From IMG/VR virus record IMGVR_UViG_3300027921_000114: a DNA stretch of 64,000 bases, one strand, 5' to 3'. Below are positions 1 through 64,000 of this stretch, piece after piece; the stretch's first letter is position 1; the number at the start of each line of letters is the position of its first letter. The notes beneath the pieces are model-generated. The model was not told the origin of the DNA and ran no database searches. It saw only the letters and a program-made list of their open reading frames with translations. Made by a program: the position numbers and the translations under genes. The DNA comes from an uncultured virus (IMG/VR IMGVR_UViG_3300027921_000114) (taxonomy: Duplodnaviria; Heunggongvirae; Uroviricota; Caudoviricetes).

Positions 1-1
1 C

Positions 2-91
2 ACCTTTGCCGGGGCATTCAAGAAGAAACTGGGCCTGAACCTGATCTCGGAGAAGACCCAGGGCGGCGAGCGGGTCTATCGCGTAGGTTGA
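2..91 (+). CDS. 3' end of DUF3489-like protein (partial)
   Basis: TFAGAFKKKLGLNLISEKTQGGERVYRVG* matches the C-terminus of 56651..57166. Confidence 0.85.
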   Translation, partial: TFAGAFKKKLGLNLISEKTQGGERVYRVG

Positions 92-106
92 CCGGGAGCC
101 ACGACC

Positions 107-343
107 ATGCCGAATCTCATCCAAATCATGGAATCGCTTCGCGAGCAGCCGCGCCCGCTCAACGCCGAGGAGGACGCTTATCTGAACACCCTCATGGTCG
201 AAGTCGCGAGCGCCGAGAACGATGCCCAGCGCTGGCGCATCCTTGAACGCGAAGGCATGAACCGCATCAACATCGAGGCCTACGGGTTTGACGCCGATGT
301 TCTGGCCCATGTCTTTAAATTGCGCCGGGCGTCGATGAATTGA
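107..343 (+). CDS. hypothetical protein (78 aa)
   Basis: GGAG RBS, ATG, directly follows the DUF3489-like gene. Confidence 0.7.
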   Translation: MPNLIQIMESLREQPRPLNAEEDAYLNTLMVEVASAENDAQRWRILEREGMNRINIEAYGFDADVLAHVFKLRRASMN

Positions 344-346
344 ATA

Positions 347-377
347 GCTTGGCTTCTCAATCACACAGCGCGTTCAT
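347..377 (+). promoter_or_regulatory. bipartite motif copy 1 (putative promoter)
   Basis: GCTTGGCTT-CTCAATCAC-ACAGCGCGTTCAT, 33 nt before ATG 411. Confidence 0.75.
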
Positions 378-410
378 GGGGGCGTCATCCACGTCCCCAG
401 GAGCCACCAG

Positions 411-551
411 ATGGACTTCCACCTTTACAAAGCCACGCGCGCCGACGGCACGGTGTACTTCTTTCACCATCGCAGCATGGAGGAGGCCAAGGCCTTCGCC
501 AGCGATGCGGTCAATGTCATCGATTGCCATAGCCCAGTGGATGCGCAATGA
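411..551 (+). CDS. small hypothetical protein (46 aa, absent from ORF track)
   Basis: AGGAG RBS; MDFHLYKATRADGTVYFFHHRSMEEAKAF...; ATGA overlap with 548. Confidence 0.65.
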   Translation: MDFHLYKATRADGTVYFFHHRSMEEAKAFASDAVNVIDCHSPVDAQ

Positions 552-805
552 ACAGCATCGACATCCTGGGGCAAAAACTCGGTACAGCCGCCCTGACTAC
601 CTTGGTGCGCCTGTGCCCCGAGATCAGGACCGCCAGCCCGGCGCGACAGGAGGCCGCGTGTGCCGCGATGCGCGCCAAGGCTGGGGAAGCCATCGACGAG
701 TTGCTGGAGGACGCCAAGGCCGCGCCCTGGCTGGCGGAGGTTGCCTTTGCCAGCGCGGTGCTGACCCTCGCCAACGAGGGCATCAAGGTGTTGCGGGGCT
801 GCTGA
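548..805 (+). CDS. hypothetical protein (85 aa)
   Basis: Translationally coupled to 411..551. Confidence 0.7.
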   Translation: MNSIDILGQKLGTAALTTLVRLCPEIRTASPARQEAACAAMRAKAGEAIDELLEDAKAAPWLAEVAFASAVLTLANEGIKVLRGC

Positions 806-833
806 TCAGCACTCCGGGAAAGCGGGTGAATGC

Positions 834-864
834 GCTTGGCTTTACAAGCACACAGCGCGTTCAT
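834..864 (+). promoter_or_regulatory. bipartite motif copy 2
   Basis: GCTTGGCTT-TACAAGCAC-ACAGCGCGTTCAT, 34 nt before ATG 899. Confidence 0.75.
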
Positions 865-898
865 CCTGGCATCGCCAGACTGAATCCAGGAGCACCCC

Positions 899-1273
899 AT
901 GAGCATCACGCTGCAGATCGACCGCCAGCAGGACATCAACCTCAACTACAACAACCGCAACGCCGCCCTCGTCCTGGGCCTGTTGAATATTGATGTCGAG
1001 GCCGGCTTCGGGCGCATCGCCTTGACGGAAATTCCCAAGGCCCGACGCGCCATCCTCGTGGCACTCAATGGCGCGACACCGTTGCCCAGCGTCACGCAGG
1101 AAGTCGATTTTGCAACCACCGTGATTGACCAGGCCAGCATGCCGACCATCAGCAGGTCGCTGCGTTACCTCGATCCCGGCATTGACCAGGAGGGCGTTGA
1201 GCGCCGCCTACGCGAGGTGGCCACCTTGTTGGCGCAGGCCAGCGCACTGCAATCCGATGTGTCCTGGTTCTGA
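899..1273 (+). CDS. hypothetical protein (124 aa)
   Basis: AGGAG RBS, follows motif copy 2. Confidence 0.75.
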   Translation: MSITLQIDRQQDINLNYNNRNAALVLGLLNIDVEAGFGRIALTEIPKARRAILVALNGATPLPSVTQEVDFATTVIDQASMPTISRSLRYLDPGIDQEGVERRLREVATLLAQASALQSDVSWF

Positions 1274-1289
1274 ATTTCAATCGAAAGAA

Positions 1290-1320
1290 GCTTGGCTTCC
1301 CTGGCACACAGCGCGTTCAT
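1290..1320 (+). promoter_or_regulatory. bipartite motif copy 3
   Basis: GCTTGGCTT-CCCTGGCAC-ACAGCGCGTTCAT, 39 nt before ATG 1360. Confidence 0.75.
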
Positions 1321-1359
1321 ACAGATGTCGATTACCCCCAACGCAACAGGAGAACCGCC

Positions 1360-1719
1360 ATGACCACCATGACCATCAGCATCGAACGTACCCCTCGCAC
1401 CCTGAACTTCGGCGGCACCGCCATCGAGGTCGAGGAGTTGGGCGTCCGACTGCCCTTTGCCCGCAAACCAGTCGACCTCAGCGAGGTGGGCGGCAATGGG
1501 CAAACCAGGGTTTACATCACCGAAATCAAGGAATTGACCCCGGCCGAATACGACACCTTTGCCCGCAGTCTGCTGGTCTCGCGCGATTGGCTGCGCGGCA
1601 AAGGCGGTGGCATTGGCGACGGCTCCCTCTGCGTGGAGGTCACCGCACCGGGCCGCCCCTACCTTTACGTAAACCCCGAGGGCAGCGATTACGCCCGCTA
1701 CGTGGCACGCCTTGGTTGA
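1360..1719 (+). CDS. hypothetical phage protein (DUF6329-like)
   Basis: AGGAG RBS; C-terminal YVNPEGSDYARYV motif recalled from this family. Confidence 0.7.
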   Translation: MTTMTISIERTPRTLNFGGTAIEVEELGVRLPFARKPVDLSEVGGNGQTRVYITEIKELTPAEYDTFARSLLVSRDWLRGKGGGIGDGSLCVEVTAPGRPYLYVNPEGSDYARYVARLG

Positions 1720-1749
1720 TCGAGAAAGATTGAAAATGAAGCCAGAATT

Positions 1750-1780
1750 GCTTGGCTTCTCAATCGCACAGCGCGTTCAT
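1750..1780 (+). promoter_or_regulatory. bipartite motif copy 4
   Basis: GCTTGGCTT-CTCAATCGC-ACAGCGCGTTCAT, 36 nt before ATG 1817. Confidence 0.75.
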
Positions 1781-1816
1781 ACGGGTGTCGCAACCAACAC
1801 CCCGCAGGAGAAAACG

Positions 1817-2185
1817 ATGACCACCACCAACCTTACCCCCGCCACCCAGAACGACGCCTGGGGATTTTTTGGCACGATGAACGAACACGCCGAAGCAGCT
1901 TGGCCGATCGCGATGCGCGCGGTTGCCGAGGCCACCGGCCAGTCGCTGGAAACGGTCCGGATCTTCATGGACAGCCGCCACGGGCGCCATTTCGCCGACA
2001 GCGTCCTTAACCAGATGCACCATGGCGCGAACATCGACGATGCCATCAACGCTGCCACGCAAGAGTGGATGGGCTGGACGATCGGGCGTATTACCTGCAA
2101 GGAATACGGGATCCCGCGCGGGATGCCTTACCTCACCGGGTTTGTGATTCACACCGAGATCACCGACGAAGCACTCGCCGCCTGA
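1817..2185 (+). CDS. conserved hypothetical protein (122 aa)
   Basis: AGGAG RBS; clear homologue at 57264..57632 (PATQN..WGF.GTMNE, DSRHGRHFAD). Confidence 0.85.
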   Translation: MTTTNLTPATQNDAWGFFGTMNEHAEAAWPIAMRAVAEATGQSLETVRIFMDSRHGRHFADSVLNQMHHGANIDDAINAATQEWMGWTIGRITCKEYGIPRGMPYLTGFVIHTEITDEALAA

Positions 2186-3441
2186 TCGAACGCAGCATCA
2201 AAGGCCACCCCATCCGACTGGCGGGTGGCTCGGCCGCCGGCAAACTCCTGCCAGCGGCGAACGATAACGTCGCAATACTTCGGATCGAGTTCGATGAGCC
2301 GGGCGCGGCGGCCCGACTTCTCGGCGGCAATCATTGTCGTCCCAGACCCGCCGAAGGCATCCAGCACCACATCCCCAGGGCGGCTTGAGTTGCGGATCGC
2401 CCGCTCCACCAGTTCCACCGGCTTCATGGTCGGGTGTAAATCGTTCTTGTGCGGTTTCTTGATCTGCCAGACGTCGCCCTGGTCGCGGTCGCCGCACCAG
2501 TGGCGCTTGCCACCCTCCGGCCAACCATACAGGATCGGCTCGAACTGACGCTGGTAGTCGGCGTGGCCCAGGGTGAACGTGTTCTTGGCCCAGATGATGA
2601 ACGTGGACCACTTGCCTCCGGCGGCGCGGAAGGCGGATTGCAGGGTGTCGAGCTCCGACGATGACATGGCGATGTAGACCGCGCCCTGGCAATGCGCCAG
2701 GGCCGGTGTCAGTGCCGCCAGCAGGAAATCGTAAAAGCCATCGCCCAGGTTGTCGTTCAGGATCGGGCGGGATTTCAGGCCAACCCGGCCGCGCAGCTTG
2801 TCCTTGGCGGTGTTGGCGTAGTCCACGTTGTACGGTGGGTCTTGCCAGATCATGTCGGCAAGGGTGTCGCCCAGCAGGGCGGCGTAGCTGCCGGCATCGG
2901 TGGCATCGCCACAGAGCACGCGATGGTCGCCACAGATCCAGATGTCGCCCGGGCACGATACCGCTGACCCGGAGGACTCCGGCACCGCGTCCTCGTCGGT
3001 CCGTCCCTCGGTTGAGGTTTCTTCGCCTGCCAAAAGATCGGCCAGCGCGTCGGCGTCGAAACCGGTGAGCGACAGATCGAAGTTGTCGTCCTGGAGGGCC
3101 GCCAGTTCCACCTGGAGCATCGCCTCGTCCCAGCCGGCGTTCTCAGCGATGCGGTTGTCCGCAATCACCAGGGCGCGGCGCTGGGTAGGCGTGAGATGGT
3201 CGAGCACCACCACCGGCACGGTCGGGATGCCGAGCTTCTGGGCGGCGGCGAGCCGACCATGCCCTGCCACGATGATTCCGTCGCTGCCAGCGAGGATGGG
3301 ATTGGTGAAACCAAATTCAGCAATCGAGGCGGCGATCTGCGCGACCTGGGCGTCGGTATGGGTGCGTGCGTTCCGCGCATACGGCAGCAGTTTGCCGGTC
3401 GGCCACTGCTCGATCTTGTCGGCGAGCCAGGAGATGCTCAT
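2149..3441 (-). CDS. ParB-N-fused DNA amino-methyltransferase (DPPY)
   Basis: ParB-like NPIL..AGHGR N-terminus; DPPY; HPTMKP; DAFGGSGTT. Confidence 0.9.
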   Translation of the reverse strand: MSISWLADKIEQWPTGKLLPYARNARTHTDAQVAQIAASIAEFGFTNPILAGSDGIIVAGHGRLAAAQKLGIPTVPVVVLDHLTPTQRRALVIADNRIAENAGWDEAMLQVELAALQDDNFDLSLTGFDADALADLLAGEETSTEGRTDEDAVPESSGSAVSCPGDIWICGDHRVLCGDATDAGSYAALLGDTLADMIWQDPPYNVDYANTAKDKLRGRVGLKSRPILNDNLGDGFYDFLLAALTPALAHCQGAVYIAMSSSELDTLQSAFRAAGGKWSTFIIWAKNTFTLGHADYQRQFEPILYGWPEGGKRHWCGDRDQGDVWQIKKPHKNDLHPTMKPVELVERAIRNSSRPGDVVLDAFGGSGTTMIAAEKSGRRARLIELDPKYCDVIVRRWQEFAGGRATRQSDGVAFDAAFDQAASASSVISV

Positions 3442-4844
3442 ACCGCTGTTCCCAACCGCACGGCGGCAACGGCATCAAAGGTCTGGCCGTTGTCGATGAG
3501 AGTCACCGGCACGCCAGGATGGTTCTGTTGGAACCGCTTGATGGCCACATCCACGTACTCGGGGGCGATCTCCACAGCACGCACTTTTCTGCCCGTTCGT
3601 TGCCCGGCAAGAAGCGAAGTGCCCGATCCGCCGAAGGGTTCGAACACGATCCCGCCCTCGTCTGTGAAGGCCTCCATGATGTGCACCGGCAAGTCCACCG
3701 GGAACACGGCCGGGTGGTCGATGTCCTGACCGATCTTGCCCTTGTGCCGCATGATGCGAATCACGCTGTCGGGGATGCGGTGGTCCTGGGTGGGTGTGCC
3801 GGAATGCGTCCAGCCGCCGACCTCGCCATCCTTGCCGCGCATCGCCGTCGATGAGCCATCGGCGCGCAGGTGCGTTTCCTGCCCGGCGAATTTGCAGGGC
3901 ACGATCTTGTTGGGTTTGCGGCAGGGTTTGCCAGTATCGCGGTTGAAGTGGAAAACGAATTCGAAACTCGGGGCCAGTCGGCCTGACCAATCGCCAGGCA
4001 TCCCTGGCCCCTGGTCCCAGACGTACCAGGCGAAGCGACGCCAACCTTGGGCGCGCATCCAGTCGAGCCAACCATTCCAGTAGGGAAGCACTTCATTGTC
4101 GCGATGGATCAGCCCGAGGTTGACCAAGACCTGGCCATCAACGGCCATGGGCAATCGGGTGAAGACGCCGCACATCAGGTCATCCCAATCGATGATGGCG
4201 TTGGTGTAGTCGCGCTGGTTGCCATAAGGCGGCGAGGTGAAGCACAGATCAGCGGCTTCGCCTGCCATCAGTGCAGCGACCACATCGGCGTCGGCGGCAT
4301 CACCACAGATCAAGCGGTGCGCGCCCAGTTGCCAGATGTCGCCCGGGCGGGAGACGGGGTTGGTCGGGGCGTCCGGCACATCGTCGTTGGCCTCTGCCTC
4401 GTCCGGACCCGGCGCGGCTTCCTCATCGACTGCAACAGTATCGGCCAGCAGCCGTTCGATCTCGCCATCGTCGAAGCCGGTGAGCAGCAGGTCGTAACCG
4501 GCCTCCTGCAACTCGGCCAGTTCCAGCGCCAGCAGTTCCTCGTCCCAGCCCGCTTGCAGGGCAAGCTGGTTGTCGCCAATCACGTAGGCCCGTTTCTGGG
4601 TGGGCGAGAGATGGCCCAACTCGATCACCGGCACTTCGGCCAGCCCCAACTTGCGGGCGGCGGCCAGACGACCGTGGCCGGCGATGAGCCCGTTGTCGCC
4701 ATCCACCAGGATGGGATTGGTCCAGCCGTATTCCACGATGCTGGCGGCGATCTTGGCCACCTGCGCCTCGGAGTGAGTCCGGGGATTGCGGGCAAAGGGA
4801 ATGAGCGTCTCAACCAAGCGGTATTCGACGGCGAGCGTGTTCAG
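3438..4844 (-). CDS. ParB-N-fused DNA amino-methyltransferase (SPPY); putative CTG start
   Basis: ParB-like N-terminus; TSPPY; HPAVFP; EPFGGSGT; start inferred from RBS and the B homologue. Confidence 0.85.
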   Translation of the reverse strand: MNTLAVEYRLVETLIPFARNPRTHSEAQVAKIAASIVEYGWTNPILVDGDNGLIAGHGRLAAARKLGLAEVPVIELGHLSPTQKRAYVIGDNQLALQAGWDEELLALELAELQEAGYDLLLTGFDDGEIERLLADTVAVDEEAAPGPDEAEANDDVPDAPTNPVSRPGDIWQLGAHRLICGDAADADVVAALMAGEAADLCFTSPPYGNQRDYTNAIIDWDDLMCGVFTRLPMAVDGQVLVNLGLIHRDNEVLPYWNGWLDWMRAQGWRRFAWYVWDQGPGMPGDWSGRLAPSFEFVFHFNRDTGKPCRKPNKIVPCKFAGQETHLRADGSSTAMRGKDGEVGGWTHSGTPTQDHRIPDSVIRIMRHKGKIGQDIDHPAVFPVDLPVHIMEAFTDEGGIVFEPFGGSGTSLLAGQRTGRKVRAVEIAPEYVDVAIKRFQQNHPGVPVTLIDNGQTFDAVAAVRLGTAV

Positions 4845-4886
4845 ATCAAGGACTCCGAATGGGCGCGTGCTGCGCTGGAAACGACA

Positions 4887-4920
4887 AAGCCCGCCGACGA
4901 TCAGACCGTGGGCGGGCTCT
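4887..4920 (-). terminator. conserved leader hairpin / putative attenuator
   Basis: AGCCCGCC-C-ACG..CGT-C-GGCGGGCT-TT on - strand; counterpart at 60371-60407. Confidence 0.55.
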
Positions 4921-4932
4921 GGAAATGGGTGT

Positions 4933-5056
4933 GGGGTGCAAACCCAGGGTGCAAACCTGCAAACCCCGCAAACCCTGCAAACCTCGGTTTGCAGTCGGAC
5001 ACTATCGAAAGGCCGCGCTCTCGCCTCCCGCATGGGAAGGTCGCCAGGAAGGACCC
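4933..5056 (-). other. lambda-type cos site A (cosQ 5050-5056, 12-mer 5018-5029, GCAAAC repeats)
   Basis: GGGTCCT-N20-GGGAGGCGAGAG-CGCGG resembles lambda cosQ/cosN; conserved in B. Confidence 0.7.
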
Positions 5057-5085
5057 GTCGAATTTCTGCCGACCATCTGACACCC

Positions 5086-5111
5086 AAAAAATGACCACCC
5101 GAAGGTGGTCA
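5086..5111 (-). terminator. intrinsic terminator
   Basis: TGACCACC-TTCG-GGTGGTCA-TTTTTT on - strand. Confidence 0.75.
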
Positions 5112-5160
5112 GAAAAACCTTCCGTTGCGGAAGGTCAGGGAGCTTGTGCGTCTGGTCGAC

Positions 5161-5200
5161 GATAGCGAAATCCTACGGGAAAACCGCCCGAAATGTTGCA
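5161..5200 (-). promoter_or_regulatory. putative late promoter A
   Basis: TGCAACA-N18-TAGGAT-TTCG; same layout at 60575-60615. Confidence 0.55.
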
Positions 5201-5283
5201 GCCGGCGAAAGCCGCTTCGACCCGCATCCATCCTCGGAATCCCCTATTGACCTGTGATTCCCGGCAACTTGCCGCAACTCCCT

Positions 5284-5703
5284 TCATGGAGTCGGGGCAC
5301 TCGCGAAACGTCCAGCTCGAAGTGGGATGTGTCGATTCAGGTTGTCGGCGACGACCCGCAACGCTCGCTGCCAGCGCCGCCACGCCGTTGTGCGGTCGCA
5401 GCCGATGCGCCGACAGATGTCCTTCCATTCGTATTGCTTCGCGCGCATCCAGATCAGGTGGCGCTGCTCCTCCTCCAGCCATTGCACCCAGCGCATGGCT
5501 TCCATCATCCGATCGATTGCCTCGGGTGTGGGCGGCAGAGGCCGGTACTCGTAATCCTCGCCGGCGAAGGTTTCCCACTCCTTGCGCGCGAAGGCAGGCC
5601 AGACGTTGAAGTAGCCCTGCACCCTGACGGGTGGCAGTCGCCGCCCCGTCTCGGCCGCCTCGGAGAAGCGTGCCGCCACGTCATCCATCGTCCATTTAGC
5701 CAT
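5284..5703 (-). CDS. DUF6362-like HTH protein, putative late-gene regulator
   Basis: C-terminal sigma-region-4-like HTH (WKDICRRIGCDRTTAWRRW); sits in the Q-gene position. Confidence 0.75.
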   Translation of the reverse strand: MAKWTMDDVAARFSEAAETGRRLPPVRVQGYFNVWPAFARKEWETFAGEDYEYRPLPPTPEAIDRMMEAMRWVQWLEEEQRHLIWMRAKQYEWKDICRRIGCDRTTAWRRWQRALRVVADNLNRHIPLRAGRFASAPTP

Positions 5704-5911
5704 GGCGCGCTCCTTTGTTCGATGCTCCATAAAGCCGTTCACCGATGCGGCGGATGAATTCGCGTTCGACGAAGTCCAGCCGGTCGTCGGCTTCGGCAAC
5801 CACCAGAATGTGCTGGCCGCGCCAGCCATCGCGTTTCATGGCTTCCAGGTCGGTGGACTCGGGCAGGTGCCGGGCCAGGGGGCTGCGGTAGCGTGGTTCC
5901 GGGATCTTCAT
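5696..5911 (-). CDS. hypothetical protein (71 aa)
   Basis: Homologue at 61083..61286. Confidence 0.8.
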   Translation of the reverse strand: MKIPEPRYRSPLARHLPESTDLEAMKRDGWRGQHILVVAEADDRLDFVEREFIRRIGERLYGASNKGARHG

Positions 5912-6378
5912 GCGCCCACCTCCTGGGTCTCGATGGCGAAATGGAGTAGAGCCAGGGCATCCGCCTCGTTGTCGTCGCGGGGGGCATAACCACGCGCCGT
6001 GGCGGCCGCGACCATGTCTGCCTTGCCGGCGTTGCCCTTGCCCGTGGCGTGCTTCTTGATCGTGCCCACCGGCACGCCTTGGTAGGGAATGTCGTGGTGC
6101 TCGCACCAGGCGGTGAGCGTGGCCATGAAGCCGCCATAGGCGTGGGCGGCATCGACGCCCGCGTGTCGGCGCACCTCCTCGAAGTAGACGGCGTCGATGC
6201 CGTCGCCGCTGTGCTTGATCTCGGTGAGCCATTTACGGAAGCGCAGATAGCGCATGCCGCCGCCCTCGAAGCGCTGCGGCTTGAAGTCCTCGGTGTCGCT
6301 GATGATCTGGCCGTCCTTGAGGCGGATGGCCCAGCCGGTGTGGGTGCCCAGGTCCAGGGCGAGGATGGCGGTGTTCAT
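5908..6378 (-). CDS. RuvC-like Holliday junction resolvase
   Basis: ILALDLG, FEE, KKHATGKGNA, DNEADA motifs. Confidence 0.85.
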   Translation of the reverse strand: MNTAILALDLGTHTGWAIRLKDGQIISDTEDFKPQRFEGGGMRYLRFRKWLTEIKHSGDGIDAVYFEEVRRHAGVDAAHAYGGFMATLTAWCEHHDIPYQGVPVGTIKKHATGKGNAGKADMVAAATARGYAPRDDNEADALALLHFAIETQEVGA

Positions 6379-6444
6379 CGTCCAACCTCCAATACCCCAT
6401 CCAGACCAAGCCGCCCTCCACGTAGGTGAGAGGGTGCATAGGCT

Positions 6445-6655
6445 CCCTCTCCTACGTAGTAGGAGGGGGTCCGCATGCAAACTTGCAAGGCAACGTAACC
6501 CACTGATTCATTGGTTGATTTGCAAGATTGCGGAAGCTTGCTGCAAACATCCGCATGCAAACTTCCTGGACGCATCAAGTCTTTATGAATCAACGAGATA
6601 AGTTTGCGGCTAGTTTGCGGATTGCGGAAGTTTGCAGGACCGCCCGCAAACAAAA
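6445..6655. repeat. iteron-like repeats, putative replication origin A
   Basis: TCCGCATGCAAACTT at 6470 and 6550; GATTGCGGAAG twice; AGTTTGC(G/A)G three times; hairpin 6445-6469; directly downstream of the primase. Confidence 0.55.
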
Positions 6656-6679
6656 TGCAGGGGTTGGTCAGCGGGTCAT

Positions 6680-8839
6680 TCATGGATAGTCCTCCTCCTG
6701 GTAGATCCAGATTTCGGGGTTTTCGACAGGGAGTGGCGCCCCGGTCTGGGGGCACTTGTAGTGGGTGGGCAAGACCCGGATCGACTCGGTTAGCGTTTCG
6801 CCCGTGGCCTCATCCGGTGGCCCGATGGCGTGGTTGAGCACCATGCCCTCGACGCAGAGATAGCCGTTCCGGCTGCGACCGACCGAGGGCAGGCCATAGG
6901 GCTGGTGGTCGCGGAAGTATTTGATGTAGCCCTTGCTCGCCAGTACGGCCAAGCGCTCGTTGATGGTGCGGGAAGCGCCCAGCCCTGCCTGGCTCTCGAA
7001 GGTCTCGGCGAACTGGTTGGCCGTGTAGCAGCGCCCCTGTCCGGCCTCGTCGAACAGGAGTTGCAGGATCACGTCATGCTTGCGCCGCCGTTCCGCATCC
7101 AGACGCTCGCCGTAGTCCTTCATCACCAGGCGGTCGCTGTCGTCGACCTCTCGCCAGACGCCATGGATCTTGTCGACGTGCTTGAGCGGGATGCCCGCGC
7201 CGTTGCGCAGCTCGAAGATAAGTTGTCGGGTCGTCCGGGACTCATCGGGGCGGTACAGGATCATCCCGCTGCTGTAATAGCCACGCAGGCTGCCTGCGCC
7301 CGCAAGCGCCTGGAACGGATCTTCCTCGAACTGCTTCTTGGCGAGCTTCCGGGTGTGGTGGACCAGGATCACACCGGCATCCGGGTTCACCGCCTGGCGT
7401 AGGCGTTCCACCCGCTGCGACAGGAAGTACAGCATGGCACCGTTGTCGTTCTCGCCACCGGCGTCGCCGCCGTCGAACACGTTGCGTATGGGATCGATGG
7501 CGATGATGTCAGGCGGCTCGCCGCCGAAGGCACGCTGGATGGCCGGGATCACCTGCGCCAGGCCTGCGTCGTCGAGGATCAACCGCAGCTGCGGTGTGGC
7601 GACGAAATTCACCCGTGCATCCAGTACCCGATGCGATGGCAGCCGGATGCCTTTCACCCGCTCGCGCAGGTAGTAGTACTGCACCTCGGCCTGCAGATAG
7701 AAGACACGCAGGGCGCGCGCTGGATGCATGCCGAGGAAATCTGCGCCCGCTGCCATGTGGGTGAGCCAGGCGAGCAGGAAATCGCTCTTGCCGACCTTGG
7801 GCGCGCCGCCGAACACCAGCAGGCTGGCCGGAGGCAGCACACGAGGCGCAATGAGGTCCAATGGCATCGGCGAATCGTCGTCGAGCATCGCCCCCAGGCT
7901 GAAGGTGGGCAGCAACACCGGCGCGGCCTTGATCACCTGCCGTTCGCCAGCGCGCAGAAATTCTGCGACATCGAAGCCCGCTTCGAAGGCATCGGCCGCA
8001 TCCCAGCCGATGGGTTGGTCGGCCGGCGGCACCAGGATGGCGACAGAGGCTGCGCTCGCCGCCACGCAGGCCCGTGCGGCGGCTTCGGCGTAATCCCAAC
8101 CTGGTGGGTCGCGGTCCGGCCAGATCACCACGTCCTTGCCGGCCAAGGGCGACCAGTCGGTCTTGTCGATGGGAGCGCGCGCCCCATTCATCGCGGTGGT
8201 CGCAGTGATGCCCTGGCGAATCAGCGCCTCAGCGCACTTCTCACCTTCGACCAGGATGACGGTGCCGGACTGGACGACGTCGGGCAGGTTATAGAGCGGT
8301 CGGGGGTCTGGGGCGCGGCACATCCGGGCGCGCACGTCCCAGGGGCGGAACTCCTTGCGGCCCGGCTCCGGATCGTAACGATAGACGCAGGCGATCAGTT
8401 CTCCGGTGGGGCTCAGGTAGTCCCACTTGGCGGTATGGGGGCCGAGTTCGTCCCTGGGTGCCTCGGTGCGTGCAGGCGTCGGCTGGGCCAGGGACTGACC
8501 TACCAACCTGGCAGCGGCCTCCATCACCGCGCTGAAGTCGCGTCGGCTGTCCAGTCCCTGGCTGGCGGCGATGAGATCGAACACATCGCCGCCCTGGCCC
8601 GTGGCGTGGTCGAGCCACAACCCCGCCTTATCGCCGTCGAGCGCCACTTCCAGGCTATCGCCCGGATCGCCGTGGATGTTGCCCACCACGAATTTGTGGC
8701 CGCGCATCTTTCCCGCTGGAAACAGCGCCAGCAATACCGACGGCAGCCGGGCGAGCAGTTCGGCACGCAGGATTTCGCGTTGTGCTGTCAGGTCGACCCG
8801 GATGCCGGTGATGGGCGGCACCTCGTTGAAATCAAGCAC
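6680..8839 (-). CDS. TOPRIM primase fused to RepA/AAA_25-type helicase
   Basis: VEGEK..D.D TOPRIM motifs; GAPKVGKS Walker A; IAIDP; LVHHTRK. Confidence 0.85.
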   Translation of the reverse strand: MLDFNEVPPITGIRVDLTAQREILRAELLARLPSVLLALFPAGKMRGHKFVVGNIHGDPGDSLEVALDGDKAGLWLDHATGQGGDVFDLIAASQGLDSRRDFSAVMEAAARLVGQSLAQPTPARTEAPRDELGPHTAKWDYLSPTGELIACVYRYDPEPGRKEFRPWDVRARMCRAPDPRPLYNLPDVVQSGTVILVEGEKCAEALIRQGITATTAMNGARAPIDKTDWSPLAGKDVVIWPDRDPPGWDYAEAAARACVAASAASVAILVPPADQPIGWDAADAFEAGFDVAEFLRAGERQVIKAAPVLLPTFSLGAMLDDDSPMPLDLIAPRVLPPASLLVFGGAPKVGKSDFLLAWLTHMAAGADFLGMHPARALRVFYLQAEVQYYYLRERVKGIRLPSHRVLDARVNFVATPQLRLILDDAGLAQVIPAIQRAFGGEPPDIIAIDPIRNVFDGGDAGGENDNGAMLYFLSQRVERLRQAVNPDAGVILVHHTRKLAKKQFEEDPFQALAGAGSLRGYYSSGMILYRPDESRTTRQLIFELRNGAGIPLKHVDKIHGVWREVDDSDRLVMKDYGERLDAERRRKHDVILQLLFDEAGQGRCYTANQFAETFESQAGLGASRTINERLAVLASKGYIKYFRDHQPYGLPSVGRSRNGYLCVEGMVLNHAIGPPDEATGETLTESIRVLPTHYKCPQTGAPLPVENPEIWIYQEEDYP

Positions 8840-9245
8840 ACGCAGCCTCCCGCAGCGTCTGGGCACGAGGCTGGCTGCGACGGGAATTGGCCGACTTTAT
8901 GGGCTTCCAGAGAACATTCTCGTTCACCAGATAACCGGACTTGGCCGCCACCTCCCGCACGAAATCGAGATCGATGCCGATCAGGTCGCACCAGAAGGCG
9001 AGGCCCGAACTGCTTACCAGGAAGCGGCGGGCATGGTGGCGCTGGTTGTCGTCGCGGCCGATGGCATCTCCAATGGCCTGGGCGATCATCGCCACCCACA
9101 GTTTCGTTTCCGGGCAGACCGTGGCCACATGGCGCAGCAGGACTCGCTGAACCGCCTGGATGCCGATGCGTGGCCGAGTCGGCGACCACACCTCCATGCC
9201 GCCCTGTGCGTTGAAACGGATCTTTGAATTGGCTTTGGAATTCAT
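8832..9245 (-). CDS. hypothetical protein (137 aa)
   Basis: Overlap-coupled to both neighbouring genes. Confidence 0.6.
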   Translation of the reverse strand: MNSKANSKIRFNAQGGMEVWSPTRPRIGIQAVQRVLLRHVATVCPETKLWVAMIAQAIGDAIGRDDNQRHHARRFLVSSSGLAFWCDLIGIDLDFVREVAAKSGYLVNENVLWKPIKSANSRRSQPRAQTLREAACA

Positions 9246-9979
9246 CGGGTTCTCCAACAACGGTCGGCCCAGGCGCACATGCGGCATTCGACGTGCGCGG
9301 GTTCGGTGGTCATGCGGGGGAGTTGCTCGCCGGCGGCGGTGGCGGTGATCACCTTCACCGCCCGGTCGGACATGCGCTGCGCCAGGGCGGCATCGAAGGG
9401 CACGCTCTCGGCGTAGATCTCCATCGTGTCGGCGTTTACCGCAGTGAATAGGGCCGGGTGCTCGTAGAGTTCGAGATAGGCCTGGTAGATCGCCACCTGG
9501 GCGGCGTACACAGGTTTGGACACCGCCAAATGCCGTTTCTCCAGGTCGCGCCAGGACTTCGCGCCCAGGCACTTGTTCTCCCAAAGCGCCGGATAGGCGA
9601 AACCCTCAGGGCCCGCGACGAGGACGCCGTCGATGTGCCCCTGCAGCCGGCCATCGAGCAGGCTGAAGCCGAACTGCTGGCCGTCCCGGCCATGGGTGCG
9701 CAGGTCGAACCCGGCGAGGCGCAGCCAGGTCACCATCTGCTCTTCGTTGTCGTGGCCACGCTCGAAGATGCGCAGGATGCGCCCGGGGAACGCCTTGCCC
9801 GGATCCACCGGCGCGGCGGCGTACTCGAACTGCAGGGCGCGCTCGCAGGCCACTCCCAGGCGCGAGGCCCCGAGGTAGGCGCGGCGCTCCTGCTGTCGGT
9901 GGCGCTGTTCCAGGCCGGCGTCGACCAGGGCGGTGACCTGGCCGGAGAGGGAGGAAGTGGAATTGAAATCCAGCATCAC
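9242..9979 (-). CDS. Cas4-like PD-(D/E)xK exonuclease
   Basis: GHIDG..WENK, QVAIYQ, 1+3 cysteine pattern. Confidence 0.85.
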   Translation of the reverse strand: MMLDFNSTSSLSGQVTALVDAGLEQRHRQQERRAYLGASRLGVACERALQFEYAAAPVDPGKAFPGRILRIFERGHDNEEQMVTWLRLAGFDLRTHGRDGQQFGFSLLDGRLQGHIDGVLVAGPEGFAYPALWENKCLGAKSWRDLEKRHLAVSKPVYAAQVAIYQAYLELYEHPALFTAVNADTMEIYAESVPFDAALAQRMSDRAVKVITATAAGEQLPRMTTEPAHVECRMCAWADRCWRTR

Positions 9980-10383
9980 GTCGTCCTCCCCACAGGCCGA
10001 ACGGGTGCAGACTGCGCCTGCTCGTGGCCAGTCACCATGGCCTCGGTCCAGGCCGTAACGATGGCGTTGACCACCGCCAGGGCTTCGGCCTCGCTGTAGT
10101 GGCCCAGGGGCTTGTCGAAACCGATCTCGGCGGCTGTCTCGCCGAAGGGGCGCAGGCAGGCCCGCATGGCGGCGAGTTCCATCTCGGTCGGATCAATCAT
10201 GAACATCTCCTCCCGTTCGGGGCCCTTGTCTTTCCAGGATCCATGGAGGGCATGGAAGGCGGCCTGACACCGGCGCGAGCAGAAGACCCAGTCGCGCGGA
10301 ACGGATCGGAGATCGCCGGGCCTGAACCGGGTATCGAGGTGCCCGAATCCGCGGGCTTGTCGTGTGCAGATGAGGCATTTCAC
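9976..10383 (-). CDS. DUF6511-like protein with Zn-ribbon cysteines
   Basis: C..C and FCSRRCQ; GTG start overlaps helicase stop. Confidence 0.7.
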   Translation of the reverse strand: MKCLICTRQARGFGHLDTRFRPGDLRSVPRDWVFCSRRCQAAFHALHGSWKDKGPEREEMFMIDPTEMELAAMRACLRPFGETAAEIGFDKPLGHYSEAEALAVVNAIVTAWTEAMVTGHEQAQSAPVRPVGRTT

Positions 10384-12083
10384 GCCACCTCCTGCATCAA
10401 GACTGCGTCGTTGGCCGAGTGGCTGGCTTGCTCGCCGGCGCACAGTACCAGCTGCTGGATCGCCCGCTTGTTGAACTGGAAGGTCAACAAGACCGAGGCC
10501 TGGTAGCGGGTCAGACCGAAATCGGCACGCTTGTCGGGGGGCAGATAGTTGAGTTGCTTCTCCGTGGCCGGCTCGTTGATCCAGCGGCGCGTCTTGTGCG
10601 CGGAGTTCTCCGACTCGTGGTCGTTGAGCCAGTCGTCGGCCTTGGCCAGGCACACCGTGCGCTCCCCGACGGCCAGGAGGTGGGGGCGGCTTTCCTTGGC
10701 CCCGCCCACGGCATACCAGCGCCCCGCAAGGAAATAGACGCCGCCCCAGGCATTGAAGCCGGTGGCCATCATGGTGTCGTCGCAGCCGAACAGGTCGATC
10801 CAGCGGAAGTTCGAGCGCTTGAGCAGGTCGATCTCGCTCATCACGAAGTTGGCCAGTGCCTCCACGGCGCGCGCCTCACGCTCCCAGACATGGCCGCACA
10901 GGGGACACTCCATCACCGCCAACGGGACGATGGCCCCGCAGTCCGGGCAGTCCTTGGTGGGCGCATCACCCTCCGCCAGGTGGCCGTCCAGGTTCACCTC
11001 CTGCTCCAGGGAGCCGTGCATCAGGCTGGCCGTGCCGAAGTCCAGGACGATGCAGTCGGTCTTGATGACGCCGGGGCATTCCTCGGGGTCGATGGTGCGC
11101 AGTCCGCGCCCGACCATCTGGATGAAGGTGGACTTGTAGGAACTGGGGCGCAGCAGCACCACGCAACTGGTCGGGGGGTAGTCGTAGCCCTCGGTGAGCA
11201 CGGCCACATTGACCACGACCCGGGCATGGCCCCGCTCGTAGTCGGCCAGACGCGCGCGGCGTTCGGCATCGGACAACTCGCCGTGGATCAGTACGGCGGG
11301 AATGCCTGCCGCGTTGAAGGCCTGGCAGACGCTGTCGGCGTGCGCCACCGTGGAACAGAACACGATGGTCTTGCGGTCGCCGGCCTTCTCACGCCACCGG
11401 GCGATCACCGCGTCGGTGATCAACTCCTTGTTCAGGATGGCGGCCACCTCGTCCATGTCGAAGTCGGTGGCGGTACGGCGAACCTTGGAGAGCGCATCCT
11501 GGACGCCGACGTCGATGACGAAGGTGCGCGGCGGCACCAGATGGCCGGCGGCGATCATCTCGCCCAGTGTGATCTGGTCGGCGACGTTGTCGAATACCTC
11601 CCGCAGCCCTTTGCCGTCCCCCCGGTTGGGGGTGGCGGTGAGGCCGCAGATCCCGGCCTTCGGATTCCTGGTCAGCACCCGGTCGATCACCGCGCGGTAG
11701 CTGGGCGACGCGGCATGGTGGGCCTCGTCGATCACCAGCAGATCGAGCGTGGGCATTTGGTCGAGATGGAGTCCCCGCGAGAGGGTCTGCACCATGGCGA
11801 AGGTGGCGTGGCCCGCCCAGGATTTCTCGGTCGCATCGAACACCGAGGTCGTGAGGTCCGGATTGACGCGGGCGAACTTGGCCCGGTTCTGGCCGGTGAG
11901 TTCCGTGCGGTGGGCGAGGATGCAGGCCTTGGCATCGGGTTCGGCCAGCAAACCGCCGGCAACCGCCGACAGCATGATGGTCTTGCCGCTGCCCGTCGGG
12001 GCCACGGCCAGGGTGTTGCCATGCCGATCGAGTGCATCGAGCGTGCGCTCGACCAACAGGGTTTGTCGGGGACGAAGCATCAT
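10380..12083 (-). CDS. SF2 DEAD/DEAH helicase with zinc ribbon
   Basis: APTGSGKT, DEAH, TAT, QMVGRGLR, CPDC..CPLC. Confidence 0.9.
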   Translation of the reverse strand: MMLRPRQTLLVERTLDALDRHGNTLAVAPTGSGKTIMLSAVAGGLLAEPDAKACILAHRTELTGQNRAKFARVNPDLTTSVFDATEKSWAGHATFAMVQTLSRGLHLDQMPTLDLLVIDEAHHAASPSYRAVIDRVLTRNPKAGICGLTATPNRGDGKGLREVFDNVADQITLGEMIAAGHLVPPRTFVIDVGVQDALSKVRRTATDFDMDEVAAILNKELITDAVIARWREKAGDRKTIVFCSTVAHADSVCQAFNAAGIPAVLIHGELSDAERRARLADYERGHARVVVNVAVLTEGYDYPPTSCVVLLRPSSYKSTFIQMVGRGLRTIDPEECPGVIKTDCIVLDFGTASLMHGSLEQEVNLDGHLAEGDAPTKDCPDCGAIVPLAVMECPLCGHVWEREARAVEALANFVMSEIDLLKRSNFRWIDLFGCDDTMMATGFNAWGGVYFLAGRWYAVGGAKESRPHLLAVGERTVCLAKADDWLNDHESENSAHKTRRWINEPATEKQLNYLPPDKRADFGLTRYQASVLLTFQFNKRAIQQLVLCAGEQASHSANDAVLMQEVA

Positions 12084-12097
12084 GGCGGCGTCCTCCC

Positions 12098-12727
12098 TTA
12101 CTGCGCCCAGGCGGGTTTGCCGCCGGGAATTCCCGAGGGTCGGGCTGCGGGCGCTGCGGGCTGCGGATAGGAATGCATCGCCGGGGCTCCACCTTGGCCG
12201 CCACTCGACGTTCCCATCCTGGCGGCCACTCCCATCAACGCCGCATAGTCCTTGTGATCCGGCTCGATCACCGCCTTGATGGTGTTCTTGTCGTTGCCCT
12301 TGGCATCCTTTTCGATATCGATGCGGGCGGCAAACTCCATGCCGTCGAGTTCGGCAAAGCCGCCGATGCGGCGGGCGGCCACAGCTTGCGGACTGTTGTC
12401 GCCCGGATGCACGTTGCGGGCGCTGTTGAGGGCTGCGCGCACGAAGGTGCGGCCCATGGCTTGCCAGGTGGGGCCCTTGGGGGAATGCAGTCCCACGTTC
12501 CACCAGATCTTGCGCCGGGCATAGGGGCCTTCCATGACCACGCCCTCGAAGGCGAGATAGATGGAACCCGTGTCCTGGGAATAGGTGGCCCAGCCGCCGG
12601 TCCAGCCCTGTGCGGGATCATCGTAGCCGCCCGGCTTGATGGCCGTGCGGATGCGCGCCAGGGTGCCCTTCGGGATCAGGTCGAAGGAGGTTTGTTCGGC
12701 GGCGTCGTTGTAATCGAAGAAGCTCAT
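12098..12727 (-). CDS. putative phage ssDNA-binding protein (DUF669-like)
   Basis: Follows the Sak4-like ATPase; flexible Pro/Ala tail ending PAWAQ. Confidence 0.7.
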   Translation of the reverse strand: MSFFDYNDAAEQTSFDLIPKGTLARIRTAIKPGGYDDPAQGWTGGWATYSQDTGSIYLAFEGVVMEGPYARRKIWWNVGLHSPKGPTWQAMGRTFVRAALNSARNVHPGDNSPQAVAARRIGGFAELDGMEFAARIDIEKDAKGNDKNTIKAVIEPDHKDYAALMGVAARMGTSSGGQGGAPAMHSYPQPAAPAARPSGIPGGKPAWAQ

Positions 12728-12729
12728 GG

Positions 12730-13611
12730 TCAGGACTCCTGAGAAATGGATTCGGTACTGGATGCGGGGGTGGGGGCCGGGCGCGTGAAGTCGAGCCGCT
12801 GGGCGGCGGGCCGGGCGGGGCCGGCGATCTTGTCCATGAGGCGGCCGAGGTGCGGCTCCTCGATGGCATCGAGCCGCCCGGAACGATCCTTGGCTGGATA
12901 GCCCCACTCGTTGAGGGTGTGGCAGACGAAAGCGCGGTACGCGGTGCCGTCGTCAGCCTTGAGTTCGGCCAGCGTCACCACCTCGTCGACGATGCCCGGC
13001 AGTTCGAGGCCGGTCTTGGAACCGTCGATCTGCAACTGGAACACCCGGCGATTGAAATCGTCGAGCCGTTCGTCGAGGATGCCGACGAACCAGACGTTCT
13101 TGCGCCGGGTGTGCTGCAGATGGGTGAGCCAGGCAATCATTTCCTGGCCCATCAGGCCATAGGCGCCCCGGCTGTCAGGCTTGCCGGTCTTCTCGGAATA
13201 GGCCTGCGGCTGCCCCTTGCACCATTGCAGGCAGAAGCGCCCTGCCACGGTGATGGAGTCGACGAAGACGGTGTCGTATTTGTCCAGCACGGCAGGATCA
13301 CCGAAGCGCTGGCAGACTGCGTCGAAATGGGCCTGGCTGAACGGCTGGTCATCGCGCAGCGCCGGGTTGGGACCGCCGATGAAGACCGCGAAGTCACGGC
13401 ATTCCTGCCAGGTGCGGGGACGGATGGTGTCGCTCGCATTTCCCTCTACGGCCAGGTCGCCCGCCTCGAGGTCAAGAAACAGGGTAACCACAGGATTGAG
13501 CGTCCACAGTTGCGAGGTCTTGCCGATGCCGGACTTGCCAACGAGCACGCCCTTGACGCCGCGACGCTCGGCCAGCCGCTGCTCGGCGGAGATGATGGGA
13601 AGTGCCATCAC
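12730..13611 (-). CDS. AAA_24 / Sak4-like ATPase recombinase
   Basis: GKSGIGKT, VFVDSIT, AKDRSG. Confidence 0.85.
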   Translation of the reverse strand: MMALPIISAEQRLAERRGVKGVLVGKSGIGKTSQLWTLNPVVTLFLDLEAGDLAVEGNASDTIRPRTWQECRDFAVFIGGPNPALRDDQPFSQAHFDAVCQRFGDPAVLDKYDTVFVDSITVAGRFCLQWCKGQPQAYSEKTGKPDSRGAYGLMGQEMIAWLTHLQHTRRKNVWFVGILDERLDDFNRRVFQLQIDGSKTGLELPGIVDEVVTLAELKADDGTAYRAFVCHTLNEWGYPAKDRSGRLDAIEEPHLGRLMDKIAGPARPAAQRLDFTRPAPTPASSTESISQES

Positions 13612-14138
13612 ATGTCCTCCCCGCCACGACGCAGGGTGAACTTCGGCGCCTTGGGCTTCATCGTGCGCGCGGCCTCGAAGGGCTGGCGCAAGGTGTCCGG
13701 CCAGGATTTGAACTTCGCCTCGCTGACACTGTATTTCGTGACGATGTATTGGGCGGGGTCTTCACCGCTGGCGGCGATCCGGCTCCAGATGGCCTGGAGT
13801 TGCCGCTGATCCCACTGCGTGTCCTTGCCGATCTCGATGGCGATGTCGTATTCGCCCTCGGTGATGTGCGTGGTGCCGGTATCCCTGCCCAAGGCGTGCA
13901 ACTGCGTCCGGGCCTGCTCGGCATAGCGCAGATCCATGCCGCCCTGGATCATGGTGGCGAGGGCGGCGAGCCCGGATTTCAGATTCGCCTCGAAGCGCTG
14001 CAGGTCGGCCACGTGTGCCAGAGGCAGGTCACGGATGGCCTGGGCCGACAAGCTGAGGAAGGGAACCGGCAGATCGATGCCGCTGGCGGCAAACGCAGCT
14101 TCCATGGGCATGCTCAGATTGGGGGAGGAAGTGTTCAT
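13608..14138 (-). CDS. hypothetical phage protein
   Basis: Coupled within the early operon. Confidence 0.75.
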   Translation of the reverse strand: MNTSSPNLSMPMEAAFAASGIDLPVPFLSLSAQAIRDLPLAHVADLQRFEANLKSGLAALATMIQGGMDLRYAEQARTQLHALGRDTGTTHITEGEYDIAIEIGKDTQWDQRQLQAIWSRIAASGEDPAQYIVTKYSVSEAKFKSWPDTLRQPFEAARTMKPKAPKFTLRRGGEDM

Positions 14139-14347
14139 GCCATTTCCTCCACCGTGGCGCGCTTCGAGGTGCTGGTTTTGAGGCACTGGACCTCATAGGC
14201 CTCGATGTCCTCCTGCCGATACAGCACCCGGCCATGGATCTTGAGGTGGACGGGGCCGATGCCCTCGGAACGCCAGCGTTCCAGGGATGCTTCGCTGATG
14301 CCCCAGCGTTCGGCCAGTTGGTGTTGATTGAGATGTTTGATGCTCAC
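14135..14347 (-). CDS. AlpA/Xis-like HTH protein
   Basis: LNQHQLAERWGISEASLERWR..GP..RVLY. Confidence 0.85.
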   Translation of the reverse strand: MSIKHLNQHQLAERWGISEASLERWRSEGIGPVHLKIHGRVLYRQEDIEAYEVQCLKTSTSKRATVEEMA

Positions 14348-14401
14348 GTTTTTCTCCTTTCAGGTGGTTGCGAAAACGTGATGCAAGCTTCGGATTCGCC
14401 C

Positions 14402-14445
14402 TGTACGGGCGTCTTCGGCCGCCATGTACGGGCTGATGTACGGGC
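14402..14445. promoter_or_regulatory. three direct repeats TGTACGGGC upstream of the early operon
   Basis: Copies at 14402, 14425 and 14437. Confidence 0.6.
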
Positions 14446-14475
14446 TCAGCCAGAGCGGGGAATTTCGGGCGTCAG

Positions 14476-14502
14476 AAAACAGAAAACCGCCCGAAGGCGG
14501 TT
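14476..14502 (-). terminator. intrinsic terminator
   Basis: AACCGCC-TTCG-GGCGGTT-TTCTGTTTT on - strand. Confidence 0.75.
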
Positions 14503-14530
14503 CTGAGGAATGACGGGGGGCGACGCTGGA

Positions 14531-15538
14531 TCAGTCGAGGCAGAAGCCGTACTTACCCTTTTGCGGATTGCAGATGTATTCCTTCCACTCGTCATTTCCA
14601 CTGAAGATGTTCTGCATTCGCAGACTCTTGCCGACCTGCTTGTCGGGATAAGCTGCCGCGAGGATCTCGCCGGCATCCAGCAACCAGCGGTCGAGTCTGG
14701 CCTGCTCGTACATGTACCTGACGGCGGCAGCTTGGCGGACCCCCTTGATGGGCCAGGGTTTCTTCTTGGTGCGGATGGTCAGTACGTTGCCAGCCTCATC
14801 AAAATGGACTGGCGATACTGGCGGCAATACTCCGTCAGCGGGCAAGCTCAAAATGCGATGCAGAAGGGTCATGTCGATGCAGGGCTGTGGAACGTAGTCC
14901 ACCAACACCTGTTGCATGGTCGCGAACCGGTAACTGCGGGGAGGCCGGATGAAGGCCGGTAGCGGCACCCCGGACGTGAGGATCAATCCCTGCTCGGGCA
15001 CTGCCGTAGACTGAAAGTGGCGAAACACCTGTTCGACTGTTTCGGCCAGTGCACGGGTGAACCAGATATCGACCATCGCCGGGCCGATGCGGGCCTTGCC
15101 CAGATGCCAGAGCACCCCCTGGATTGCGGGGTGTTCGATACCATTCCTCAACACCTGCGGTATTTCCAGCAGGTCGGCGATCACATTGAGCAACTTGGTC
15201 GGCGACACAGCGTAGATCGCCACCCTCTCGGCCGGAATGTACTTTCGCCGGAAAGTCTCGGGGCAACGGTAGTGGCAGCGACTCGGATCGTCGTCCTCGG
15301 TGAGTTCCACTTGCACGCGGTCCCCGTCGCAAGGAGCCGGATAGTGGCCGGCGTAGCCGATGCTCTCCGTCCACTCGCCGATGTCGGGTGCGGTCAAGGA
15401 CGTTCTGCCGATGACGTCCCAACCGGGAACACCTTGCTGGTGCTGGCCTTCCAGATCGGAGATCGGCTGGTTCGATCGCTCGAACAGATCGATCAGATCA
15501 AGCAGCGATCGGGTCGGCAACCGCTTCGACGACATCAC
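14531..15538 (-). CDS. hypothetical protein, possible C-terminal winged HTH
   Basis: 335 aa ORF overlapping the upstream gene; fold assignment is inference. Confidence 0.75.
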   Translation of the reverse strand: MMSSKRLPTRSLLDLIDLFERSNQPISDLEGQHQQGVPGWDVIGRTSLTAPDIGEWTESIGYAGHYPAPCDGDRVQVELTEDDDPSRCHYRCPETFRRKYIPAERVAIYAVSPTKLLNVIADLLEIPQVLRNGIEHPAIQGVLWHLGKARIGPAMVDIWFTRALAETVEQVFRHFQSTAVPEQGLILTSGVPLPAFIRPPRSYRFATMQQVLVDYVPQPCIDMTLLHRILSLPADGVLPPVSPVHFDEAGNVLTIRTKKKPWPIKGVRQAAAVRYMYEQARLDRWLLDAGEILAAAYPDKQVGKSLRMQNIFSGNDEWKEYICNPQKGKYGFCLD

Positions 15539-16727
15539 CGATCTCCTTCACCAGGTGCCACTTGGCAAGAAGCCGGTCGCAGAGTGCCCGATCCTTTTCC
15601 CGCTTGGTCTTGATGTTGCACAGGTTGTCCTCGCGCAGGACGATGGGGATCGTTCGCGCCCGTTCCTTGCCGACCTTCCTGGTGCGGACGGAAATCTTGG
15701 CGTGGTTCAGGTGATGATGACGAAAATCAAACGTGGAACTGATCAGCGACCTGGAGGCGGTATAGATGTCATCGTTATCCCTCGCCCCGATCTTCACGAG
15801 CAGGGATCGATGGTCCGAAATCGTGTAGCCGAGTTCGATTACCTTCGCCGAGGCCACGTTCTCCCCGGAGACGTCGAAATGGCGAGGGGCAGCAAGGCTC
15901 TGGTAGTCGTACTGCTTCAATGGAATCTTGGTTCCGGTAATGGGCGACTTCAGCAAACAGTCGGCGACGATGCGCGCCAGTGCCTCACGACCGTCAGTAT
16001 CCTTGGACAGGACCTCCAGATGTCCGTTGGCCGGCTCATAGGTGATGTGGGATGAGACGGCCCGTATCACCTCCTGCGAAACCAGTTCACTGGCCTGGAC
16101 GCAGTCGATGATTTCCGGCGGTCGATTGTGATGGACGCTGATCTGATAGAGATCGACGTCCTCTCCAGTATGGGTATCCGGGCGCAACCGCTTGAATATC
16201 TGGACCGCCACGGCGTCTTCCGCACAACCTATCTGCGCGGCAATGGCCTGGTGGAAAGAGAGCCGTGATGGTTCATCATCCATCACGGTCAGGTTCTTGG
16301 GCGCGATGAATCCGGAGTAGCAGGACACGTTTTGCCGGAACACATCGGCTTGTCTGGCGTTCAGTGCTTCCTCGAAGAGTCCGGCCTCGTTAAGGTAAAA
16401 CCACAAGGCACGTTCGTATTGATTGTTGATCGCCTGGAATTCCTTCAGGCTTTCCTCATCGAATATGCCATCACGAAAGCCGTCGATCACATCCTGGCCG
16501 GGGCCATCGGACAGCAGAGCAATACGCTCGGCCACTTCTTCCAGTTGTTGCCGTTCGCTTACCCCGAGCAAGGAGAGAGCTGCAGCCATCCCCTCTCGTT
16601 GCTCGCGCTTGCCCTGCTTCTTGTCCAGTTCAGGCAAAGCCACCTTGAACTTGTCGACCATGAAATTGCGGAAGACGGCCGGCGACATGTGTCCGAGCAG
16701 TTTGGATAGGTTTTCAGCGTCGTTCAT
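15498..16727 (-). CDS. hypothetical protein (409 aa)
   Basis: Long ORF; GGAG before MNDAENL. Confidence 0.75.
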   Translation of the reverse strand: MNDAENLSKLLGHMSPAVFRNFMVDKFKVALPELDKKQGKREQREGMAAALSLLGVSERQQLEEVAERIALLSDGPGQDVIDGFRDGIFDEESLKEFQAINNQYERALWFYLNEAGLFEEALNARQADVFRQNVSCYSGFIAPKNLTVMDDEPSRLSFHQAIAAQIGCAEDAVAVQIFKRLRPDTHTGEDVDLYQISVHHNRPPEIIDCVQASELVSQEVIRAVSSHITYEPANGHLEVLSKDTDGREALARIVADCLLKSPITGTKIPLKQYDYQSLAAPRHFDVSGENVASAKVIELGYTISDHRSLLVKIGARDNDDIYTASRSLISSTFDFRHHHLNHAKISVRTRKVGKERARTIPIVLREDNLCNIKTKREKDRALCDRLLAKWHLVKEIGDVVEAVADPIAA

Positions 16728-16791
16728 GACTTCGAGTGCTCCGTGTTGCAAGACAACTTCCTCCCGGCCAGGCCCCCTTAGGCCCTCACCG

Positions 16792-17295
16792 TCATATCGC
16801 GGCAAATTGAGCCAGCCGCTTCTTGATTTCGGCATGGGGCACATGTGTTCGCGGATCCTCCAACATGCCCTTCAGCGTATTAGCGAGAACGACCTTGCGG
16901 ACGATGCGATGTTCGGCGAACCGGTCGATCAGCCACAGAATTCCGTGGACCTCGACCTGTTCCTGTTCGGCGAGCGTGCGCATGCGTTTGTCGCCCGTCA
17001 GCAGCGGCCAGTCGTTTGTCACGGCGAGAGTGACGGCGAAGCAGTCATGGATCGTCAGCTTGGGCTTGGCAGCTTGGTAAGCAACAGCCTGGGCCATGCC
17101 ATCCGGGTCCAGGGTCTCCACCCGCAGACCAAGACCCTTCAGTTCTGCCCGGTCGATCCCACCAAGATCAATGAGTTCATCGTCGTACAGGGCATCGGGG
17201 ATGGCGAACTCGAACGGCAACTTGAAGAGATCTTCAAGCAGCGACCATTTCGCCAGATCAATGAGAATGGATGCATCGCTCACCAATACCCGCAC
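16792..17295 (-). CDS. PIN-domain protein (DUF3368-like)
   Basis: VSDASILID, DCFA, LLTGD acidic PIN pattern. Confidence 0.8.
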   Translation of the reverse strand: MRVLVSDASILIDLAKWSLLEDLFKLPFEFAIPDALYDDELIDLGGIDRAELKGLGLRVETLDPDGMAQAVAYQAAKPKLTIHDCFAVTLAVTNDWPLLTGDKRMRTLAEQEQVEVHGILWLIDRFAEHRIVRKVVLANTLKGMLEDPRTHVPHAEIKKRLAQFAAI

Positions 17296-17301
17296 AATGG
17301 C

Positions 17302-18354
17302 TCACTCCACCGGGCCCGACATGATTCGGCCCACCTCGGTGGTGCTCTTGCGCAGGAGTTCCGCAGCTTTCGGTAGCGAAATGTTGTCTTCTGCCAGGGC
17401 GCGGAGTACTAGGCGCTGGAAGCGCTTGGGTTCCTCGTTCTCCGTCAGCGGTTCAGGCTCGGCCTTGCGCCACGTCCGTCCGATGCCCCGAAACACCACC
17501 TGCATCGTGCTCTCGCCGATGACGTTGAGATCACGCAGACGGACCATCAGCGCGGCGGCGCTGACGCCATACATGCGCTTGATCTCGATGATCTCGGCGT
17601 AGCCAAAGGCATGACGTCGCTGGCCGACTTCGAACAACAGGTCGTCGCGGGGCATCAGGAGCGCGCTGGCAAAACGCTGGCAGGCCTTCTCCTCGTCCAG
17701 TTCGCCCACGATCTTCATGACCATGTGGCCGAGCTCGTGCGCCAGGGTGAAGCGCCGGCGTTCCGCCGATTTCGCCACCGAGCCGACGATGACCGGAACA
17801 GGTTCCTTGTCGGGCCTGGCCACGCGACAGGTCAGCCCGTCGACGGAAAGAGGGAAATCCAGCTTGAGTACCTTGATGCCATGTTCCTCGAGCAGTTCGG
17901 TCATGTTCTGGATGGCGTCGCCACCCAGGTTCCAGGCTTTGCGCAGGTGTCCCGCTGCCGTTTCCGCGTCATCCAGGGTGGCGACCTTGTAGGGGGCGCC
18001 CTTGGGTTTGTCCCATTCGTGGCTGCCGATCTCCAGTACATCCTCGACCAGCAGGTAACGGTCGAGGTGGTCCACCACCGCCGCCTCGACCATGGCTCGC
18101 TCCTGGGCCTTGGTCTTGGATAACTTGCGGAACTCGACGGCCTCGAGACGAATTTCAGAAGGGCTGAACAGGTAACTCAGGGGTACATCGAGTGCCTTGG
18201 CGAGTTTCAGCGCCGTGGTCGAGCCGGGCAGCATTTCGCCGCGCTCGTAACGGCCGATGGCCTGGGCGGTGACGGCGCGATCGATGGCATCGGCCAGTCC
18301 CCGTAGGGAGAGGCCGGCACGATTACGAGCCAACTTCAATCTTTCACCGAACAT
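17302..18354 (-). CDS. XRE HTH fused to ImmA/IrrE metallopeptidase
   Basis: N-terminal XRE HTH; FTLAHELGH HExxH. Confidence 0.9.
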   Translation of the reverse strand: MFGERLKLARNRAGLSLRGLADAIDRAVTAQAIGRYERGEMLPGSTTALKLAKALDVPLSYLFSPSEIRLEAVEFRKLSKTKAQERAMVEAAVVDHLDRYLLVEDVLEIGSHEWDKPKGAPYKVATLDDAETAAGHLRKAWNLGGDAIQNMTELLEEHGIKVLKLDFPLSVDGLTCRVARPDKEPVPVIVGSVAKSAERRRFTLAHELGHMVMKIVGELDEEKACQRFASALLMPRDDLLFEVGQRRHAFGYAEIIEIKRMYGVSAAALMVRLRDLNVIGESTMQVVFRGIGRTWRKAEPEPLTENEEPKRFQRLVLRALAEDNISLPKAAELLRKSTTEVGRIMSGPVE

Positions 18355-18365
18355 GGATATCCTCC

Positions 18366-18405
18366 GTGTTTACATCCTACAAAACACAACTTTATTTGTA
18401 AACAC
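18366..18405 (-). promoter_or_regulatory. sigma70 promoter inside an inverted-repeat operator
   Basis: GTGTTTACA-N22-TGTAAACAC; TTTACA-N17-TAGGAT on - strand. Confidence 0.7.
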
Positions 18406-18550
18406 CAAATCAATGGCGTGTGGCTCAAGGGCGGCTTCCGTAATCACCCTCATGCTGCCTCACCAGCCCTTGATTCCCTCGTCGCGTCGCCCATCTCCCG
18501 CTCGGACAATCTCGTCATCGAATGGTTTGACGAGACACGAACGGAGAGCG

Positions 18551-18766
18551 ATGAGCACTACAAACATTCACGATATTGCGCACGCCGGGCCTGATGATCG
18601 CCTTCACGAAGTCGCCACGCTCCTGGCCCAGGGCCTGCAACGGGCGCGGGCGAAGGGGGCGGCTTCGATATTGGCCCAGCCCGCCGAGAGCGAGTTTGAC
18701 CTTGGCTTCCCTGGCGGGCAGCGCGTTCATGCCAACCCATCCATGACATCCGGAGAACGCGCATGA
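18551..18766 (+). CDS. small hypothetical protein (71 aa)
   Basis: GGAG RBS; ATGA overlap with the DUF2924-like gene. Confidence 0.6.
   Translation: MSTTNIHDIAHAGPDDRLHEVATLLAQGLQRARAKGAASILAQPAESEFDLGFPGGQRVHANPSMTSGERA
18700..18730 (+). promoter_or_regulatory. bipartite motif copy 5 (before integrase operon)
   Basis: CCTTGGCTT-CCCTGGCGG-GCAGCGCGTTCAT, 32 nt before ATG 18763. Confidence 0.7.
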
Positions 18767-19235
18767 ATCAATCGATTTCGGTCGCCGCACAGGTCGCGCG
18801 GCTGCCTGCCCTGCCGATGGACGAGTTGTGGGCGCTGTGGGATGAGTTCTTCCCGCAGCGTCCGTGCAACCACCATCGCGATTACGTCGCCTCGCGCGTC
18901 GCCTACAAACTGCAGGAGCGCGCCTGCGGGGCGCTCTCCCCCACCGTGCGGCGCAAGCTGGAGAAGATCGGTGAGACCGGCGCGGTGCCCAACCAGAAGC
19001 GCCGGGGCGAGATTCAACTGGCCGCCGGGGCGGTGCTGGTGCGTGAATTCGATGGCATCGAGCACCGGGTGACGGCTCTGCCGGATGGCCAGTTCGAATA
19101 CCTGGGCCAGCGCTTTCGCAGCCTGTCGGCGGTAGCCCGCACCATTTCCGGAACCCCGTGGTCGGGACCGGTTTTCTTCGGACTGAAATCCGGCAAGGCG
19201 AAGCGCACTGCCGCGAAGGGACAGGAGCGGCGGCC

Positions 19236-19239
<4 letters not shown>
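18763..19239 (+). CDS. DUF2924-like protein
   Basis: LVREFDG..H.V, SLSAVARTISGT.WSGP.FFGL. Confidence 0.85.
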
Positions 19240-20596
<1,357 letters not shown>

Positions 20597-20600
<4 letters not shown>

Positions 20601-21031
20601 ACAAGACCGGGATTCACATAGAGCGCACCGGCATGCCCAGGAAATTCGCCGATGGCGACCGAACCGTGACCTTCGTGCCACTGGCGATCAAGCGGCGCGG
20701 GGTGCGCAAGCTGCTGCTGCCCCCTACCGATACCGCAGCGGCCATGCCCAAACCCCGGCATGACCTGCCGTTGCTCAAGGCCCTGGGCAAGGCGTTCTAC
20801 TGGCAGAAGCTGATCGACCGGGGCGTGGTGGAAGACGCCGCCGCCATCGCCAGGCAGGAACGGCTGGACCGCACCTGGGTGAACGAGACGCTGCGCCTCA
20901 CCTTGCTGGCGCCGGAGATCGTGACGGCGATCCTCGATGGGCGACAGCCGCGCACCCTGTCCTTGCAAACGGTCAGGCGGGGTGTGCCCGTGGACTGGGC
21001 CGAACAGCGCGCCCAGTACGATCTGACGTAA
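20597..21031 (+). CDS. recombinase-associated hypothetical protein (HTH-like)
   Basis: Coupled to the recombinase; LRLTLLAPEIV.AILDG.QP. Confidence 0.75.
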
Positions 21032-21058
21032 CGGCAGCACCACTCCTGCACACCACGT

Positions 21059-22012
21059 TCAGTCCCGCTTGGACCGGATGATCTGGTCGAGCTGATGGCC
21101 GTCGTTGTCGGTGTTGATCTGCACCCACAGCGGCAGGTGGTCGGAGAGTTGGTAGGTGAAGTCATCCTTGCTCATGCCTGGGAACAGCGGCTCGGTTCCC
21201 CCTGTATAGAAATCAAGCACACCGCCTTTGTTCATGAAACTGTCCGCGTAGATTGGGTAATGCACGATCTGGTCGTAGCGCTTGTCTTTCGCCAGGTTGG
21301 TGCCGAAGGCCCCCTTGCGCAGCGCGGTGGGGGCGACCAGGCCCTTGCCGGTCAGGGCTTCGTACATGGCGGAGGTTTCGATGTTGAAATCGCCGGTGAC
21401 GATGAAATCCTTGTCCTCGACATGCTTCTGCCGGCGCTTGAGATCCAGCCAGTCGGCGAAGGAACGGATTTCCGCAGTGCGCGCCTCTTTGCTGTCGCCC
21501 CAGCGGATGTGGGCGGTGGCCACCACGAAATCGAAGTTGCCGGCGCTGAACGACGCCATGTAGGGCGACCGCCACCAGGTGAATTCGGGCACGTATTCCC
21601 GGCCCGACTTCTTGCGCGGCGGGTTCGCGGCGGCGGCCAGGCCGGTGAAGGCGACCGCGCGCTTGTCGTAGAGGAAGCCGATGCGCTCCATGTTGCCGCC
21701 GGCGTCGGGGATGATGTCGGAATAGACCGCCCGCCAGTAGGGCCCGAGGATCGGCAGCACCCGGCCCAGGTCGGTCAGGTCGTCGCGCAGTTCGACGAGG
21801 CTGATCAGGTCGAACTGGCCGAGGATCTCGGCGATGTAGTGGATGGCCGCTTCGGAGCGCCGGCGCCTGCCGAACTCGCGGATGTTCCAGGTACACAGGT
21901 TGAGGGTCTCGTCGAGCTTGGAAGATGGAATCTTCGCGGCATCGATCCGTTTTCTGAGTTCTTGCAGTCCTTCGGCGATCTGCGCCGAGATCTTTCCGTG
22001 GAACATGTCCAT
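21059..22012 (-). CDS. endonuclease/exonuclease/phosphatase (EEP) family protein
   Basis: TWNI, GDFN, YDQI, SDHLP. Confidence 0.9.
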   Translation of the reverse strand: MDMFHGKISAQIAEGLQELRKRIDAAKIPSSKLDETLNLCTWNIREFGRRRRSEAAIHYIAEILGQFDLISLVELRDDLTDLGRVLPILGPYWRAVYSDIIPDAGGNMERIGFLYDKRAVAFTGLAAAANPPRKKSGREYVPEFTWWRSPYMASFSAGNFDFVVATAHIRWGDSKEARTAEIRSFADWLDLKRRQKHVEDKDFIVTGDFNIETSAMYEALTGKGLVAPTALRKGAFGTNLAKDKRYDQIVHYPIYADSFMNKGGVLDFYTGGTEPLFPGMSKDDFTYQLSDHLPLWVQINTDNDGHQLDQIIRSKRD

Positions 22013-22290
22013 GCCTCCCCATGCGGGTTCATGACGGTCGGTGCGAGGTTTGACGAAAAACTACGCTGCAGCGATGGTAGCGGCAAACCGATCATCCCGG
22101 CCTTCGCGCAACGCATTGAAGAATCAAGCGATCTGCGAAGGGTGCCGCGAGGGATTTTGACGGTATTTTTTGAGAAAAGAGGGCAGTAGAGAGCCAAATT
22201 CTGGTTGAAGCCCGCACCATCAACAACCTGGATAGTCGTCGCAGAATGGCGGCCAAGGGCGCGAGGGTTGGGGGTTCCGCAGAAATGACA

Positions 22291-22314
22291 AGGCCAACCG
22301 AGAGTGGTTGGCCT
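22291..22314 (-). terminator. hairpin downstream of the tRNA-like 3' end
   Basis: AGGCCAACC-N6-GGTTGGCCT. Confidence 0.55.
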
Positions 22315-22322
22315 ATGTAAAG

Positions 22323-22357
22323 TGGTGGTGGATCACGGAACCGAACCCGCGTCCGCA
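22323..22357 (-). other. att-like junction resembling a tmRNA/tRNA 3' end
   Basis: - strand TGCGGACGCGGGTTCGGTTCCGTGATCCACCACCA; lies between the recombinase module of A and the cargo of B. Confidence 0.65.
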
Positions 22358-22639
22358 TCCCGACAAGGATAGCAAGGTTTTGATCTTGAGGGCGTGGATT
22401 CGAGTATTTGGCCGAATTCAATCCGCCGATGCATAGCCTGTGAGGGCGCATCGCCCGCGAAACTTGGGCTTCCACGGCCCAATCGTCGAACGCCAGTTCG
22501 ATCCCCTGTTTGACAACCGAACTGCCTCCCCATTGGCGCGCACTCCGACGAACAAGGTACTGGTCGATGACGCTGTAATGTGGGAAAATTGGCTAAACTT
22601 GGCAAACGGAATGCACCGCAGGCCAACTTGGTAGAAAAA

Positions 22640-22843
22640 ATGATGACCGACACTGATGGCGAGATTCTGACGCTCGACGAAGTCGCTGCGTACCTAAAAG
22701 CTGGCAAGCGAACTGTTTATCGGCTTGCTCAGAAAGGCGAGATACCGGCGTTTAAGCTGGGTGGTACGTGGCGTTTCCGACGCTCGGAGTTAGATGCATG
22801 GATTGCCGAGAGCATCCGCCAAAAGACGGACGAGGCAAAGTGA
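22640..22843 (+). CDS. excisionase-like HTH_17 regulator
   Basis: LTLDEVAAYLK..TVYRLA..GEIPAFK.GG.WRF. Confidence 0.85.
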   Translation: MMTDTDGEILTLDEVAAYLKAGKRTVYRLAQKGEIPAFKLGGTWRFRRSELDAWIAESIRQKTDEAK

Positions 22844-22907
22844 ATACAAACCGCGCCGGGCAAGAGGCGGCAATCACATGCCGGAACAAGAATAAGGGGG
22901 AAATCCA

Positions 22908-25781
22908 TTGGTGACACAGCAGCTACTCACGCCCTATCAAAGCCAGTATTACGCGTGGCTGCTGACGCGCCGTGCGGCCAGCGATTCGGTGGAATCGTTG
23001 GCGTCCACTCTGGTGGACTCACAGGTCGATCTCAACCCCCACCAGGTGGAAGCAGCATTGTTCGCCTGCACGAACCCACTTTCTCGCGGTGTGATCCTGG
23101 CCGACGAGGTTGGACTCGGGAAGACGATTGAAGCTGGTCTTGTCATTTCGCAGCGTTGGGCCGAGCGCCGTCGACGCCTACTTATCATCGTTCCAGCTAA
23201 CTTGCGCAAGCAATGGCACCAAGAACTTCAGGACAAATTCAATCTGCAGAGCCTGATTCTTGAGGCCAAAAACTACAACACGATTCGTAAGCAGGAAAAC
23301 CAGAACCCCTTCTTGATGCCGTCCGGGCCGGTCATCTGCTCGTACCAATTTGCAAAGGCCAAGGCTGCGGACATCAAGGATATCAACTGGGATCTGGTCG
23401 TGCTCGACGAAGCACACCGGCTGCGCAATGTTTACAAGACAAGCAACGTCATCGCCAAAACCATCAAGGAAGCTCTCGCGCACGTTCATTCAAAGGTGCT
23501 GTTAACGGCAACGCCACTGCAGAACTCCTTGCTGGAACTCTACGGGTTGGTGAGCATGATCGACGACCGTGTGTTCGGTGATCTCGATAGCTTTCGTGCG
23601 CAATTCACTCAGCCAAACAGGGAGCAGGCCTTCGCAGCGCTGCGCTCCCGCATTGCGCCAATCTGCAAGCGCACCTTGCGTCGGCAGGTGCAGCAGTACG
23701 TTCCCTACACGGCCCGTCGCGCCATCGTTGAAGAATTTACACCGTCGACCGAGGAGCGCGAGCTATCTGCCCTCGTCGCTGATTACCTACGTCGCCCGAA
23801 TCTAAAAGCGCTGCCGGATGGGCAGCGGCAACTGATCTCGTTGGTGTTGTGGAAGTTGCTCGCGTCGTCAACACACGCAATCGCTGGCGCATTGGAAACG
23901 ATGGCCAAGCGTCTGCAAGGGGTGCTCGACGACACCACGAATATTCCCGACCTCGCCGAAGCGTTGGACGAGGACTATGAGTCGCTTGATGAAACCGCCG
24001 ATGAGTGGAATGACCAGGATTCCGGCAGCGCGCCCCCGGCGAGGAGTGAGCGCGATGCCGTGGCTCAGGAAATTGAGGAGCTTCGGCACTTCAAATCACT
24101 GGCGACCAACATCCGCGACAACGCCAAGGGCAAAGCACTTCTGACAGCACTGGAGCGCGCATTTGCTGAACTGGAACGGTTGGGCGCGCCCAAAAAAGCG
24201 ATCATTTTCACGGAGTCCCGGCGCACCCAAGAGTACCTGTTGTCGCTGCTGGCGGACACACACTACGGCGAGGGCATCGTCCTCTTCAATGGCACAAACA
24301 GTGATGCTCGAGCTCAGGCGGTATATAAGGATTGGCTGGTGCGGCACAAGGGTACCGACAAAATCTCTGGTTCCAAGACGGCCGATACGCGTGCGGCCTT
24401 GGTCGAGCATTTCCAGGAGCGCGGCACCGTCATGATCGCGACCGAGGCGGGCGCGGAAGGCATCAACCTCCAGTTCTGCTCCTTGGTCATTAATTACGAT
24501 CTGCCCTGGAATCCGCAGCGGATCGAACAGCGCATTGGTCGCTGCCATCGGTACGGGCAGAAGTTCGACGTGGTGGTGGTCAATTTTGTCGACCGCAGCA
24601 ATGAAGCCGATGCGCGCGTGTACGAATTGCTGGCGCAGAAATTCCAGCTCTTTGAAGGCGTTTTTGGTGCCAGCGATGAAGTGCTTGGAGCAATCGGCTC
24701 CGGCGTGGACTTCGAGCGGCGCATCGCTGACATCTACCAAAACTGTCGCGACCCGGAAGCCATCAAGAGCAGTTTCGAGCAATTGCAGCTCGACCTGTCC
24801 GGTGAGATCAATGAGGCAATGGTCAAGACCCGCCAGCTTCTACTGGAGAATTTCGACGAAGAGGTGCAGGACAAACTTCGGATTCGTGCCGACGACAGCA
24901 GCAAAGCCCGGAACCGATACGAGCGGATGCTGATGGATTTGACCAGGGCCGAGCTTGGCGATCACGCTGAGTTCGATGTCGACGGATTCAGGTTGCTGCA
25001 TTCGCCCTGCGCAGACCTTGAGGGAATTGCTCTCGGGCGCTACGAACTGCCCCGCCGCAGCGGCGACTCCCATCTCTATCGTATCGGCCACCCGCTCGCC
25101 GCATGGGTTACCCAACAAGCAATAAGCCGACAACTGCCCGGCAGCAGGCTCGTTTTCGATTACGACGGTTACGGTACGCAGGTCAGCACGCTCAAAGCAC
25201 ATCGGGGACAAACCGGATGGCTCACGGTCAGCCTTATTTCCGTTGATGCGCTGGGCCAGCAGGAACAGCATCTGATCGTCGCCGCCACCACCGCCCAAGG
25301 CGTTGCACTGGCCGAGGATGATCCAGAAAAATTGCTGCGCTTGCCCGCGCACCAAAAAGCGGCTGGTCTGTTTTCTGCGACTGACGGCACACTCGCTGCG
25401 GATCTGGCAAGCCGGAAGGTTCAAGTCCTGCGCGAGATCAATCAACGCAATCTCGGTTACTTTGAGCAGGAAGTTGAAAAACTGGATGCTTGGGCCGACG
25501 ACCTGAAGTTGGGCTTAGAACAGGAAATCAAGGGCATCGACTTTGAGATTAAGGAAGTACGGCGCACAGCGGCGATCTCACCCACCCTCGAAGAAAAGCT
25601 GTCCCATCAAAAGCGCCAGCGGGAGCTCGAAACCAAGCGCAGCAAGCTCCGGCGCGAACTGTTTACCCGTCAAGACGAAGTCGAAGCGCAGCGCAACGAC
25701 CTCATCACCCAGCTTGAAGTCCAGCTGCAGCAGCAGGTTGAGGAACAAACGCTCTTCACCATCGAATGGGAGCTCCTGTGA
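22908..25781 (+). CDS. SNF2-family helicase/ATPase
   Basis: LADEVGLGKT, DEAH, TATP, EGINLQ, QRIGR..RYGQ. Confidence 0.9.
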   Translation: MVTQQLLTPYQSQYYAWLLTRRAASDSVESLASTLVDSQVDLNPHQVEAALFACTNPLSRGVILADEVGLGKTIEAGLVISQRWAERRRRLLIIVPANLRKQWHQELQDKFNLQSLILEAKNYNTIRKQENQNPFLMPSGPVICSYQFAKAKAADIKDINWDLVVLDEAHRLRNVYKTSNVIAKTIKEALAHVHSKVLLTATPLQNSLLELYGLVSMIDDRVFGDLDSFRAQFTQPNREQAFAALRSRIAPICKRTLRRQVQQYVPYTARRAIVEEFTPSTEERELSALVADYLRRPNLKALPDGQRQLISLVLWKLLASSTHAIAGALETMAKRLQGVLDDTTNIPDLAEALDEDYESLDETADEWNDQDSGSAPPARSERDAVAQEIEELRHFKSLATNIRDNAKGKALLTALERAFAELERLGAPKKAIIFTESRRTQEYLLSLLADTHYGEGIVLFNGTNSDARAQAVYKDWLVRHKGTDKISGSKTADTRAALVEHFQERGTVMIATEAGAEGINLQFCSLVINYDLPWNPQRIEQRIGRCHRYGQKFDVVVVNFVDRSNEADARVYELLAQKFQLFEGVFGASDEVLGAIGSGVDFERRIADIYQNCRDPEAIKSSFEQLQLDLSGEINEAMVKTRQLLLENFDEEVQDKLRIRADDSSKARNRYERMLMDLTRAELGDHAEFDVDGFRLLHSPCADLEGIALGRYELPRRSGDSHLYRIGHPLAAWVTQQAISRQLPGSRLVFDYDGYGTQVSTLKAHRGQTGWLTVSLISVDALGQQEQHLIVAATTAQGVALAEDDPEKLLRLPAHQKAAGLFSATDGTLAADLASRKVQVLREINQRNLGYFEQEVEKLDAWADDLKLGLEQEIKGIDFEIKEVRRTAAISPTLEEKLSHQKRQRELETKRSKLRRELFTRQDEVEAQRNDLITQLEVQLQQQVEEQTLFTIEWELL

Positions 25782-25871
25782 TGACGCGGCGGAAGGCAAA
25801 CGGAAAAATGGTGGGCCGTCTTGTTCACCCATGCCCCACTTTTGCATCAATCTTTTTCAGGACTAGAAACC

Positions 25872-26927
25872 ATGAAGATTAATTTTCTAGTTCAAACGCC
25901 AAAAAGCCCCGCCGCTTCGACACTGGGACATTTGCTACAAGAGAAGGCCCGAAGCGGAAAATATGAAGAAGCGCTAATTTCTGTCGCGTATATGACTGTT
26001 GCCGGCGTGCGGTCACTTCTGTCCGGCTTCTCGCCGCTACCACCGCATCGAAGCAAATGGCTGATTGGTCTGGATGACTTTGTGACGCAGCCGGGTGCCC
26101 TTGATGTGATCTTCGCAATTCCTGGCGCAGAAGTTCGGGTGATCTCCTATTCATCGTTGGGCGTCAGATTTCACCCGAAGGTCTACATACTTCAAAAGCA
26201 ATCTGCTCCGAAGATAGGATTCACGATTGTCGGGTCTGCTAACTTGACCGCACAGGCGCTCGCAGGAAATGGTGAAGCCAGCGCCATTCTTCAATACGAA
26301 AACGCTTCAGACTTTCTCCAGGTTCGCGAAATGTGGGATGCACTCTGGAGCCAAGGCCATAAACCTACTAACAAAGAGCTCGTTGCCTACAAAGCAAAGT
26401 ACGACTTAATTCAAAAGAGTCGGCCTAAGCAGATAAAGACAAAACGAGCATCAGCAGGGATTGTTATCCTTGCATCGGATGATGCGGAGCTCGATCCAGG
26501 TGCCGCCAGACTCTGTTGGATTGAATGTGGGCACATCACGGCAATGGGCCGAGAAATTGAGCTGAAGGCGGAGCAAGGAATTTTCTTCGGACTCAACCCT
26601 ACTGGTGAGCAACCAAAGCATTTTACCTTTGTTGTCTCATCCGGAATTTCCGTCCAACTTCGAATGAAATTTCAAGGCAACCATATGTGGCGACTTCAAC
26701 TCACTCGTGACGTGCCAGAAGTTGCCTCTGGCTTACGGCCAGCTTTACCTGATGGCTCGCTTGGACGGTCACCATATGCGGCAATTATTGAACGCACTGA
26801 TAAACACGATGTTTTCACACTTCGATTCATCGACCTTAAATCGATTGAATTCAAGAAAATCGTGAAGAAATCCATTGAATTGGGTACCTACGGAAAAACA
26901 ACAGCAAGGCAGTACGGATGGTGCTGA
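25872..26927 (+). CDS. PLD-family nuclease (BfiI/NgoFVII-like)
   Basis: FHPKVY and GSANLT; separate C-terminal domain. Confidence 0.75.
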   Translation: MKINFLVQTPKSPAASTLGHLLQEKARSGKYEEALISVAYMTVAGVRSLLSGFSPLPPHRSKWLIGLDDFVTQPGALDVIFAIPGAEVRVISYSSLGVRFHPKVYILQKQSAPKIGFTIVGSANLTAQALAGNGEASAILQYENASDFLQVREMWDALWSQGHKPTNKELVAYKAKYDLIQKSRPKQIKTKRASAGIVILASDDAELDPGAARLCWIECGHITAMGREIELKAEQGIFFGLNPTGEQPKHFTFVVSSGISVQLRMKFQGNHMWRLQLTRDVPEVASGLRPALPDGSLGRSPYAAIIERTDKHDVFTLRFIDLKSIEFKKIVKKSIELGTYGKTTARQYGWC

Positions 26928-26942
26928 CTTCAGGGAATAAAT

Positions 26943-28631
26943 ATGCAAAAACTTGAGCTTAACTGGATTGGAAAAAACAAGCGCCCTCGCCTCGAAGCAA
27001 GGCTGTTGCTTGAAGACACCAACCATTCACATCACGCAAAATTTCGGTTTTCAAGTGACGATCACTTTGACAACCTACTAATCTTTGGCGACAACTTGCT
27101 AGCGTTAAAGGCACTTGAGTCTGACTACACGGGAAAAGTGAAATGCGTTTTTATTGACCCGCCGTACAACACTGGAAGTGCTTTTGCTCAATACGATGAT
27201 GGTCTAGAGCATTCAATCTGGCTTGGATTGATGCGAGATCGACTGGAGATATTGAGGCGGTTACTTTCTGACGATGGTTCGCTTTGGATATCGATTGACG
27301 ATAACGAGGCGCATTACTTAAAAGTCATGTGCGACGAGATTTTCGGTCGCGCAAATTTTGTCTCCAATGCTGTATGGCAAAAAAAATACACCATTGCGAA
27401 TGATGCCAAGTGGCTATCCGACAATCATGACCACATCTTGATTTATGCGAAGGACAAAAATAGCTGGCGACCAAACAAGATGCCGCGCACTGATGAGATG
27501 AATGCCAGGTACAGAAATCCTGACAATCACCCTAAGGGCCCTTGGAAAGCCACTCCGCTTCACGCAAAAAGCGGTTCCGAAAGCAACAAGAACTTCTCAT
27601 TCACTTTCAAGAATGGTGTCGTCTGGAGCCCGCCATCAGGCACATTTCCAAGATTTTCTGAAGAGACTTTGAAGCGGTATGACGCCGGGAATGAGATTTG
27701 GTTTGGCAAAGACGGTAAAGCATCCCCCTCGAGGAAGACCTTCTTGTCAGAGCTGGCCGATGACGGCACTCCATGTCCAACAGTATGGCTCCATAGTGAC
27801 GCCGGAAATAATCATGAGGCACGGGAGGAAGTGAAAGCATTCAATCCTGACAACCCCTTTGATACTCCGAAACCGGAAAAATTACTGCATCGAATTATTC
27901 ACTTGGCAACAAAACCAGGAGACATTGTCCTCGATTCCTTTGCTGGCTCCGGTACTACTGGTGCAGTAGCACACAAGATGGGACGCCGCTGGATTATGGT
28001 TGAGCTGGGTCAGCACTGCGAAACGCACGTTGCTCCGAGACTAAAGAAAGTCATCAACGGCGAAGATTCTGGTGGCGTCACCGACGCCGTTGGTTGGCAA
28101 GGAGGCGGGGGGTTTCGGTTCTACAAACTCGCACCATCGCTAATCGTCAATGACCGATGGGGAAATCCTGTAATCAACCCCGAATACGATGCTGTAAATT
28201 TGACCCAAGCACTATGCAAACTTGAAGGGTTTAACTACGCGCCTTCCGAAGCGCAATGGTGGCAGCATGGTTTTTCTAGCGAGCGTGATTTCATCTATGT
28301 AACCACGCAGAATCTTTCATCCGAGCAACTGCATGCGCTCTCCGACGAAGTTGGCCTCGATCAGAGCCTGTTGGTGTGCTGCGCAGCTTTCCACGGTGTA
28401 ACTGCTGGTAAAGCATCCGAGCGCTGGCCTAATCTGACTCTGAAGAAGATACCTAAGATGGTATTGGCCCGATGCGAATGGGGTCACGACGATTACAGTT
28501 TGAACGTTGCGAATTTACCGATGGCTCAGGTTGAGAAGTCAGATGCTACTGGTGCAGTCGATGTCGTCAAGTCAACGAATAACAAGAATGTCGCACCCGG
28601 ACAGGGCGGACTGTTTGGGGAGAACGAATAA
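26943..28631 (+). CDS. mod: type III R-M methyltransferase (Mod)
   Basis: GDNLLAL, IDPPYNTG, TPKPE, DSFAGSGTT; precedes Res. Confidence 0.9.
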   Translation: MQKLELNWIGKNKRPRLEARLLLEDTNHSHHAKFRFSSDDHFDNLLIFGDNLLALKALESDYTGKVKCVFIDPPYNTGSAFAQYDDGLEHSIWLGLMRDRLEILRRLLSDDGSLWISIDDNEAHYLKVMCDEIFGRANFVSNAVWQKKYTIANDAKWLSDNHDHILIYAKDKNSWRPNKMPRTDEMNARYRNPDNHPKGPWKATPLHAKSGSESNKNFSFTFKNGVVWSPPSGTFPRFSEETLKRYDAGNEIWFGKDGKASPSRKTFLSELADDGTPCPTVWLHSDAGNNHEAREEVKAFNPDNPFDTPKPEKLLHRIIHLATKPGDIVLDSFAGSGTTGAVAHKMGRRWIMVELGQHCETHVAPRLKKVINGEDSGGVTDAVGWQGGGGFRFYKLAPSLIVNDRWGNPVINPEYDAVNLTQALCKLEGFNYAPSEAQWWQHGFSSERDFIYVTTQNLSSEQLHALSDEVGLDQSLLVCCAAFHGVTAGKASERWPNLTLKKIPKMVLARCEWGHDDYSLNVANLPMAQVEKSDATGAVDVVKSTNNKNVAPGQGGLFGENE

Positions 28632-31366
28632 TGAATGCACGCGTCTTGAATGCTGTCACCGGTCGATTGTCTCTTCGCCCGCCCCAGGCGGAATCTCTCT
28701 CAAAACTGGTGCGCGCGCTGGAAGCCGCACCTGAGTTGCTGGGGCACGAGCGCGATGTCTCCGCGATCCTCTCGACGCTCAAAGCCGAATTCCCAACGCT
28801 GGAGGATTTTGAGCGTGAGTTTCCGTCGTTGTGCTTTGCGCTTGCCACAGGCGTTGGCAAGACCCGCTTGATGGGCGCGTTTATCGCCTACTTGCATCTG
28901 GCACACGGCATTAATAACTTTTTCGTGCTGGCTCCCAACCTGACGATTTACAACAAGCTGATCGCCGACTTCACGCGCAACACGCCAAAATACGTATTCA
29001 AGGGCATTGCTGAGTTTGCGCAGCAATCCCCGCTGATCATCACGGGTGACAACTACGACCAGACTGGCGCCGTCGTTCAAGATCAGACCATGGGTTTCGC
29101 ACACGACGTTCGGATCAATATCTTCAATATTTCAAAGATCAACTCTGAGGTCCGTGGCGGCAAGGAGCCGCGCATTAAACGGATTAAGGAGGTGCTTGGA
29201 GATAGCTACTTCAATCATCTGTCGAATCTGTCAGATCTTGTATTGCTGATGGATGAGTCTCATCGGTACCGGGCCAGCGCCGGGGTGCGCTCCATCAACG
29301 AGCTAAAACCATTATTTGGACTGGAGGTCACCGCAACGCCCTTCGTTGAATCGACGCGCGGGCCAGTGCCGTTCAAGAACGTGGTGATGGACTATCCGCT
29401 GGCACGAGCAATGGAGGATGGTTTTGTCAAAGAACCTGCCGCCGTTACTCAGCGCAATTTTGACGCCAAGGCACACACTCCGGAGGAGATCGAAAAGGTC
29501 AAGCTGGAGGACGGCGTGCGCCTGCACGAGACCACCAAGGTCGAGTTGCTAACCTATGCACGCGAGAACGGCGTGAAGGTTGTGAAGCCGTTCATACTTG
29601 TGATTGCGCGTGATACCACTCACGCAGGGCAACTTTTGGCGCTTCTGGAATCGCAAGCATTCTACGAAGGGCGTTATCAGGGCAAAGTGATTCAGGTCGA
29701 CTCCAGCCGCACCGGTGCGGAGGAGGAAGAAATGATCACGCGTCTGCTCGCAGTGGAGAGCGTGGACGAGCCAACCGAGATCGTGATTCACGTCAACATG
29801 CTCAAGGAGGGCTGGGACGTGACCAACCTCTACACCATCGTGCCGCTGCGTGCCGCCAACGCTCGCACGCTGATCGAGCAGTCCATCGGTCGTGGTCTGC
29901 GTCTGCCTTATGGCAAGCGGACGGGTGTAGCAGCGGTGGATCGCCTGAACATTGTCGCGCACGACAAGTTTCAGGAAATTATTGACGAGGCGAACCGTGG
30001 CGACTCGCCAATTCGTTTGAAGCAAGTCATCCTCGATGCGCCGAGCGCTGACGACAAAAAGGTCAGCGTACAAGTTGGTTCTGGCGCAATGACACGTCTG
30101 GGCCTGACCGATGCGCCCGTGGTAGCCGGTGCTCCGACGAACGCCGGGACGGCTCCGACGTCCCCGGCACCCGCCCCCGTCTTCACCACAGAAGCGGAAC
30201 GACAGGCGGCTCGCGTCGTGATCGATGTGATTGGAAAGTACGAGCTCAGACGCGATCTTGTGCCCACCAGTAGCGCTCTACTCACCCCCGAGGTTCAATC
30301 AGCCATCCTGGCCGAGGTCACCGAGCGCTTGAAACCGATGCAAGGCAACTTGCTCGCAGGAGTCGATGACGGTCAACCGAAGCTTGATTTGTCAGCCGTG
30401 GTGGCAAAAACCACGGAAATCGTTGTTCAGCAGACCATCGACATTCCCCGCATCGCCGTGGTGCCTACCGGCGAAGTCACCACGGGCTTTCATCCGTTCA
30501 AGCTCGATGTGGCTCAGTTGCACCTGCAGCCGGGTGAGCGCGAGATCATCATTCACAACCTGCACACCAACGAGCAAGACACGCTGGCATCCGAGGTCGG
30601 CCTTAAAGAGCAACGGCCAGAAGACTACATCGTCCACGCACTGGTGGACTTTGATGACATCGACTACTTCACTCATGCCGACCTGCTTTACGAGCTTGCA
30701 GGGCAAATGGTGCAGCATCTGCTGGGGTATCTGTCCGAGCTTGAGGCGCACAGCGTGCTGGACCGGGATCGCCGCCTGATCGCCCGCGAGATTCACGCGC
30801 AGATGATGGCGCACTTTTGGGAAGAAGCGACTGAGTACGAAGTGCAGGTCAGTCGAGGCTTCACCGAACTGAAGCCCTGCAACTACACCGCTACGGCCGG
30901 ACAGACGGCTCACCATTTCCGTGAAACGCTGACCGAGATGGGGCGTATCAAGCAGATGCTGTTTGGCGGCTTCTCGCGGTGTCTATATCCGCTACAGAAA
31001 TTTGACTCAGACACCGAGCGCCGCTTTTCCATCATCCTGGAGCGCGACGCATCAAAATGGTTCAAACCAGCCAAGGGACAGTTCCAAATCTATTACAAAC
31101 TGGGCACTGAGCAGCCAGAGTACATTCCCGATTTTGTTGCCGAAACTGATTCGATCATCTTTATGGTTGAGACCAAAGCGCGCACCGATGTCAATACTCA
31201 AGAAGTGCAAGCAAAGGCCGCCTCGGCGGCACGCTGGTGCAAACACGCTACAGATCACGCAACTGGAGTAGGAACAAAACCGTGGAAATATTTGCTGTTA
31301 CCCCATGACGAGGTGGTGGAGTCAAAGCGACTTCAAGATTTTTCTCGCTTTGAGATCAAAGCGTAA
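28631..31366 (+). CDS. res: type III R-M restriction subunit (Res)
   Basis: ATGVGKT, DESH, LKEGWD, QSIGRGLR; C-terminal PDF..ETK nuclease. Confidence 0.9.
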   Translation: MNARVLNAVTGRLSLRPPQAESLSKLVRALEAAPELLGHERDVSAILSTLKAEFPTLEDFEREFPSLCFALATGVGKTRLMGAFIAYLHLAHGINNFFVLAPNLTIYNKLIADFTRNTPKYVFKGIAEFAQQSPLIITGDNYDQTGAVVQDQTMGFAHDVRINIFNISKINSEVRGGKEPRIKRIKEVLGDSYFNHLSNLSDLVLLMDESHRYRASAGVRSINELKPLFGLEVTATPFVESTRGPVPFKNVVMDYPLARAMEDGFVKEPAAVTQRNFDAKAHTPEEIEKVKLEDGVRLHETTKVELLTYARENGVKVVKPFILVIARDTTHAGQLLALLESQAFYEGRYQGKVIQVDSSRTGAEEEEMITRLLAVESVDEPTEIVIHVNMLKEGWDVTNLYTIVPLRAANARTLIEQSIGRGLRLPYGKRTGVAAVDRLNIVAHDKFQEIIDEANRGDSPIRLKQVILDAPSADDKKVSVQVGSGAMTRLGLTDAPVVAGAPTNAGTAPTSPAPAPVFTTEAERQAARVVIDVIGKYELRRDLVPTSSALLTPEVQSAILAEVTERLKPMQGNLLAGVDDGQPKLDLSAVVAKTTEIVVQQTIDIPRIAVVPTGEVTTGFHPFKLDVAQLHLQPGEREIIIHNLHTNEQDTLASEVGLKEQRPEDYIVHALVDFDDIDYFTHADLLYELAGQMVQHLLGYLSELEAHSVLDRDRRLIAREIHAQMMAHFWEEATEYEVQVSRGFTELKPCNYTATAGQTAHHFRETLTEMGRIKQMLFGGFSRCLYPLQKFDSDTERRFSIILERDASKWFKPAKGQFQIYYKLGTEQPEYIPDFVAETDSIIFMVETKARTDVNTQEVQAKAASAARWCKHATDHATGVGTKPWKYLLLPHDEVVESKRLQDFSRFEIKA

Positions 31367-31430
31367 TTAAGCGTTGCTTATGTAGACATCTACACAGATG
31401 TGATCACTACCCACCTCCGAGACTCATACC

Positions 31431-32387
31431 ATGACCAATGGTTATTTCATCGAACCAACCCTAGCTCTTTGCGCAGATCGCTCCCGCCTCGCCCAAGAGA
31501 ATCCAGTTATAGGCGGGCCTGACAACTGGCTCACCGATAACGTCTTGAATCAGTTTGGCGCGATTGGAGTTGGTTTCGATTTCTTCATAAATTGGAATAC
31601 AGCTGGTCTCGATAGGAACATATGGATTAAAAGACCGATAAATACTGGATTGATCAAAAATATTGATTCGATGCCTGACGATCAGATTGCGGAAATATTA
31701 AGGGCGGATTCAAAGTTCACCAACCTTGTGAGGTTTTCTGGCGCAAATGATCTGACCACGTCAGCGATAATTTTTGATGATAGTCAAAATTGGCGTGCTG
31801 AATCAGCATCAGCAATTCATGCATTTTGGCCTCGCGACGAAAAATTGCGGCAGGGTTTAGTAATTGATCGCATCCGACGAACTGATATTGAAACTCTGAT
31901 TCGAGAGAAATCTGGTGGCCCAGTGAAGATCGGGAGTAAGGGACTGATTTATGGAACATCGCGTTTGGAATGCACTCTCTCGACTACTGATGCTCTTTGG
32001 CCCGGGGATGCAGATCTCGTAGTGTGTGAGAAGAATGGGTTAAAGCCTTTGGCGATACTGGAATTCAAAAAACACACTTCCAAATCTGCGCTCACATTTG
32101 ACCAGCAATGTCTTGGAAACTATTACCCATATCCAGATGGTCGAAAGTACGACAGATTGGCACTCTTGTCGGAGCAGTTGGTGCAACATCAAAGAGTTCC
32201 GCTTTTGGTGGTTTATTACTCCGTATTACCCAACGAATTTAGCGTAGTTGTTGAGCCGGTAGTGGGATTTTGCAAACAGCTTACAGGTGGCACCAAAGTG
32301 AGAATCCAACTAGATCCAAATAACTTGGTTGCCAGCTCAGTTGCCGTGGCATCTTGCATTCTTAATGTGGCGAAGAATGGAGCCTGA
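31431..32387 (+). CDS. hypothetical protein, possible PD-(D/E)xK nuclease
   Basis: GDADL...LEFKK; visibly AT-rich gene. Confidence 0.65.
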   Translation: MTNGYFIEPTLALCADRSRLAQENPVIGGPDNWLTDNVLNQFGAIGVGFDFFINWNTAGLDRNIWIKRPINTGLIKNIDSMPDDQIAEILRADSKFTNLVRFSGANDLTTSAIIFDDSQNWRAESASAIHAFWPRDEKLRQGLVIDRIRRTDIETLIREKSGGPVKIGSKGLIYGTSRLECTLSTTDALWPGDADLVVCEKNGLKPLAILEFKKHTSKSALTFDQQCLGNYYPYPDGRKYDRLALLSEQLVQHQRVPLLVVYYSVLPNEFSVVVEPVVGFCKQLTGGTKVRIQLDPNNLVASSVAVASCILNVAKNGA

Positions 32388-32465
32388 AGAATTCGAATGA
32401 TTTCGAGTTCATAAATTGATCCAGACTAGTTGAATGGACTTTAACTTCCTAAGAATGAGGTGTGG

Positions 32466-33296
32466 ATGGCATCGCAAATCGAACGCATCTTGATTCTGGC
32501 CAAGACCTATCCGTCGCCCAGTGCGCAGCACGTCGAAACCTCGTGCGTTGCGGGCATCAATGAGCAAGGGGCGATGCGACGTTTGTACCCGGTGCCATTT
32601 CGCTTGATCGAGGAAGGTCAGAAGTTCAAGAAGTGGCAGTGGATTGAGGTGCGCGTCGAGAAGGCGAACAAGGATCATCGGACAGAAAGCCATAAGCTCT
32701 ACGTCGACACAATTGCCTGCGGGGACGTGATCGACACCAAAAAACAGTGGGATGCTCGCTGGCCGTGGATCGACAAGCTCCCTGCCTTCACCAGTTTTGA
32801 TGAGCTTGAGGTGGATCGTCTCGAAACGGGTCTGTCGCTGGCATTGATGCGCCCGAAGCAGGTGTTGAGCTTGGAAATCACCGAAGCCAGAAACGCCGAG
32901 TGGACTGACGACGAGCGCGAGAAACTATTGCGCTACGAGATGCAGGGCCAGCTTTTCAGCGATACCGAGGTCAAGAAAATGACCCAGACGCTTCGGAAGG
33001 TGCCATTCGATTTCTACTACCGGTACACCTGCGAAACGCCCGAGGGCGACAAGGTATTCAAGCACAAGATCGTCGATTGGGAGGCCGGTGTGCTGTTTTG
33101 GCACTGCCGCCAGAGTCATGGCGTCGAATGGGAAAAACCATTCCGAGCCAAACTCGAACAGGACTTGACGGGAAAAGACTTGATGTTCCTGATGGGCAAT
33201 CAGCACCGGTTCCAAGACCAGTGGCTGATCATCAGTCTGATTTACCCGCCTAAGCGAAAGCCAGTTGAAGTGACGCCACAGGGCTCGCTTTTTTAG
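32466..33296 (+). CDS. hypothetical protein (possible dual OB-fold family)
   Basis: AKTYP..SCVAGI..RRLYP N-terminus; adjacent to DUF488. Confidence 0.7.
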   Translation: MASQIERILILAKTYPSPSAQHVETSCVAGINEQGAMRRLYPVPFRLIEEGQKFKKWQWIEVRVEKANKDHRTESHKLYVDTIACGDVIDTKKQWDARWPWIDKLPAFTSFDELEVDRLETGLSLALMRPKQVLSLEITEARNAEWTDDEREKLLRYEMQGQLFSDTEVKKMTQTLRKVPFDFYYRYTCETPEGDKVFKHKIVDWEAGVLFWHCRQSHGVEWEKPFRAKLEQDLTGKDLMFLMGNQHRFQDQWLIISLIYPPKRKPVEVTPQGSLF

Positions 33297-33732
33297 CGGA
33301 AGCCTTGATGTGCGTGACACGCGCACCGCAATAGTCCTTGACGGCGCTTGCCACCATTGAGCGGTGGCAGAAATTCGAGTCGGCCTCGAAACAAAGCAAC
33401 GCACAGTTTGCCGATGCGGCCAACGCTGAAAGCTCGGCGATGGCATCGTCTTGCGTCTTGAGGTGCTTCAGAAAGCCTTCGGTGTACCGCTTCCAGTTGC
33501 CATCCTCACGGTAGCGATCACGAACCAGCTTCGGGCAGCCCAGATCCACCATGTGGACGTACTCGCGACCGGATAGATTCAGCACGCTGGCAAGGGACTT
33601 CTTTGAGAAGCCGGGCTTGCGCGACAGGGGTAGCTCGCGGACGTCGACAATCGTGTCAATGCCGTGCTCGGTGAGCAGCGACATAAACGCGTCGATATCA
33701 AGTCCTTCGTAGCCTATTGTGAAAACATTCAT
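33250..33732 (-). CDS. DUF488 family protein
   Basis: TIGYEG, DVRE.P.SRKPGFSK, LLCFE..CHR. Confidence 0.85.
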   Translation of the reverse strand: MNVFTIGYEGLDIDAFMSLLTEHGIDTIVDVRELPLSRKPGFSKKSLASVLNLSGREYVHMVDLGCPKLVRDRYREDGNWKRYTEGFLKHLKTQDDAIAELSALAASANCALLCFEADSNFCHRSMVASAVKDYCGARVTHIKASAKKASPVASLQLAFA

Positions 33733-33884
33733 TGAGTAGCCCCTCTAACCCGCCATTTTAAAGTAGGTTCGCGCTGCTGGCGAGCCCTGATACGATCAGG
33801 GGTTTGCCATTTCGTCGCTATGTTGACAACGAAACATCGCATCACGTTCCTTTGTGCGCCAACACGGTGCATTTCGGTCCAAAC

Positions 33885-34343
33885 TCACCGCATCAGCGCT
33901 GCTTCTGCCCGTCGCCGGGTCACCAGGCCCGGTAAAACCTTCCCGCCACCATAGACCCATCGTTGCAGTTCCTGTGCGGCACCCGACCAGTCCTGCTGGT
34001 TGATCCGCCTACGCAGCGTTGATGTCTGCAGGCGTCCCGCGCCGAGGTTGAAGGCGAAGTCGACGATGGCGGCCAGTCGGCTTTCCGGCCCGGTGGCCAG
34101 CACAGGACAGAACCGTAGCGTCGCGCTGAACGCCGTGATCAGGTCGCGTGACAGGTAGTCTTCGGCCTGCGCTTCCGTGATCGGAGGATGCTTGGGATCG
34201 CAGAGATGGCCAAAGCCAATCGTCCAGTACCCTGCCGGGCAAATGTATGGATGGGCTCGCCGCTCTGGATCAGACTTAGGCACGCGATGGAAGCCCTCGA
34301 ACTGCTTGGCCAGGGTCATCGCAGCAGCCGGAACATCGATCAC
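33885..34343 (-). CDS. phage lysozyme (GH24 endolysin)
   Basis: FEG..YICPAG.WTIGFGH, FAFNLG, LPGLVTRR. Confidence 0.9.
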   Translation of the reverse strand: MIDVPAAAMTLAKQFEGFHRVPKSDPERRAHPYICPAGYWTIGFGHLCDPKHPPITEAQAEDYLSRDLITAFSATLRFCPVLATGPESRLAAIVDFAFNLGAGRLQTSTLRRRINQQDWSGAAQELQRWVYGGGKVLPGLVTRRRAEAALMR

Positions 34344-34816
34344 GACCGCACCCTGTCGAACACGCGACCCAAGAACCAGAAATTCAGCACCCCTGCCCAC
34401 AAGGCTTGGTCTGCCTCCGTCCACGCGTGCAGGATTGCCACGCCATAACCAGCGCCAGCGGTCACGGCCGCCACGAACGCGGCAGTTTTGGCAGCGCAGT
34501 ACAGCGCCATGAACCAGTAGGTGATCACGGGGCGCACGCTGCTTGAGAGCGCATCGGCCCAGCGCACACCGGTTTTCTCACCTTGGGTGCGCACGGCATC
34601 GCGCAGTGTTTCGATGGCACCGACGTTCCACGCGGCATCGGCACCTGCGCCGATTTCGTCCATTCGTTGCGCGCCGCGAATCTTCTCGAATTCCAGCGCC
34701 TTGTCCTGCATCGCCAGCTCGTGGCCACGTTCGCCCTTGCGGTCGAGCCACTTGAGGAATTCCGGCGCGAGACGGAACGCGCCGCCCAGCAGGCCGCCAA
34801 GTAATGTCTCGATCAT
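34340..34816 (-). CDS. holin-like membrane protein
   Basis: Hydrophobic segments, SVRP, WFLGR; next to the lysozyme. Confidence 0.65.
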   Translation of the reverse strand: MIETLLGGLLGGAFRLAPEFLKWLDRKGERGHELAMQDKALEFEKIRGAQRMDEIGAGADAAWNVGAIETLRDAVRTQGEKTGVRWADALSSSVRPVITYWFMALYCAAKTAAFVAAVTAGAGYGVAILHAWTEADQALWAGVLNFWFLGRVFDRVRS

Positions 34817-35106
34817 TGCCCACCTCCGAACAGTTTGAGTTTTACGAACGCACCGGCGAGCAGCGCCATCACCAAGCCGGTGACCAGCATCTTCACGACG
34901 GTCAGACCAGCGGTTTTCTTAGCCTCGTTGAAGGCGTCAAGCAGTCCGCGCAATTCACGGATGTCGTTGGCTGCCTCCGGCCCCTCGAGGCCGACCTCTG
35001 CAAGCGCATGCCGGGCACCGCGCTCAGCGGCACGTTCCAGCATCTCTTCGAATTCTTCCTGCGGCACAGTCACCATCTTTCGCCGCTCGACTCGGGTGTC
35101 TTCCAT
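34813..35106 (-). CDS. DUF6127-like membrane protein (lysis cassette)
   Basis: Coiled coil plus one C-terminal TM segment. Confidence 0.7.
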   Translation of the reverse strand: MEDTRVERRKMVTVPQEEFEEMLERAAERGARHALAEVGLEGPEAANDIRELRGLLDAFNEAKKTAGLTVVKMLVTGLVMALLAGAFVKLKLFGGGQ

Positions 35107-35124
35107 TTTTCGTCCTCCAGAAAT

Positions 35125-35153
35125 GCGAAACCCGCCTTGCGGGCGGGTTCTCG
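35125..35153. terminator. hairpin between tail and lysis genes
   Basis: AACCCGCC-TTGCG-GGCGGGTT. Confidence 0.55.
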
Positions 35154-35179
35154 GGGTTGCAAAAACTTGTGTTTTGGCA

Positions 35180-35401
35180 CTACGGTGCCTTGCTGCGAGC
35201 CTTTGCCTGCGCGTCGATTTGCAACAGTCGGCGCATGGCCCGGGCGCGATCCTTGGGGTGGACGTCACTTCGCTCGACGGTGTCCTGAGACTCCACCAGG
35301 GCCAGCAGCTTCTGCTTGTCCGCGCCCTCTGCCATCCCATCGATGACGGGCTGCATGCGCTCCAGGAAAGTGTTCGATGTCGTCATTTGTGTTCTCCTCA
35401 A
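35180..35401 (-). CDS. hypothetical protein
   Basis: Last gene of the tail block; start may be MTTS. Confidence 0.6.
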   Translation of the reverse strand: MRRTQMTTSNTFLERMQPVIDGMAEGADKQKLLALVESQDTVERSDVHPKDRARAMRRLLQIDAQAKARSKAP

Positions 35402-35616
35402 ACTGGAAATACGTGGCGGGCCACCGGTGCTTTGGTGGCCATACCGTTTCTGATCAGCACGCGGTCACCGACCGCTAATGCATCAACCGTGCGCGCGGTA
35501 ACTGCGCCGCGCTCAGTGGCCACGCGAATCAGCACGCCCTCGATGCCGACGACCGAGCCGACTACGGTGGCGTCCTGTGAAAGCAAGCGCGTCAGTTCTT
35601 TCAGGGCAAAGGTCAT
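35398..35616 (-). CDS. small tail-tip protein (OB-fold-like)
   Basis: VVGSV..VAT..VGDRVLI pattern; coupled. Confidence 0.6.
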   Translation of the reverse strand: MTFALKELTRLLSQDATVVGSVVGIEGVLIRVATERGAVTARTVDALAVGDRVLIRNGMATKAPVARHVFPV

Positions 35617-35909
35617 CGCGGCTGCTCCAGATTGAGGTGGGTATCGATGGCCGCCTCCGACACCGTGATCTGGATGCCGGTCACCTTGGCGCGGTAGGGG
35701 CTGGCCGTGGAAGGATCGGTGGCCTCGACGATCTGCCCGAGTCGAAACCCTGGCCTGAACACGACGGACATTTCCACCCGGTTGAAGGCGTGGGCATTGG
35801 CATCCATTTCGGCCACGCCCCGGTGCAGCAGTGCGTCGTCCGAGAGCAATGGCTCGACGATGGGCGAGCCCTCGCGCAAGCCATCGCCACGGTAGGCTTC
35901 GATGATCAC
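35613..35909 (-). CDS. tail protein (hub C-terminal-like)
   Basis: PGFRLGQIVE..KVTGI.IT pattern; coupled. Confidence 0.6.
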   Translation of the reverse strand: MIIEAYRGDGLREGSPIVEPLLSDDALLHRGVAEMDANAHAFNRVEMSVVFRPGFRLGQIVEATDPSTASPYRAKVTGIQITVSEAAIDTHLNLEQPR

Positions 35910-36421
35910 GATGCCGATCCCTTGATCAAGGCCAGAATACTGAAGTCAGTTTCACCGTTCAGCGTTGCGGGCGAGGACAGGGCATAGACCAGCGCCAGCG
36001 CGTCGTAGCTGACCTTGGCCACGCCGACACCCTTGCTCGACGCCTTCACCGTGACCTTGTCTGACTGGAGGGTGAGCGCGCCGAGGCTGCGGCCATACCA
36101 GACCGATTGCGACAGGCTGGATCGCGCTGGTTTGCCGAGCGTCGCCGTGTCGGCATCCTCGAACATCAGTTCTTCACTCACCGTGACCATCGTGGTGCCT
36201 TGGGCAGACAGTGATCCCGCCGAGCAGATGGTGTCCGTGATGCTGACGTTGTCTGTTTTATAGACGAGGATGTAGACGGTTTCACCCGGGCTGAACGAGC
36301 TGCGCCCACCATTCAACCCTGACGGTCGGGTATCAACCTCAGCGGACAAGTGGCCGGACGAATCCGAGCCGTTCGAGCCGTCCGGATTGCCGAATTGAAC
36401 GCGAATAGTGGCATTGGCCAT
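35906..36421 (-). CDS. putative tail protein
   Basis: Ser/Thr-rich, beta-type composition; in the tail operon. Confidence 0.65.
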   Translation of the reverse strand: MANATIRVQFGNPDGSNGSDSSGHLSAEVDTRPSGLNGGRSSFSPGETVYILVYKTDNVSITDTICSAGSLSAQGTTMVTVSEELMFEDADTATLGKPARSSLSQSVWYGRSLGALTLQSDKVTVKASSKGVGVAKVSYDALALVYALSSPATLNGETDFSILALIKGSAS

Positions 36422-36430
36422 TTGCTTACC

Positions 36431-37966
36431 TTATGTATCGACCAGCACGAACTGGACTTCTTCATCGATGGAGAGCGCCACCCGCCAGTTGAGCGAGGTG
36501 ACGGTGTAGGTGACGTGCAGCAAGCTAAAACCAGCCGTGGCCGCGACCAGACTCTGGCCATCGGCGGTCACGGCTCCAAGATTGGTGTGCTGCCAGACGG
36601 CGCTGGTGATGGCCGCCACCGGATAGCGCGTGCTCGCCCGACCCTCGACAAACTCGACCGTCTCTGTTTCGCTGCGGCTGACCGTACCGAGACTGGCGAT
36701 CACCGTTGCTGCGTTCCCGGTATGGGTCAGCACGACGGGGCGTGTCGCCACAAGGTAGGCGCGTACCGTGCCACGGTTGTCATCGTCGGCGTGGGCCACA
36801 AACTCGATCCGGTCAGATGACGACCCTGCAGCGCCATCCTCATTGGCAATGGTCACGCGGTTGAATCCCCGCGATGGCGCAATCTGCGAGCGCGTCGAGA
36901 TGACGTCCGCGTCGAACAAGCTGTGGGCAACAGTCGCCGCTGAATACTGCGGGATGCTCACCGGATGGCGACGACGGCACACCATCGTGCCGTCCGGGTT
37001 GCTCTCGACAATGCCACCGACAGCGGCCACGATGTTCCGGGCAGCGGCCAAGGGTGTGACACCTTCGAGCATCAACCGGCCTGCCGGAATAATCCAGTTG
37101 GGCAATTGCCACGTGACCGGGCCAATCAGCGATTCCACAGCCGCTTCGGCGGATTCCGCAATGGGCTGGTAGAAGCGGATCGTCCCGGCAAACGGCGAAT
37201 CCAGCAGAGCGACCGGCGATACCGCCGACAACTCGCAGCGCCGCTCGGCCACCGACTCCCTTGAGAGCGTCTTGCCGTCGACCACGAGCACGAAGGTTTC
37301 CAAACCCAACGCGAGCGTGATCGTGTCGCCTATCCCAATGACTGCGAAATCGGCCAGTTCGGCGATCTCGACCTGTGCAATCCAGACCGGGCTTTCTTCG
37401 TCGCAGGACAGTGTCGCCTCCGCAATCCGGATCGTGCGACCGTTCCACGTCATTTCCGGGCTGTTGACCACCGCCTGCAGGCGCGCATCACTGAGCAGTG
37501 ACCAGGAAGCCGTCAGCCGCTTGGTGACGGGATTCACGTTGGTGACGTCATATCCAAGCACATGACGCACTGCCGCTTGCTGTGTCAGCCAGTACGGAAA
37601 GCGCATCGACCGGCGGCAAGTCCCGAGATCAGAATACAGCGTGAGGTGGCCCACCCGTGCCTGATGCATGTCACCGTAGGGAAGTAGAAGCCGCCGCCGG
37701 TGCTGGCGCAGATCACCGTAGGGGTGACGGCTGGCACCTTCCAAGCGCAGCCCATAACTGGCGGTGTGTGCGACCGCGAATCGGATTGACCAGTGTTCGC
37801 TGTGGTTCCACGACCTGATGCGCGTCAATTCCCACGCCGTGGCATTTGACACGAAGACTTCCGTCTTGCCCCACGCGGCGTTGAACCGGCGCTTGAGGAC
37901 AACCGGCCCCGAATCGGCGTGCAGCCCCGCGCCCAGCGAGATCGCGAGCGAGATGCCAATGGTCAT
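36431..37966 (-). CDS. putative tail hub/baseplate protein
   Basis: In the tail operon; TPLAAARNIVAAVGG..NPDG hub-like segment. Confidence 0.65.
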   Translation of the reverse strand: MTIGISLAISLGAGLHADSGPVVLKRRFNAAWGKTEVFVSNATAWELTRIRSWNHSEHWSIRFAVAHTASYGLRLEGASRHPYGDLRQHRRRLLLPYGDMHQARVGHLTLYSDLGTCRRSMRFPYWLTQQAAVRHVLGYDVTNVNPVTKRLTASWSLLSDARLQAVVNSPEMTWNGRTIRIAEATLSCDEESPVWIAQVEIAELADFAVIGIGDTITLALGLETFVLVVDGKTLSRESVAERRCELSAVSPVALLDSPFAGTIRFYQPIAESAEAAVESLIGPVTWQLPNWIIPAGRLMLEGVTPLAAARNIVAAVGGIVESNPDGTMVCRRRHPVSIPQYSAATVAHSLFDADVISTRSQIAPSRGFNRVTIANEDGAAGSSSDRIEFVAHADDDNRGTVRAYLVATRPVVLTHTGNAATVIASLGTVSRSETETVEFVEGRASTRYPVAAITSAVWQHTNLGAVTADGQSLVAATAGFSLLHVTYTVTSLNWRVALSIDEEVQFVLVDT

Positions 37967-38811
37967 AGCACGGTGAAACTCGTCGGGGCCGGGACGGCGT
38001 AGGGCTGATCCCACTCATCGCCGACCATCGCGACCCAACCCGGCACCACCATTTCCTCAGAGGCATAGCCATCGGTCAGGATCAAAATTTCATTAAACTC
38101 GCCGAGCACGCAAGCCGTGATGCTGCCATCCCGATTCGGAAACTGCGGCACAGCCATCTTCGGGATCGGTGAGCCAGCGTGGCGCTTTCCGTTGTTCGTC
38201 CACCCTTCTCCAAAGGGCGACCAAGTGCCAGTCCAAGGGTTTGAGTTGATGACGCCATCCTCATCTTTGGCATAGGCCGGTTCCCAATCGCCCCAGGCAT
38301 CCCAGAGGCCATAGCGGGCGCACAGTCCTTGATGGGTATCGGACGGGTAGCGCCGGGAAGTCACACCAGCAACGGCAAATCTCATCGATACACCGGTCGT
38401 ACTGTTGGCATCCACCTGCAGCCCGTGCAGCCACCACCATCCCGCGACGCCGTCGGCAGCAAACCAGATCGTGATCTCTGCTGTTGGATTTCCCAGCCAC
38501 GCAGAATGCACGAGGGTGTAGCTCTGCGCGTAGGCACCGGGATCAAGGTAATCATTGCCAAATACCGGATAGACCGTAATCGAACCAAACGTTTCTTGCC
38601 CCGCAAAACTGAATGCCCAATGCGGAACATCGTCGTGGGCAGTGCCTGCCGTTGCCCCCATCTGGATAAAGTCAATGCCGTCGGCGGTATCCAGCAGCAC
38701 GTTGAATCCGGCGCTGGCAACAAATGTCTTCAAATGTGCAAACAGGGCTTGCACACCTGCATTGTCAAAGGTGCCCACCGGATACGTTTTCTTGAAACCG
38801 ACGCGGGCCAT
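37963..38811 (-). CDS. putative tail protein (282 aa)
   Basis: Coupled in the tail operon. Confidence 0.65.
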   Translation of the reverse strand: MARVGFKKTYPVGTFDNAGVQALFAHLKTFVASAGFNVLLDTADGIDFIQMGATAGTAHDDVPHWAFSFAGQETFGSITVYPVFGNDYLDPGAYAQSYTLVHSAWLGNPTAEITIWFAADGVAGWWWLHGLQVDANSTTGVSMRFAVAGVTSRRYPSDTHQGLCARYGLWDAWGDWEPAYAKDEDGVINSNPWTGTWSPFGEGWTNNGKRHAGSPIPKMAVPQFPNRDGSITACVLGEFNEILILTDGYASEEMVVPGWVAMVGDEWDQPYAVPAPTSFTVL

Positions 38812-39821
38812 TACGCGCTCTCCCCATGAATGGCCAGTGACGCGTAGTCATTGGCGAGGCTGAACGTCCCTGCCGGTACCTGCCGCCGATACCAGATCGG
38901 CACTGCTGCCGGAATGGAATCGAAGGTGGCCTGCTCACCCGATTGGAAACTGCCGATCCATCCCGACGCTTTGATCGTGAAGTAAGGCGTTCCGGTCGAC
39001 GGGTTGCTTGGGCTGAAATCCGCTGTGGTCGAACCCGCTTGCGGCAAGGAGCCAACAGACATACCCGAAACCGTGAAAGTCGTCGGCCCGTTGAAAACCA
39101 GCGTCCATTGCTCATCGATTGCGCCCCGGTTGTGGACGACCCAATTGCCCACGGTTGCCGAGTCGAAGCTGCCACCGACGCTGGACAGAGCGAAATTCGC
39201 GCCCATGCCGACCACGCTGGCCTGTTGCAACACGCCCGACACCAACGTGTTCGTGGTGCCGTAGCTGTTGGCCAGCGGTGCAGCCAGATCGAGTACCGCA
39301 AAATCGGCTCCGTAGCTCACCCCCGACAGCGTCGCCCACTCTTCGTTTCCGGCACCGCCTGTGCTCGGCCTGTCAGACACGCGCACGAGGTCGCCGATCC
39401 GAAACGGCTGCAGGTTGGCGTACTCGGCATTGTGTTCACACGCGACCTGAATTTGCACCGCCCCGTTGCCGACGGCCAATTGCAGTGTGCCAATGCCGTA
39501 GGGACGACCGGCAATCTGATCCTCGGTATCGGTCTGGGTGCCGGTCTGGAAAGTCACAAAATCACCGGCAGGGGTCAAAGCATCGAGGAACAGGCGGACA
39601 TTCAGCAGCGCCGTGTCTTGCGCGCTGTTGATGTGAATGAAAGCCTTGCGCCACTTCACCGCGCCTGCCAGACGCTCGGCCTGCGAAACATCAGGGAAGA
39701 GATTGTTCTTCACCCCGGATACCAGCTGGGCAAAATTCATCCGGCCGCCGTTTTGCGTTGGTGTCACATCGGACATCAGGGCGGCGGGCCGCCAGACGAT
39801 TTCATTGTCGAGAATGGGCAT
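38811..39821 (-). CDS. putative tail protein (336 aa)
   Basis: NGGRM..SGVKNNLFPDVS; AVPIWYRR. Confidence 0.7.
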   Translation of the reverse strand: MPILDNEIVWRPAALMSDVTPTQNGGRMNFAQLVSGVKNNLFPDVSQAERLAGAVKWRKAFIHINSAQDTALLNVRLFLDALTPAGDFVTFQTGTQTDTEDQIAGRPYGIGTLQLAVGNGAVQIQVACEHNAEYANLQPFRIGDLVRVSDRPSTGGAGNEEWATLSGVSYGADFAVLDLAAPLANSYGTTNTLVSGVLQQASVVGMGANFALSSVGGSFDSATVGNWVVHNRGAIDEQWTLVFNGPTTFTVSGMSVGSLPQAGSTTADFSPSNPSTGTPYFTIKASGWIGSFQSGEQATFDSIPAAVPIWYRRQVPAGTFSLANDYASLAIHGESA

Positions 39822-39839
39822 GGTTTCCTCTCCGGTTTA

Positions 39840-40220
39840 TCAAACGGTCATGAGTTTTAGGGTGGCGAGATAGAAGTCGCCGGGTTGTGGGTTGGCCAGC
39901 GGCACCAGCGGTCTGGCATCAAACGCTGGCGCGTCGTGGTGGCGGAACATCACCGACAAGGTCTGGTTGCGCAGCGCCAGGGTGTAGACGCCGCCCGGGC
40001 TGGCTGCCCGCAGTGCGAGTGCTTCGACCTGGGATCGGGTCATCCAGCCAGCATCCGGTTCGGACTCCAGCGTGATCGGCAACCCCGCGCGCATCTCGCC
40101 GTAGAACACGACGACCGATCCGTCCAGGGTGCGGCGCACGGTCTGGGTTACGCGGGTCGATGCGAATTCATCCGACCAAAGCAATCCCGTCGGCAACTCA
40201 ATGCCGTCCAAAGTGATCAT
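39840..40220 (-). CDS. distal tail (Dit-like) protein
   Basis: LP.GLLWSDEF..RTLDG..PITL. Confidence 0.7.
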   Translation of the reverse strand: MITLDGIELPTGLLWSDEFASTRVTQTVRRTLDGSVVVFYGEMRAGLPITLESEPDAGWMTRSQVEALALRAASPGGVYTLALRNQTLSVMFRHHDAPAFDARPLVPLANPQPGDFYLATLKLMTV

Positions 40221-40229
40221 CTGTGAGTC

Positions 40230-42626
40230 CTACTGGAAGGAGGGAGTGATGTGGTACAGAAACTTGGTGCTGACTGAACCGAGATCGGCGAGGCTGGCCA
40301 CCTCGACCATGTCTCCGTTCGGGCCGAGCAGGTAGTCCCCGACTTCGAAGCCGCCGTTGTCGAGGAAACTGCCAAAGCGCACCGAAGGGTGGATGACGAT
40401 GTTCCGGTAATTCGACCAACTCGCGGCGTTGTTGGTGATCACCGTCTGGAAGGCGGATCGCATCGCTGCGTCGTCGATCAGCGCCCCGGCCCGGGTGTAG
40501 AAGCGGTCGATCCACAAGACGTTCGAGAACGACTCGGGATAGGTCGGCGGGTTGTAGGTGACCGGCACGAACCAGCGAATGTCGTCGCCATCCATCACCA
40601 CGTACTCGGTGACACCGAGCATCGCCGCCACTTGCTGCATCATCGAGCGGGTGAGCGAGATCGATACGGCCTCCACTGGCACCCAGACGTTCTGTGATCC
40701 GTTCCAGGTGAGGCGTTCTCCGTTGATCATGATTGGTGCGGAGAGGCTTCCCCATCCCGAATAGCCGGGCCACGGGCGTTTGTGCCACGGGCTGCTCCAG
40801 TCGTACATCGTCGTGTTGTAGCCGGTCACGAAGTAGGTCGCCGGGTTGATCAGCGGCTGGTAGCTGGGCTTGGCGATCGAGCGGTTGATGCTCGTGATCG
40901 CCACCGCGTTCAGGTTGTATTGCTGAAGGACGTACTCGTAGTCGTAGCGCCCGTCAGGGGCGTATTTCTTGATCGCACCCCATTCAGGTTCGTTCTGCGG
41001 CCCCCAACTGGATAAATCCCAATACCAGCGCTGCGTAGCCTTCTTCGCAGGCATATTGGTCGGTGTCGTTTCAGGATTGTCCGGTGCCGTCAGGAACAGG
41101 CTGAACGAAATCGAGCACTGGCCGTTGTACATCGAGATGTAGCTGCTGCCCCAGTTGCCCTGCCATCCATAGTTCGGTGACTGTGGATGCAGCGGGTAGG
41201 CATTCCAGTTCGTCATCCCGGAAATCGACACGCCGCCAGCCAGGTACTTCGTCTCGCCCGGCTCCAGATGGACCCACGCCTGCCAGCCCGAGGCTTGCAC
41301 CACCAATCCGACGGCGAAATCGAAGGTGTTGCCCACCTTGATCACAAAGCGGAAGGTGGTGATGTTCTTCATGTCGAACACGGCATCGAACAGGATGCCG
41401 GTTCCGTTTGCCGGCCACGGTGCGAGCACCGGACTCCGCGTGTAAGTCACCTCGAACGGCGGGATGATGCCGTCCGTCATCCCCGGCGTGTAGGTGATCA
41501 ACGAGGGCATGTGGGAGAGCCAAATTGACTTCCACGACATCCGCGTGTCGCCGGAAACGCCCAGAGCGCCGCTGCTCACCGAACGGCTGTAGGTCTGGTA
41601 GCCGTAGGCCAGCAGGATGTAGCGCATCCGGTAGGTGCCGGTCGTCGGCAGGCCGATGCTGGCCGGATCGATTGTGTTGAACCAGTAGAACCAGTCCACG
41701 TTGTAATGCCGGATGATGCCGTTGGCGTCCATCGGCATCTGTTCCCAGCCACTCGGCCACCAACTGTAAGTGGTCATCTGGCCAACTGGGTAATTCGAAC
41801 CGTGCACGCTCTGGTACCAGACCTGCCCCGACTCGACGTGCAACACCTCGATCACGGCGGCGATGCCGAAGTAGCCGCCACCGGTACTGACCTGATAGGA
41901 GAGCGGCTGCGCGGGATCGACCCGATCCGCAACGGCGGCCGGAATCGGCCGGGACTCGAAGCGCACCCACAGGTCGGCGAGCCGGTCGATGACGAGGTGT
42001 AGGCTGCCGAGAAACTGCGAGCCACTGCTACCGGAGAATTTCAGCGTGCGGCCATAGAGCTCAAAATACGGATCGGGCGTCACGGCCTGCTGGTCGCGCC
42101 ACTCCCAGCGGAAGTTGTCACCACCCGGCCCGTGCAGCACGTAGCCGAAATCGACCGGGTTCGAGAACAGCTCACGCCGGACATCCGGGCACGGCTGCGG
42201 CGGTGGGGGCGGCGCTGATCCTGGCGAAAACGGCACCGATAGTTGGGTCTTCACGCCGCCGCTACTGCCACCGCCTGCGCTGTCGCTGCGTCGCATTCCA
42301 CCCTGATCGAGACGGCTCGAAATGCTCAGGTGTAATCCCGACTTCGGGGTTTCCTGCGAGGGATAGCGCCGACTTTCGCAGTTACCGAACGACTGACTGA
42401 CCGCGTTATTAAGCTCGCCCGTGATCTGGTCGTAGTAGCGCCGCGCCAACGGGCTGTGATCCGGCTGCGGCTGAATCCACCAGTACTGATTGCCGAACAA
42501 CCAATAGAAGTCGGTCGCCTGCCAATCGTAGACCCACCAGTCGCAGGTGCGCTGCTCTCGAACCTCGTCTTGGGCGTTCTCCCACGAGCAGACAAAGAAG
42601 TTGACGGGCACGGACTGCTTCATCAC
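40230..42626 (-). CDS. large Trp/Tyr-rich hypothetical protein (798 aa)
   Basis: Start overlaps the tape-measure stop; no family recognised. Confidence 0.75.
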   Translation of the reverse strand: MMKQSVPVNFFVCSWENAQDEVREQRTCDWWVYDWQATDFYWLFGNQYWWIQPQPDHSPLARRYYDQITGELNNAVSQSFGNCESRRYPSQETPKSGLHLSISSRLDQGGMRRSDSAGGGSSGGVKTQLSVPFSPGSAPPPPPQPCPDVRRELFSNPVDFGYVLHGPGGDNFRWEWRDQQAVTPDPYFELYGRTLKFSGSSGSQFLGSLHLVIDRLADLWVRFESRPIPAAVADRVDPAQPLSYQVSTGGGYFGIAAVIEVLHVESGQVWYQSVHGSNYPVGQMTTYSWWPSGWEQMPMDANGIIRHYNVDWFYWFNTIDPASIGLPTTGTYRMRYILLAYGYQTYSRSVSSGALGVSGDTRMSWKSIWLSHMPSLITYTPGMTDGIIPPFEVTYTRSPVLAPWPANGTGILFDAVFDMKNITTFRFVIKVGNTFDFAVGLVVQASGWQAWVHLEPGETKYLAGGVSISGMTNWNAYPLHPQSPNYGWQGNWGSSYISMYNGQCSISFSLFLTAPDNPETTPTNMPAKKATQRWYWDLSSWGPQNEPEWGAIKKYAPDGRYDYEYVLQQYNLNAVAITSINRSIAKPSYQPLINPATYFVTGYNTTMYDWSSPWHKRPWPGYSGWGSLSAPIMINGERLTWNGSQNVWVPVEAVSISLTRSMMQQVAAMLGVTEYVVMDGDDIRWFVPVTYNPPTYPESFSNVLWIDRFYTRAGALIDDAAMRSAFQTVITNNAASWSNYRNIVIHPSVRFGSFLDNGGFEVGDYLLGPNGDMVEVASLADLGSVSTKFLYHITPSFQ

Positions 42627-45583
42627 GCACCCCTTGAGATTTCGCGCAATGCCTGCGCCAATTGCATCGCCGTCTCGCGCGACGATTGCACGGTGTGCGG
42701 CTTACTTCCCACGTGAAAGCGCAGATCAACGACATCACGCGCTGGCGTGGATGAGGAGCCACCGGCCATTCCGACCTGCGCGACCGCATTGGCCACCGCA
42801 CCGCCCGCCGCGAAGCGAGGAACAGCAGGCAGGAACCCGGCATTGAGCGCGGCGAAGAACCCCTCGCCAAATTTGCGGACGCTGGCGGCGCGCACCACAA
42901 ACTCTCCGTGGGACAGCAGCGCTGGTACGGAGTCCGACGTTTCGGTGCCCGGGCCAAAGATACGGCCTGACATCCGCTTGAAACCTTCGGCGACCGCCTG
43001 ACCACCCTCGGCCAGTTTCTGGATCAGGCCACCCTGCGCGTTGGTGTAGACCTTCTGCACGTAGATCGTGTGCGTGCTGCTGGTCGGGCGCAGTAGCTCC
43101 GACACTGCTGCCCGGTACTGCGACATCTCCGGTCGCGGGGTGTGACTTGCCTCGGTGGGGGCCGACAGCACCGTGCGCGCATCCTGCGCGAACGAGGCCA
43201 TCTGCGCGCGCGGCTGATCGAAGGACACCACGGCAGGGATTTCGACGTTGGCGCTCGACAGCGTGCTCTTGAGCTGGTCGATATCCGCCAGCACTTTGGC
43301 AGTGTCGGCCTCGACTTTGGCCACCAGCGAAAGGTTTTCGGTGTCGGCCTTGAGTTTTTCGAGCGAGGTCTGCGCCTCCTTGGTGTCGACCTGAATCTTG
43401 GCCACCAACTGCTGTGCTTCGGTCAGGGCCTTCAATTTCTCAATGCCGGTCTTGGCCGCCTCGATGTCGATATCGAGTTTCAGTTTGTCCTGTGAGAGCA
43501 ATTGCTGGCGCAGCTTGCCGAGCTCGTCAGACACCGAAGCCAGCGCCCGTTTGGCATCATCAGCACCTGCTCCGGCCGCAGACGCCGCCTGTTTGTGGGC
43601 GTCCCCGAGGCCCTTGAGGGCGGCGTCAGCGATACCGGCGGATTCCTTGATCTGGCCAATGGCGGCAGCGGCGGCGGTTGCATCCGAGACCACCGTCTGG
43701 GTAATGGTCTTGCCGTTCTGCTCGACCTGCCGGGTCACCGCCGATGCCGAGCGCTCGGCCAGCGCAATGGACTCCTCGGCGAGCTTGCGGGCCTGCTCGA
43801 AATTACCGGCGGCGAGTGCTGCGCGCGCCTGCGCCTGCTTCTCATCAATCTGACGCAGCCGATCCTGATAGGCCGCGTACTCGTCCATCCCCTTGCGGGA
43901 CAGTTCGCGGATGCGATCCTCAACCGAGAGGCGCAGGTTGAGCCGCGCCTCGTCGGCCGCCTTGGCAGCCTGCAGGTGGCGTTGTTCTTCGGCGATCAGC
44001 CGGTCGACCGTGCTGCGGTAGGCAGCCTCAAGCTGGCTGTAGATGGCAATGCGCGCATCAACTGCTTGCCGCTCGATGGCCTGTACATCCTGTCCGGCAG
44101 CGCGCGCCAGGGCGACGGCCTGCCCGTAAGTGGTCTTCCATGCAGACTCCATCTGGCGGGAACCCGCTTCGACGGCGGCCAGTTTTTCACGTTCGGCGGC
44201 GAGCAAGGTTTGCGCCGATTCACGGATGGCTGTCGACTCGGAGCGCGCGGCGGTTTGCGCAGCCGCTTCCTGCCGCTTGTAGTTCGACTCGATCTCGGCG
44301 ACGCGGGCATCCCAGATGGTCTTGATATCGGCGGCAACCTGCTTGTAGCTGGCCGACAGTTGCTTGACCGTCTCGCCTGCCTTCTTGGTTTCCGCATCAA
44401 GCGATTGCCGGATCGCTTCACCGGCTTGGGTGGCCGCGCCCTGGATGGCCCGCAACGCATCGGCAGTCCCCGGCAACGCCGCCTTCAATCGCTCGGCGGC
44501 CTGCGCCGCGAGCCACATCTGGGTCTTGACGCTCAAGGTGCCGGTGTTGGCCAGTTCCTCCATTGCGGCAGACAACTGCTGCAACTGTTCACGCTGCCGG
44601 TTCATCTCGTCGATGGCGCGATTGGTCTCGCGAATGTCCTGCACCATATTGACGATGCCGCGCCCCATTTCCCACACCGCAACAGCAGCCAACACGGGCA
44701 AAAACCGCATCATCGCGGCCTTGAGGACATTGAACGCAGTGAGCAACTTGGCGGCCGCCGCGACACCTTTGACCGCCAGTACAGCGACGACGATTTCACC
44801 CAGTACGCGCAACACGCCCATGATCTCTTCGCCATGACTGGCCAATGCCACCAGCGCATCAGCCAGCTTCTGCAGCGCCGGTAGCGCGGCTTCCGCCACT
44901 TTCATGGCGATGCCTTGCAATGCCTGCTTCACCGTGTCGAGCGTATCGTTGAATTTTTCGGCGGCCTTGGCCGTGTCGCTGCTGATCTCGAGGCCAAGCG
45001 CTTTGAATTGCAGCTTCAGTTGCTCGATGCCTGCGCGGCCCTGATTCAGAAACGGGATCAGTTCCACGCCACTCTTGCCGAACAACTTCACCGCCAGCGC
45101 CGACTTCTCGGCTCCGTCGGGCATCGCGGCAAATGCATCGGCGAGGTCGAGCAGCACTTCCTCGGTCGGGCGCAATTGCCCGGCAGCGTCCTTCACTGAG
45201 ACCCCGAGGCGACTGAAGGTTTCGACCTGTTCCTTGGAGCCGCCAGCCGCTTCGACCATTGCGGTGGCCAGCTTCTGCATTCCCTTGGCCAGACCCTCCA
45301 GCGAGATGCCGGACTGTTCGGCAATGGGTTTGAGCAGCGACAGCGACTCCACCGAGATGCCGGTTTTCTGCGAGAGTTTTGACAGGTCATCGGCTGTGTC
45401 CAGTGCCGCCTTGCCAGCCGCCACCAGTGCCCCGACTGACAGCGCCACACCCAGACCGGCCAGCACGCCGTTGACCTTGGTCGCTGCACTCGACAAGCCC
45501 TCAAGGTTGCCTTTCACCGAGGCGAGCGCCGCCTTGGTCTGGTCGACGGCAGTGATCAGAATCTGGGCGCGGTCAGAGGCCAT
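42623..45583 (-). CDS. tail tape measure protein
   Basis: 986 aa, Ala-rich helical; GPGTETSDSVPALLS.GEFV. Confidence 0.9.
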   Translation of the reverse strand: MASDRAQILITAVDQTKAALASVKGNLEGLSSAATKVNGVLAGLGVALSVGALVAAGKAALDTADDLSKLSQKTGISVESLSLLKPIAEQSGISLEGLAKGMQKLATAMVEAAGGSKEQVETFSRLGVSVKDAAGQLRPTEEVLLDLADAFAAMPDGAEKSALAVKLFGKSGVELIPFLNQGRAGIEQLKLQFKALGLEISSDTAKAAEKFNDTLDTVKQALQGIAMKVAEAALPALQKLADALVALASHGEEIMGVLRVLGEIVVAVLAVKGVAAAAKLLTAFNVLKAAMMRFLPVLAAVAVWEMGRGIVNMVQDIRETNRAIDEMNRQREQLQQLSAAMEELANTGTLSVKTQMWLAAQAAERLKAALPGTADALRAIQGAATQAGEAIRQSLDAETKKAGETVKQLSASYKQVAADIKTIWDARVAEIESNYKRQEAAAQTAARSESTAIRESAQTLLAAEREKLAAVEAGSRQMESAWKTTYGQAVALARAAGQDVQAIERQAVDARIAIYSQLEAAYRSTVDRLIAEEQRHLQAAKAADEARLNLRLSVEDRIRELSRKGMDEYAAYQDRLRQIDEKQAQARAALAAGNFEQARKLAEESIALAERSASAVTRQVEQNGKTITQTVVSDATAAAAAIGQIKESAGIADAALKGLGDAHKQAASAAGAGADDAKRALASVSDELGKLRQQLLSQDKLKLDIDIEAAKTGIEKLKALTEAQQLVAKIQVDTKEAQTSLEKLKADTENLSLVAKVEADTAKVLADIDQLKSTLSSANVEIPAVVSFDQPRAQMASFAQDARTVLSAPTEASHTPRPEMSQYRAAVSELLRPTSSTHTIYVQKVYTNAQGGLIQKLAEGGQAVAEGFKRMSGRIFGPGTETSDSVPALLSHGEFVVRAASVRKFGEGFFAALNAGFLPAVPRFAAGGAVANAVAQVGMAGGSSSTPARDVVDLRFHVGSKPHTVQSSRETAMQLAQALREISRGA

Positions 45584-46226
45584 TGCGGTCAAGCTGTTGC
45601 AGGATGGAGGTTGAGAGCTTGGGCATTTGCGAACGGACGATGCCGCCCAAGTCGAAGCGACCACGCAGGGTCACGCTGGGTACGAGCACAGCAATGGGAA
45701 TCTCCTGCCCGCGCTTGATCGACTTCGCTCCGGTGCGCTGGCGCTCGGATCGCTTGAACCGGCGCAGCTCGGAGGTGTTGTCCTTGATGTTTTCGGCCAT
45801 CAGAATCACCTTCCCGTTCTTCTTGATGAAGAAGGCATTGCCGCTGCGCATCAGGCCGTCCACCACGCGCCGAAAGGCTTTGCGACCGATGCGCCGGTGC
45901 TCGGGCAAAAGCGGGATCAGCATCTTTGCGCCGATGGTGCCGCCACGAACGTGGATGCCCAGCCAATTGATCTTCGAGCCGATGAGCATTGCCGGAAATT
46001 TCTCAGGGCTCCCGGCGTAGAGCTTGTGCCGCATCGATTTCAAGAAGCCTGCTTTATGCACCTTGAAGGCTGATTGCATCCGGCTGCGCACGACCTCGGC
46101 GATCTCCTTGCCTGCCGTTTTCATCCCGGCCTCTACCGCCTTGCGGATCGCCCGGCGCTTTTCCGGCACCCAGCTATCGAGCCGCTTGGGGTCAAGCAGA
46201 CCGGAGCTGATCAACGACAGTTTCAT
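45573..46226 (-). CDS. DUF6441-like basic tail completion protein
   Basis: Very basic; IPIAVLVP.V.L..RFD. Confidence 0.7.
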   Translation of the reverse strand: MKLSLISSGLLDPKRLDSWVPEKRRAIRKAVEAGMKTAGKEIAEVVRSRMQSAFKVHKAGFLKSMRHKLYAGSPEKFPAMLIGSKINWLGIHVRGGTIGAKMLIPLLPEHRRIGRKAFRRVVDGLMRSGNAFFIKKNGKVILMAENIKDNTSELRRFKRSERQRTGAKSIKRGQEIPIAVLVPSVTLRGRFDLGGIVRSQMPKLSTSILQQLDRNGL

Positions 46227-46519
46227 GACTTGATTTCTCGCAAGAAGGATTTGATTTCGTTATTGCCGCCGCGTGTCGCCGTGAGCAACAACGCGAATTG
46301 CAAGGCCAACTCATCGCGCTCGCTACGGTCGCAGGCCCCGAGGAAGGCCCGCACCTGCGCGAGCGTGTAGGTCAGGACGTCGGAGTAGCGGTGACCGGAT
46401 CGGAGGAGCCGGTGGATGGCATCGCTCCAGGGATCGCCGTGCCGATTTGCTGACTTATTTGTGTCCCTATCCGCGTGCTCATTTGCGTGATCTCCGGCAC
46501 CACGCGGCGGATAAAAAAA
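46223..46519 (-). CDS. -1 frame extension of the tail assembly chaperone (gpGT-like)
   Basis: Start-less frame open from T TTT TTT (46519-46513) to TGA 46223; encodes WSDAIHRLLRSGH..YTLAQV. Confidence 0.7.
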   Translation of the reverse strand, partial: FFYPPRGAGDHANEHADRDTNKSANRHGDPWSDAIHRLLRSGHRYSDVLTYTLAQVRAFLGACDRSERDELALQFALLLTATRGGNNEIKSFLREIKS

Positions 46520-46827
46520 TCGGCGTTGGCCTGAAATGCCGCTTCGCCCAGACGAATTGCCTCGTCCACCGCCAGCGCGGCAACCCAGTCCGGCGGGCGA
46601 CGGCAGGCGATGGCCAAGGCCAGAATCACCGACTCGCCATCTTCAGACAGCAGACGCAGCCAATCCGGATCAGGGCTCAGTTTTGCCGCGACCGGGCGCA
46701 CCGCCCGGGCAAATGCCGGAAGCTCGCCCACCTTGAGCGGGGTGATCTCAAGCGACTCACCCCCGATGAGGATGCTGGTCGGTACTGGCGGCAGCGCCGC
46801 GAAAGTTTGTGTCGTCATCGCCATCAC
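46372..46827 (-). CDS. tail assembly chaperone (gpG-like)
   Basis: Follows the tail tube gene; NADFF slippery site. Confidence 0.8.
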   Translation of the reverse strand: MMAMTTQTFAALPPVPTSILIGGESLEITPLKVGELPAFARAVRPVAAKLSPDPDWLRLLSEDGESVILALAIACRRPPDWVAALAVDEAIRLGEAAFQANADFFIRRVVPEITQMSTRIGTQISQQIGTAIPGAMPSTGSSDPVTATPTS

Positions 46828-47579
46828 CCGATCTGCACGATGCGACCGAACTGGCCAAGCACCGCGTCATATGGTTTCGTCGAATCAGCCAGTAGCGAGC
46901 CTTCCATTTCAAACTTGTTGTACTCGTTCGAAATCAGCGCGAGCTCCTTCAAGGGATCAAAGGCCACGCGGTAGAGCTCGACCAGCACCTTGGCGTTGCC
47001 CTGCGCGGTGTTGAGTCCTTCCAGACGCAAATAGCGCTCCGGCAACGGCTGCGTGAAGATGCCAATTTCGGAGACGTCACCGAACGTGTAGCTCGCCTTG
47101 AACGGAGCAGTAAGACCCGTGGTGTCCAGAAACTGGATGGCACCGAAGTCGGCATCGGCGGTGTACTGCGTGCCCAGCGCAAGGGTGGCTGGCGTGCCAG
47201 TGGAGTCCTTGACGATCAGCGCCGACACCTTGGGATGCGCCAAAAAATAACGGTCGCCGATCACCGCAATCGCACCGCCTACCGGTTCATCGGTCACCGT
47301 GCCGCCTGTCGTTGCCACGTGCGTGCCGTAGAGGGCCAGTGCCAAGTTTTCCTTGGTGAATTCCTCGATGGCAAGGCTGATGCTGGCCGATTTGCTTTTG
47401 ATCATCCGGTGGTCGAGCGAGCGCTGGCCGGACTGCGATTCGTAGTGCTCAAGCACTTCGGTTTTCAGGGACAACTTCAGGTCGGCGACGTTGCCCGGGC
47501 TGCGCACCTCGGTCGGGTTGCCGTTGAGATCGCGCTTGCCGAGATAGACCCGGCCTTGGAATGATGCGTAGTAACTCAT
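46824..47579 (-). CDS. major tail tube protein
   Basis: QGRVYL..GNV.DL; position in the operon. Confidence 0.8.
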   Translation of the reverse strand: MSYYASFQGRVYLGKRDLNGNPTEVRSPGNVADLKLSLKTEVLEHYESQSGQRSLDHRMIKSKSASISLAIEEFTKENLALALYGTHVATTGGTVTDEPVGGAIAVIGDRYFLAHPKVSALIVKDSTGTPATLALGTQYTADADFGAIQFLDTTGLTAPFKASYTFGDVSEIGIFTQPLPERYLRLEGLNTAQGNAKVLVELYRVAFDPLKELALISNEYNKFEMEGSLLADSTKPYDAVLGQFGRIVQIG

Positions 47580-47773
47580 TTGGATTTCTCCTCATTACGT
47601 GAAAAGGGTTTCGGGTTGGGTTCCACCGTGGCAGGCGTGGCGGTCATGGCAATGGCTCGGGCAACACCGGTGTCGATCAGCCACTGCGCCAGATCCGCAT
47701 CCAGCGCGATGACGGCCAGCGGCGGGTACGCGATGCCCGCGTGCGTGTGGGGCTTCAGGAGTTCAATTTGCAT
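47576..47773 (-). CDS. small hypothetical protein
   Basis: ELLKPHTHAG..WLI..GVA; GAGG RBS. Confidence 0.7.
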   Translation of the reverse strand: MQIELLKPHTHAGIAYPPLAVIALDADLAQWLIDTGVARAIAMTATPATVEPNPKPFSRNEEKSK

Positions 47774-47777
47774 GGAT

Positions 47778-48221
47778 TCATCCTCGGATTGAGAGATCGG
47801 CGGCCAGCGTGCGGTAGGTGATCTGGTAGCGCGCGGGGATGGCGGCGGCCGTGGCATCGGCATCCTCCACGTCCCATTCGCCGTCCAGCTCTTTCAGCCC
47901 CAGACACAGGCCACCCAGATTGGCGTTGGCAAGCAGCGCCGCGTGGACGCTCACCAGAAGCCGGTCGGCAATCACCTCCGGTGTTTCACCTGCCGTTTCC
48001 CTCGCCAGCGCCACGATCCGCACGACCAACTGCCGTTCAACACGGTCGTTGGGTCGCTGGGTAATGGCGTCTGATTCGGGGAACACGAGCAGTGCGGGAG
48101 ACTGTTCGCGGGTGATGCCGGTGGGTGGTGAGCGCAGCAGTTGGGCTCCCTGCGCGGCAACGACGGGCGCAAGCAGGCCCGTCACCGCTTGCAGAATTTG
48201 CTCGCGGATTGAGTTAGCCAT
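47778..48221 (-). CDS. tail terminator-like protein
   Basis: SIREQIL..YQITYRT; position. Confidence 0.7.
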   Translation of the reverse strand: MANSIREQILQAVTGLLAPVVAAQGAQLLRSPPTGITREQSPALLVFPESDAITQRPNDRVERQLVVRIVALARETAGETPEVIADRLLVSVHAALLANANLGGLCLGLKELDGEWDVEDADATAAAIPARYQITYRTLAADLSIRG

Positions 48222-48228
48222 AGCAGAC

Positions 48229-48513
48229 CTACAGTCGGGTAAGGGAGGCGCGGGCCTCGGTGCCATCACCCATCGCGCTGACTTCCCGCACGCGATAGGT
48301 GATGCCCGCAATCTCCAGTGCATTGCCAGCCGCCAGCAGCGGCAACCGGCTCAGGGGATAGCGGATGGTGTAGTTGCGATTTACGCCCAGCCCATCCAGC
48401 ACGTCTTCATCAGGCGCACGGAAGTCGACCATCACCTCAAGGCTCCCGCTGACCGCCCGTATCAGCAGCCCCGCACTGGCGGCTGCGTCGTAGAGCGTCT
48501 CGATGCCCGCCAT
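48229..48513 (-). CDS. head-tail joining protein (FII-like)
   Basis: Small beta-type protein after the capsid gene. Confidence 0.7.
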   Translation of the reverse strand: MAGIETLYDAAASAGLLIRAVSGSLEVMVDFRAPDEDVLDGLGVNRNYTIRYPLSRLPLLAAGNALEIAGITYRVREVSAMGDGTEARASLTRL

Positions 48514-49517
48514 CAGGCCGCCAGCACCTTCACCAGCACGGCAGGACGATGGCACATCGGCAGCGGGTTGGATTGGGTGTGAATGTCGGTGCCACGCTCG
48601 AACTTGCGTGGCTCCTGCTTGGCGTAAAGCGGCTGCCCCAGTGTGTTGGCCGTCTCGTTGAAATCCGCAGGCGAGAAATACGTGGCGAACGTGTCCACCG
48701 TGCCCAAGGGAAAAGCGTGCCCCTCACCGGCTTCAATGAAGCGATGGACGTTGTCGTCACCGTCGCTGGCTTCCCCGGCATATTCCTCGAAGGTAATACC
48801 CGCGAAGGTGAAGCCAGAACGCATGTCAGAGCGCAGCGCGAAGCTGTCCTGCCAACGGTCGTAGGCGGCAACCACCTTCTCGTGGCTGGTGAACGCGTCG
48901 AAGAATTCCTCGGAAACCAGGCAGTGAACACCGCTCATGCGCTCGCCCTTGAGGTTTTTCTCAAGGTAGCGCTTGAGATCGAGGCACTTCTTCTTGATGT
49001 CCGTGCCTGCTGCGCCCAACTGGAAATTGACCACCTTCGGCGTGATGTCGAACAGGTCGAAGAGGTTGTACAGCTCCGACCCGTCGGCATCGAGGATGAT
49101 GCCTTTGAGCGCGCCCATGCGCAGGTGCTCCAGCGTAATGGCGTGCTTGTTGCGCATCGTTTGCAGGTGCTCGGCCATCACGGAAGCGACGGTCTGCAGT
49201 TCCGATTCAGAACCGAATGCACGGATACCCTGGACTTCTTCTGGCAGAACCACGTCATCGTGCGGGATGTGGGGGATGGCGAACGAGCGCAGCTTGCGCT
49301 TGCCACGCTTGCCAACCGTTCCGGGCGAGCCGACCGGCATCGTCGGCAGCAAGGTCAGGATGCCGTTTTTCTCCTCCACGACCACCGAGCGAAAGCGCAC
49401 CGGCTTGGAAGGGAACAGGCCCATGCTGTCCATCAGACCGTAGTTGTTGGGCAGGATGTTGATGGCGGCGGTCAGCGCCGACATCGAGAACGCGGGATTT
49501 TCAAAGGGATTGTTCAT
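48513..49517 (-). CDS. major capsid protein (lambda gpE-like)
   Basis: LTAAIN, EHLRMGALKG, QSNPLP..RP. Confidence 0.9.
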   Translation of the reverse strand: MNNPFENPAFSMSALTAAINILPNNYGLMDSMGLFPSKPVRFRSVVVEEKNGILTLLPTMPVGSPGTVGKRGKRKLRSFAIPHIPHDDVVLPEEVQGIRAFGSESELQTVASVMAEHLQTMRNKHAITLEHLRMGALKGIILDADGSELYNLFDLFDITPKVVNFQLGAAGTDIKKKCLDLKRYLEKNLKGERMSGVHCLVSEEFFDAFTSHEKVVAAYDRWQDSFALRSDMRSGFTFAGITFEEYAGEASDGDDNVHRFIEAGEGHAFPLGTVDTFATYFSPADFNETANTLGQPLYAKQEPRKFERGTDIHTQSNPLPMCHRPAVLVKVLAA

Positions 49518-49519
49518 TT

Positions 49520-49897
49520 TCAGACTCCTTTACGAACGAGAACGCCGAGGCTCTTGAGTTGCAGAACGGCTGACTGCTTCTCGGCGAGAGTGATGGCAAC
49601 GGGCCAGACCAGCGCGTGGTCGGCAACGATGGCGTGACGCGCCACCATCAGTCCGTCCTCACGGTCGATGAGCGCCGCGTCACACGGCTGCATCAACACC
49701 CCGGCGGCGTACTGGGTGCCGTCAGTCGCGGAGGGGTCGATCTGCTTGACCTTGCCGGTGGCAGTCACGATGGCGACCACCGCACCTAAGCGCAGTGTCT
49801 GGCCGGATGCGACGGTGATTTGGTCGCGGGAATAGAGATTCGGCGCTTCATATTTCAAGAGGTCGCCGAGATTGAGTCCTTCGGTGATGGCTGTCAT
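49520..49897 (-). CDS. head decoration protein
   Basis: YSRD.IT, ATDG...AAGVL; sits between protease and capsid. Confidence 0.8.
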   Translation of the reverse strand: MTAITEGLNLGDLLKYEAPNLYSRDQITVASGQTLRLGAVVAIVTATGKVKQIDPSATDGTQYAAGVLMQPCDAALIDREDGLMVARHAIVADHALVWPVAITLAEKQSAVLQLKSLGVLVRKGV

Positions 49898-49898
49898 A

Positions 49899-51119
49899 TC
49901 AGTTCTCCTTGCCAGCACGGGCACGAGCGGCCATCACCAGCGGGTTTTCGTTGAGGGATTGGGGCGTGGGATGGGTTGCATCCGGCACGATCCGGCTGGT
50001 GATTTCCGGGCTGTCCGCGCGGGCGTTAAGCAGTTGGCTGCGCACTTTGGTCGGCATCGTTCGCGCCGCGAGGTAAGCGGCGGTGCGTTCAGGACAACCG
50101 GCGAGCGCACACAGTTCGGCGACCTCCTGGGCGTCGTCGATGGTCATCAAAGGGGTGGGCGGCGCAGGATTAGCGCGATCAGGATCAGCGCCAGTCCCAT
50201 CACCAACAGGGGTTCCGGGTTCATTCATGAAAGTCTCCAGTCTGAGTTGCGAAGAAATGCCTTGTGCGGCCGCAGACATCGGCAATACAAGACCTTGAGA
50301 AAGTGAATCGGTGAACTCGGCCAGCACGTCGTCGAAGGTGCCGACCGCGTCGGCCAAGCCAGCGGCTACGGCATCGGCCCCGTAATAAATGCTGGCCTCG
50401 GTGGCGCGCACGGCATCTGCCGAGACGCCGCGATTGCGGGCAACCGTCTCGACGAACAGGCCATACACACGCTCGACTTCGTTTTTGAGGAAGGCGTGCG
50501 CCTCGTCGGAAATCGGCTCGTGCGGGTTGAGATCGTTCTTGCGGGCCCCGGCGAACACGGTGGTGTAACGAACGCCATCCTTGGCATCCTTCACCGATTG
50601 GTCGGCGTGCATGGCAATGACACCGATTGAGCCCACGCCGCCGGTGCGCGTGACGATGAAGCGACTGGCCGCTGAGCCGATGGCATAGGCCGCCGAGAAC
50701 GCCATATCGTTGGCCAGCGCCCAGACCGGTTTGCGTTTCGCCGCTGCCGCTACCCGGTCAGCCAAATCGAACACGCCGCCGGATTCACCTCCGGCACTGT
50801 CAATATCGAGCAGGATTGCGGCGACGTTCGGGTCGGCGACCGCTGTATCCAGCATCGTGGCCAGCCCTTGGTAGCTGGCCATCCCCGATTCGGCCTCGAG
50901 TCCGATGGCGCGGCGCACCAGCGTGCCGTAAATCGGCAGCACAGCAATGCCCGTCGCACCAGCCGGTGGCGAGCGGGACGTAATCGGATTGGCTGGCACA
51001 GCAGACTGAGGCAGTCCAATGCGCGGCCCGAGAACAGCAAGAATCACTTCAAGTTTCGGGCGATGAATCATCAGCGGCGCACCGAACAGGCGCGCCGCCA
51101 TGTGTGGCAACAGGTTCAT
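49899..51119 (-). CDS. S49 prohead protease/scaffold (gpC-like)
   Basis: DIDSAGG, AFSAAY, GSIGV. Confidence 0.9.
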   Translation of the reverse strand: MNLLPHMAARLFGAPLMIHRPKLEVILAVLGPRIGLPQSAVPANPITSRSPPAGATGIAVLPIYGTLVRRAIGLEAESGMASYQGLATMLDTAVADPNVAAILLDIDSAGGESGGVFDLADRVAAAAKRKPVWALANDMAFSAAYAIGSAASRFIVTRTGGVGSIGVIAMHADQSVKDAKDGVRYTTVFAGARKNDLNPHEPISDEAHAFLKNEVERVYGLFVETVARNRGVSADAVRATEASIYYGADAVAAGLADAVGTFDDVLAEFTDSLSQGLVLPMSAAAQGISSQLRLETFMNEPGTPVGDGTGADPDRANPAPPTPLMTIDDAQEVAELCALAGCPERTAAYLAARTMPTKVRSQLLNARADSPEITSRIVPDATHPTPQSLNENPLVMAARARAGKEN

Positions 51120-51128
51120 GGGAATCTC

Positions 51129-52616
51129 TCAGGCAGGAGGCGTTGCGATATCGCCAAGGGCGGCGTTGGGTTCTGCACTGCCGCCGTCCTTGGACGTGCG
51201 GCGCGGGTCGGAGTCAAAAATCAGGCCCAGTTCATCTGCCCGCGCGTTGTCAGCGGCGATCTCGCGGTCGACGTCCTCGGCATCCATGCCGAAGGCCGAA
51301 ATGGCTTCCGAACGCGACATCAGGCCCGCGCGAATCGCGAGCAGCATCGCTTTGAATTCCTTCTCGGGATCGACCCACTGCCAGCCCTGTGCAATCCATT
51401 TGCAGGCGGCGTACTCACGGCGGCGGCGCGTAAATCCGGGCGCTGCGATGGCTCCCGACAACACAGCCTGATCCAGCCATGCATTCCAGACCGGACGGCA
51501 CATCTGATGAACCAACACGCCGTGCTGGATGGCCTCCATACGACGGCGAAATTCCAGCAGACCGGCACGGATTGACGAGTAATTCACCCCGGACAAGTCA
51601 CCCGTCAGTTGTTCGTAGGTGACGCCGATGGCGGAAGCCACCGCGCGGAATTGCGTGCGCAGAAACTCACCGTAGGAGCCGCCGACATCGGCAGGGTCGG
51701 AAAATTTCACGTCCTCGCCGGGTTCCAGAATCTGCAGCGTGCCCGGCTCCAGCCCTGCGAGGGCGATGCCGTTGGGGTCGGAGAGTCCCTCGCCCATGAG
51801 GTTGTCTTCGGGTGACTGACGGGTGATGAAACCGGCGAACATCGCGGCGGTTTTCTTGCGCACCAGCTCGGCGTCGTCGTACTGGTCAAGCTCGTTCAAC
51901 TTCACCAAGGCGCGGGAGAGCCACGGCTCGCCGCGAATCTGGCCGGGACGCAGCACGCGATAGAGATGCATGATCTCTGCCGCTGGCACCCGCACGGTGT
52001 CCTGGCCGCCCTGCGCCGACATCGGCGACAGGCGTCCATCCTCGGGGTGGGAACGGTACAGGTGGTACGCCACGCGCCGACCCATCGCATCGAACTCGAT
52101 ACCGGAGCGGATCACATTACCCGAGGGCAATTCGGTGTTCAGCGTCAGCGGCAGGTGTTCGGCCTCCAGCAGTTGCAACTGCAAGGGCACGACCAGACCA
52201 TCCTCGGGACGGCGGGGTCGCAGGCGAATAAGACACTCCCCGCCCTCGCACATTGCCCGGGCCGCCAGCGACTGCAAGCCGTAAAAATCCGTCTGGCCCG
52301 TGGCGTCCGCTTCCTCTGTCCAGTCACGCCAGAGCGCCTGCACTGCGACGCGGAAAGTCTCATCCTGAGCGGTCGATTGCGGTTTGATGCCGGTGCCGAC
52401 CGCATTGGCGACGAAGGCTTCGATGCCTGCATTCGCCCAAGCATTGCGGCGCACCAGATCCCGCGATTTCACCCGCAGTTCGTTGGAAGTCGCCAGCATT
52501 GCGGCCACCGCGCCAGGGTTGCCGGGCATCCACGCCTGCGCGCGCCGACCACGACCCGCCGCCTCATGGACAGGGCCACCCCCGAACAGGGTGCGAATTT
52601 TCGTGACCCAGCTCAT
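51129..52616 (-). CDS. portal protein, lambda family
   Basis: SRDLVR, GQIRGEPW, NYSSIRAG, WVDP.KE. Confidence 0.95.
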   Translation of the reverse strand: MSWVTKIRTLFGGGPVHEAAGRGRRAQAWMPGNPGAVAAMLATSNELRVKSRDLVRRNAWANAGIEAFVANAVGTGIKPQSTAQDETFRVAVQALWRDWTEEADATGQTDFYGLQSLAARAMCEGGECLIRLRPRRPEDGLVVPLQLQLLEAEHLPLTLNTELPSGNVIRSGIEFDAMGRRVAYHLYRSHPEDGRLSPMSAQGGQDTVRVPAAEIMHLYRVLRPGQIRGEPWLSRALVKLNELDQYDDAELVRKKTAAMFAGFITRQSPEDNLMGEGLSDPNGIALAGLEPGTLQILEPGEDVKFSDPADVGGSYGEFLRTQFRAVASAIGVTYEQLTGDLSGVNYSSIRAGLLEFRRRMEAIQHGVLVHQMCRPVWNAWLDQAVLSGAIAAPGFTRRRREYAACKWIAQGWQWVDPEKEFKAMLLAIRAGLMSRSEAISAFGMDAEDVDREIAADNARADELGLIFDSDPRRTSKDGGSAEPNAALGDIATPPA

Positions 52617-52846
52617 CAGAACCCCTTTCCTGTGGTGACCCGGATCTGTCGTGGCGCGCGTGGGTAGAGGCCGGTGGCCACCGCATCCTTGTGCATTGCC
52701 GTTTCAACTTCGGTGATGGCGTCCTTTAGCTCCTCGACGGTGCGATATTCAACTGTCTTGTCGCCGAAAGTGACGCGCTTCTCGCCCTTGGCCAGCGCAT
52801 CGCGCAGTGCCTGCAGCTGCACTTCGGTGTAGGTCGGCGTGCTCAT
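52616..52846 (-). CDS. head completion protein (gpW-like)
   Basis: G.KRVTFGDKTVEYR; precedes the portal. Confidence 0.8.
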   Translation of the reverse strand: MSTPTYTEVQLQALRDALAKGEKRVTFGDKTVEYRTVEELKDAITEVETAMHKDAVATGLYPRAPRQIRVTTGKGF

Positions 52847-53235
52847 CGATAGACCACTACGTTGATTTCCGTCGCATCCGCCAGCGACCCGGCGCTGGTT
52901 ATGCAAACGATGTCGAGGGTGGTCGTGGTTTTGCCATCGGTGGTGCTGCGTGCCGCAGCAAAACGGATGGTTCCGGTGGCGACATTGCTGCGTCCGGTCG
53001 CCACCCAGCAGTAGTCGGTATCGGCGAAGGGGGTAGTGAACGTGACCCGGTACCGACCGGAGGCCAGTCGCGTGACGCTCGCCACGTTGAAGGCTGAGCG
53101 CAACTGCATCGCGCTGTTCGCATAGCCAAAACTGGCCCACGCCCGGGCAAGCCCCGGATGGTCTGGGCGGATCAAGCCTTTGACCTCGGTGCCAATGCGC
53201 GTGACCAGCGCCGACAACTGCGTGACGAGGCTCAT
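52843..53235 (-). CDS. fibre-tip-like protein
   Basis: ARAW..FNVASVT..GRYRVTFTTPF.D.DY. Confidence 0.7.
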   Translation of the reverse strand: MSLVTQLSALVTRIGTEVKGLIRPDHPGLARAWASFGYANSAMQLRSAFNVASVTRLASGRYRVTFTTPFADTDYCWVATGRSNVATGTIRFAAARSTTDGKTTTTLDIVCITSAGSLADATEINVVVYR

Positions 53236-53238
53236 TGC

Positions 53239-53730
53239 TTACACCAGCGCCGCGTTGAAGATTGCAACGAAATCGGTGTTGGTGTCGCCGATGTCGGTGG
53301 CGGCCACTGCGCCGATGTTGCTGCGCGCCTGCGTCTGCTCGGGAACGGTCAGCGTCTGCGCAGCGTCGAAGCGCACCCGCTTGTCGATGGCGGCCGTCAG
53401 CGCGGCGATACCGGTCTGGTCGTTTTGCAACGCCTGCTGGAGTTCGAGCAGCGTGTCGAAGGCCGGATCGGCACCGCCGAGAATGTCAGCCTTGAGCGCA
53501 TCGAGCACCGAGACAATCTTCGACGACGAGTAAGTGCTGGTGGTGGCCACCACCACGTCATCGATAGCGACCGCAGTGAGGATGGCCGACTTCAGTTCAT
53601 TAATCGCCGCGACCAGACTCGACTTGTCGGTTGTGGTCAGGGCAGTCAGCGTGCCGGTGCGGCCTTTGACGGTATTGAACTCGTCGGCGACGCGCAGAAC
53701 AAAGCTGTTGAGTTGGGTTTGCAAGCTCAT
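53239..53730 (-). CDS. fibre-shaft-like protein
   Basis: LVAAINEL, GADPAFDTLLEL, QARSNIGA fibre-type motifs. Confidence 0.7.
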   Translation of the reverse strand: MSLQTQLNSFVLRVADEFNTVKGRTGTLTALTTTDKSSLVAAINELKSAILTAVAIDDVVVATTSTYSSSKIVSVLDALKADILGGADPAFDTLLELQQALQNDQTGIAALTAAIDKRVRFDAAQTLTVPEQTQARSNIGAVAATDIGDTNTDFVAIFNAALV

Positions 53731-53755
53731 GGTGGTGGTTCTCCAGTCAAATGAA

Positions 53756-55717
53756 TCAGGTCAGCCAGCGACTGCGGATAACGCGTCGTCCGGTTTTCGG
53801 GGTTGCAGAAGCACTGAGGCCACCGCGTTGGGTGGCCTCAGAGGATTCGTCGATAGGCATTTGCCCCTCGGTGGGCGGTGGTAATCCGAGCTGTCGTTCC
53901 AATTCCCGCCAATGGCGCTCCTCGAAACGGTCGAGGCCCGCAGCCGATGCGGCGGCCCTCGCGTACACGTAACAGTCGAGCGCTTCATTGCGCTCGCGCA
54001 TCTTTTGCCACTCGCGGATGGCAAAGCCATTGCGGTCGCGGCGCGTGATCAATTGCTCGGCACACAGTTGCTGGATGAATTCGGCATCAATCTTTGGCAG
54101 ATGAACGAATCCGGCAGGAAATGTGGTGGTCACACCATCCTCCAGCACGTCGGCGGCCTTGCGCAGGTTGTTGTAAAACTCCAGCTTGGCGATGCCCACT
54201 GCCACCGAGAACACCTTGATGCCCCGGCGCAGCTTCTTGCCGCCCTGCGAAACATCCACTGCCGTCGGCGTACCAATGAGCGCCGCGCCGCGAGCGACAC
54301 CCTTGACCGGCATCACCCGTGGATCGCGGCAGGCGCGCACGAAGGTGTAGGCCTCCTGCGTGGCAAAGCCGGTGTCGAGCGCGAATCGCGCCAGAGGCAG
54401 CGCCGCGCCCGACTCGTGCGTCCACGTCTGGGCAATCAATTCAGCCAACCGTTTCCACACTGCGTCGCGGGCGGTGTCGCCCATCAGGACACGGTGCTCG
54501 ACCAGCCACGACTCCTTGCTGCGCCCGAAAGCCCAGATCGATGCCTCAATGCGATCCTTCTGCACGTCGGCACCGCCAACCAGCAGCAACCCGCCGTTGG
54601 GCACTGCGCCGATGCGGTAATCCTCCCGGCGCTCGACCAGACGTTGCCAGTCAGGCGCTTCACCTTCCTCGACCCACGTCTCGCCCAGTTCAGTATTTTT
54701 GAAAGTCTTGATGGCGGCCGCCGATCCCGACTCCTTGCTCACGGCGCTCTCCCACGCGGCGGCGATATCGCGCCAACTGCGCCAGCCGACCGGGCTGTAC
54801 AGCGACGAGAGGTGGAAGCCTGCGGTCTTGCCTGCGCCGTCGGTAACCATCGCACGCCATTCGCCGTGTTCCAGCATCCACGTCTTGTGGTGCTCGGCAA
54901 TCGGCTCATCGCAGGACTCACACACGTAGGCCGCCGTTTCCGGCTGACCTTTCTCCCAGCGCAAATGCTCAAAGCGCATCCATTGCCGGTGTGCGCAGTG
55001 CGGGCACGGTACAAAGTAGCGGCGCTGGTCGGATGCCTCATATTCCCTCTCAATCGCCGACGCCCCCGAGATCGTCGGAGTCGACACAATGAAAATCTTT
55101 CGGCGCGCGAACGTGCGCGTACGGGCTTCAGCCAGCGAAATCGCATCGCCTTCGCCCTCGACGTCAATCGGATAACCATCCACCTCGTCCAGGAACAGGT
55201 AACGCACCGGCATCGAGCGTAGGCCCACCGCGCTGTTGGCACCGGTCATCACCAGAACGCCACCCCGAAACTCCTTGGCCAGAATGGTGTTGCCTGAGTC
55301 GCGCGAGCGCGCCGGAGCGATCAGTTCAGACAGTGCTGCCGATTCCTCGATCAGCGGGTCGATTCGCTGCTTGGAATTCCGCTTGGCCATATCCACTGTT
55401 GGCCACACGGCCATCATTGGCCCGGGCGCGTGGTGGATCACGTAGCCAATCCAGTTCGATCCCATCTCGGTTGCGCCGAGCTGGGCGGCTTTCATGAACG
55501 CCACGCGCTCAACCGGCGAGGTCGGCGAAAGACAATCCATGATGGCTTTCAAATACGGCGTGCGGCTGGTGCGCCAGCGTCCCGGCTCGGCGGATGCCTT
55601 GGACGACAGCATCCGGTGCCGATCCGACCACTCCGATACCGTCAGCAGCGGATCGGGCGTCAGTCCTTCGCGCCACGCACGCTCGATCTCGGCGGCCCCT
55701 TCGTAATCCATTTCCAT
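53756..55717 (-). CDS. terL: terminase large subunit (lambda gpA family)
   Basis: KAAQLGATE, LFLDEVD, STPT, DVQ, DTG, NEALDC. Confidence 0.95.
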   Translation of the reverse strand: MEMDYEGAAEIERAWREGLTPDPLLTVSEWSDRHRMLSSKASAEPGRWRTSRTPYLKAIMDCLSPTSPVERVAFMKAAQLGATEMGSNWIGYVIHHAPGPMMAVWPTVDMAKRNSKQRIDPLIEESAALSELIAPARSRDSGNTILAKEFRGGVLVMTGANSAVGLRSMPVRYLFLDEVDGYPIDVEGEGDAISLAEARTRTFARRKIFIVSTPTISGASAIEREYEASDQRRYFVPCPHCAHRQWMRFEHLRWEKGQPETAAYVCESCDEPIAEHHKTWMLEHGEWRAMVTDGAGKTAGFHLSSLYSPVGWRSWRDIAAAWESAVSKESGSAAAIKTFKNTELGETWVEEGEAPDWQRLVERREDYRIGAVPNGGLLLVGGADVQKDRIEASIWAFGRSKESWLVEHRVLMGDTARDAVWKRLAELIAQTWTHESGAALPLARFALDTGFATQEAYTFVRACRDPRVMPVKGVARGAALIGTPTAVDVSQGGKKLRRGIKVFSVAVGIAKLEFYNNLRKAADVLEDGVTTTFPAGFVHLPKIDAEFIQQLCAEQLITRRDRNGFAIREWQKMRERNEALDCYVYARAAASAAGLDRFEERHWRELERQLGLPPPTEGQMPIDESSEATQRGGLSASATPKTGRRVIRSRWLT

Positions 55718-56244
55718 CAATCCACCCTCGGACGCAGCTCGCCCAACTCCTGCAGGTGCTCGCGCACGGCGGCCTCCAGGGCCACGTGCATCGCGTGCGG
55801 ATCGATGCCGAGCTTGGCAGCCATCTGTGCCGAAATACGTGCTGGCCAGTTGAGCCAAGCATCGCGCTCGGAACGCGCCAGCTTGAAAACGTGGGCGATG
55901 GCCTGCGGCCGATCCACCAGTTCACCCTTGAGACGGGCCAGCCGCACCTTGTTCGTCTGCGCCTTGACCACCTCGTTGACGGTGCGCGCCTGAAGCAGCG
56001 ACGTGCCGCCCGATGGCAGCGCGGCGGTCTGCTCCCCGGCGCTCTCCCGCACGGCAACGCTCTCCGCGCGCTGTTGTGTTCCCTTCTTTTGGGTGTCCGT
56101 GTTGCGTGCCCACTCGCGGTCGGCACGGTCAGGATCGATGGTGCCGTCAGCCTCGGGCGTTACCCGACCGGCACGAATCGCCTTGTGCACGGCGGTGTCG
56201 GTGACCCCACGGTGACGGGCGTAAGCGCGTATCGAAATTCCCAT
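55717..56244 (-). CDS. terminase small subunit (Nu1-like)
   Basis: N-terminal HTH, coiled coil with GELV; directly upstream of terL. Confidence 0.75.
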   Translation of the reverse strand: MGISIRAYARHRGVTDTAVHKAIRAGRVTPEADGTIDPDRADREWARNTDTQKKGTQQRAESVAVRESAGEQTAALPSGGTSLLQARTVNEVVKAQTNKVRLARLKGELVDRPQAIAHVFKLARSERDAWLNWPARISAQMAAKLGIDPHAMHVALEAAVREHLQELGELRPRVD

Positions 56245-56284
56245 CGGCCTCTTCAATCATTTGTTCGTCATTCCAGTGGATTCA

Positions 56285-56315
56285 GCTTGGCTTCCATCTG
56301 GAACAGCGCGTTCAT
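56285..56315 (+). promoter_or_regulatory. bipartite motif copy 6
   Basis: GCTTGGCTT-CCATCTGGA-ACAGCGCGTTCAT, 34 nt before ATG 56350. Confidence 0.75.
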
Positions 56316-56349
56316 ACGTTCGTCATCCACTTTTTCAAAGGACACGGAA

Positions 56350-56556
56350 ATGAGCCAGATCGAAACCATCCTCACCCTGATTGCGCAGAAGCACCTCGGC
56401 ATCGAAACCCTGGAAACGCGCAAGTCAGACAGCCTCGACTTCCACGACACGGCGGTCTGGTGCATCCGCGACGCCCTCGAAGCCGCGTTCAAAGCGGGTG
56501 CCGAACTCGGTGCGTCGTTGCCAAAGGCCACGGAGTCAGAGATTGCCAACAGCTGA
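56350..56556 (+). CDS. DUF6900-like small protein
   Basis: IA.KHLGIETLETRKSDSLDFHD.AVW. Confidence 0.8.
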   Translation: MSQIETILTLIAQKHLGIETLETRKSDSLDFHDTAVWCIRDALEAAFKAGAELGASLPKATESEIANS

Positions 56557-56585
56557 TCGAAAGACAGCGAAGCCAAGCACGAAAC

Positions 56586-56616
56586 GCTTGGCTTCAGCCC
56601 CAAACAGCGCGTTCAT
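56586..56616 (+). promoter_or_regulatory. bipartite motif copy 7
   Basis: GCTTGGCTT-CAGCCCCAA-ACAGCGCGTTCAT, 34 nt before ATG 56651. Confidence 0.75.
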
Positions 56617-56650
56617 CACATCACCATCAACCACCTCGAAGGAGCACCAA

Positions 56651-57166
56651 ATGACCACCACCCAACTCACCGTCAGCCAGCACGCCGTCCTTGCCCACGC
56701 CATCCACCACAGCGATGGCAAGCTCGACTGGTTCCCAGACAACATCAAAGGCGGCGCGCGCAAGAAAGTCCTCGACGGACTGTTCAACCGCGCCCTCATC
56801 ACCACCGACGGCAGCGACTGGTTCGTTGTCGCCGAGGGCTACGACGCCCTTGGCTGCGAACGTCCAGCGCCTGCGCCCTTGGCAGCAGACCCCGAGATCG
56901 AGGCCGCCGTGACGGCCGCAGAGGCCACGTGGGCGCAAGAGCGCACCGACACCAAACCCCGCACCCGCGAGAACAGCAAGCAGGCCACCGTGATCCAGAT
57001 GCTGCGGCGTCCCGAGGGCGCAACGGTGCGCCAAATCTGCGAAACCACCGGCTGGCAAGCGCACACCGTGCGCGGCACCTTTGCCGGTGCCTTCAAGAAG
57101 AAACTTGGGCTCGCCATCCTCTCGGACAAGACCGACGGCGGCGAGCGCGTGTACCGGATCGCGTGA
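56651..57166 (+). CDS. DUF3489-like winged-helix protein
   Basis: SKQA.VI.MLRRPEGAT..TGWQ.HTVRG..KKKLGL..RVYRI. Confidence 0.85.
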   Translation: MTTTQLTVSQHAVLAHAIHHSDGKLDWFPDNIKGGARKKVLDGLFNRALITTDGSDWFVVAEGYDALGCERPAPAPLAADPEIEAAVTAAEATWAQERTDTKPRTRENSKQATVIQMLRRPEGATVRQICETTGWQAHTVRGTFAGAFKKKLGLAILSDKTDGGERVYRIA

Positions 57167-57196
57167 TCCAGAAAGATTGAAAATAAAGCCAAGATC

Positions 57197-57227
57197 GCTT
57201 GGCTTCTCAATCGAACAGCGCGTTACT
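57197..57227 (+). promoter_or_regulatory. bipartite motif copy 8
   Basis: GCTTGGCTT-CTCAATCGA-ACAGCGCGTTACT, 36 nt before ATG 57264. Confidence 0.75.
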
Positions 57228-57263
57228 ACGGGTGTCGAAACGATCAACCCCAAGGAGCCAACG

Positions 57264-57632
57264 ATGAACACCAGCAACCAAATCCCCGCCACCCAGAACG
57301 AAGACTGGGGCTTTTGGGGCACGATGAACGAGCAGGCCGCCGCAGCGTGGCCAATGGCGATGACCGCGATCTCGGACGCGACCAACCAGCCCCTCGAATC
57401 GGTCAGACTTTTCCTCGACAGCCGCCACGGACGCCACTTTGCAGACGACGTCCTCAACGCGCTGCTGATTGGCAACAACGTCGAGCAAGCAGTCCACGCG
57501 GCGATTGCCCGGTGGATGGGCTGGACGATTGGCCGAGTGACCTCCCGCGACTACGGCATCCCGCGCGGCTTGCCCTACCTGACGGGCTTCGTGATTCACT
57601 GCGAAGTCACCGACGAAGCATTTGCCGCCTGA
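57264..57632 (+). CDS. conserved hypothetical protein (122 aa)
   Basis: Homologue of 1817..2185. Confidence 0.85.
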   Translation: MNTSNQIPATQNEDWGFWGTMNEQAAAAWPMAMTAISDATNQPLESVRLFLDSRHGRHFADDVLNALLIGNNVEQAVHAAIARWMGWTIGRVTSRDYGIPRGLPYLTGFVIHCEVTDEAFAA

Positions 57633-58867
57633 TCATCGAACACCACCCCATCGGATTCGCGGGTGGCCTGCTTGCCCGTCCAGTCCTGCCAGCGGCGCAC
57701 GATCACATCGACATACTTGGGGTCGAGTTCGATCAAGCGCGCCAGCCGTCCCGATTTTTCGGCAGCGATCAGTGTTGTGCCGGAGCCACCGAAGGGGTCG
57801 AGCACCACGTTGCCCGGGCGGCTTGAATTGCGAATTGCACGCTCCACCAGTTCCACTGGCTTCATCGTCGGGTGCAGATCGTTCTTGTGCGGCTTCTTGA
57901 TCTGCCAGACGTCGCTCTGGTCGCGATCCCCGCACCAATGGCGCGTCGCGCCTTCTGGCCATCCGTAGAGGATCGGCTCGTACTGGCGCTGGTAGTCGGA
58001 GCGGCCCAGTGTGAAAGTGTTCTTGGCCCAGATAACGAAGGTCGACCATTTGCCGCCCGCCTCGCGGAAGGCTGACTGCAGCACATCCAGTTCACTGGAG
58101 GACATCGCCACGTAGATGCCGCCCCGGCAGTTGGCGATGGTCGGCGTCAACGCCGCCAGCAGGAAATCATAAAAGCCATCCCCAAGGTTGTCGTTCAGGA
58201 TTGCGCGGTTGGTACCGCGCATCTTGTCCTTGGCCGTGTTGGCGTAGTTCACGTTGTACGGGGGGTCGGTGAATACCATGTCCACCTGCGCGCCCTGAAG
58301 TAATTGCTCGAAGCACTCTGCTTTTGTTGAGTCTCCGCACAGCAGGCGGTGACCACCCAGCATCCAGACATCGCCCGGACGGGAGATCGGTGTTTCGGTA
58401 ATCTCTGGCACGGCATCGTCGTCGGTCTCACCGTCACCGTTGCCATCCTCATCGGCCAGCAAATCAGCCAGCGCATCCGCGTCAAAGCCGGTCAGCGACA
58501 CATCGAAGTCGTCGTCCTGCAGAGTCACCAATTCGATGCGCAGCATCGCTTCGTCCCAGCCTGCGTTCTCGGCGATCCGGTTGTCAGCAATCACCAGCGC
58601 ACGCCGCTGGGTGGGGCTCAGGTGTTCCAGCACCACGACCGGCACCAGTGCCAGCCCGAGCTTGTGGGCGGCGGCCAGACGTCCGTGACCGGCGACGATC
58701 ACGCCATCGGCACCGGCCAGAATGGGGTTGGTGAAACCAAACTCGGCAATCGAGGCAGCAATCTGCGCGACCTGTTCTTCCGAGTGCGTCCGCGCATTGC
58801 GGGCGTAGGGCAGCAGTTTGGCGGTCGGCCACTGCTCGATTTTGTCGGCAAGCCACGATGCGCTCAT
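57596..58867 (-). CDS. ParB-N-fused DNA amino-methyltransferase (DPPY)
   Basis: Homologue of 2149..3441. Confidence 0.9.
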   Translation of the reverse strand: MSASWLADKIEQWPTAKLLPYARNARTHSEEQVAQIAASIAEFGFTNPILAGADGVIVAGHGRLAAAHKLGLALVPVVVLEHLSPTQRRALVIADNRIAENAGWDEAMLRIELVTLQDDDFDVSLTGFDADALADLLADEDGNGDGETDDDAVPEITETPISRPGDVWMLGGHRLLCGDSTKAECFEQLLQGAQVDMVFTDPPYNVNYANTAKDKMRGTNRAILNDNLGDGFYDFLLAALTPTIANCRGGIYVAMSSSELDVLQSAFREAGGKWSTFVIWAKNTFTLGRSDYQRQYEPILYGWPEGATRHWCGDRDQSDVWQIKKPHKNDLHPTMKPVELVERAIRNSSRPGNVVLDPFGGSGTTLIAAEKSGRLARLIELDPKYVDVIVRRWQDWTGKQATRESDGVVFDDQAANASSVTSQ

Positions 58868-60279
58868 GGCGACACCGCCGCGCCTGCCAGTCGTTCGGCG
58901 GCCACGGCCTCGAAGGTCTGGCCCACATTTTCTCCATCGCCCAGCAGCGTCACCGGCACGTCCGGGAAATTCTGCTGGAAACGCTTGACCGCGACGTCCA
59001 CGTATTCGGGGGCGATCTCGACCGCGTGGCACCGGCGACCGTTACGCTCGGCGGCCAACATCGTCGTGCCACTACCGCCGAACGGCTCGAACACAATGTC
59101 GCCGCTGTCCGAGTAGGCGTCGAGGATGAACTCCGGCAGCGCCACCGGGAATACGGCAGGGTGGTCGATGTCCTGACCGATCTTGCCCTTGTGCCGCATC
59201 ACGCGGATCACCGAGTCGGGAATCCGCTTGTCCTGCGTGGGCTGGCCTGCGTGTGTCCAGCCGCCAACCTCGCCATCCTTGCCGCGCATCGCTGTCGACG
59301 AGCCATCGGCGCGCAGATGCGAATCCTGTCCCGCGTGCTTACAGGGTACGATCTTGTTGGGCTTGCGGCTCTGCCGATTGAAGTGAAAAACGAATTCAAA
59401 GCTCGGGGCCAGCCGCCCCTGCCAGTCGCCGGGCATCCCCGGCCCCTGATCCCAGACGTACCATGCGAAGCGCCGCCAATCTTGCGTGCGCATCCAGCCG
59501 AGCCAGCCGTCCCAGTACGGGATGACTTCGTTGTCGCGGTGGATCAGTCCGAGGTTAACCAGCACCTGACCGTCGTCGGCCATCGGCACGTTGCCGAACA
59601 CGCCGCGCATCAGGCCATCCCAATCGGTGATGCCACCACTGGCGTAGTCGCGCTGGTTGCCGTAGGGCGGCGAGGTGAAGCAGAGCTTGGCCTGCTCGCC
59701 CAGCATCAGACTGGCGATCACGGACGGGTCGGCGGCGTCACCGCAGATCAGCCGGTGCTGCCCCAATGCCCACACATCGCCAGGGCGAGACACCGGGATC
59801 GTCGGGGTGTCCGGTACATCGTCGGCCGCATCTGGTTCGTCGGTGTCCTGCTCCTGGTCGCCATCGCCGTCGCCGAGGTCGTCGGCCAGCAAGGCTTCGA
59901 TCTCGGCATCCTCGAAACCAGTAAGTGCGAGGTCGAACCCGGCTTCTGACAACTCGGCCAGTTCCAGCGCCAGCATCGCGTCGTCCCATCCGGCATCCAG
60001 CGCGAGGCGGTTGTCGGAGATCACGTAGGCACGCTTTTGCGTCGGCGACAGATGCGCCAGTTCAATCACCGGCACCTCGGTCAGGCCCAACTTGTGCGCG
60101 GCAGCGAGCCGACCGTGGCCAGCGATGATGCCGTTGTCGCCATCCACCAGTACCGGATTTGTCCAACCGTACTCGACGATGCTGGCGGCGATCTTGGCCA
60201 CCTGCTCGTCGTTGTGCGTTCGCGGATTCCGGGCGTAGGGGATCAGCGCCTCGACCTTGCGGTACTCGACGTTGAGCAT
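58864..60279 (-). CDS. ParB-N-fused DNA amino-methyltransferase (SPPY)
   Basis: Homologue of 3438..4844; alternative CTG start at 60285. Confidence 0.9.
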   Translation of the reverse strand: MLNVEYRKVEALIPYARNPRTHNDEQVAKIAASIVEYGWTNPVLVDGDNGIIAGHGRLAAAHKLGLTEVPVIELAHLSPTQKRAYVISDNRLALDAGWDDAMLALELAELSEAGFDLALTGFEDAEIEALLADDLGDGDGDQEQDTDEPDAADDVPDTPTIPVSRPGDVWALGQHRLICGDAADPSVIASLMLGEQAKLCFTSPPYGNQRDYASGGITDWDGLMRGVFGNVPMADDGQVLVNLGLIHRDNEVIPYWDGWLGWMRTQDWRRFAWYVWDQGPGMPGDWQGRLAPSFEFVFHFNRQSRKPNKIVPCKHAGQDSHLRADGSSTAMRGKDGEVGGWTHAGQPTQDKRIPDSVIRVMRHKGKIGQDIDHPAVFPVALPEFILDAYSDSGDIVFEPFGGSGTTMLAAERNGRRCHAVEIAPEYVDVAVKRFQQNFPDVPVTLLGDGENVGQTFEAVAAERLAGAAVSP

Positions 60280-60370
60280 ATTCAGTTTGTGTCTCTCAAA
60301 AAGAAGCGGCCCGGACGGGTAAGGTGGGAACCCCGTCGCGGGCCGCGAGCGTCGCTGCTGCGTTGAAATG

Positions 60371-60407
60371 AAAAAACCCGCCGACGTTCAGAGCGTGGGC
60401 GGGTTCG
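60371..60407 (-). terminator. conserved leader hairpin/terminator
   Basis: AACCCGCC-C-ACG..CGT-C-GGCGGGTT-TTTT on - strand. Confidence 0.65.
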
Positions 60408-60429
60408 TAATGCGTGCTGGATGGTGGCG

Positions 60430-60530
60430 GGGGTGCAAACTGCAAACCCTGCAAACCTTGGTTTGCAGTCGGACGCTAGAGCAATGCCGCGCTCGCGCCT
60501 CCCGCATACGATATTTGGAAAGAAGGACCC
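60430..60530 (-). other. lambda-type cos site B (cosQ 60524-60530, 12-mer 60492-60503, GCAAAC repeats)
   Basis: GGGTCCT-N20-GGGAGGCGCGAG-CGCGG. Confidence 0.7.
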
Positions 60531-60574
60531 CTTTTGCCTTGGGTCACTTCCTTTATCGTCACCGCTGTCCAGAA

Positions 60575-60615
60575 GATAGCCGAAATACTACCCCCAAACC
60601 GCTCGTTTTGTTGCA
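60575..60615 (-). promoter_or_regulatory. putative late promoter B
   Basis: TGCAACA-N18-TAGTAT-TTCG, conserved with A. Confidence 0.55.
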
Positions 60616-60673
60616 CGACCAAACAGCGTCAAAAGGGACAAGCAGGGCAAAGCGAGGACAAGCGCGGCAAGCA

Positions 60674-61090
60674 TTACCCTGCGTGACTCACGATTTTGGA
60701 AGGTGAGCAACGACCTTCGCTGTTGAGATTGGTCGCCACGATCTCCAGCGCCTTCTGCCAGCGCCGCCACGCGGTGGTGCGGTCGCAGGCAAAGCGGATC
60801 GTGATGTCACGCCATCCGTAACGCTTGGCCCGCATCCACACGAGGTGACGCTGCTCGACCTCAAGCCACTGCACCCAGCGCATCGTCTCCAGCATCCGAT
60901 CAATGTCGACGGGGCTGGGTGGGAACGGTCGGTACTCACGGGCGTCTGATGAGAAGGCTTCCCACTCCGTGCGCACGAAGGCAGGCCACGTATTGAAGTA
61001 GCCCTGGACACGGACAGGGGGCAGGCGTCGGCCAGTGACCGCAGCATCCTCGAAGCGTGCAGCCACGTCGTCTATCGTCCACTCAGTCAT
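60674..61090 (-). CDS. DUF6362-like HTH protein
   Basis: Homologue of 5284..5703. Confidence 0.75.
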   Translation of the reverse strand: MTEWTIDDVAARFEDAAVTGRRLPPVRVQGYFNTWPAFVRTEWEAFSSDAREYRPFPPSPVDIDRMLETMRWVQWLEVEQRHLVWMRAKRYGWRDITIRFACDRTTAWRRWQKALEIVATNLNSEGRCSPSKIVSHAG

Positions 61091-61286
61091 GACGTGCCCC
61101 TCCGTACAGGCGTTCGCCAATGCGGCGCACGATCTCCCGCTCAATGAAGTCCAATCGCTCGTCAGACTCGTTGACCACCAAGATGTGCTGGTCACGCCAG
61201 CCGTTGCGTTTCATCGCATCCAGATCTGTGGTGTCTGGTTGCAGCCGACCCAAGGGGCAGCGGTATTGAGGTGTTGGAACCTTCAT
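61083..61286 (-). CDS. hypothetical protein
   Basis: Homologue of 5696..5911. Confidence 0.8.
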   Translation of the reverse strand: MKVPTPQYRCPLGRLQPDTTDLDAMKRNGWRDQHILVVNESDERLDFIEREIVRRIGERLYGGARHD

Positions 61287-61287
61287 C

Positions 61288-61770
61288 TCACACCTCCTGC
61301 GTCTCGATAGCCCAGTGCAGCAGTGCCAGGGCATCGGCTTCGTTGTCATCGCAAGGGGTGTGACCACGCAACTGGACGGAGGTGATCATCTCGTTCTTGC
61401 CTGCATTGCCTTTGCCGGTTGCGTGCTTCTTGATCGTTCCCACTGGCACGCCTTGGTATGGGATGTTGTGATGTTCACACCACGCGGTCAGATGGCCCAT
61501 GAAACCGCCGTAGACGTGGGCGGCATCCACCCCCGCGTGGCGTCGAACCTCTTCGAAGTACACCGCGTTGATGTGGCCGCTGGTGGTCATCAGTTCGGCC
61601 AGCCAGCGCTTGAATCGCAGGAAGCGCATTCCGCCGCCTTCAAATCGCTGCGGCTTGAAATGCTCGGTGCCACTGGTGATCGTGCTGTCCAGCTGGTGCA
61701 GCGCCCAGCCGGTGTGCGTGCCCAGATCAAGGGCAAGAATGGTGCTGTTGGTTGTCGTATTCATCGTCAT
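61288..61770 (-). CDS. RuvC-like resolvase
   Basis: Homologue of 5908..6378. Confidence 0.85.
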   Translation of the reverse strand: MTMNTTTNSTILALDLGTHTGWALHQLDSTITSGTEHFKPQRFEGGGMRFLRFKRWLAELMTTSGHINAVYFEEVRRHAGVDAAHVYGGFMGHLTAWCEHHNIPYQGVPVGTIKKHATGKGNAGKNEMITSVQLRGHTPCDDNEADALALLHWAIETQEV

Positions 61771-61789
61771 TGCTCCTGAGTTTTTGGGG

Positions 61790-61893
61790 CGAGTGACGGA
61801 TGCGACGGGTTCTCCGTATAACTCTCTACACGTGTGCGTGCGCGTGCGCAGGCAAAGAGATGTATCCGACAAGTCCGTCACATCCGTCACTCG
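61790..61893. repeat. 19-bp inverted repeat, putative replication origin B
   Basis: CGAGTGACGGATGCGACGG / CCGTCACATCCGTCACTCG, one mismatch. Confidence 0.6.
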
Positions 61894-61906
61894 ACGGTTT
61901 TGCTGG

Positions 61907-64000
61907 TCAGTCATCGCGGTACGGGTAGCTGGCGTTGTAGGGCTTGGGTCTGAGGGACAGCCCGGTCAAACCGCGCACGCCACCGGTCAGTCGGCACTTC
62001 TCGAACTTGCGTGTCGCCATCAGTTCCGAGAAGCGCTTGACCGATCCGACGAATTCGCCCGCGCGTTCGGCCCACTCACGCCAGTCAGAAAACAGATCGG
62101 ACACGCCTTCGCGGCCGGTCTTGGCCAGCAGGCAGCGCTCCTCGATCCATTGCCCGAGTGCGTCCTCGGCTTCGAAATACTCCTCGGTCGCCGACACCAC
62201 GCTGGCTGGCGGTTTCAGCCCTTGCTGTTGCCAGCGGCTGCACCCCTCGACCGCCCACGCCAGAATCCCGTCCCGCTCCTTGAGCAGCTTGTCGGTGAGC
62301 CTGCCGTCCCGTTTTTCGGGTGGGATGGTCACCGTGAACGGGATCAGGTGCAGACGTCGCTTCATCGCTTCGTCTACATTGCGAATCGATGGTTTGTGGT
62401 TGCCTGCGATCACCAACTTGAACTGGGGCACGTACTCGAAGAAGTCCTGGCGCATGAAGCGCGCCGACACCTTGTCACCGCCCGTGATGGCCTTGACCTT
62501 GGACTCGTTCCAGCGCCGTCCCTGCTCGGTTTCGATGGAGGACACGAAGCGTGCGCCACGCAGTCCGGCCAGATCAGTGGGATGCCGGTCGTTGCGCGCG
62601 TCCATGAACGTGTCCATCGGCGCGTTGGCCGCGTAGTCACCGAGGATCGTGGTGATGACGTTGACGAACACCGACTTGCCGTTCGCGCCGGTGCCGTACA
62701 GGAAAAACAGCGCGTGCTCGCTGGTGATCCCGGTCAGGCAATAGCCCACCATCAGTTGTAGGTAGGCGATCAGATCGGCATCGCCACCGGTGACGTCGGT
62801 CAGAAACCCATGCCACGTTGGGCAGTCACCCTTGGGGGTAGCCGTGCTGACCTTGGTCATCCGGTCGTCGCGCCGGTGCTCGCGCATCCGGCCCGTGCGC
62901 AGATCGACCACGCCACCCGGGGTGTTGAGCGCCCACGTATCGGCATCCCATTCCTCGGCACTGGACGCGTGCTTCGGATCGGATCGGGCGATTTTCTCGA
63001 CCGCCGAGATGGTCGACGAACTGGCGAGTTTGGCCTTCTGCCTTGGGCTGTCTGCCTTGAGCGATGCGTTACGGCAGATGCCCCGGGCCAGATGCGAGAC
63101 GTAAAGCATCTGATCGGCATTCCAGCGCACTCCCGTCCACACCAGCCACTTGCCCCACAGCGCGCAGTAGCGCCAGTCCTGACCATAGCGACGGGTAAAG
63201 GCTGTCGACAGTCCGTCCTCGGTACTCCAGTCGATGCCCGTCAGCAAATCCGGCGGCGCAATCTCCTCGACGGAGCGCATCACGGGCATTCGCTCACCAA
63301 CGGCAAGAAAGCCCGCCACGTCAAAGCCATCGGGAATGGCGTCGGCAGCGTCCCAACCTTCGGGCCGGTCGTCGGGTGGCACGAGGATGGCGACCGTGGT
63401 CGCACCGGCGTGCAAGATCGCCTGCGAAGCGCGGTCGGCGTAGTCCCAGCCCGGTGCGTCTCGATCTGGCCAGATCAGCACCGACTTGCCTGCCAGCGGT
63501 TGCCAGTCAGTTTTATCGACCGGAGCGTTTGCGCCGTGCATTGCGGTGGTCGCCACCACACCGGCATCGATCAGCGCCTGCGCGCACTTCTCGCCTTCGA
63601 CCAGGACGATGTGGCTGGCGGCCACTAAACCCGGCTGGTTGTACAAGGGGCGTGGCTCGGGCGGTGCCATCTTGCGGCGCTTGGCATCCCACGGCCGGAA
63701 TTCCTTCTTCCGGCCCGGTGGGTCGTAGCGGTAGACAACGGCGATCAGTTTGCCAGTGGCGTCGTGATAGTCCCACTTGGCGGTCGCGGGGCCGAGATCG
63801 TCGGACGGAGGAGCTGCCTTGGCTTTGCGCACCGGTGTTGACCGCGCACGTCCAAGCAGATCGCTGGCTTCCTGCAGCACCCGAGGGAAGTCGGCATGGA
63901 TGCTGGCTCCGAGGTAGGCTGCAATCAAATCGAAGATGTCGCCGCCGTCGCCAGTCGCGCGATCCGTCCAGAGTCCGGCCTTGTCGCCGGTCAGCACCAC
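61907..64000 (-). CDS. TOPRIM primase fused to D5/P4-type SF3 helicase (5' truncated by window)
   Basis: VEGEK, D.D; GTGANGKS; GNHKP; RRLHLIPF. Confidence 0.9.
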   Translation of the reverse strand: MVLTGDKAGLWTDRATGDGGDIFDLIAAYLGASIHADFPRVLQEASDLLGRARSTPVRKAKAAPPSDDLGPATAKWDYHDATGKLIAVVYRYDPPGRKKEFRPWDAKRRKMAPPEPRPLYNQPGLVAASHIVLVEGEKCAQALIDAGVVATTAMHGANAPVDKTDWQPLAGKSVLIWPDRDAPGWDYADRASQAILHAGATTVAILVPPDDRPEGWDAADAIPDGFDVAGFLAVGERMPVMRSVEEIAPPDLLTGIDWSTEDGLSTAFTRRYGQDWRYCALWGKWLVWTGVRWNADQMLYVSHLARGICRNASLKADSPRQKAKLASSSTISAVEKIARSDPKHASSAEEWDADTWALNTPGGVVDLRTGRMREHRRDDRMTKVSTATPKGDCPTWHGFLTDVTGGDADLIAYLQLMVGYCLTGITSEHALFFLYGTGANGKSVFVNVITTILGDYAANAPMDTFMDARNDRHPTDLAGLRGARFVSSIETEQGRRWNESKVKAITGGDKVSARFMRQDFFEYVPQFKLVIAGNHKPSIRNVDEAMKRRLHLIPFTVTIPPEKRDGRLTDKLLKERDGILAWAVEGCSRWQQQGLKPPASVVSATEEYFEAEDALGQWIEERCLLAKTGREGVSDLFSDWREWAERAGEFVGSVKRFSELMATRKFEKCRLTGGVRGLTGLSLRPKPYNASYPYRDD

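Follow-up and report, generated by a model that had tools for sequence, protein, structure and literature searches.

A repeated bipartite motif heading small gene cassettes in AcaML1-like prophages: a candidate phage-specific promoter class

What is the role of a bipartite 31-bp sequence that recurs eight times in one stretch of phage DNA, each time shortly ahead of a start codon? The window analyzed here, a stretch of 64,000 nucleotides, contains two related AcaML1-like prophages, and Pfam and PHROGs scans place all of their lytic genes on the minus strand. A preliminary description, made from the letters of the sequence, had proposed that the eight repeats represent a phage-specific promoter class. 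We consider it probable that the motif is the private promoter core of AcaML1-like temperate phages, which would head individual gene cassettes, be controlled by a phage protein and double as a seam for cassette exchange.

Motif copies and the genes behind them

A pattern scan of the window for GCTTGGCTT-N9-ACAGCGCGTTCAT recovers eight matches, all on the plus strand and all at the positions listed in the preliminary description, whereas 100 shuffled sequences give zero matches (chance expectation 0). Six of the copies are exact, and the other two carry two mismatches each. In the copy at 18700, base 1 is C where the pattern has G and base 19 is G where it has A, and the copy at 57197 ends in GTTACT, not GTTCAT, its final CAT having become ACT. 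The geometry reported earlier, TTGGCT-N17-GTTCAT, is correct. A pyrimidine-purine step at +6/+7 past CAT, also noted earlier, can be read from the sequence in seven of the eight copies, 18700 being the exception. The gaps between motif and ATG, read from the sequence, agree with the 32-39 nt first given (Table 1), and these ATGs are preceded by a ribosome-binding site. The ATG coordinates originally assigned in prophage B were one base too high, the real starts being 56350, 56651 and 57264.

The motif-headed genes comprise DUF6900, DUF3489, a conserved 122-aa protein, four smaller proteins without known function and the integration operon. Four plus-strand genes have no motif (107-343, 548-805, the recombinase gene and 20597-21031), and all four are coupled to the preceding gene, either overlapping it or starting at most 15 nt after it. 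Each free-standing unit therefore has one motif at its head. We propose that every copy would drive a single self-contained cassette, be it a small accessory gene or the DUF2924/serine-recombinase operon, and that all motif-headed genes would accordingly make up one regulon. The link between accessory genes and the integrase operon that had been suggested is real and is conserved in relatives, including AcaML1. The placement in both prophages that was first given is visible in the window for prophage A only (18763-21031), as prophage B leaves the window at the right end. A scan of the window with the looser pattern TTG-N18-GCGTNNAT recovers seven of the eight copies, a chance site at 35190 (0.48 expected) and no additional motif copy, so the lytic operons lack the motif.

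Table 1. Features of the window, in order of position
Feature	Position	Strand	Gap to ATG (nt)	Remarks
Prophage A	1 to about 22,000			ParB-methylases, DUF6362, RuvC-like resolvase, primase-helicase and other replication genes
DUF3489 C-terminus of prophage A	1-91	+		
78-aa gene	107-343	+		15 nt after DUF3489 end; without own motif
Motif copy 1	347..377	+	33	Exact; heads 46-aa gene (411-551) and overlapping 85-aa gene (548-805)
Motif copy 2	834..864	+	34	Exact; heads 124-aa gene (899-1273)
Motif copy 3	1290..1320	+	39	Exact; heads 119-aa gene (1360-1719), a cargo family occurring with both motif classes
Hairpin at copy 4	1738..1759	-		Block 1 with upstream inverted copy; terminator-like, tail ATTTTCAATC
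Motif copy 4	1750..1780	+	36	Exact; heads 122-aa gene (1817-2185, phrog_8020), whose 3' end overlaps the convergent methylase gene 2149-3441
DUF6362 gene, prophage A	5284..5703	-		True start 5703, 139 aa
Motif copy 5	18700..18730	+	32	Two mismatches; heads integration operon
Integration operon	18763-21031	+		DUF2924 (18763-19239), serine recombinase (19236-20600), 144-aa gene (20597-21031); plus-strand genes after the replication genes of prophage A
Prophage B	about 34,000 to 64,000			Tail, lambda-type head, terminase; then plus-strand array; then methylases, DUF6362
Motif copy 6	56285..56315	+	34	Exact; heads DUF6900 (56350-56557); motif start 40 nt from divergent small-terminase start at 56244
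Hairpin at copy 7	56568..56596	-		Block 1 with upstream inverted copy; 13 pairs, terminator-like
Motif copy 7	56586..56616	+	34	Exact; heads DUF3489 gene (56651-57166)
Hairpin at copy 8	57185..57206	-		Block 1 with upstream inverted copy; 9 pairs, terminator-like
Motif copy 8	57197..57227	+	36	Two mismatches, GTTACT end; heads 122-aa gene (57264-57633); motif copy orthologous to copy 4
DUF6362 gene, prophage B	60674..61195	-		

This arrangement bears on whether the motif might be mainly an operator or roadblock for a phage repressor, comparable to the oriented stoperators of mycobacteriophage L5, with the real promoters lying elsewhere. The motif is indeed oriented, intergenic and present in many copies, and it contains a partial palindrome, GAAC-N5-GTTC, over the -10 region. 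However, it stands first in each unit, and this holds for the single copy at integrase as well as for divergent pairs separated by only about 120 nt, places that call for a promoter; its distance to the start codon is fixed, which a roadblock would not require; and the lytic operons are without it. We regard an operator role as improbable.

Conservation, phage restriction and cassette exchange

The motif is widely distributed. Genome stretches that contain its core, CTTGGCTT-N10-CAGCGCGTT, number more than 137, and viral stretches more than 162. Among the matches listed, 44 genome loci and 79 viral loci hold at least two copies (overlapping loci counted separately), and copies on both strands occur at one locus only. 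The named hosts are mainly Burkholderiales, Rhodocyclaceae (Rhodocyclales) and Lysobacterales, with Acidithiobacillus also represented; a few metagenome bins with the motif are labelled Alphaproteobacteria. Single matches in unrelated phyla are at about chance level; by our estimate, a pattern with 17 fixed bases should match about 70 times in 596 Gb.

Gene strands were compared in 57 distinct viral contigs. Genes behind the motif always share its strand (DUF3489 in 34, the 122-aa protein in 28, DUF6900 in 25 and DUF2924 in 16), whereas those for terminase, methylase and DUF6362 are without exception on the other strand. The arrays of relatives sit between the methylases and the terminase, with two of the 57 contigs placing the array behind tail genes; four contigs, probably matched by chance, have none of the family genes. 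Measured from CAT, the distance to a start codon preceded by a Shine-Dalgarno sequence peaks at 34-36 nt (211 of 415 distinct instances among the matches listed). Across loci, the distinct downstream proteins number 351 in 39 clusters, mostly of 40-180 aa and mostly without a Pfam family, although the set includes DUF932 and a KleA-like protein. The prophage family that the motif marks is very widespread and barely studied. As a separate observation, about 30 bp of putatively regulatory DNA is better conserved in AcaML1-like phages than the proteins are.

The cultured phage AcaML1 of Acidithiobacillus caldus (JX507079) has the same genome layout as the prophages in the window. It carries four exact copies of the core on one strand (0.21 expected), which precede small genes between the methylases and the terminase and also the Gp4/recombinase genes. 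Among the matches listed in a search of the AcaML1 literature, no title or abstract concerns promoters, and papers that cite AcaML1, including passages of PMC5567305, did not show us any reference to the motif. Among the papers listed by further literature searches, we likewise found none containing CAGCGCGTTCAT, only primers and unrelated matches among those listed for GCGTTCAT with phage and promoter, and nothing about regulation for the DUF families.

In five host genomes other than that of the window (21.3 Mb), the exact copies all fall inside one or two prophage neighborhoods, and the relaxed pattern TTGGC-N16-GCGTTCAT finds prophage copies only in 6.9 Mb of host sequence. A scan of related prophages against the host chromosome had been put forward as a check on the promoter proposal, and its outcome in these genomes is a motif confined to prophages. 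The proposal of a phage-specific promoter class is partly supported. The comparative evidence in its favor consists of fixed orientation and start-codon distance, position at unit heads, prophage confinement and the sigma70-like -35 element and spacer with a -10 element that lacks A at -11 (see below); promoter activity is the part that we infer from sequence.

A minority of copies are associated with a hairpin. Of 419 class A copies (the classes are defined below), 96 have a block 1 that pairs with an inverted copy just upstream over a stem of 7 nt or longer, and stems of 8 nt or longer occur at 71 of the 419, versus 2 and 0 in two controls. The T-rich tail of these hairpins lies on the strand opposite the motif. 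Because the three in the window score as terminator-like on the minus strand, such hairpins could stop early minus-strand transcription before the late operon and so shield it.

Could the motif instead be an RNA signal, for processing, stability or translation, within one long array transcript? Its fixed place ahead of the ribosome-binding site and the hairpins just described fit such a role. RNA of relatives comes from two metatranscriptome runs of a single sample, as Logan contigs at a depth of 2-17 that do not show starts or strand and so speak neither for nor against a start site. Some of these contigs span the motif (241-451 and 326-467) instead of starting after it, as an RNA signal would predict, with DNA carry-over as a possible source. 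On the other hand, Rfam gives zero matches at the gathering score over the whole window, the two blocks cannot pair together, the hairpins occur in a minority of copies and are terminator-like on the opposite strand, and the motif precedes the first gene of each unit. We therefore consider an RNA signal very unlikely.

The repeats also coincide with places where cassette content differs. Four cassettes between DUF3489 and the 122-aa gene are present in prophage A and absent from prophage B, and copies 4 and 8 are orthologous, flanks included. DNA contigs of relatives jump from 66 to 364, 81 to 364, 697 to 1750 and 796 to 1750; these are contigs and not proof of events, and the jump points 364 and 1750 lie inside or at motif copies. 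We propose that the repeated signal, often fused to its antisense terminator-like hairpin, may act as a homology patch for cassette exchange. A more specialized version would make the motif a place of site-specific recombination, either attC-like or acted on by the serine recombinase, through which cassettes are mobilized. The cassette-like layout, the copy at the recombinase operon and the breaks in homology at 364 and 1750 are in keeping with this version, but the motif is not built as an inverted repeat, an array of functional sites in direct orientation would be deleted, its position follows start codons and not cassette ends, and 31 bp of identity suffices for homologous exchange. We give a dedicated recombination site hardly any credence.

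Promoter anatomy and two motif classes

The consensus from 415 distinct instances among the matches listed is G-CTTGGCTT-C-N5-(C)GAA-CAGCGCGTT-CAT-N5-C-(G/A)-(T/C)-C. An important caveat is that this set was ascertained by the core itself, and we therefore made two unbiased checks. When DUF2924 homologues were found by protein, 15 of 21 had a variant, CTTG(G/A)C...GT(T/G/C)(C/A)AT, at the same place, and three further homologues had GGTTGC-N17-GTGCAT or GTCCAT with the same 17-bp spacing. When a second phage set was anchored on GAAGCGTTCAT alone, CTTGGCTT appeared at a fixed distance, with TT in 133 of 135 cases, and the set also showed a C-purine step at +6/+7. The geometry common to all of these is TTGnnn, 17 bp and GTnnAT.

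Several of these features resemble a sigma70 promoter. TTGGCT matches TTGACA at four of six positions, relatives have TTGACT, TTGATG or TTGCGA, and the TTG is near-invariant. The 17-bp spacer, within the sigma70 range of 16-18 bp, is found in both motif classes and in the distant DUF2924 upstream regions. Together with this sigma70-like -35 element and spacer, the motif has G at -14, A at -8 and T at -7. At -11, however, it has T, and an A at this position is essential for host sigma70. GTTCAT fails on this point, no register giving A at -11 together with T at -7. This bears out the original remark that the sigma70 TA at -12/-11 is absent, as -11 is T in all registers. The C-purine step at +6/+7 is compatible with a transcription start, whose position is predicted from sequence.

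From this anatomy we propose a promoter core made up of a sigma70-like -35 element (CTTGGCTT), a 17-bp spacer and an unusual, near-invariant proximal block (GAA-CAGC-GCGTTCAT), with transcription starting at the conserved pyrimidine-purine step 6-7 nt past CAT. Because the -10 element lacks A at -11 and the whole 30 bp are conserved across host classes, we suggest that a phage-encoded DNA-binding protein would activate or repress the motif.

A rival to a phage reader is an ordinary early promoter served by host RNA polymerase alone, either through a sigma70 that tolerates GTTCAT or through a conserved host alternative sigma factor, the conservation then reflecting a copied cassette junction. 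The TTG in the -35 element, the optimal 17-bp spacer and the A at -8 and T at -7 all match the consensus. The promoter-early stem-loop (PeSL) units of T4-type phages have sigma70 promoters (PMC2839356). The DUF932 and KleA-like cargo resembles immediate-early anti-defence genes, which would be expected to fire from host polymerase alone, and this counts against a phage-factor explanation. Finally, GAAC-N16-C(G/A)TC resembles ECF promoters, the ECF consensus being taken from general knowledge. Against these points stand the T in place of the essential A at -11 in every register, a sigma70 consensus scan that gave 0 sites in both arrays, and the scanned host genomes, which have no copy outside prophages even with the relaxed pattern. 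The spacings also misfit sigma32 and sigma54 (consensus sequences from general knowledge), and the four spacer-proximal bases that are class-specific are uniform within a phage. Overall, we find transcription by host polymerase alone unlikely.

Other known promoter types were compared with the motif. ECF-sigma promoters have a GGAAC-like -35 element, a 16-17 nt spacer and CGT or GTC at -10. Two partial fits of this kind can be drawn (TGGCT-N16-CGTT and GAAC-N16-C(G/A)(T/C)C), either of which would leave the best-conserved bases in the spacer; Pfam and PHROGs scans did not find a two-domain ECF sigma factor. A sigma54 promoter (GG-N10-GC, TGGCAC-N5-TTGC) was rejected: the motif contains TGGC, but what follows 10 nt further on belongs to the variable spacer. 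Readings as a sigma32 promoter, a FliA promoter or a LexA box were rejected for wrong spacing or sequence, again judged against consensus sequences from general knowledge.

A whole-record search of distant relatives uncovered a second version of the motif, in which nGAA-GCGTTCAT (class B) takes the place of CAGC-GCGTTCAT (class A). The two classes differ in only four bases, at -18 to -15. Viral stretches with class B number 94, and a single phage can carry as many as nine copies. The 123 non-redundant loci divide into 55 with class A alone, 45 with class B alone and 23 with neither class; no locus combines the two. Within-phage uniformity of the four bases could also come from gene conversion, in place of matching to a reader protein. 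Class B arrays are divergent, one facing the methylases and the other running towards the terminase, with a hairpin between the last cassette and the terminase gene; in class A, we found no motif upstream of the terminase operon. Since both prophages in the window carry the same specificity class, regulatory cross-talk between them is plausible on sequence grounds.

Candidate readers and comparison with known systems

Which phage protein might read the motif? No complete sigma factor or phage RNA polymerase was found. The preliminary description had named several candidate regulators, and of these DUF3489 and DUF6362 continue to be good candidates on their predicted folds. These folds are assigned because the top Foldseek matches agree in identity, their E-values being weak (0.01-2); a sequence search of solved structures returned nothing useful for either protein. 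The DUF6362 model (139 aa from start 5703, mean pLDDT 72) has four C-terminal helices that resemble ECF sigma region 4 (SigR, SigL, SigD and sigmaE), with target TM-scores of 0.7-0.78 and weak E-values of 0.4-2. This C-terminal fold makes DUF6362 a candidate regulator of the motif; the region-4-like domain is the only sigma-like domain it has. The DUF3489 model (mean pLDDT 82) consists of two winged helices and a linker, which match winged helices of the MarR/ArsR and TFE/RPC34 types at weak E-values of 0.01-0.15. As a predicted tandem winged-helix protein that is itself motif-headed, DUF3489 is a candidate reader as well, and its two unlike domains would suit an asymmetric bipartite site.

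Two further observations apply to both proteins. Each is present in all seven motif-bearing records that are at least 44% complete and were searched whole, and both are absent from two fragments and one chance-match record. Because both are hallmarks of the family, co-occurrence with the motif cannot separate them. Their DNA-reading helices are conserved across classes A and B, and neither protein therefore explains the four-base class difference. Two other candidates originally put forward, 14531-15538 and the gene given here as 15498-16844, now look unlikely, as they occur in only 4 of 57 related contigs and adjoin an RmrA-like defence gene.

A more elaborate and distinctly tentative extension of the private promoter is that the motif forms a private transcription code, in which the bipartite signal is recognized by a phage protein, specificity falls into two or more mutually exclusive classes, antisense terminators wall off the late operon and the copies are recombination seams of a market in anti-defence cassettes. 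Reading might take one of two forms: the two unlike winged helices of DUF3489 might each take one block, or the sigma-region-4-like DUF6362 might replace host -35 recognition. With mutually exclusive classes, co-resident prophages of the same class, as here, would share a regulon and those of other classes would be insulated.

If the motif is a private promoter, it would provide a one-line rule for finding the accessory and anti-defence cargo of this family together with its integrase operon. It would also offer a testable pair of orthogonal promoter classes and would predict cross-talk between the two prophages of this genome.

The motif invites comparison with three known systems. Promoter classes that depend on a phage factor include the T4 middle (MotA/AsiA) and late (gp55/gp33) promoters, those of SPO1 gp28 and gp33/34, those of Mu Mor and C, and those of P2 Ogr. 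The motif shares with these a long, phage-private consensus that is absent from the host and departs from sigma70 at one element. None of the T4, SPO1, Mu or P2 consensus sequences resembles it, however, and Pfam and PHROGs scans show no homologue of MotA/AsiA, gp55/gp33, SPO1 gp28 or gp33/34, Mor/C or Ogr.

The CII-dependent promoters of lambda (pRE, pI and paQ) are a small, weak, activator-dependent set that share one motif, and one of them drives integrase. In the present family, too, a shared motif heads integrase, and in class A the other copies point against the lytic operons. In contrast to the CII site, however, the motif consensus has no TTGC-N6-TTGC repeat, and its conserved block lies over the spacer and -10 and not at -35. 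We did not identify a CII homologue. Class B arrays point both ways, and some contigs have integrase co-directional with the replication genes, which is also unlike lambda.

A parallel in layout is offered by the PeSL units, the mobile regulatory cassettes of T4-type phages (Arbiol et al., 2010; PMC2839356). PeSL joins a promoter and a hairpin in a short conserved unit, copies of which stand ahead of small, non-essential genes of a hyperplastic region; the motif, too, is repeated ahead of small genes of a variable region. Recombination between PeSL copies shuffles cassettes (PMC2839356), and recombination between motif copies may do the same. The same source describes strong sigma70-like promoters in lytic myoviruses, whereas the motif has no A at -11, is found in temperate phages and stands before the integrase operon as well. 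A hairpin accompanies only about a quarter of motif copies and is terminator-like for the opposite strand, which again differs from PeSL as described there (PMC2839356). Taken together, these comparisons indicate that the motif is best read as a non-canonical promoter/operator of known kinds, phage-specific promoter classes on the one hand and mobile regulatory cassettes on the other; as a private promoter, it would be a temperate-phage counterpart of the cassette shuffling by T4 PeSL.

Tolerance and surroundings of the motif

In one related phage (G013), the array copies of the 31-bp promoter-like motif end in GTGAAT or GTCAAT and the integrase copy ends in GTTCAT. Positions -10 and -9 can thus vary, whereas the bases at -12 (G), -11 (T), -8 (A) and -7 (T) do not change.

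In the window, only 40 nt separate the start of the small-terminase gene from motif copy 6, which heads the DUF6900 gene, and this interval holds a conserved CCTTCAATCATTTGTTCG element that is also found in related loci. In phages with the class B motif, the terminase gene is separated from the last motif-headed cassette by a GC-rich hairpin (CCCCAGCGCCC/GGGCGCTGGGG). At the 3′ end of the last motif-headed gene, which encodes 122 aa, there is an overlap of ~37 bp with the convergent ParB-methylase gene in both prophages, and transcription of the two genes must collide there.

Coordinates of the features discussed
Feature	Source	Position	Remark
Motif copy	AcaML1	3018-3044
Motif copy	AcaML1	20437-20463
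Motif copy	AcaML1	21115-21141
Motif copy	AcaML1	22247-22273
Motif copies	G013	22072-24123
Terminase-motif interval	window	56245-56284
Hairpin	L407 (class B)	11392-11435
3′ overlap	prophage A	2149-2185
3′ overlap	prophage B	57596-57633
DrmD-like SNF2 helicase	window	22908-25781	E 2e-197
Type III restriction enzyme	window	28631-31366	E 2e-209
PDC-M19 A/B candidate pair	window	32460-33296 + 33250-33732
XRE-HTH + M78-peptidase gene	prophage A	17302-18354	- strand; adjoins putative integrase promoter; RmrA match, E 3e-59
Grouped with RmrA-like gene	prophage A	16792-17295
Grouped with RmrA-like gene (448 aa)	prophage A	15498-16844
DUF932 gene	L075	820-1809	motif-headed
KleA/KleC-like gene	L255	660-881	motif-headed

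Defence genes in and between the prophages

Between prophages A and B lies a low-GC island (22908-33732, 48-57% GC) with defence genes. Beside the integrase operon of prophage A, the XRE-HTH/M78-peptidase protein matches RmrA of RosmerTA-type defence systems, and by this resemblance it is probably cargo of the prophage and not the repressor of the phage. Its neighbours of 448 and 335 aa are present in only 4 of the 57 related contigs.

Known phages and plasmids

All four motif copies in phage AcaML1 fall within or at the edge of annotated coding sequences (Gp5, Gp29, Gp30, Gp33), suggesting annotation errors at some starts or small ORFs of that record. In two other relatives, the motif heads genes for a DUF932 protein and a KleA/KleC-like protein. 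Plasmid leading regions are known to encode members of both families, a hint that the motif-headed cassettes carry anti-defence or establishment functions.
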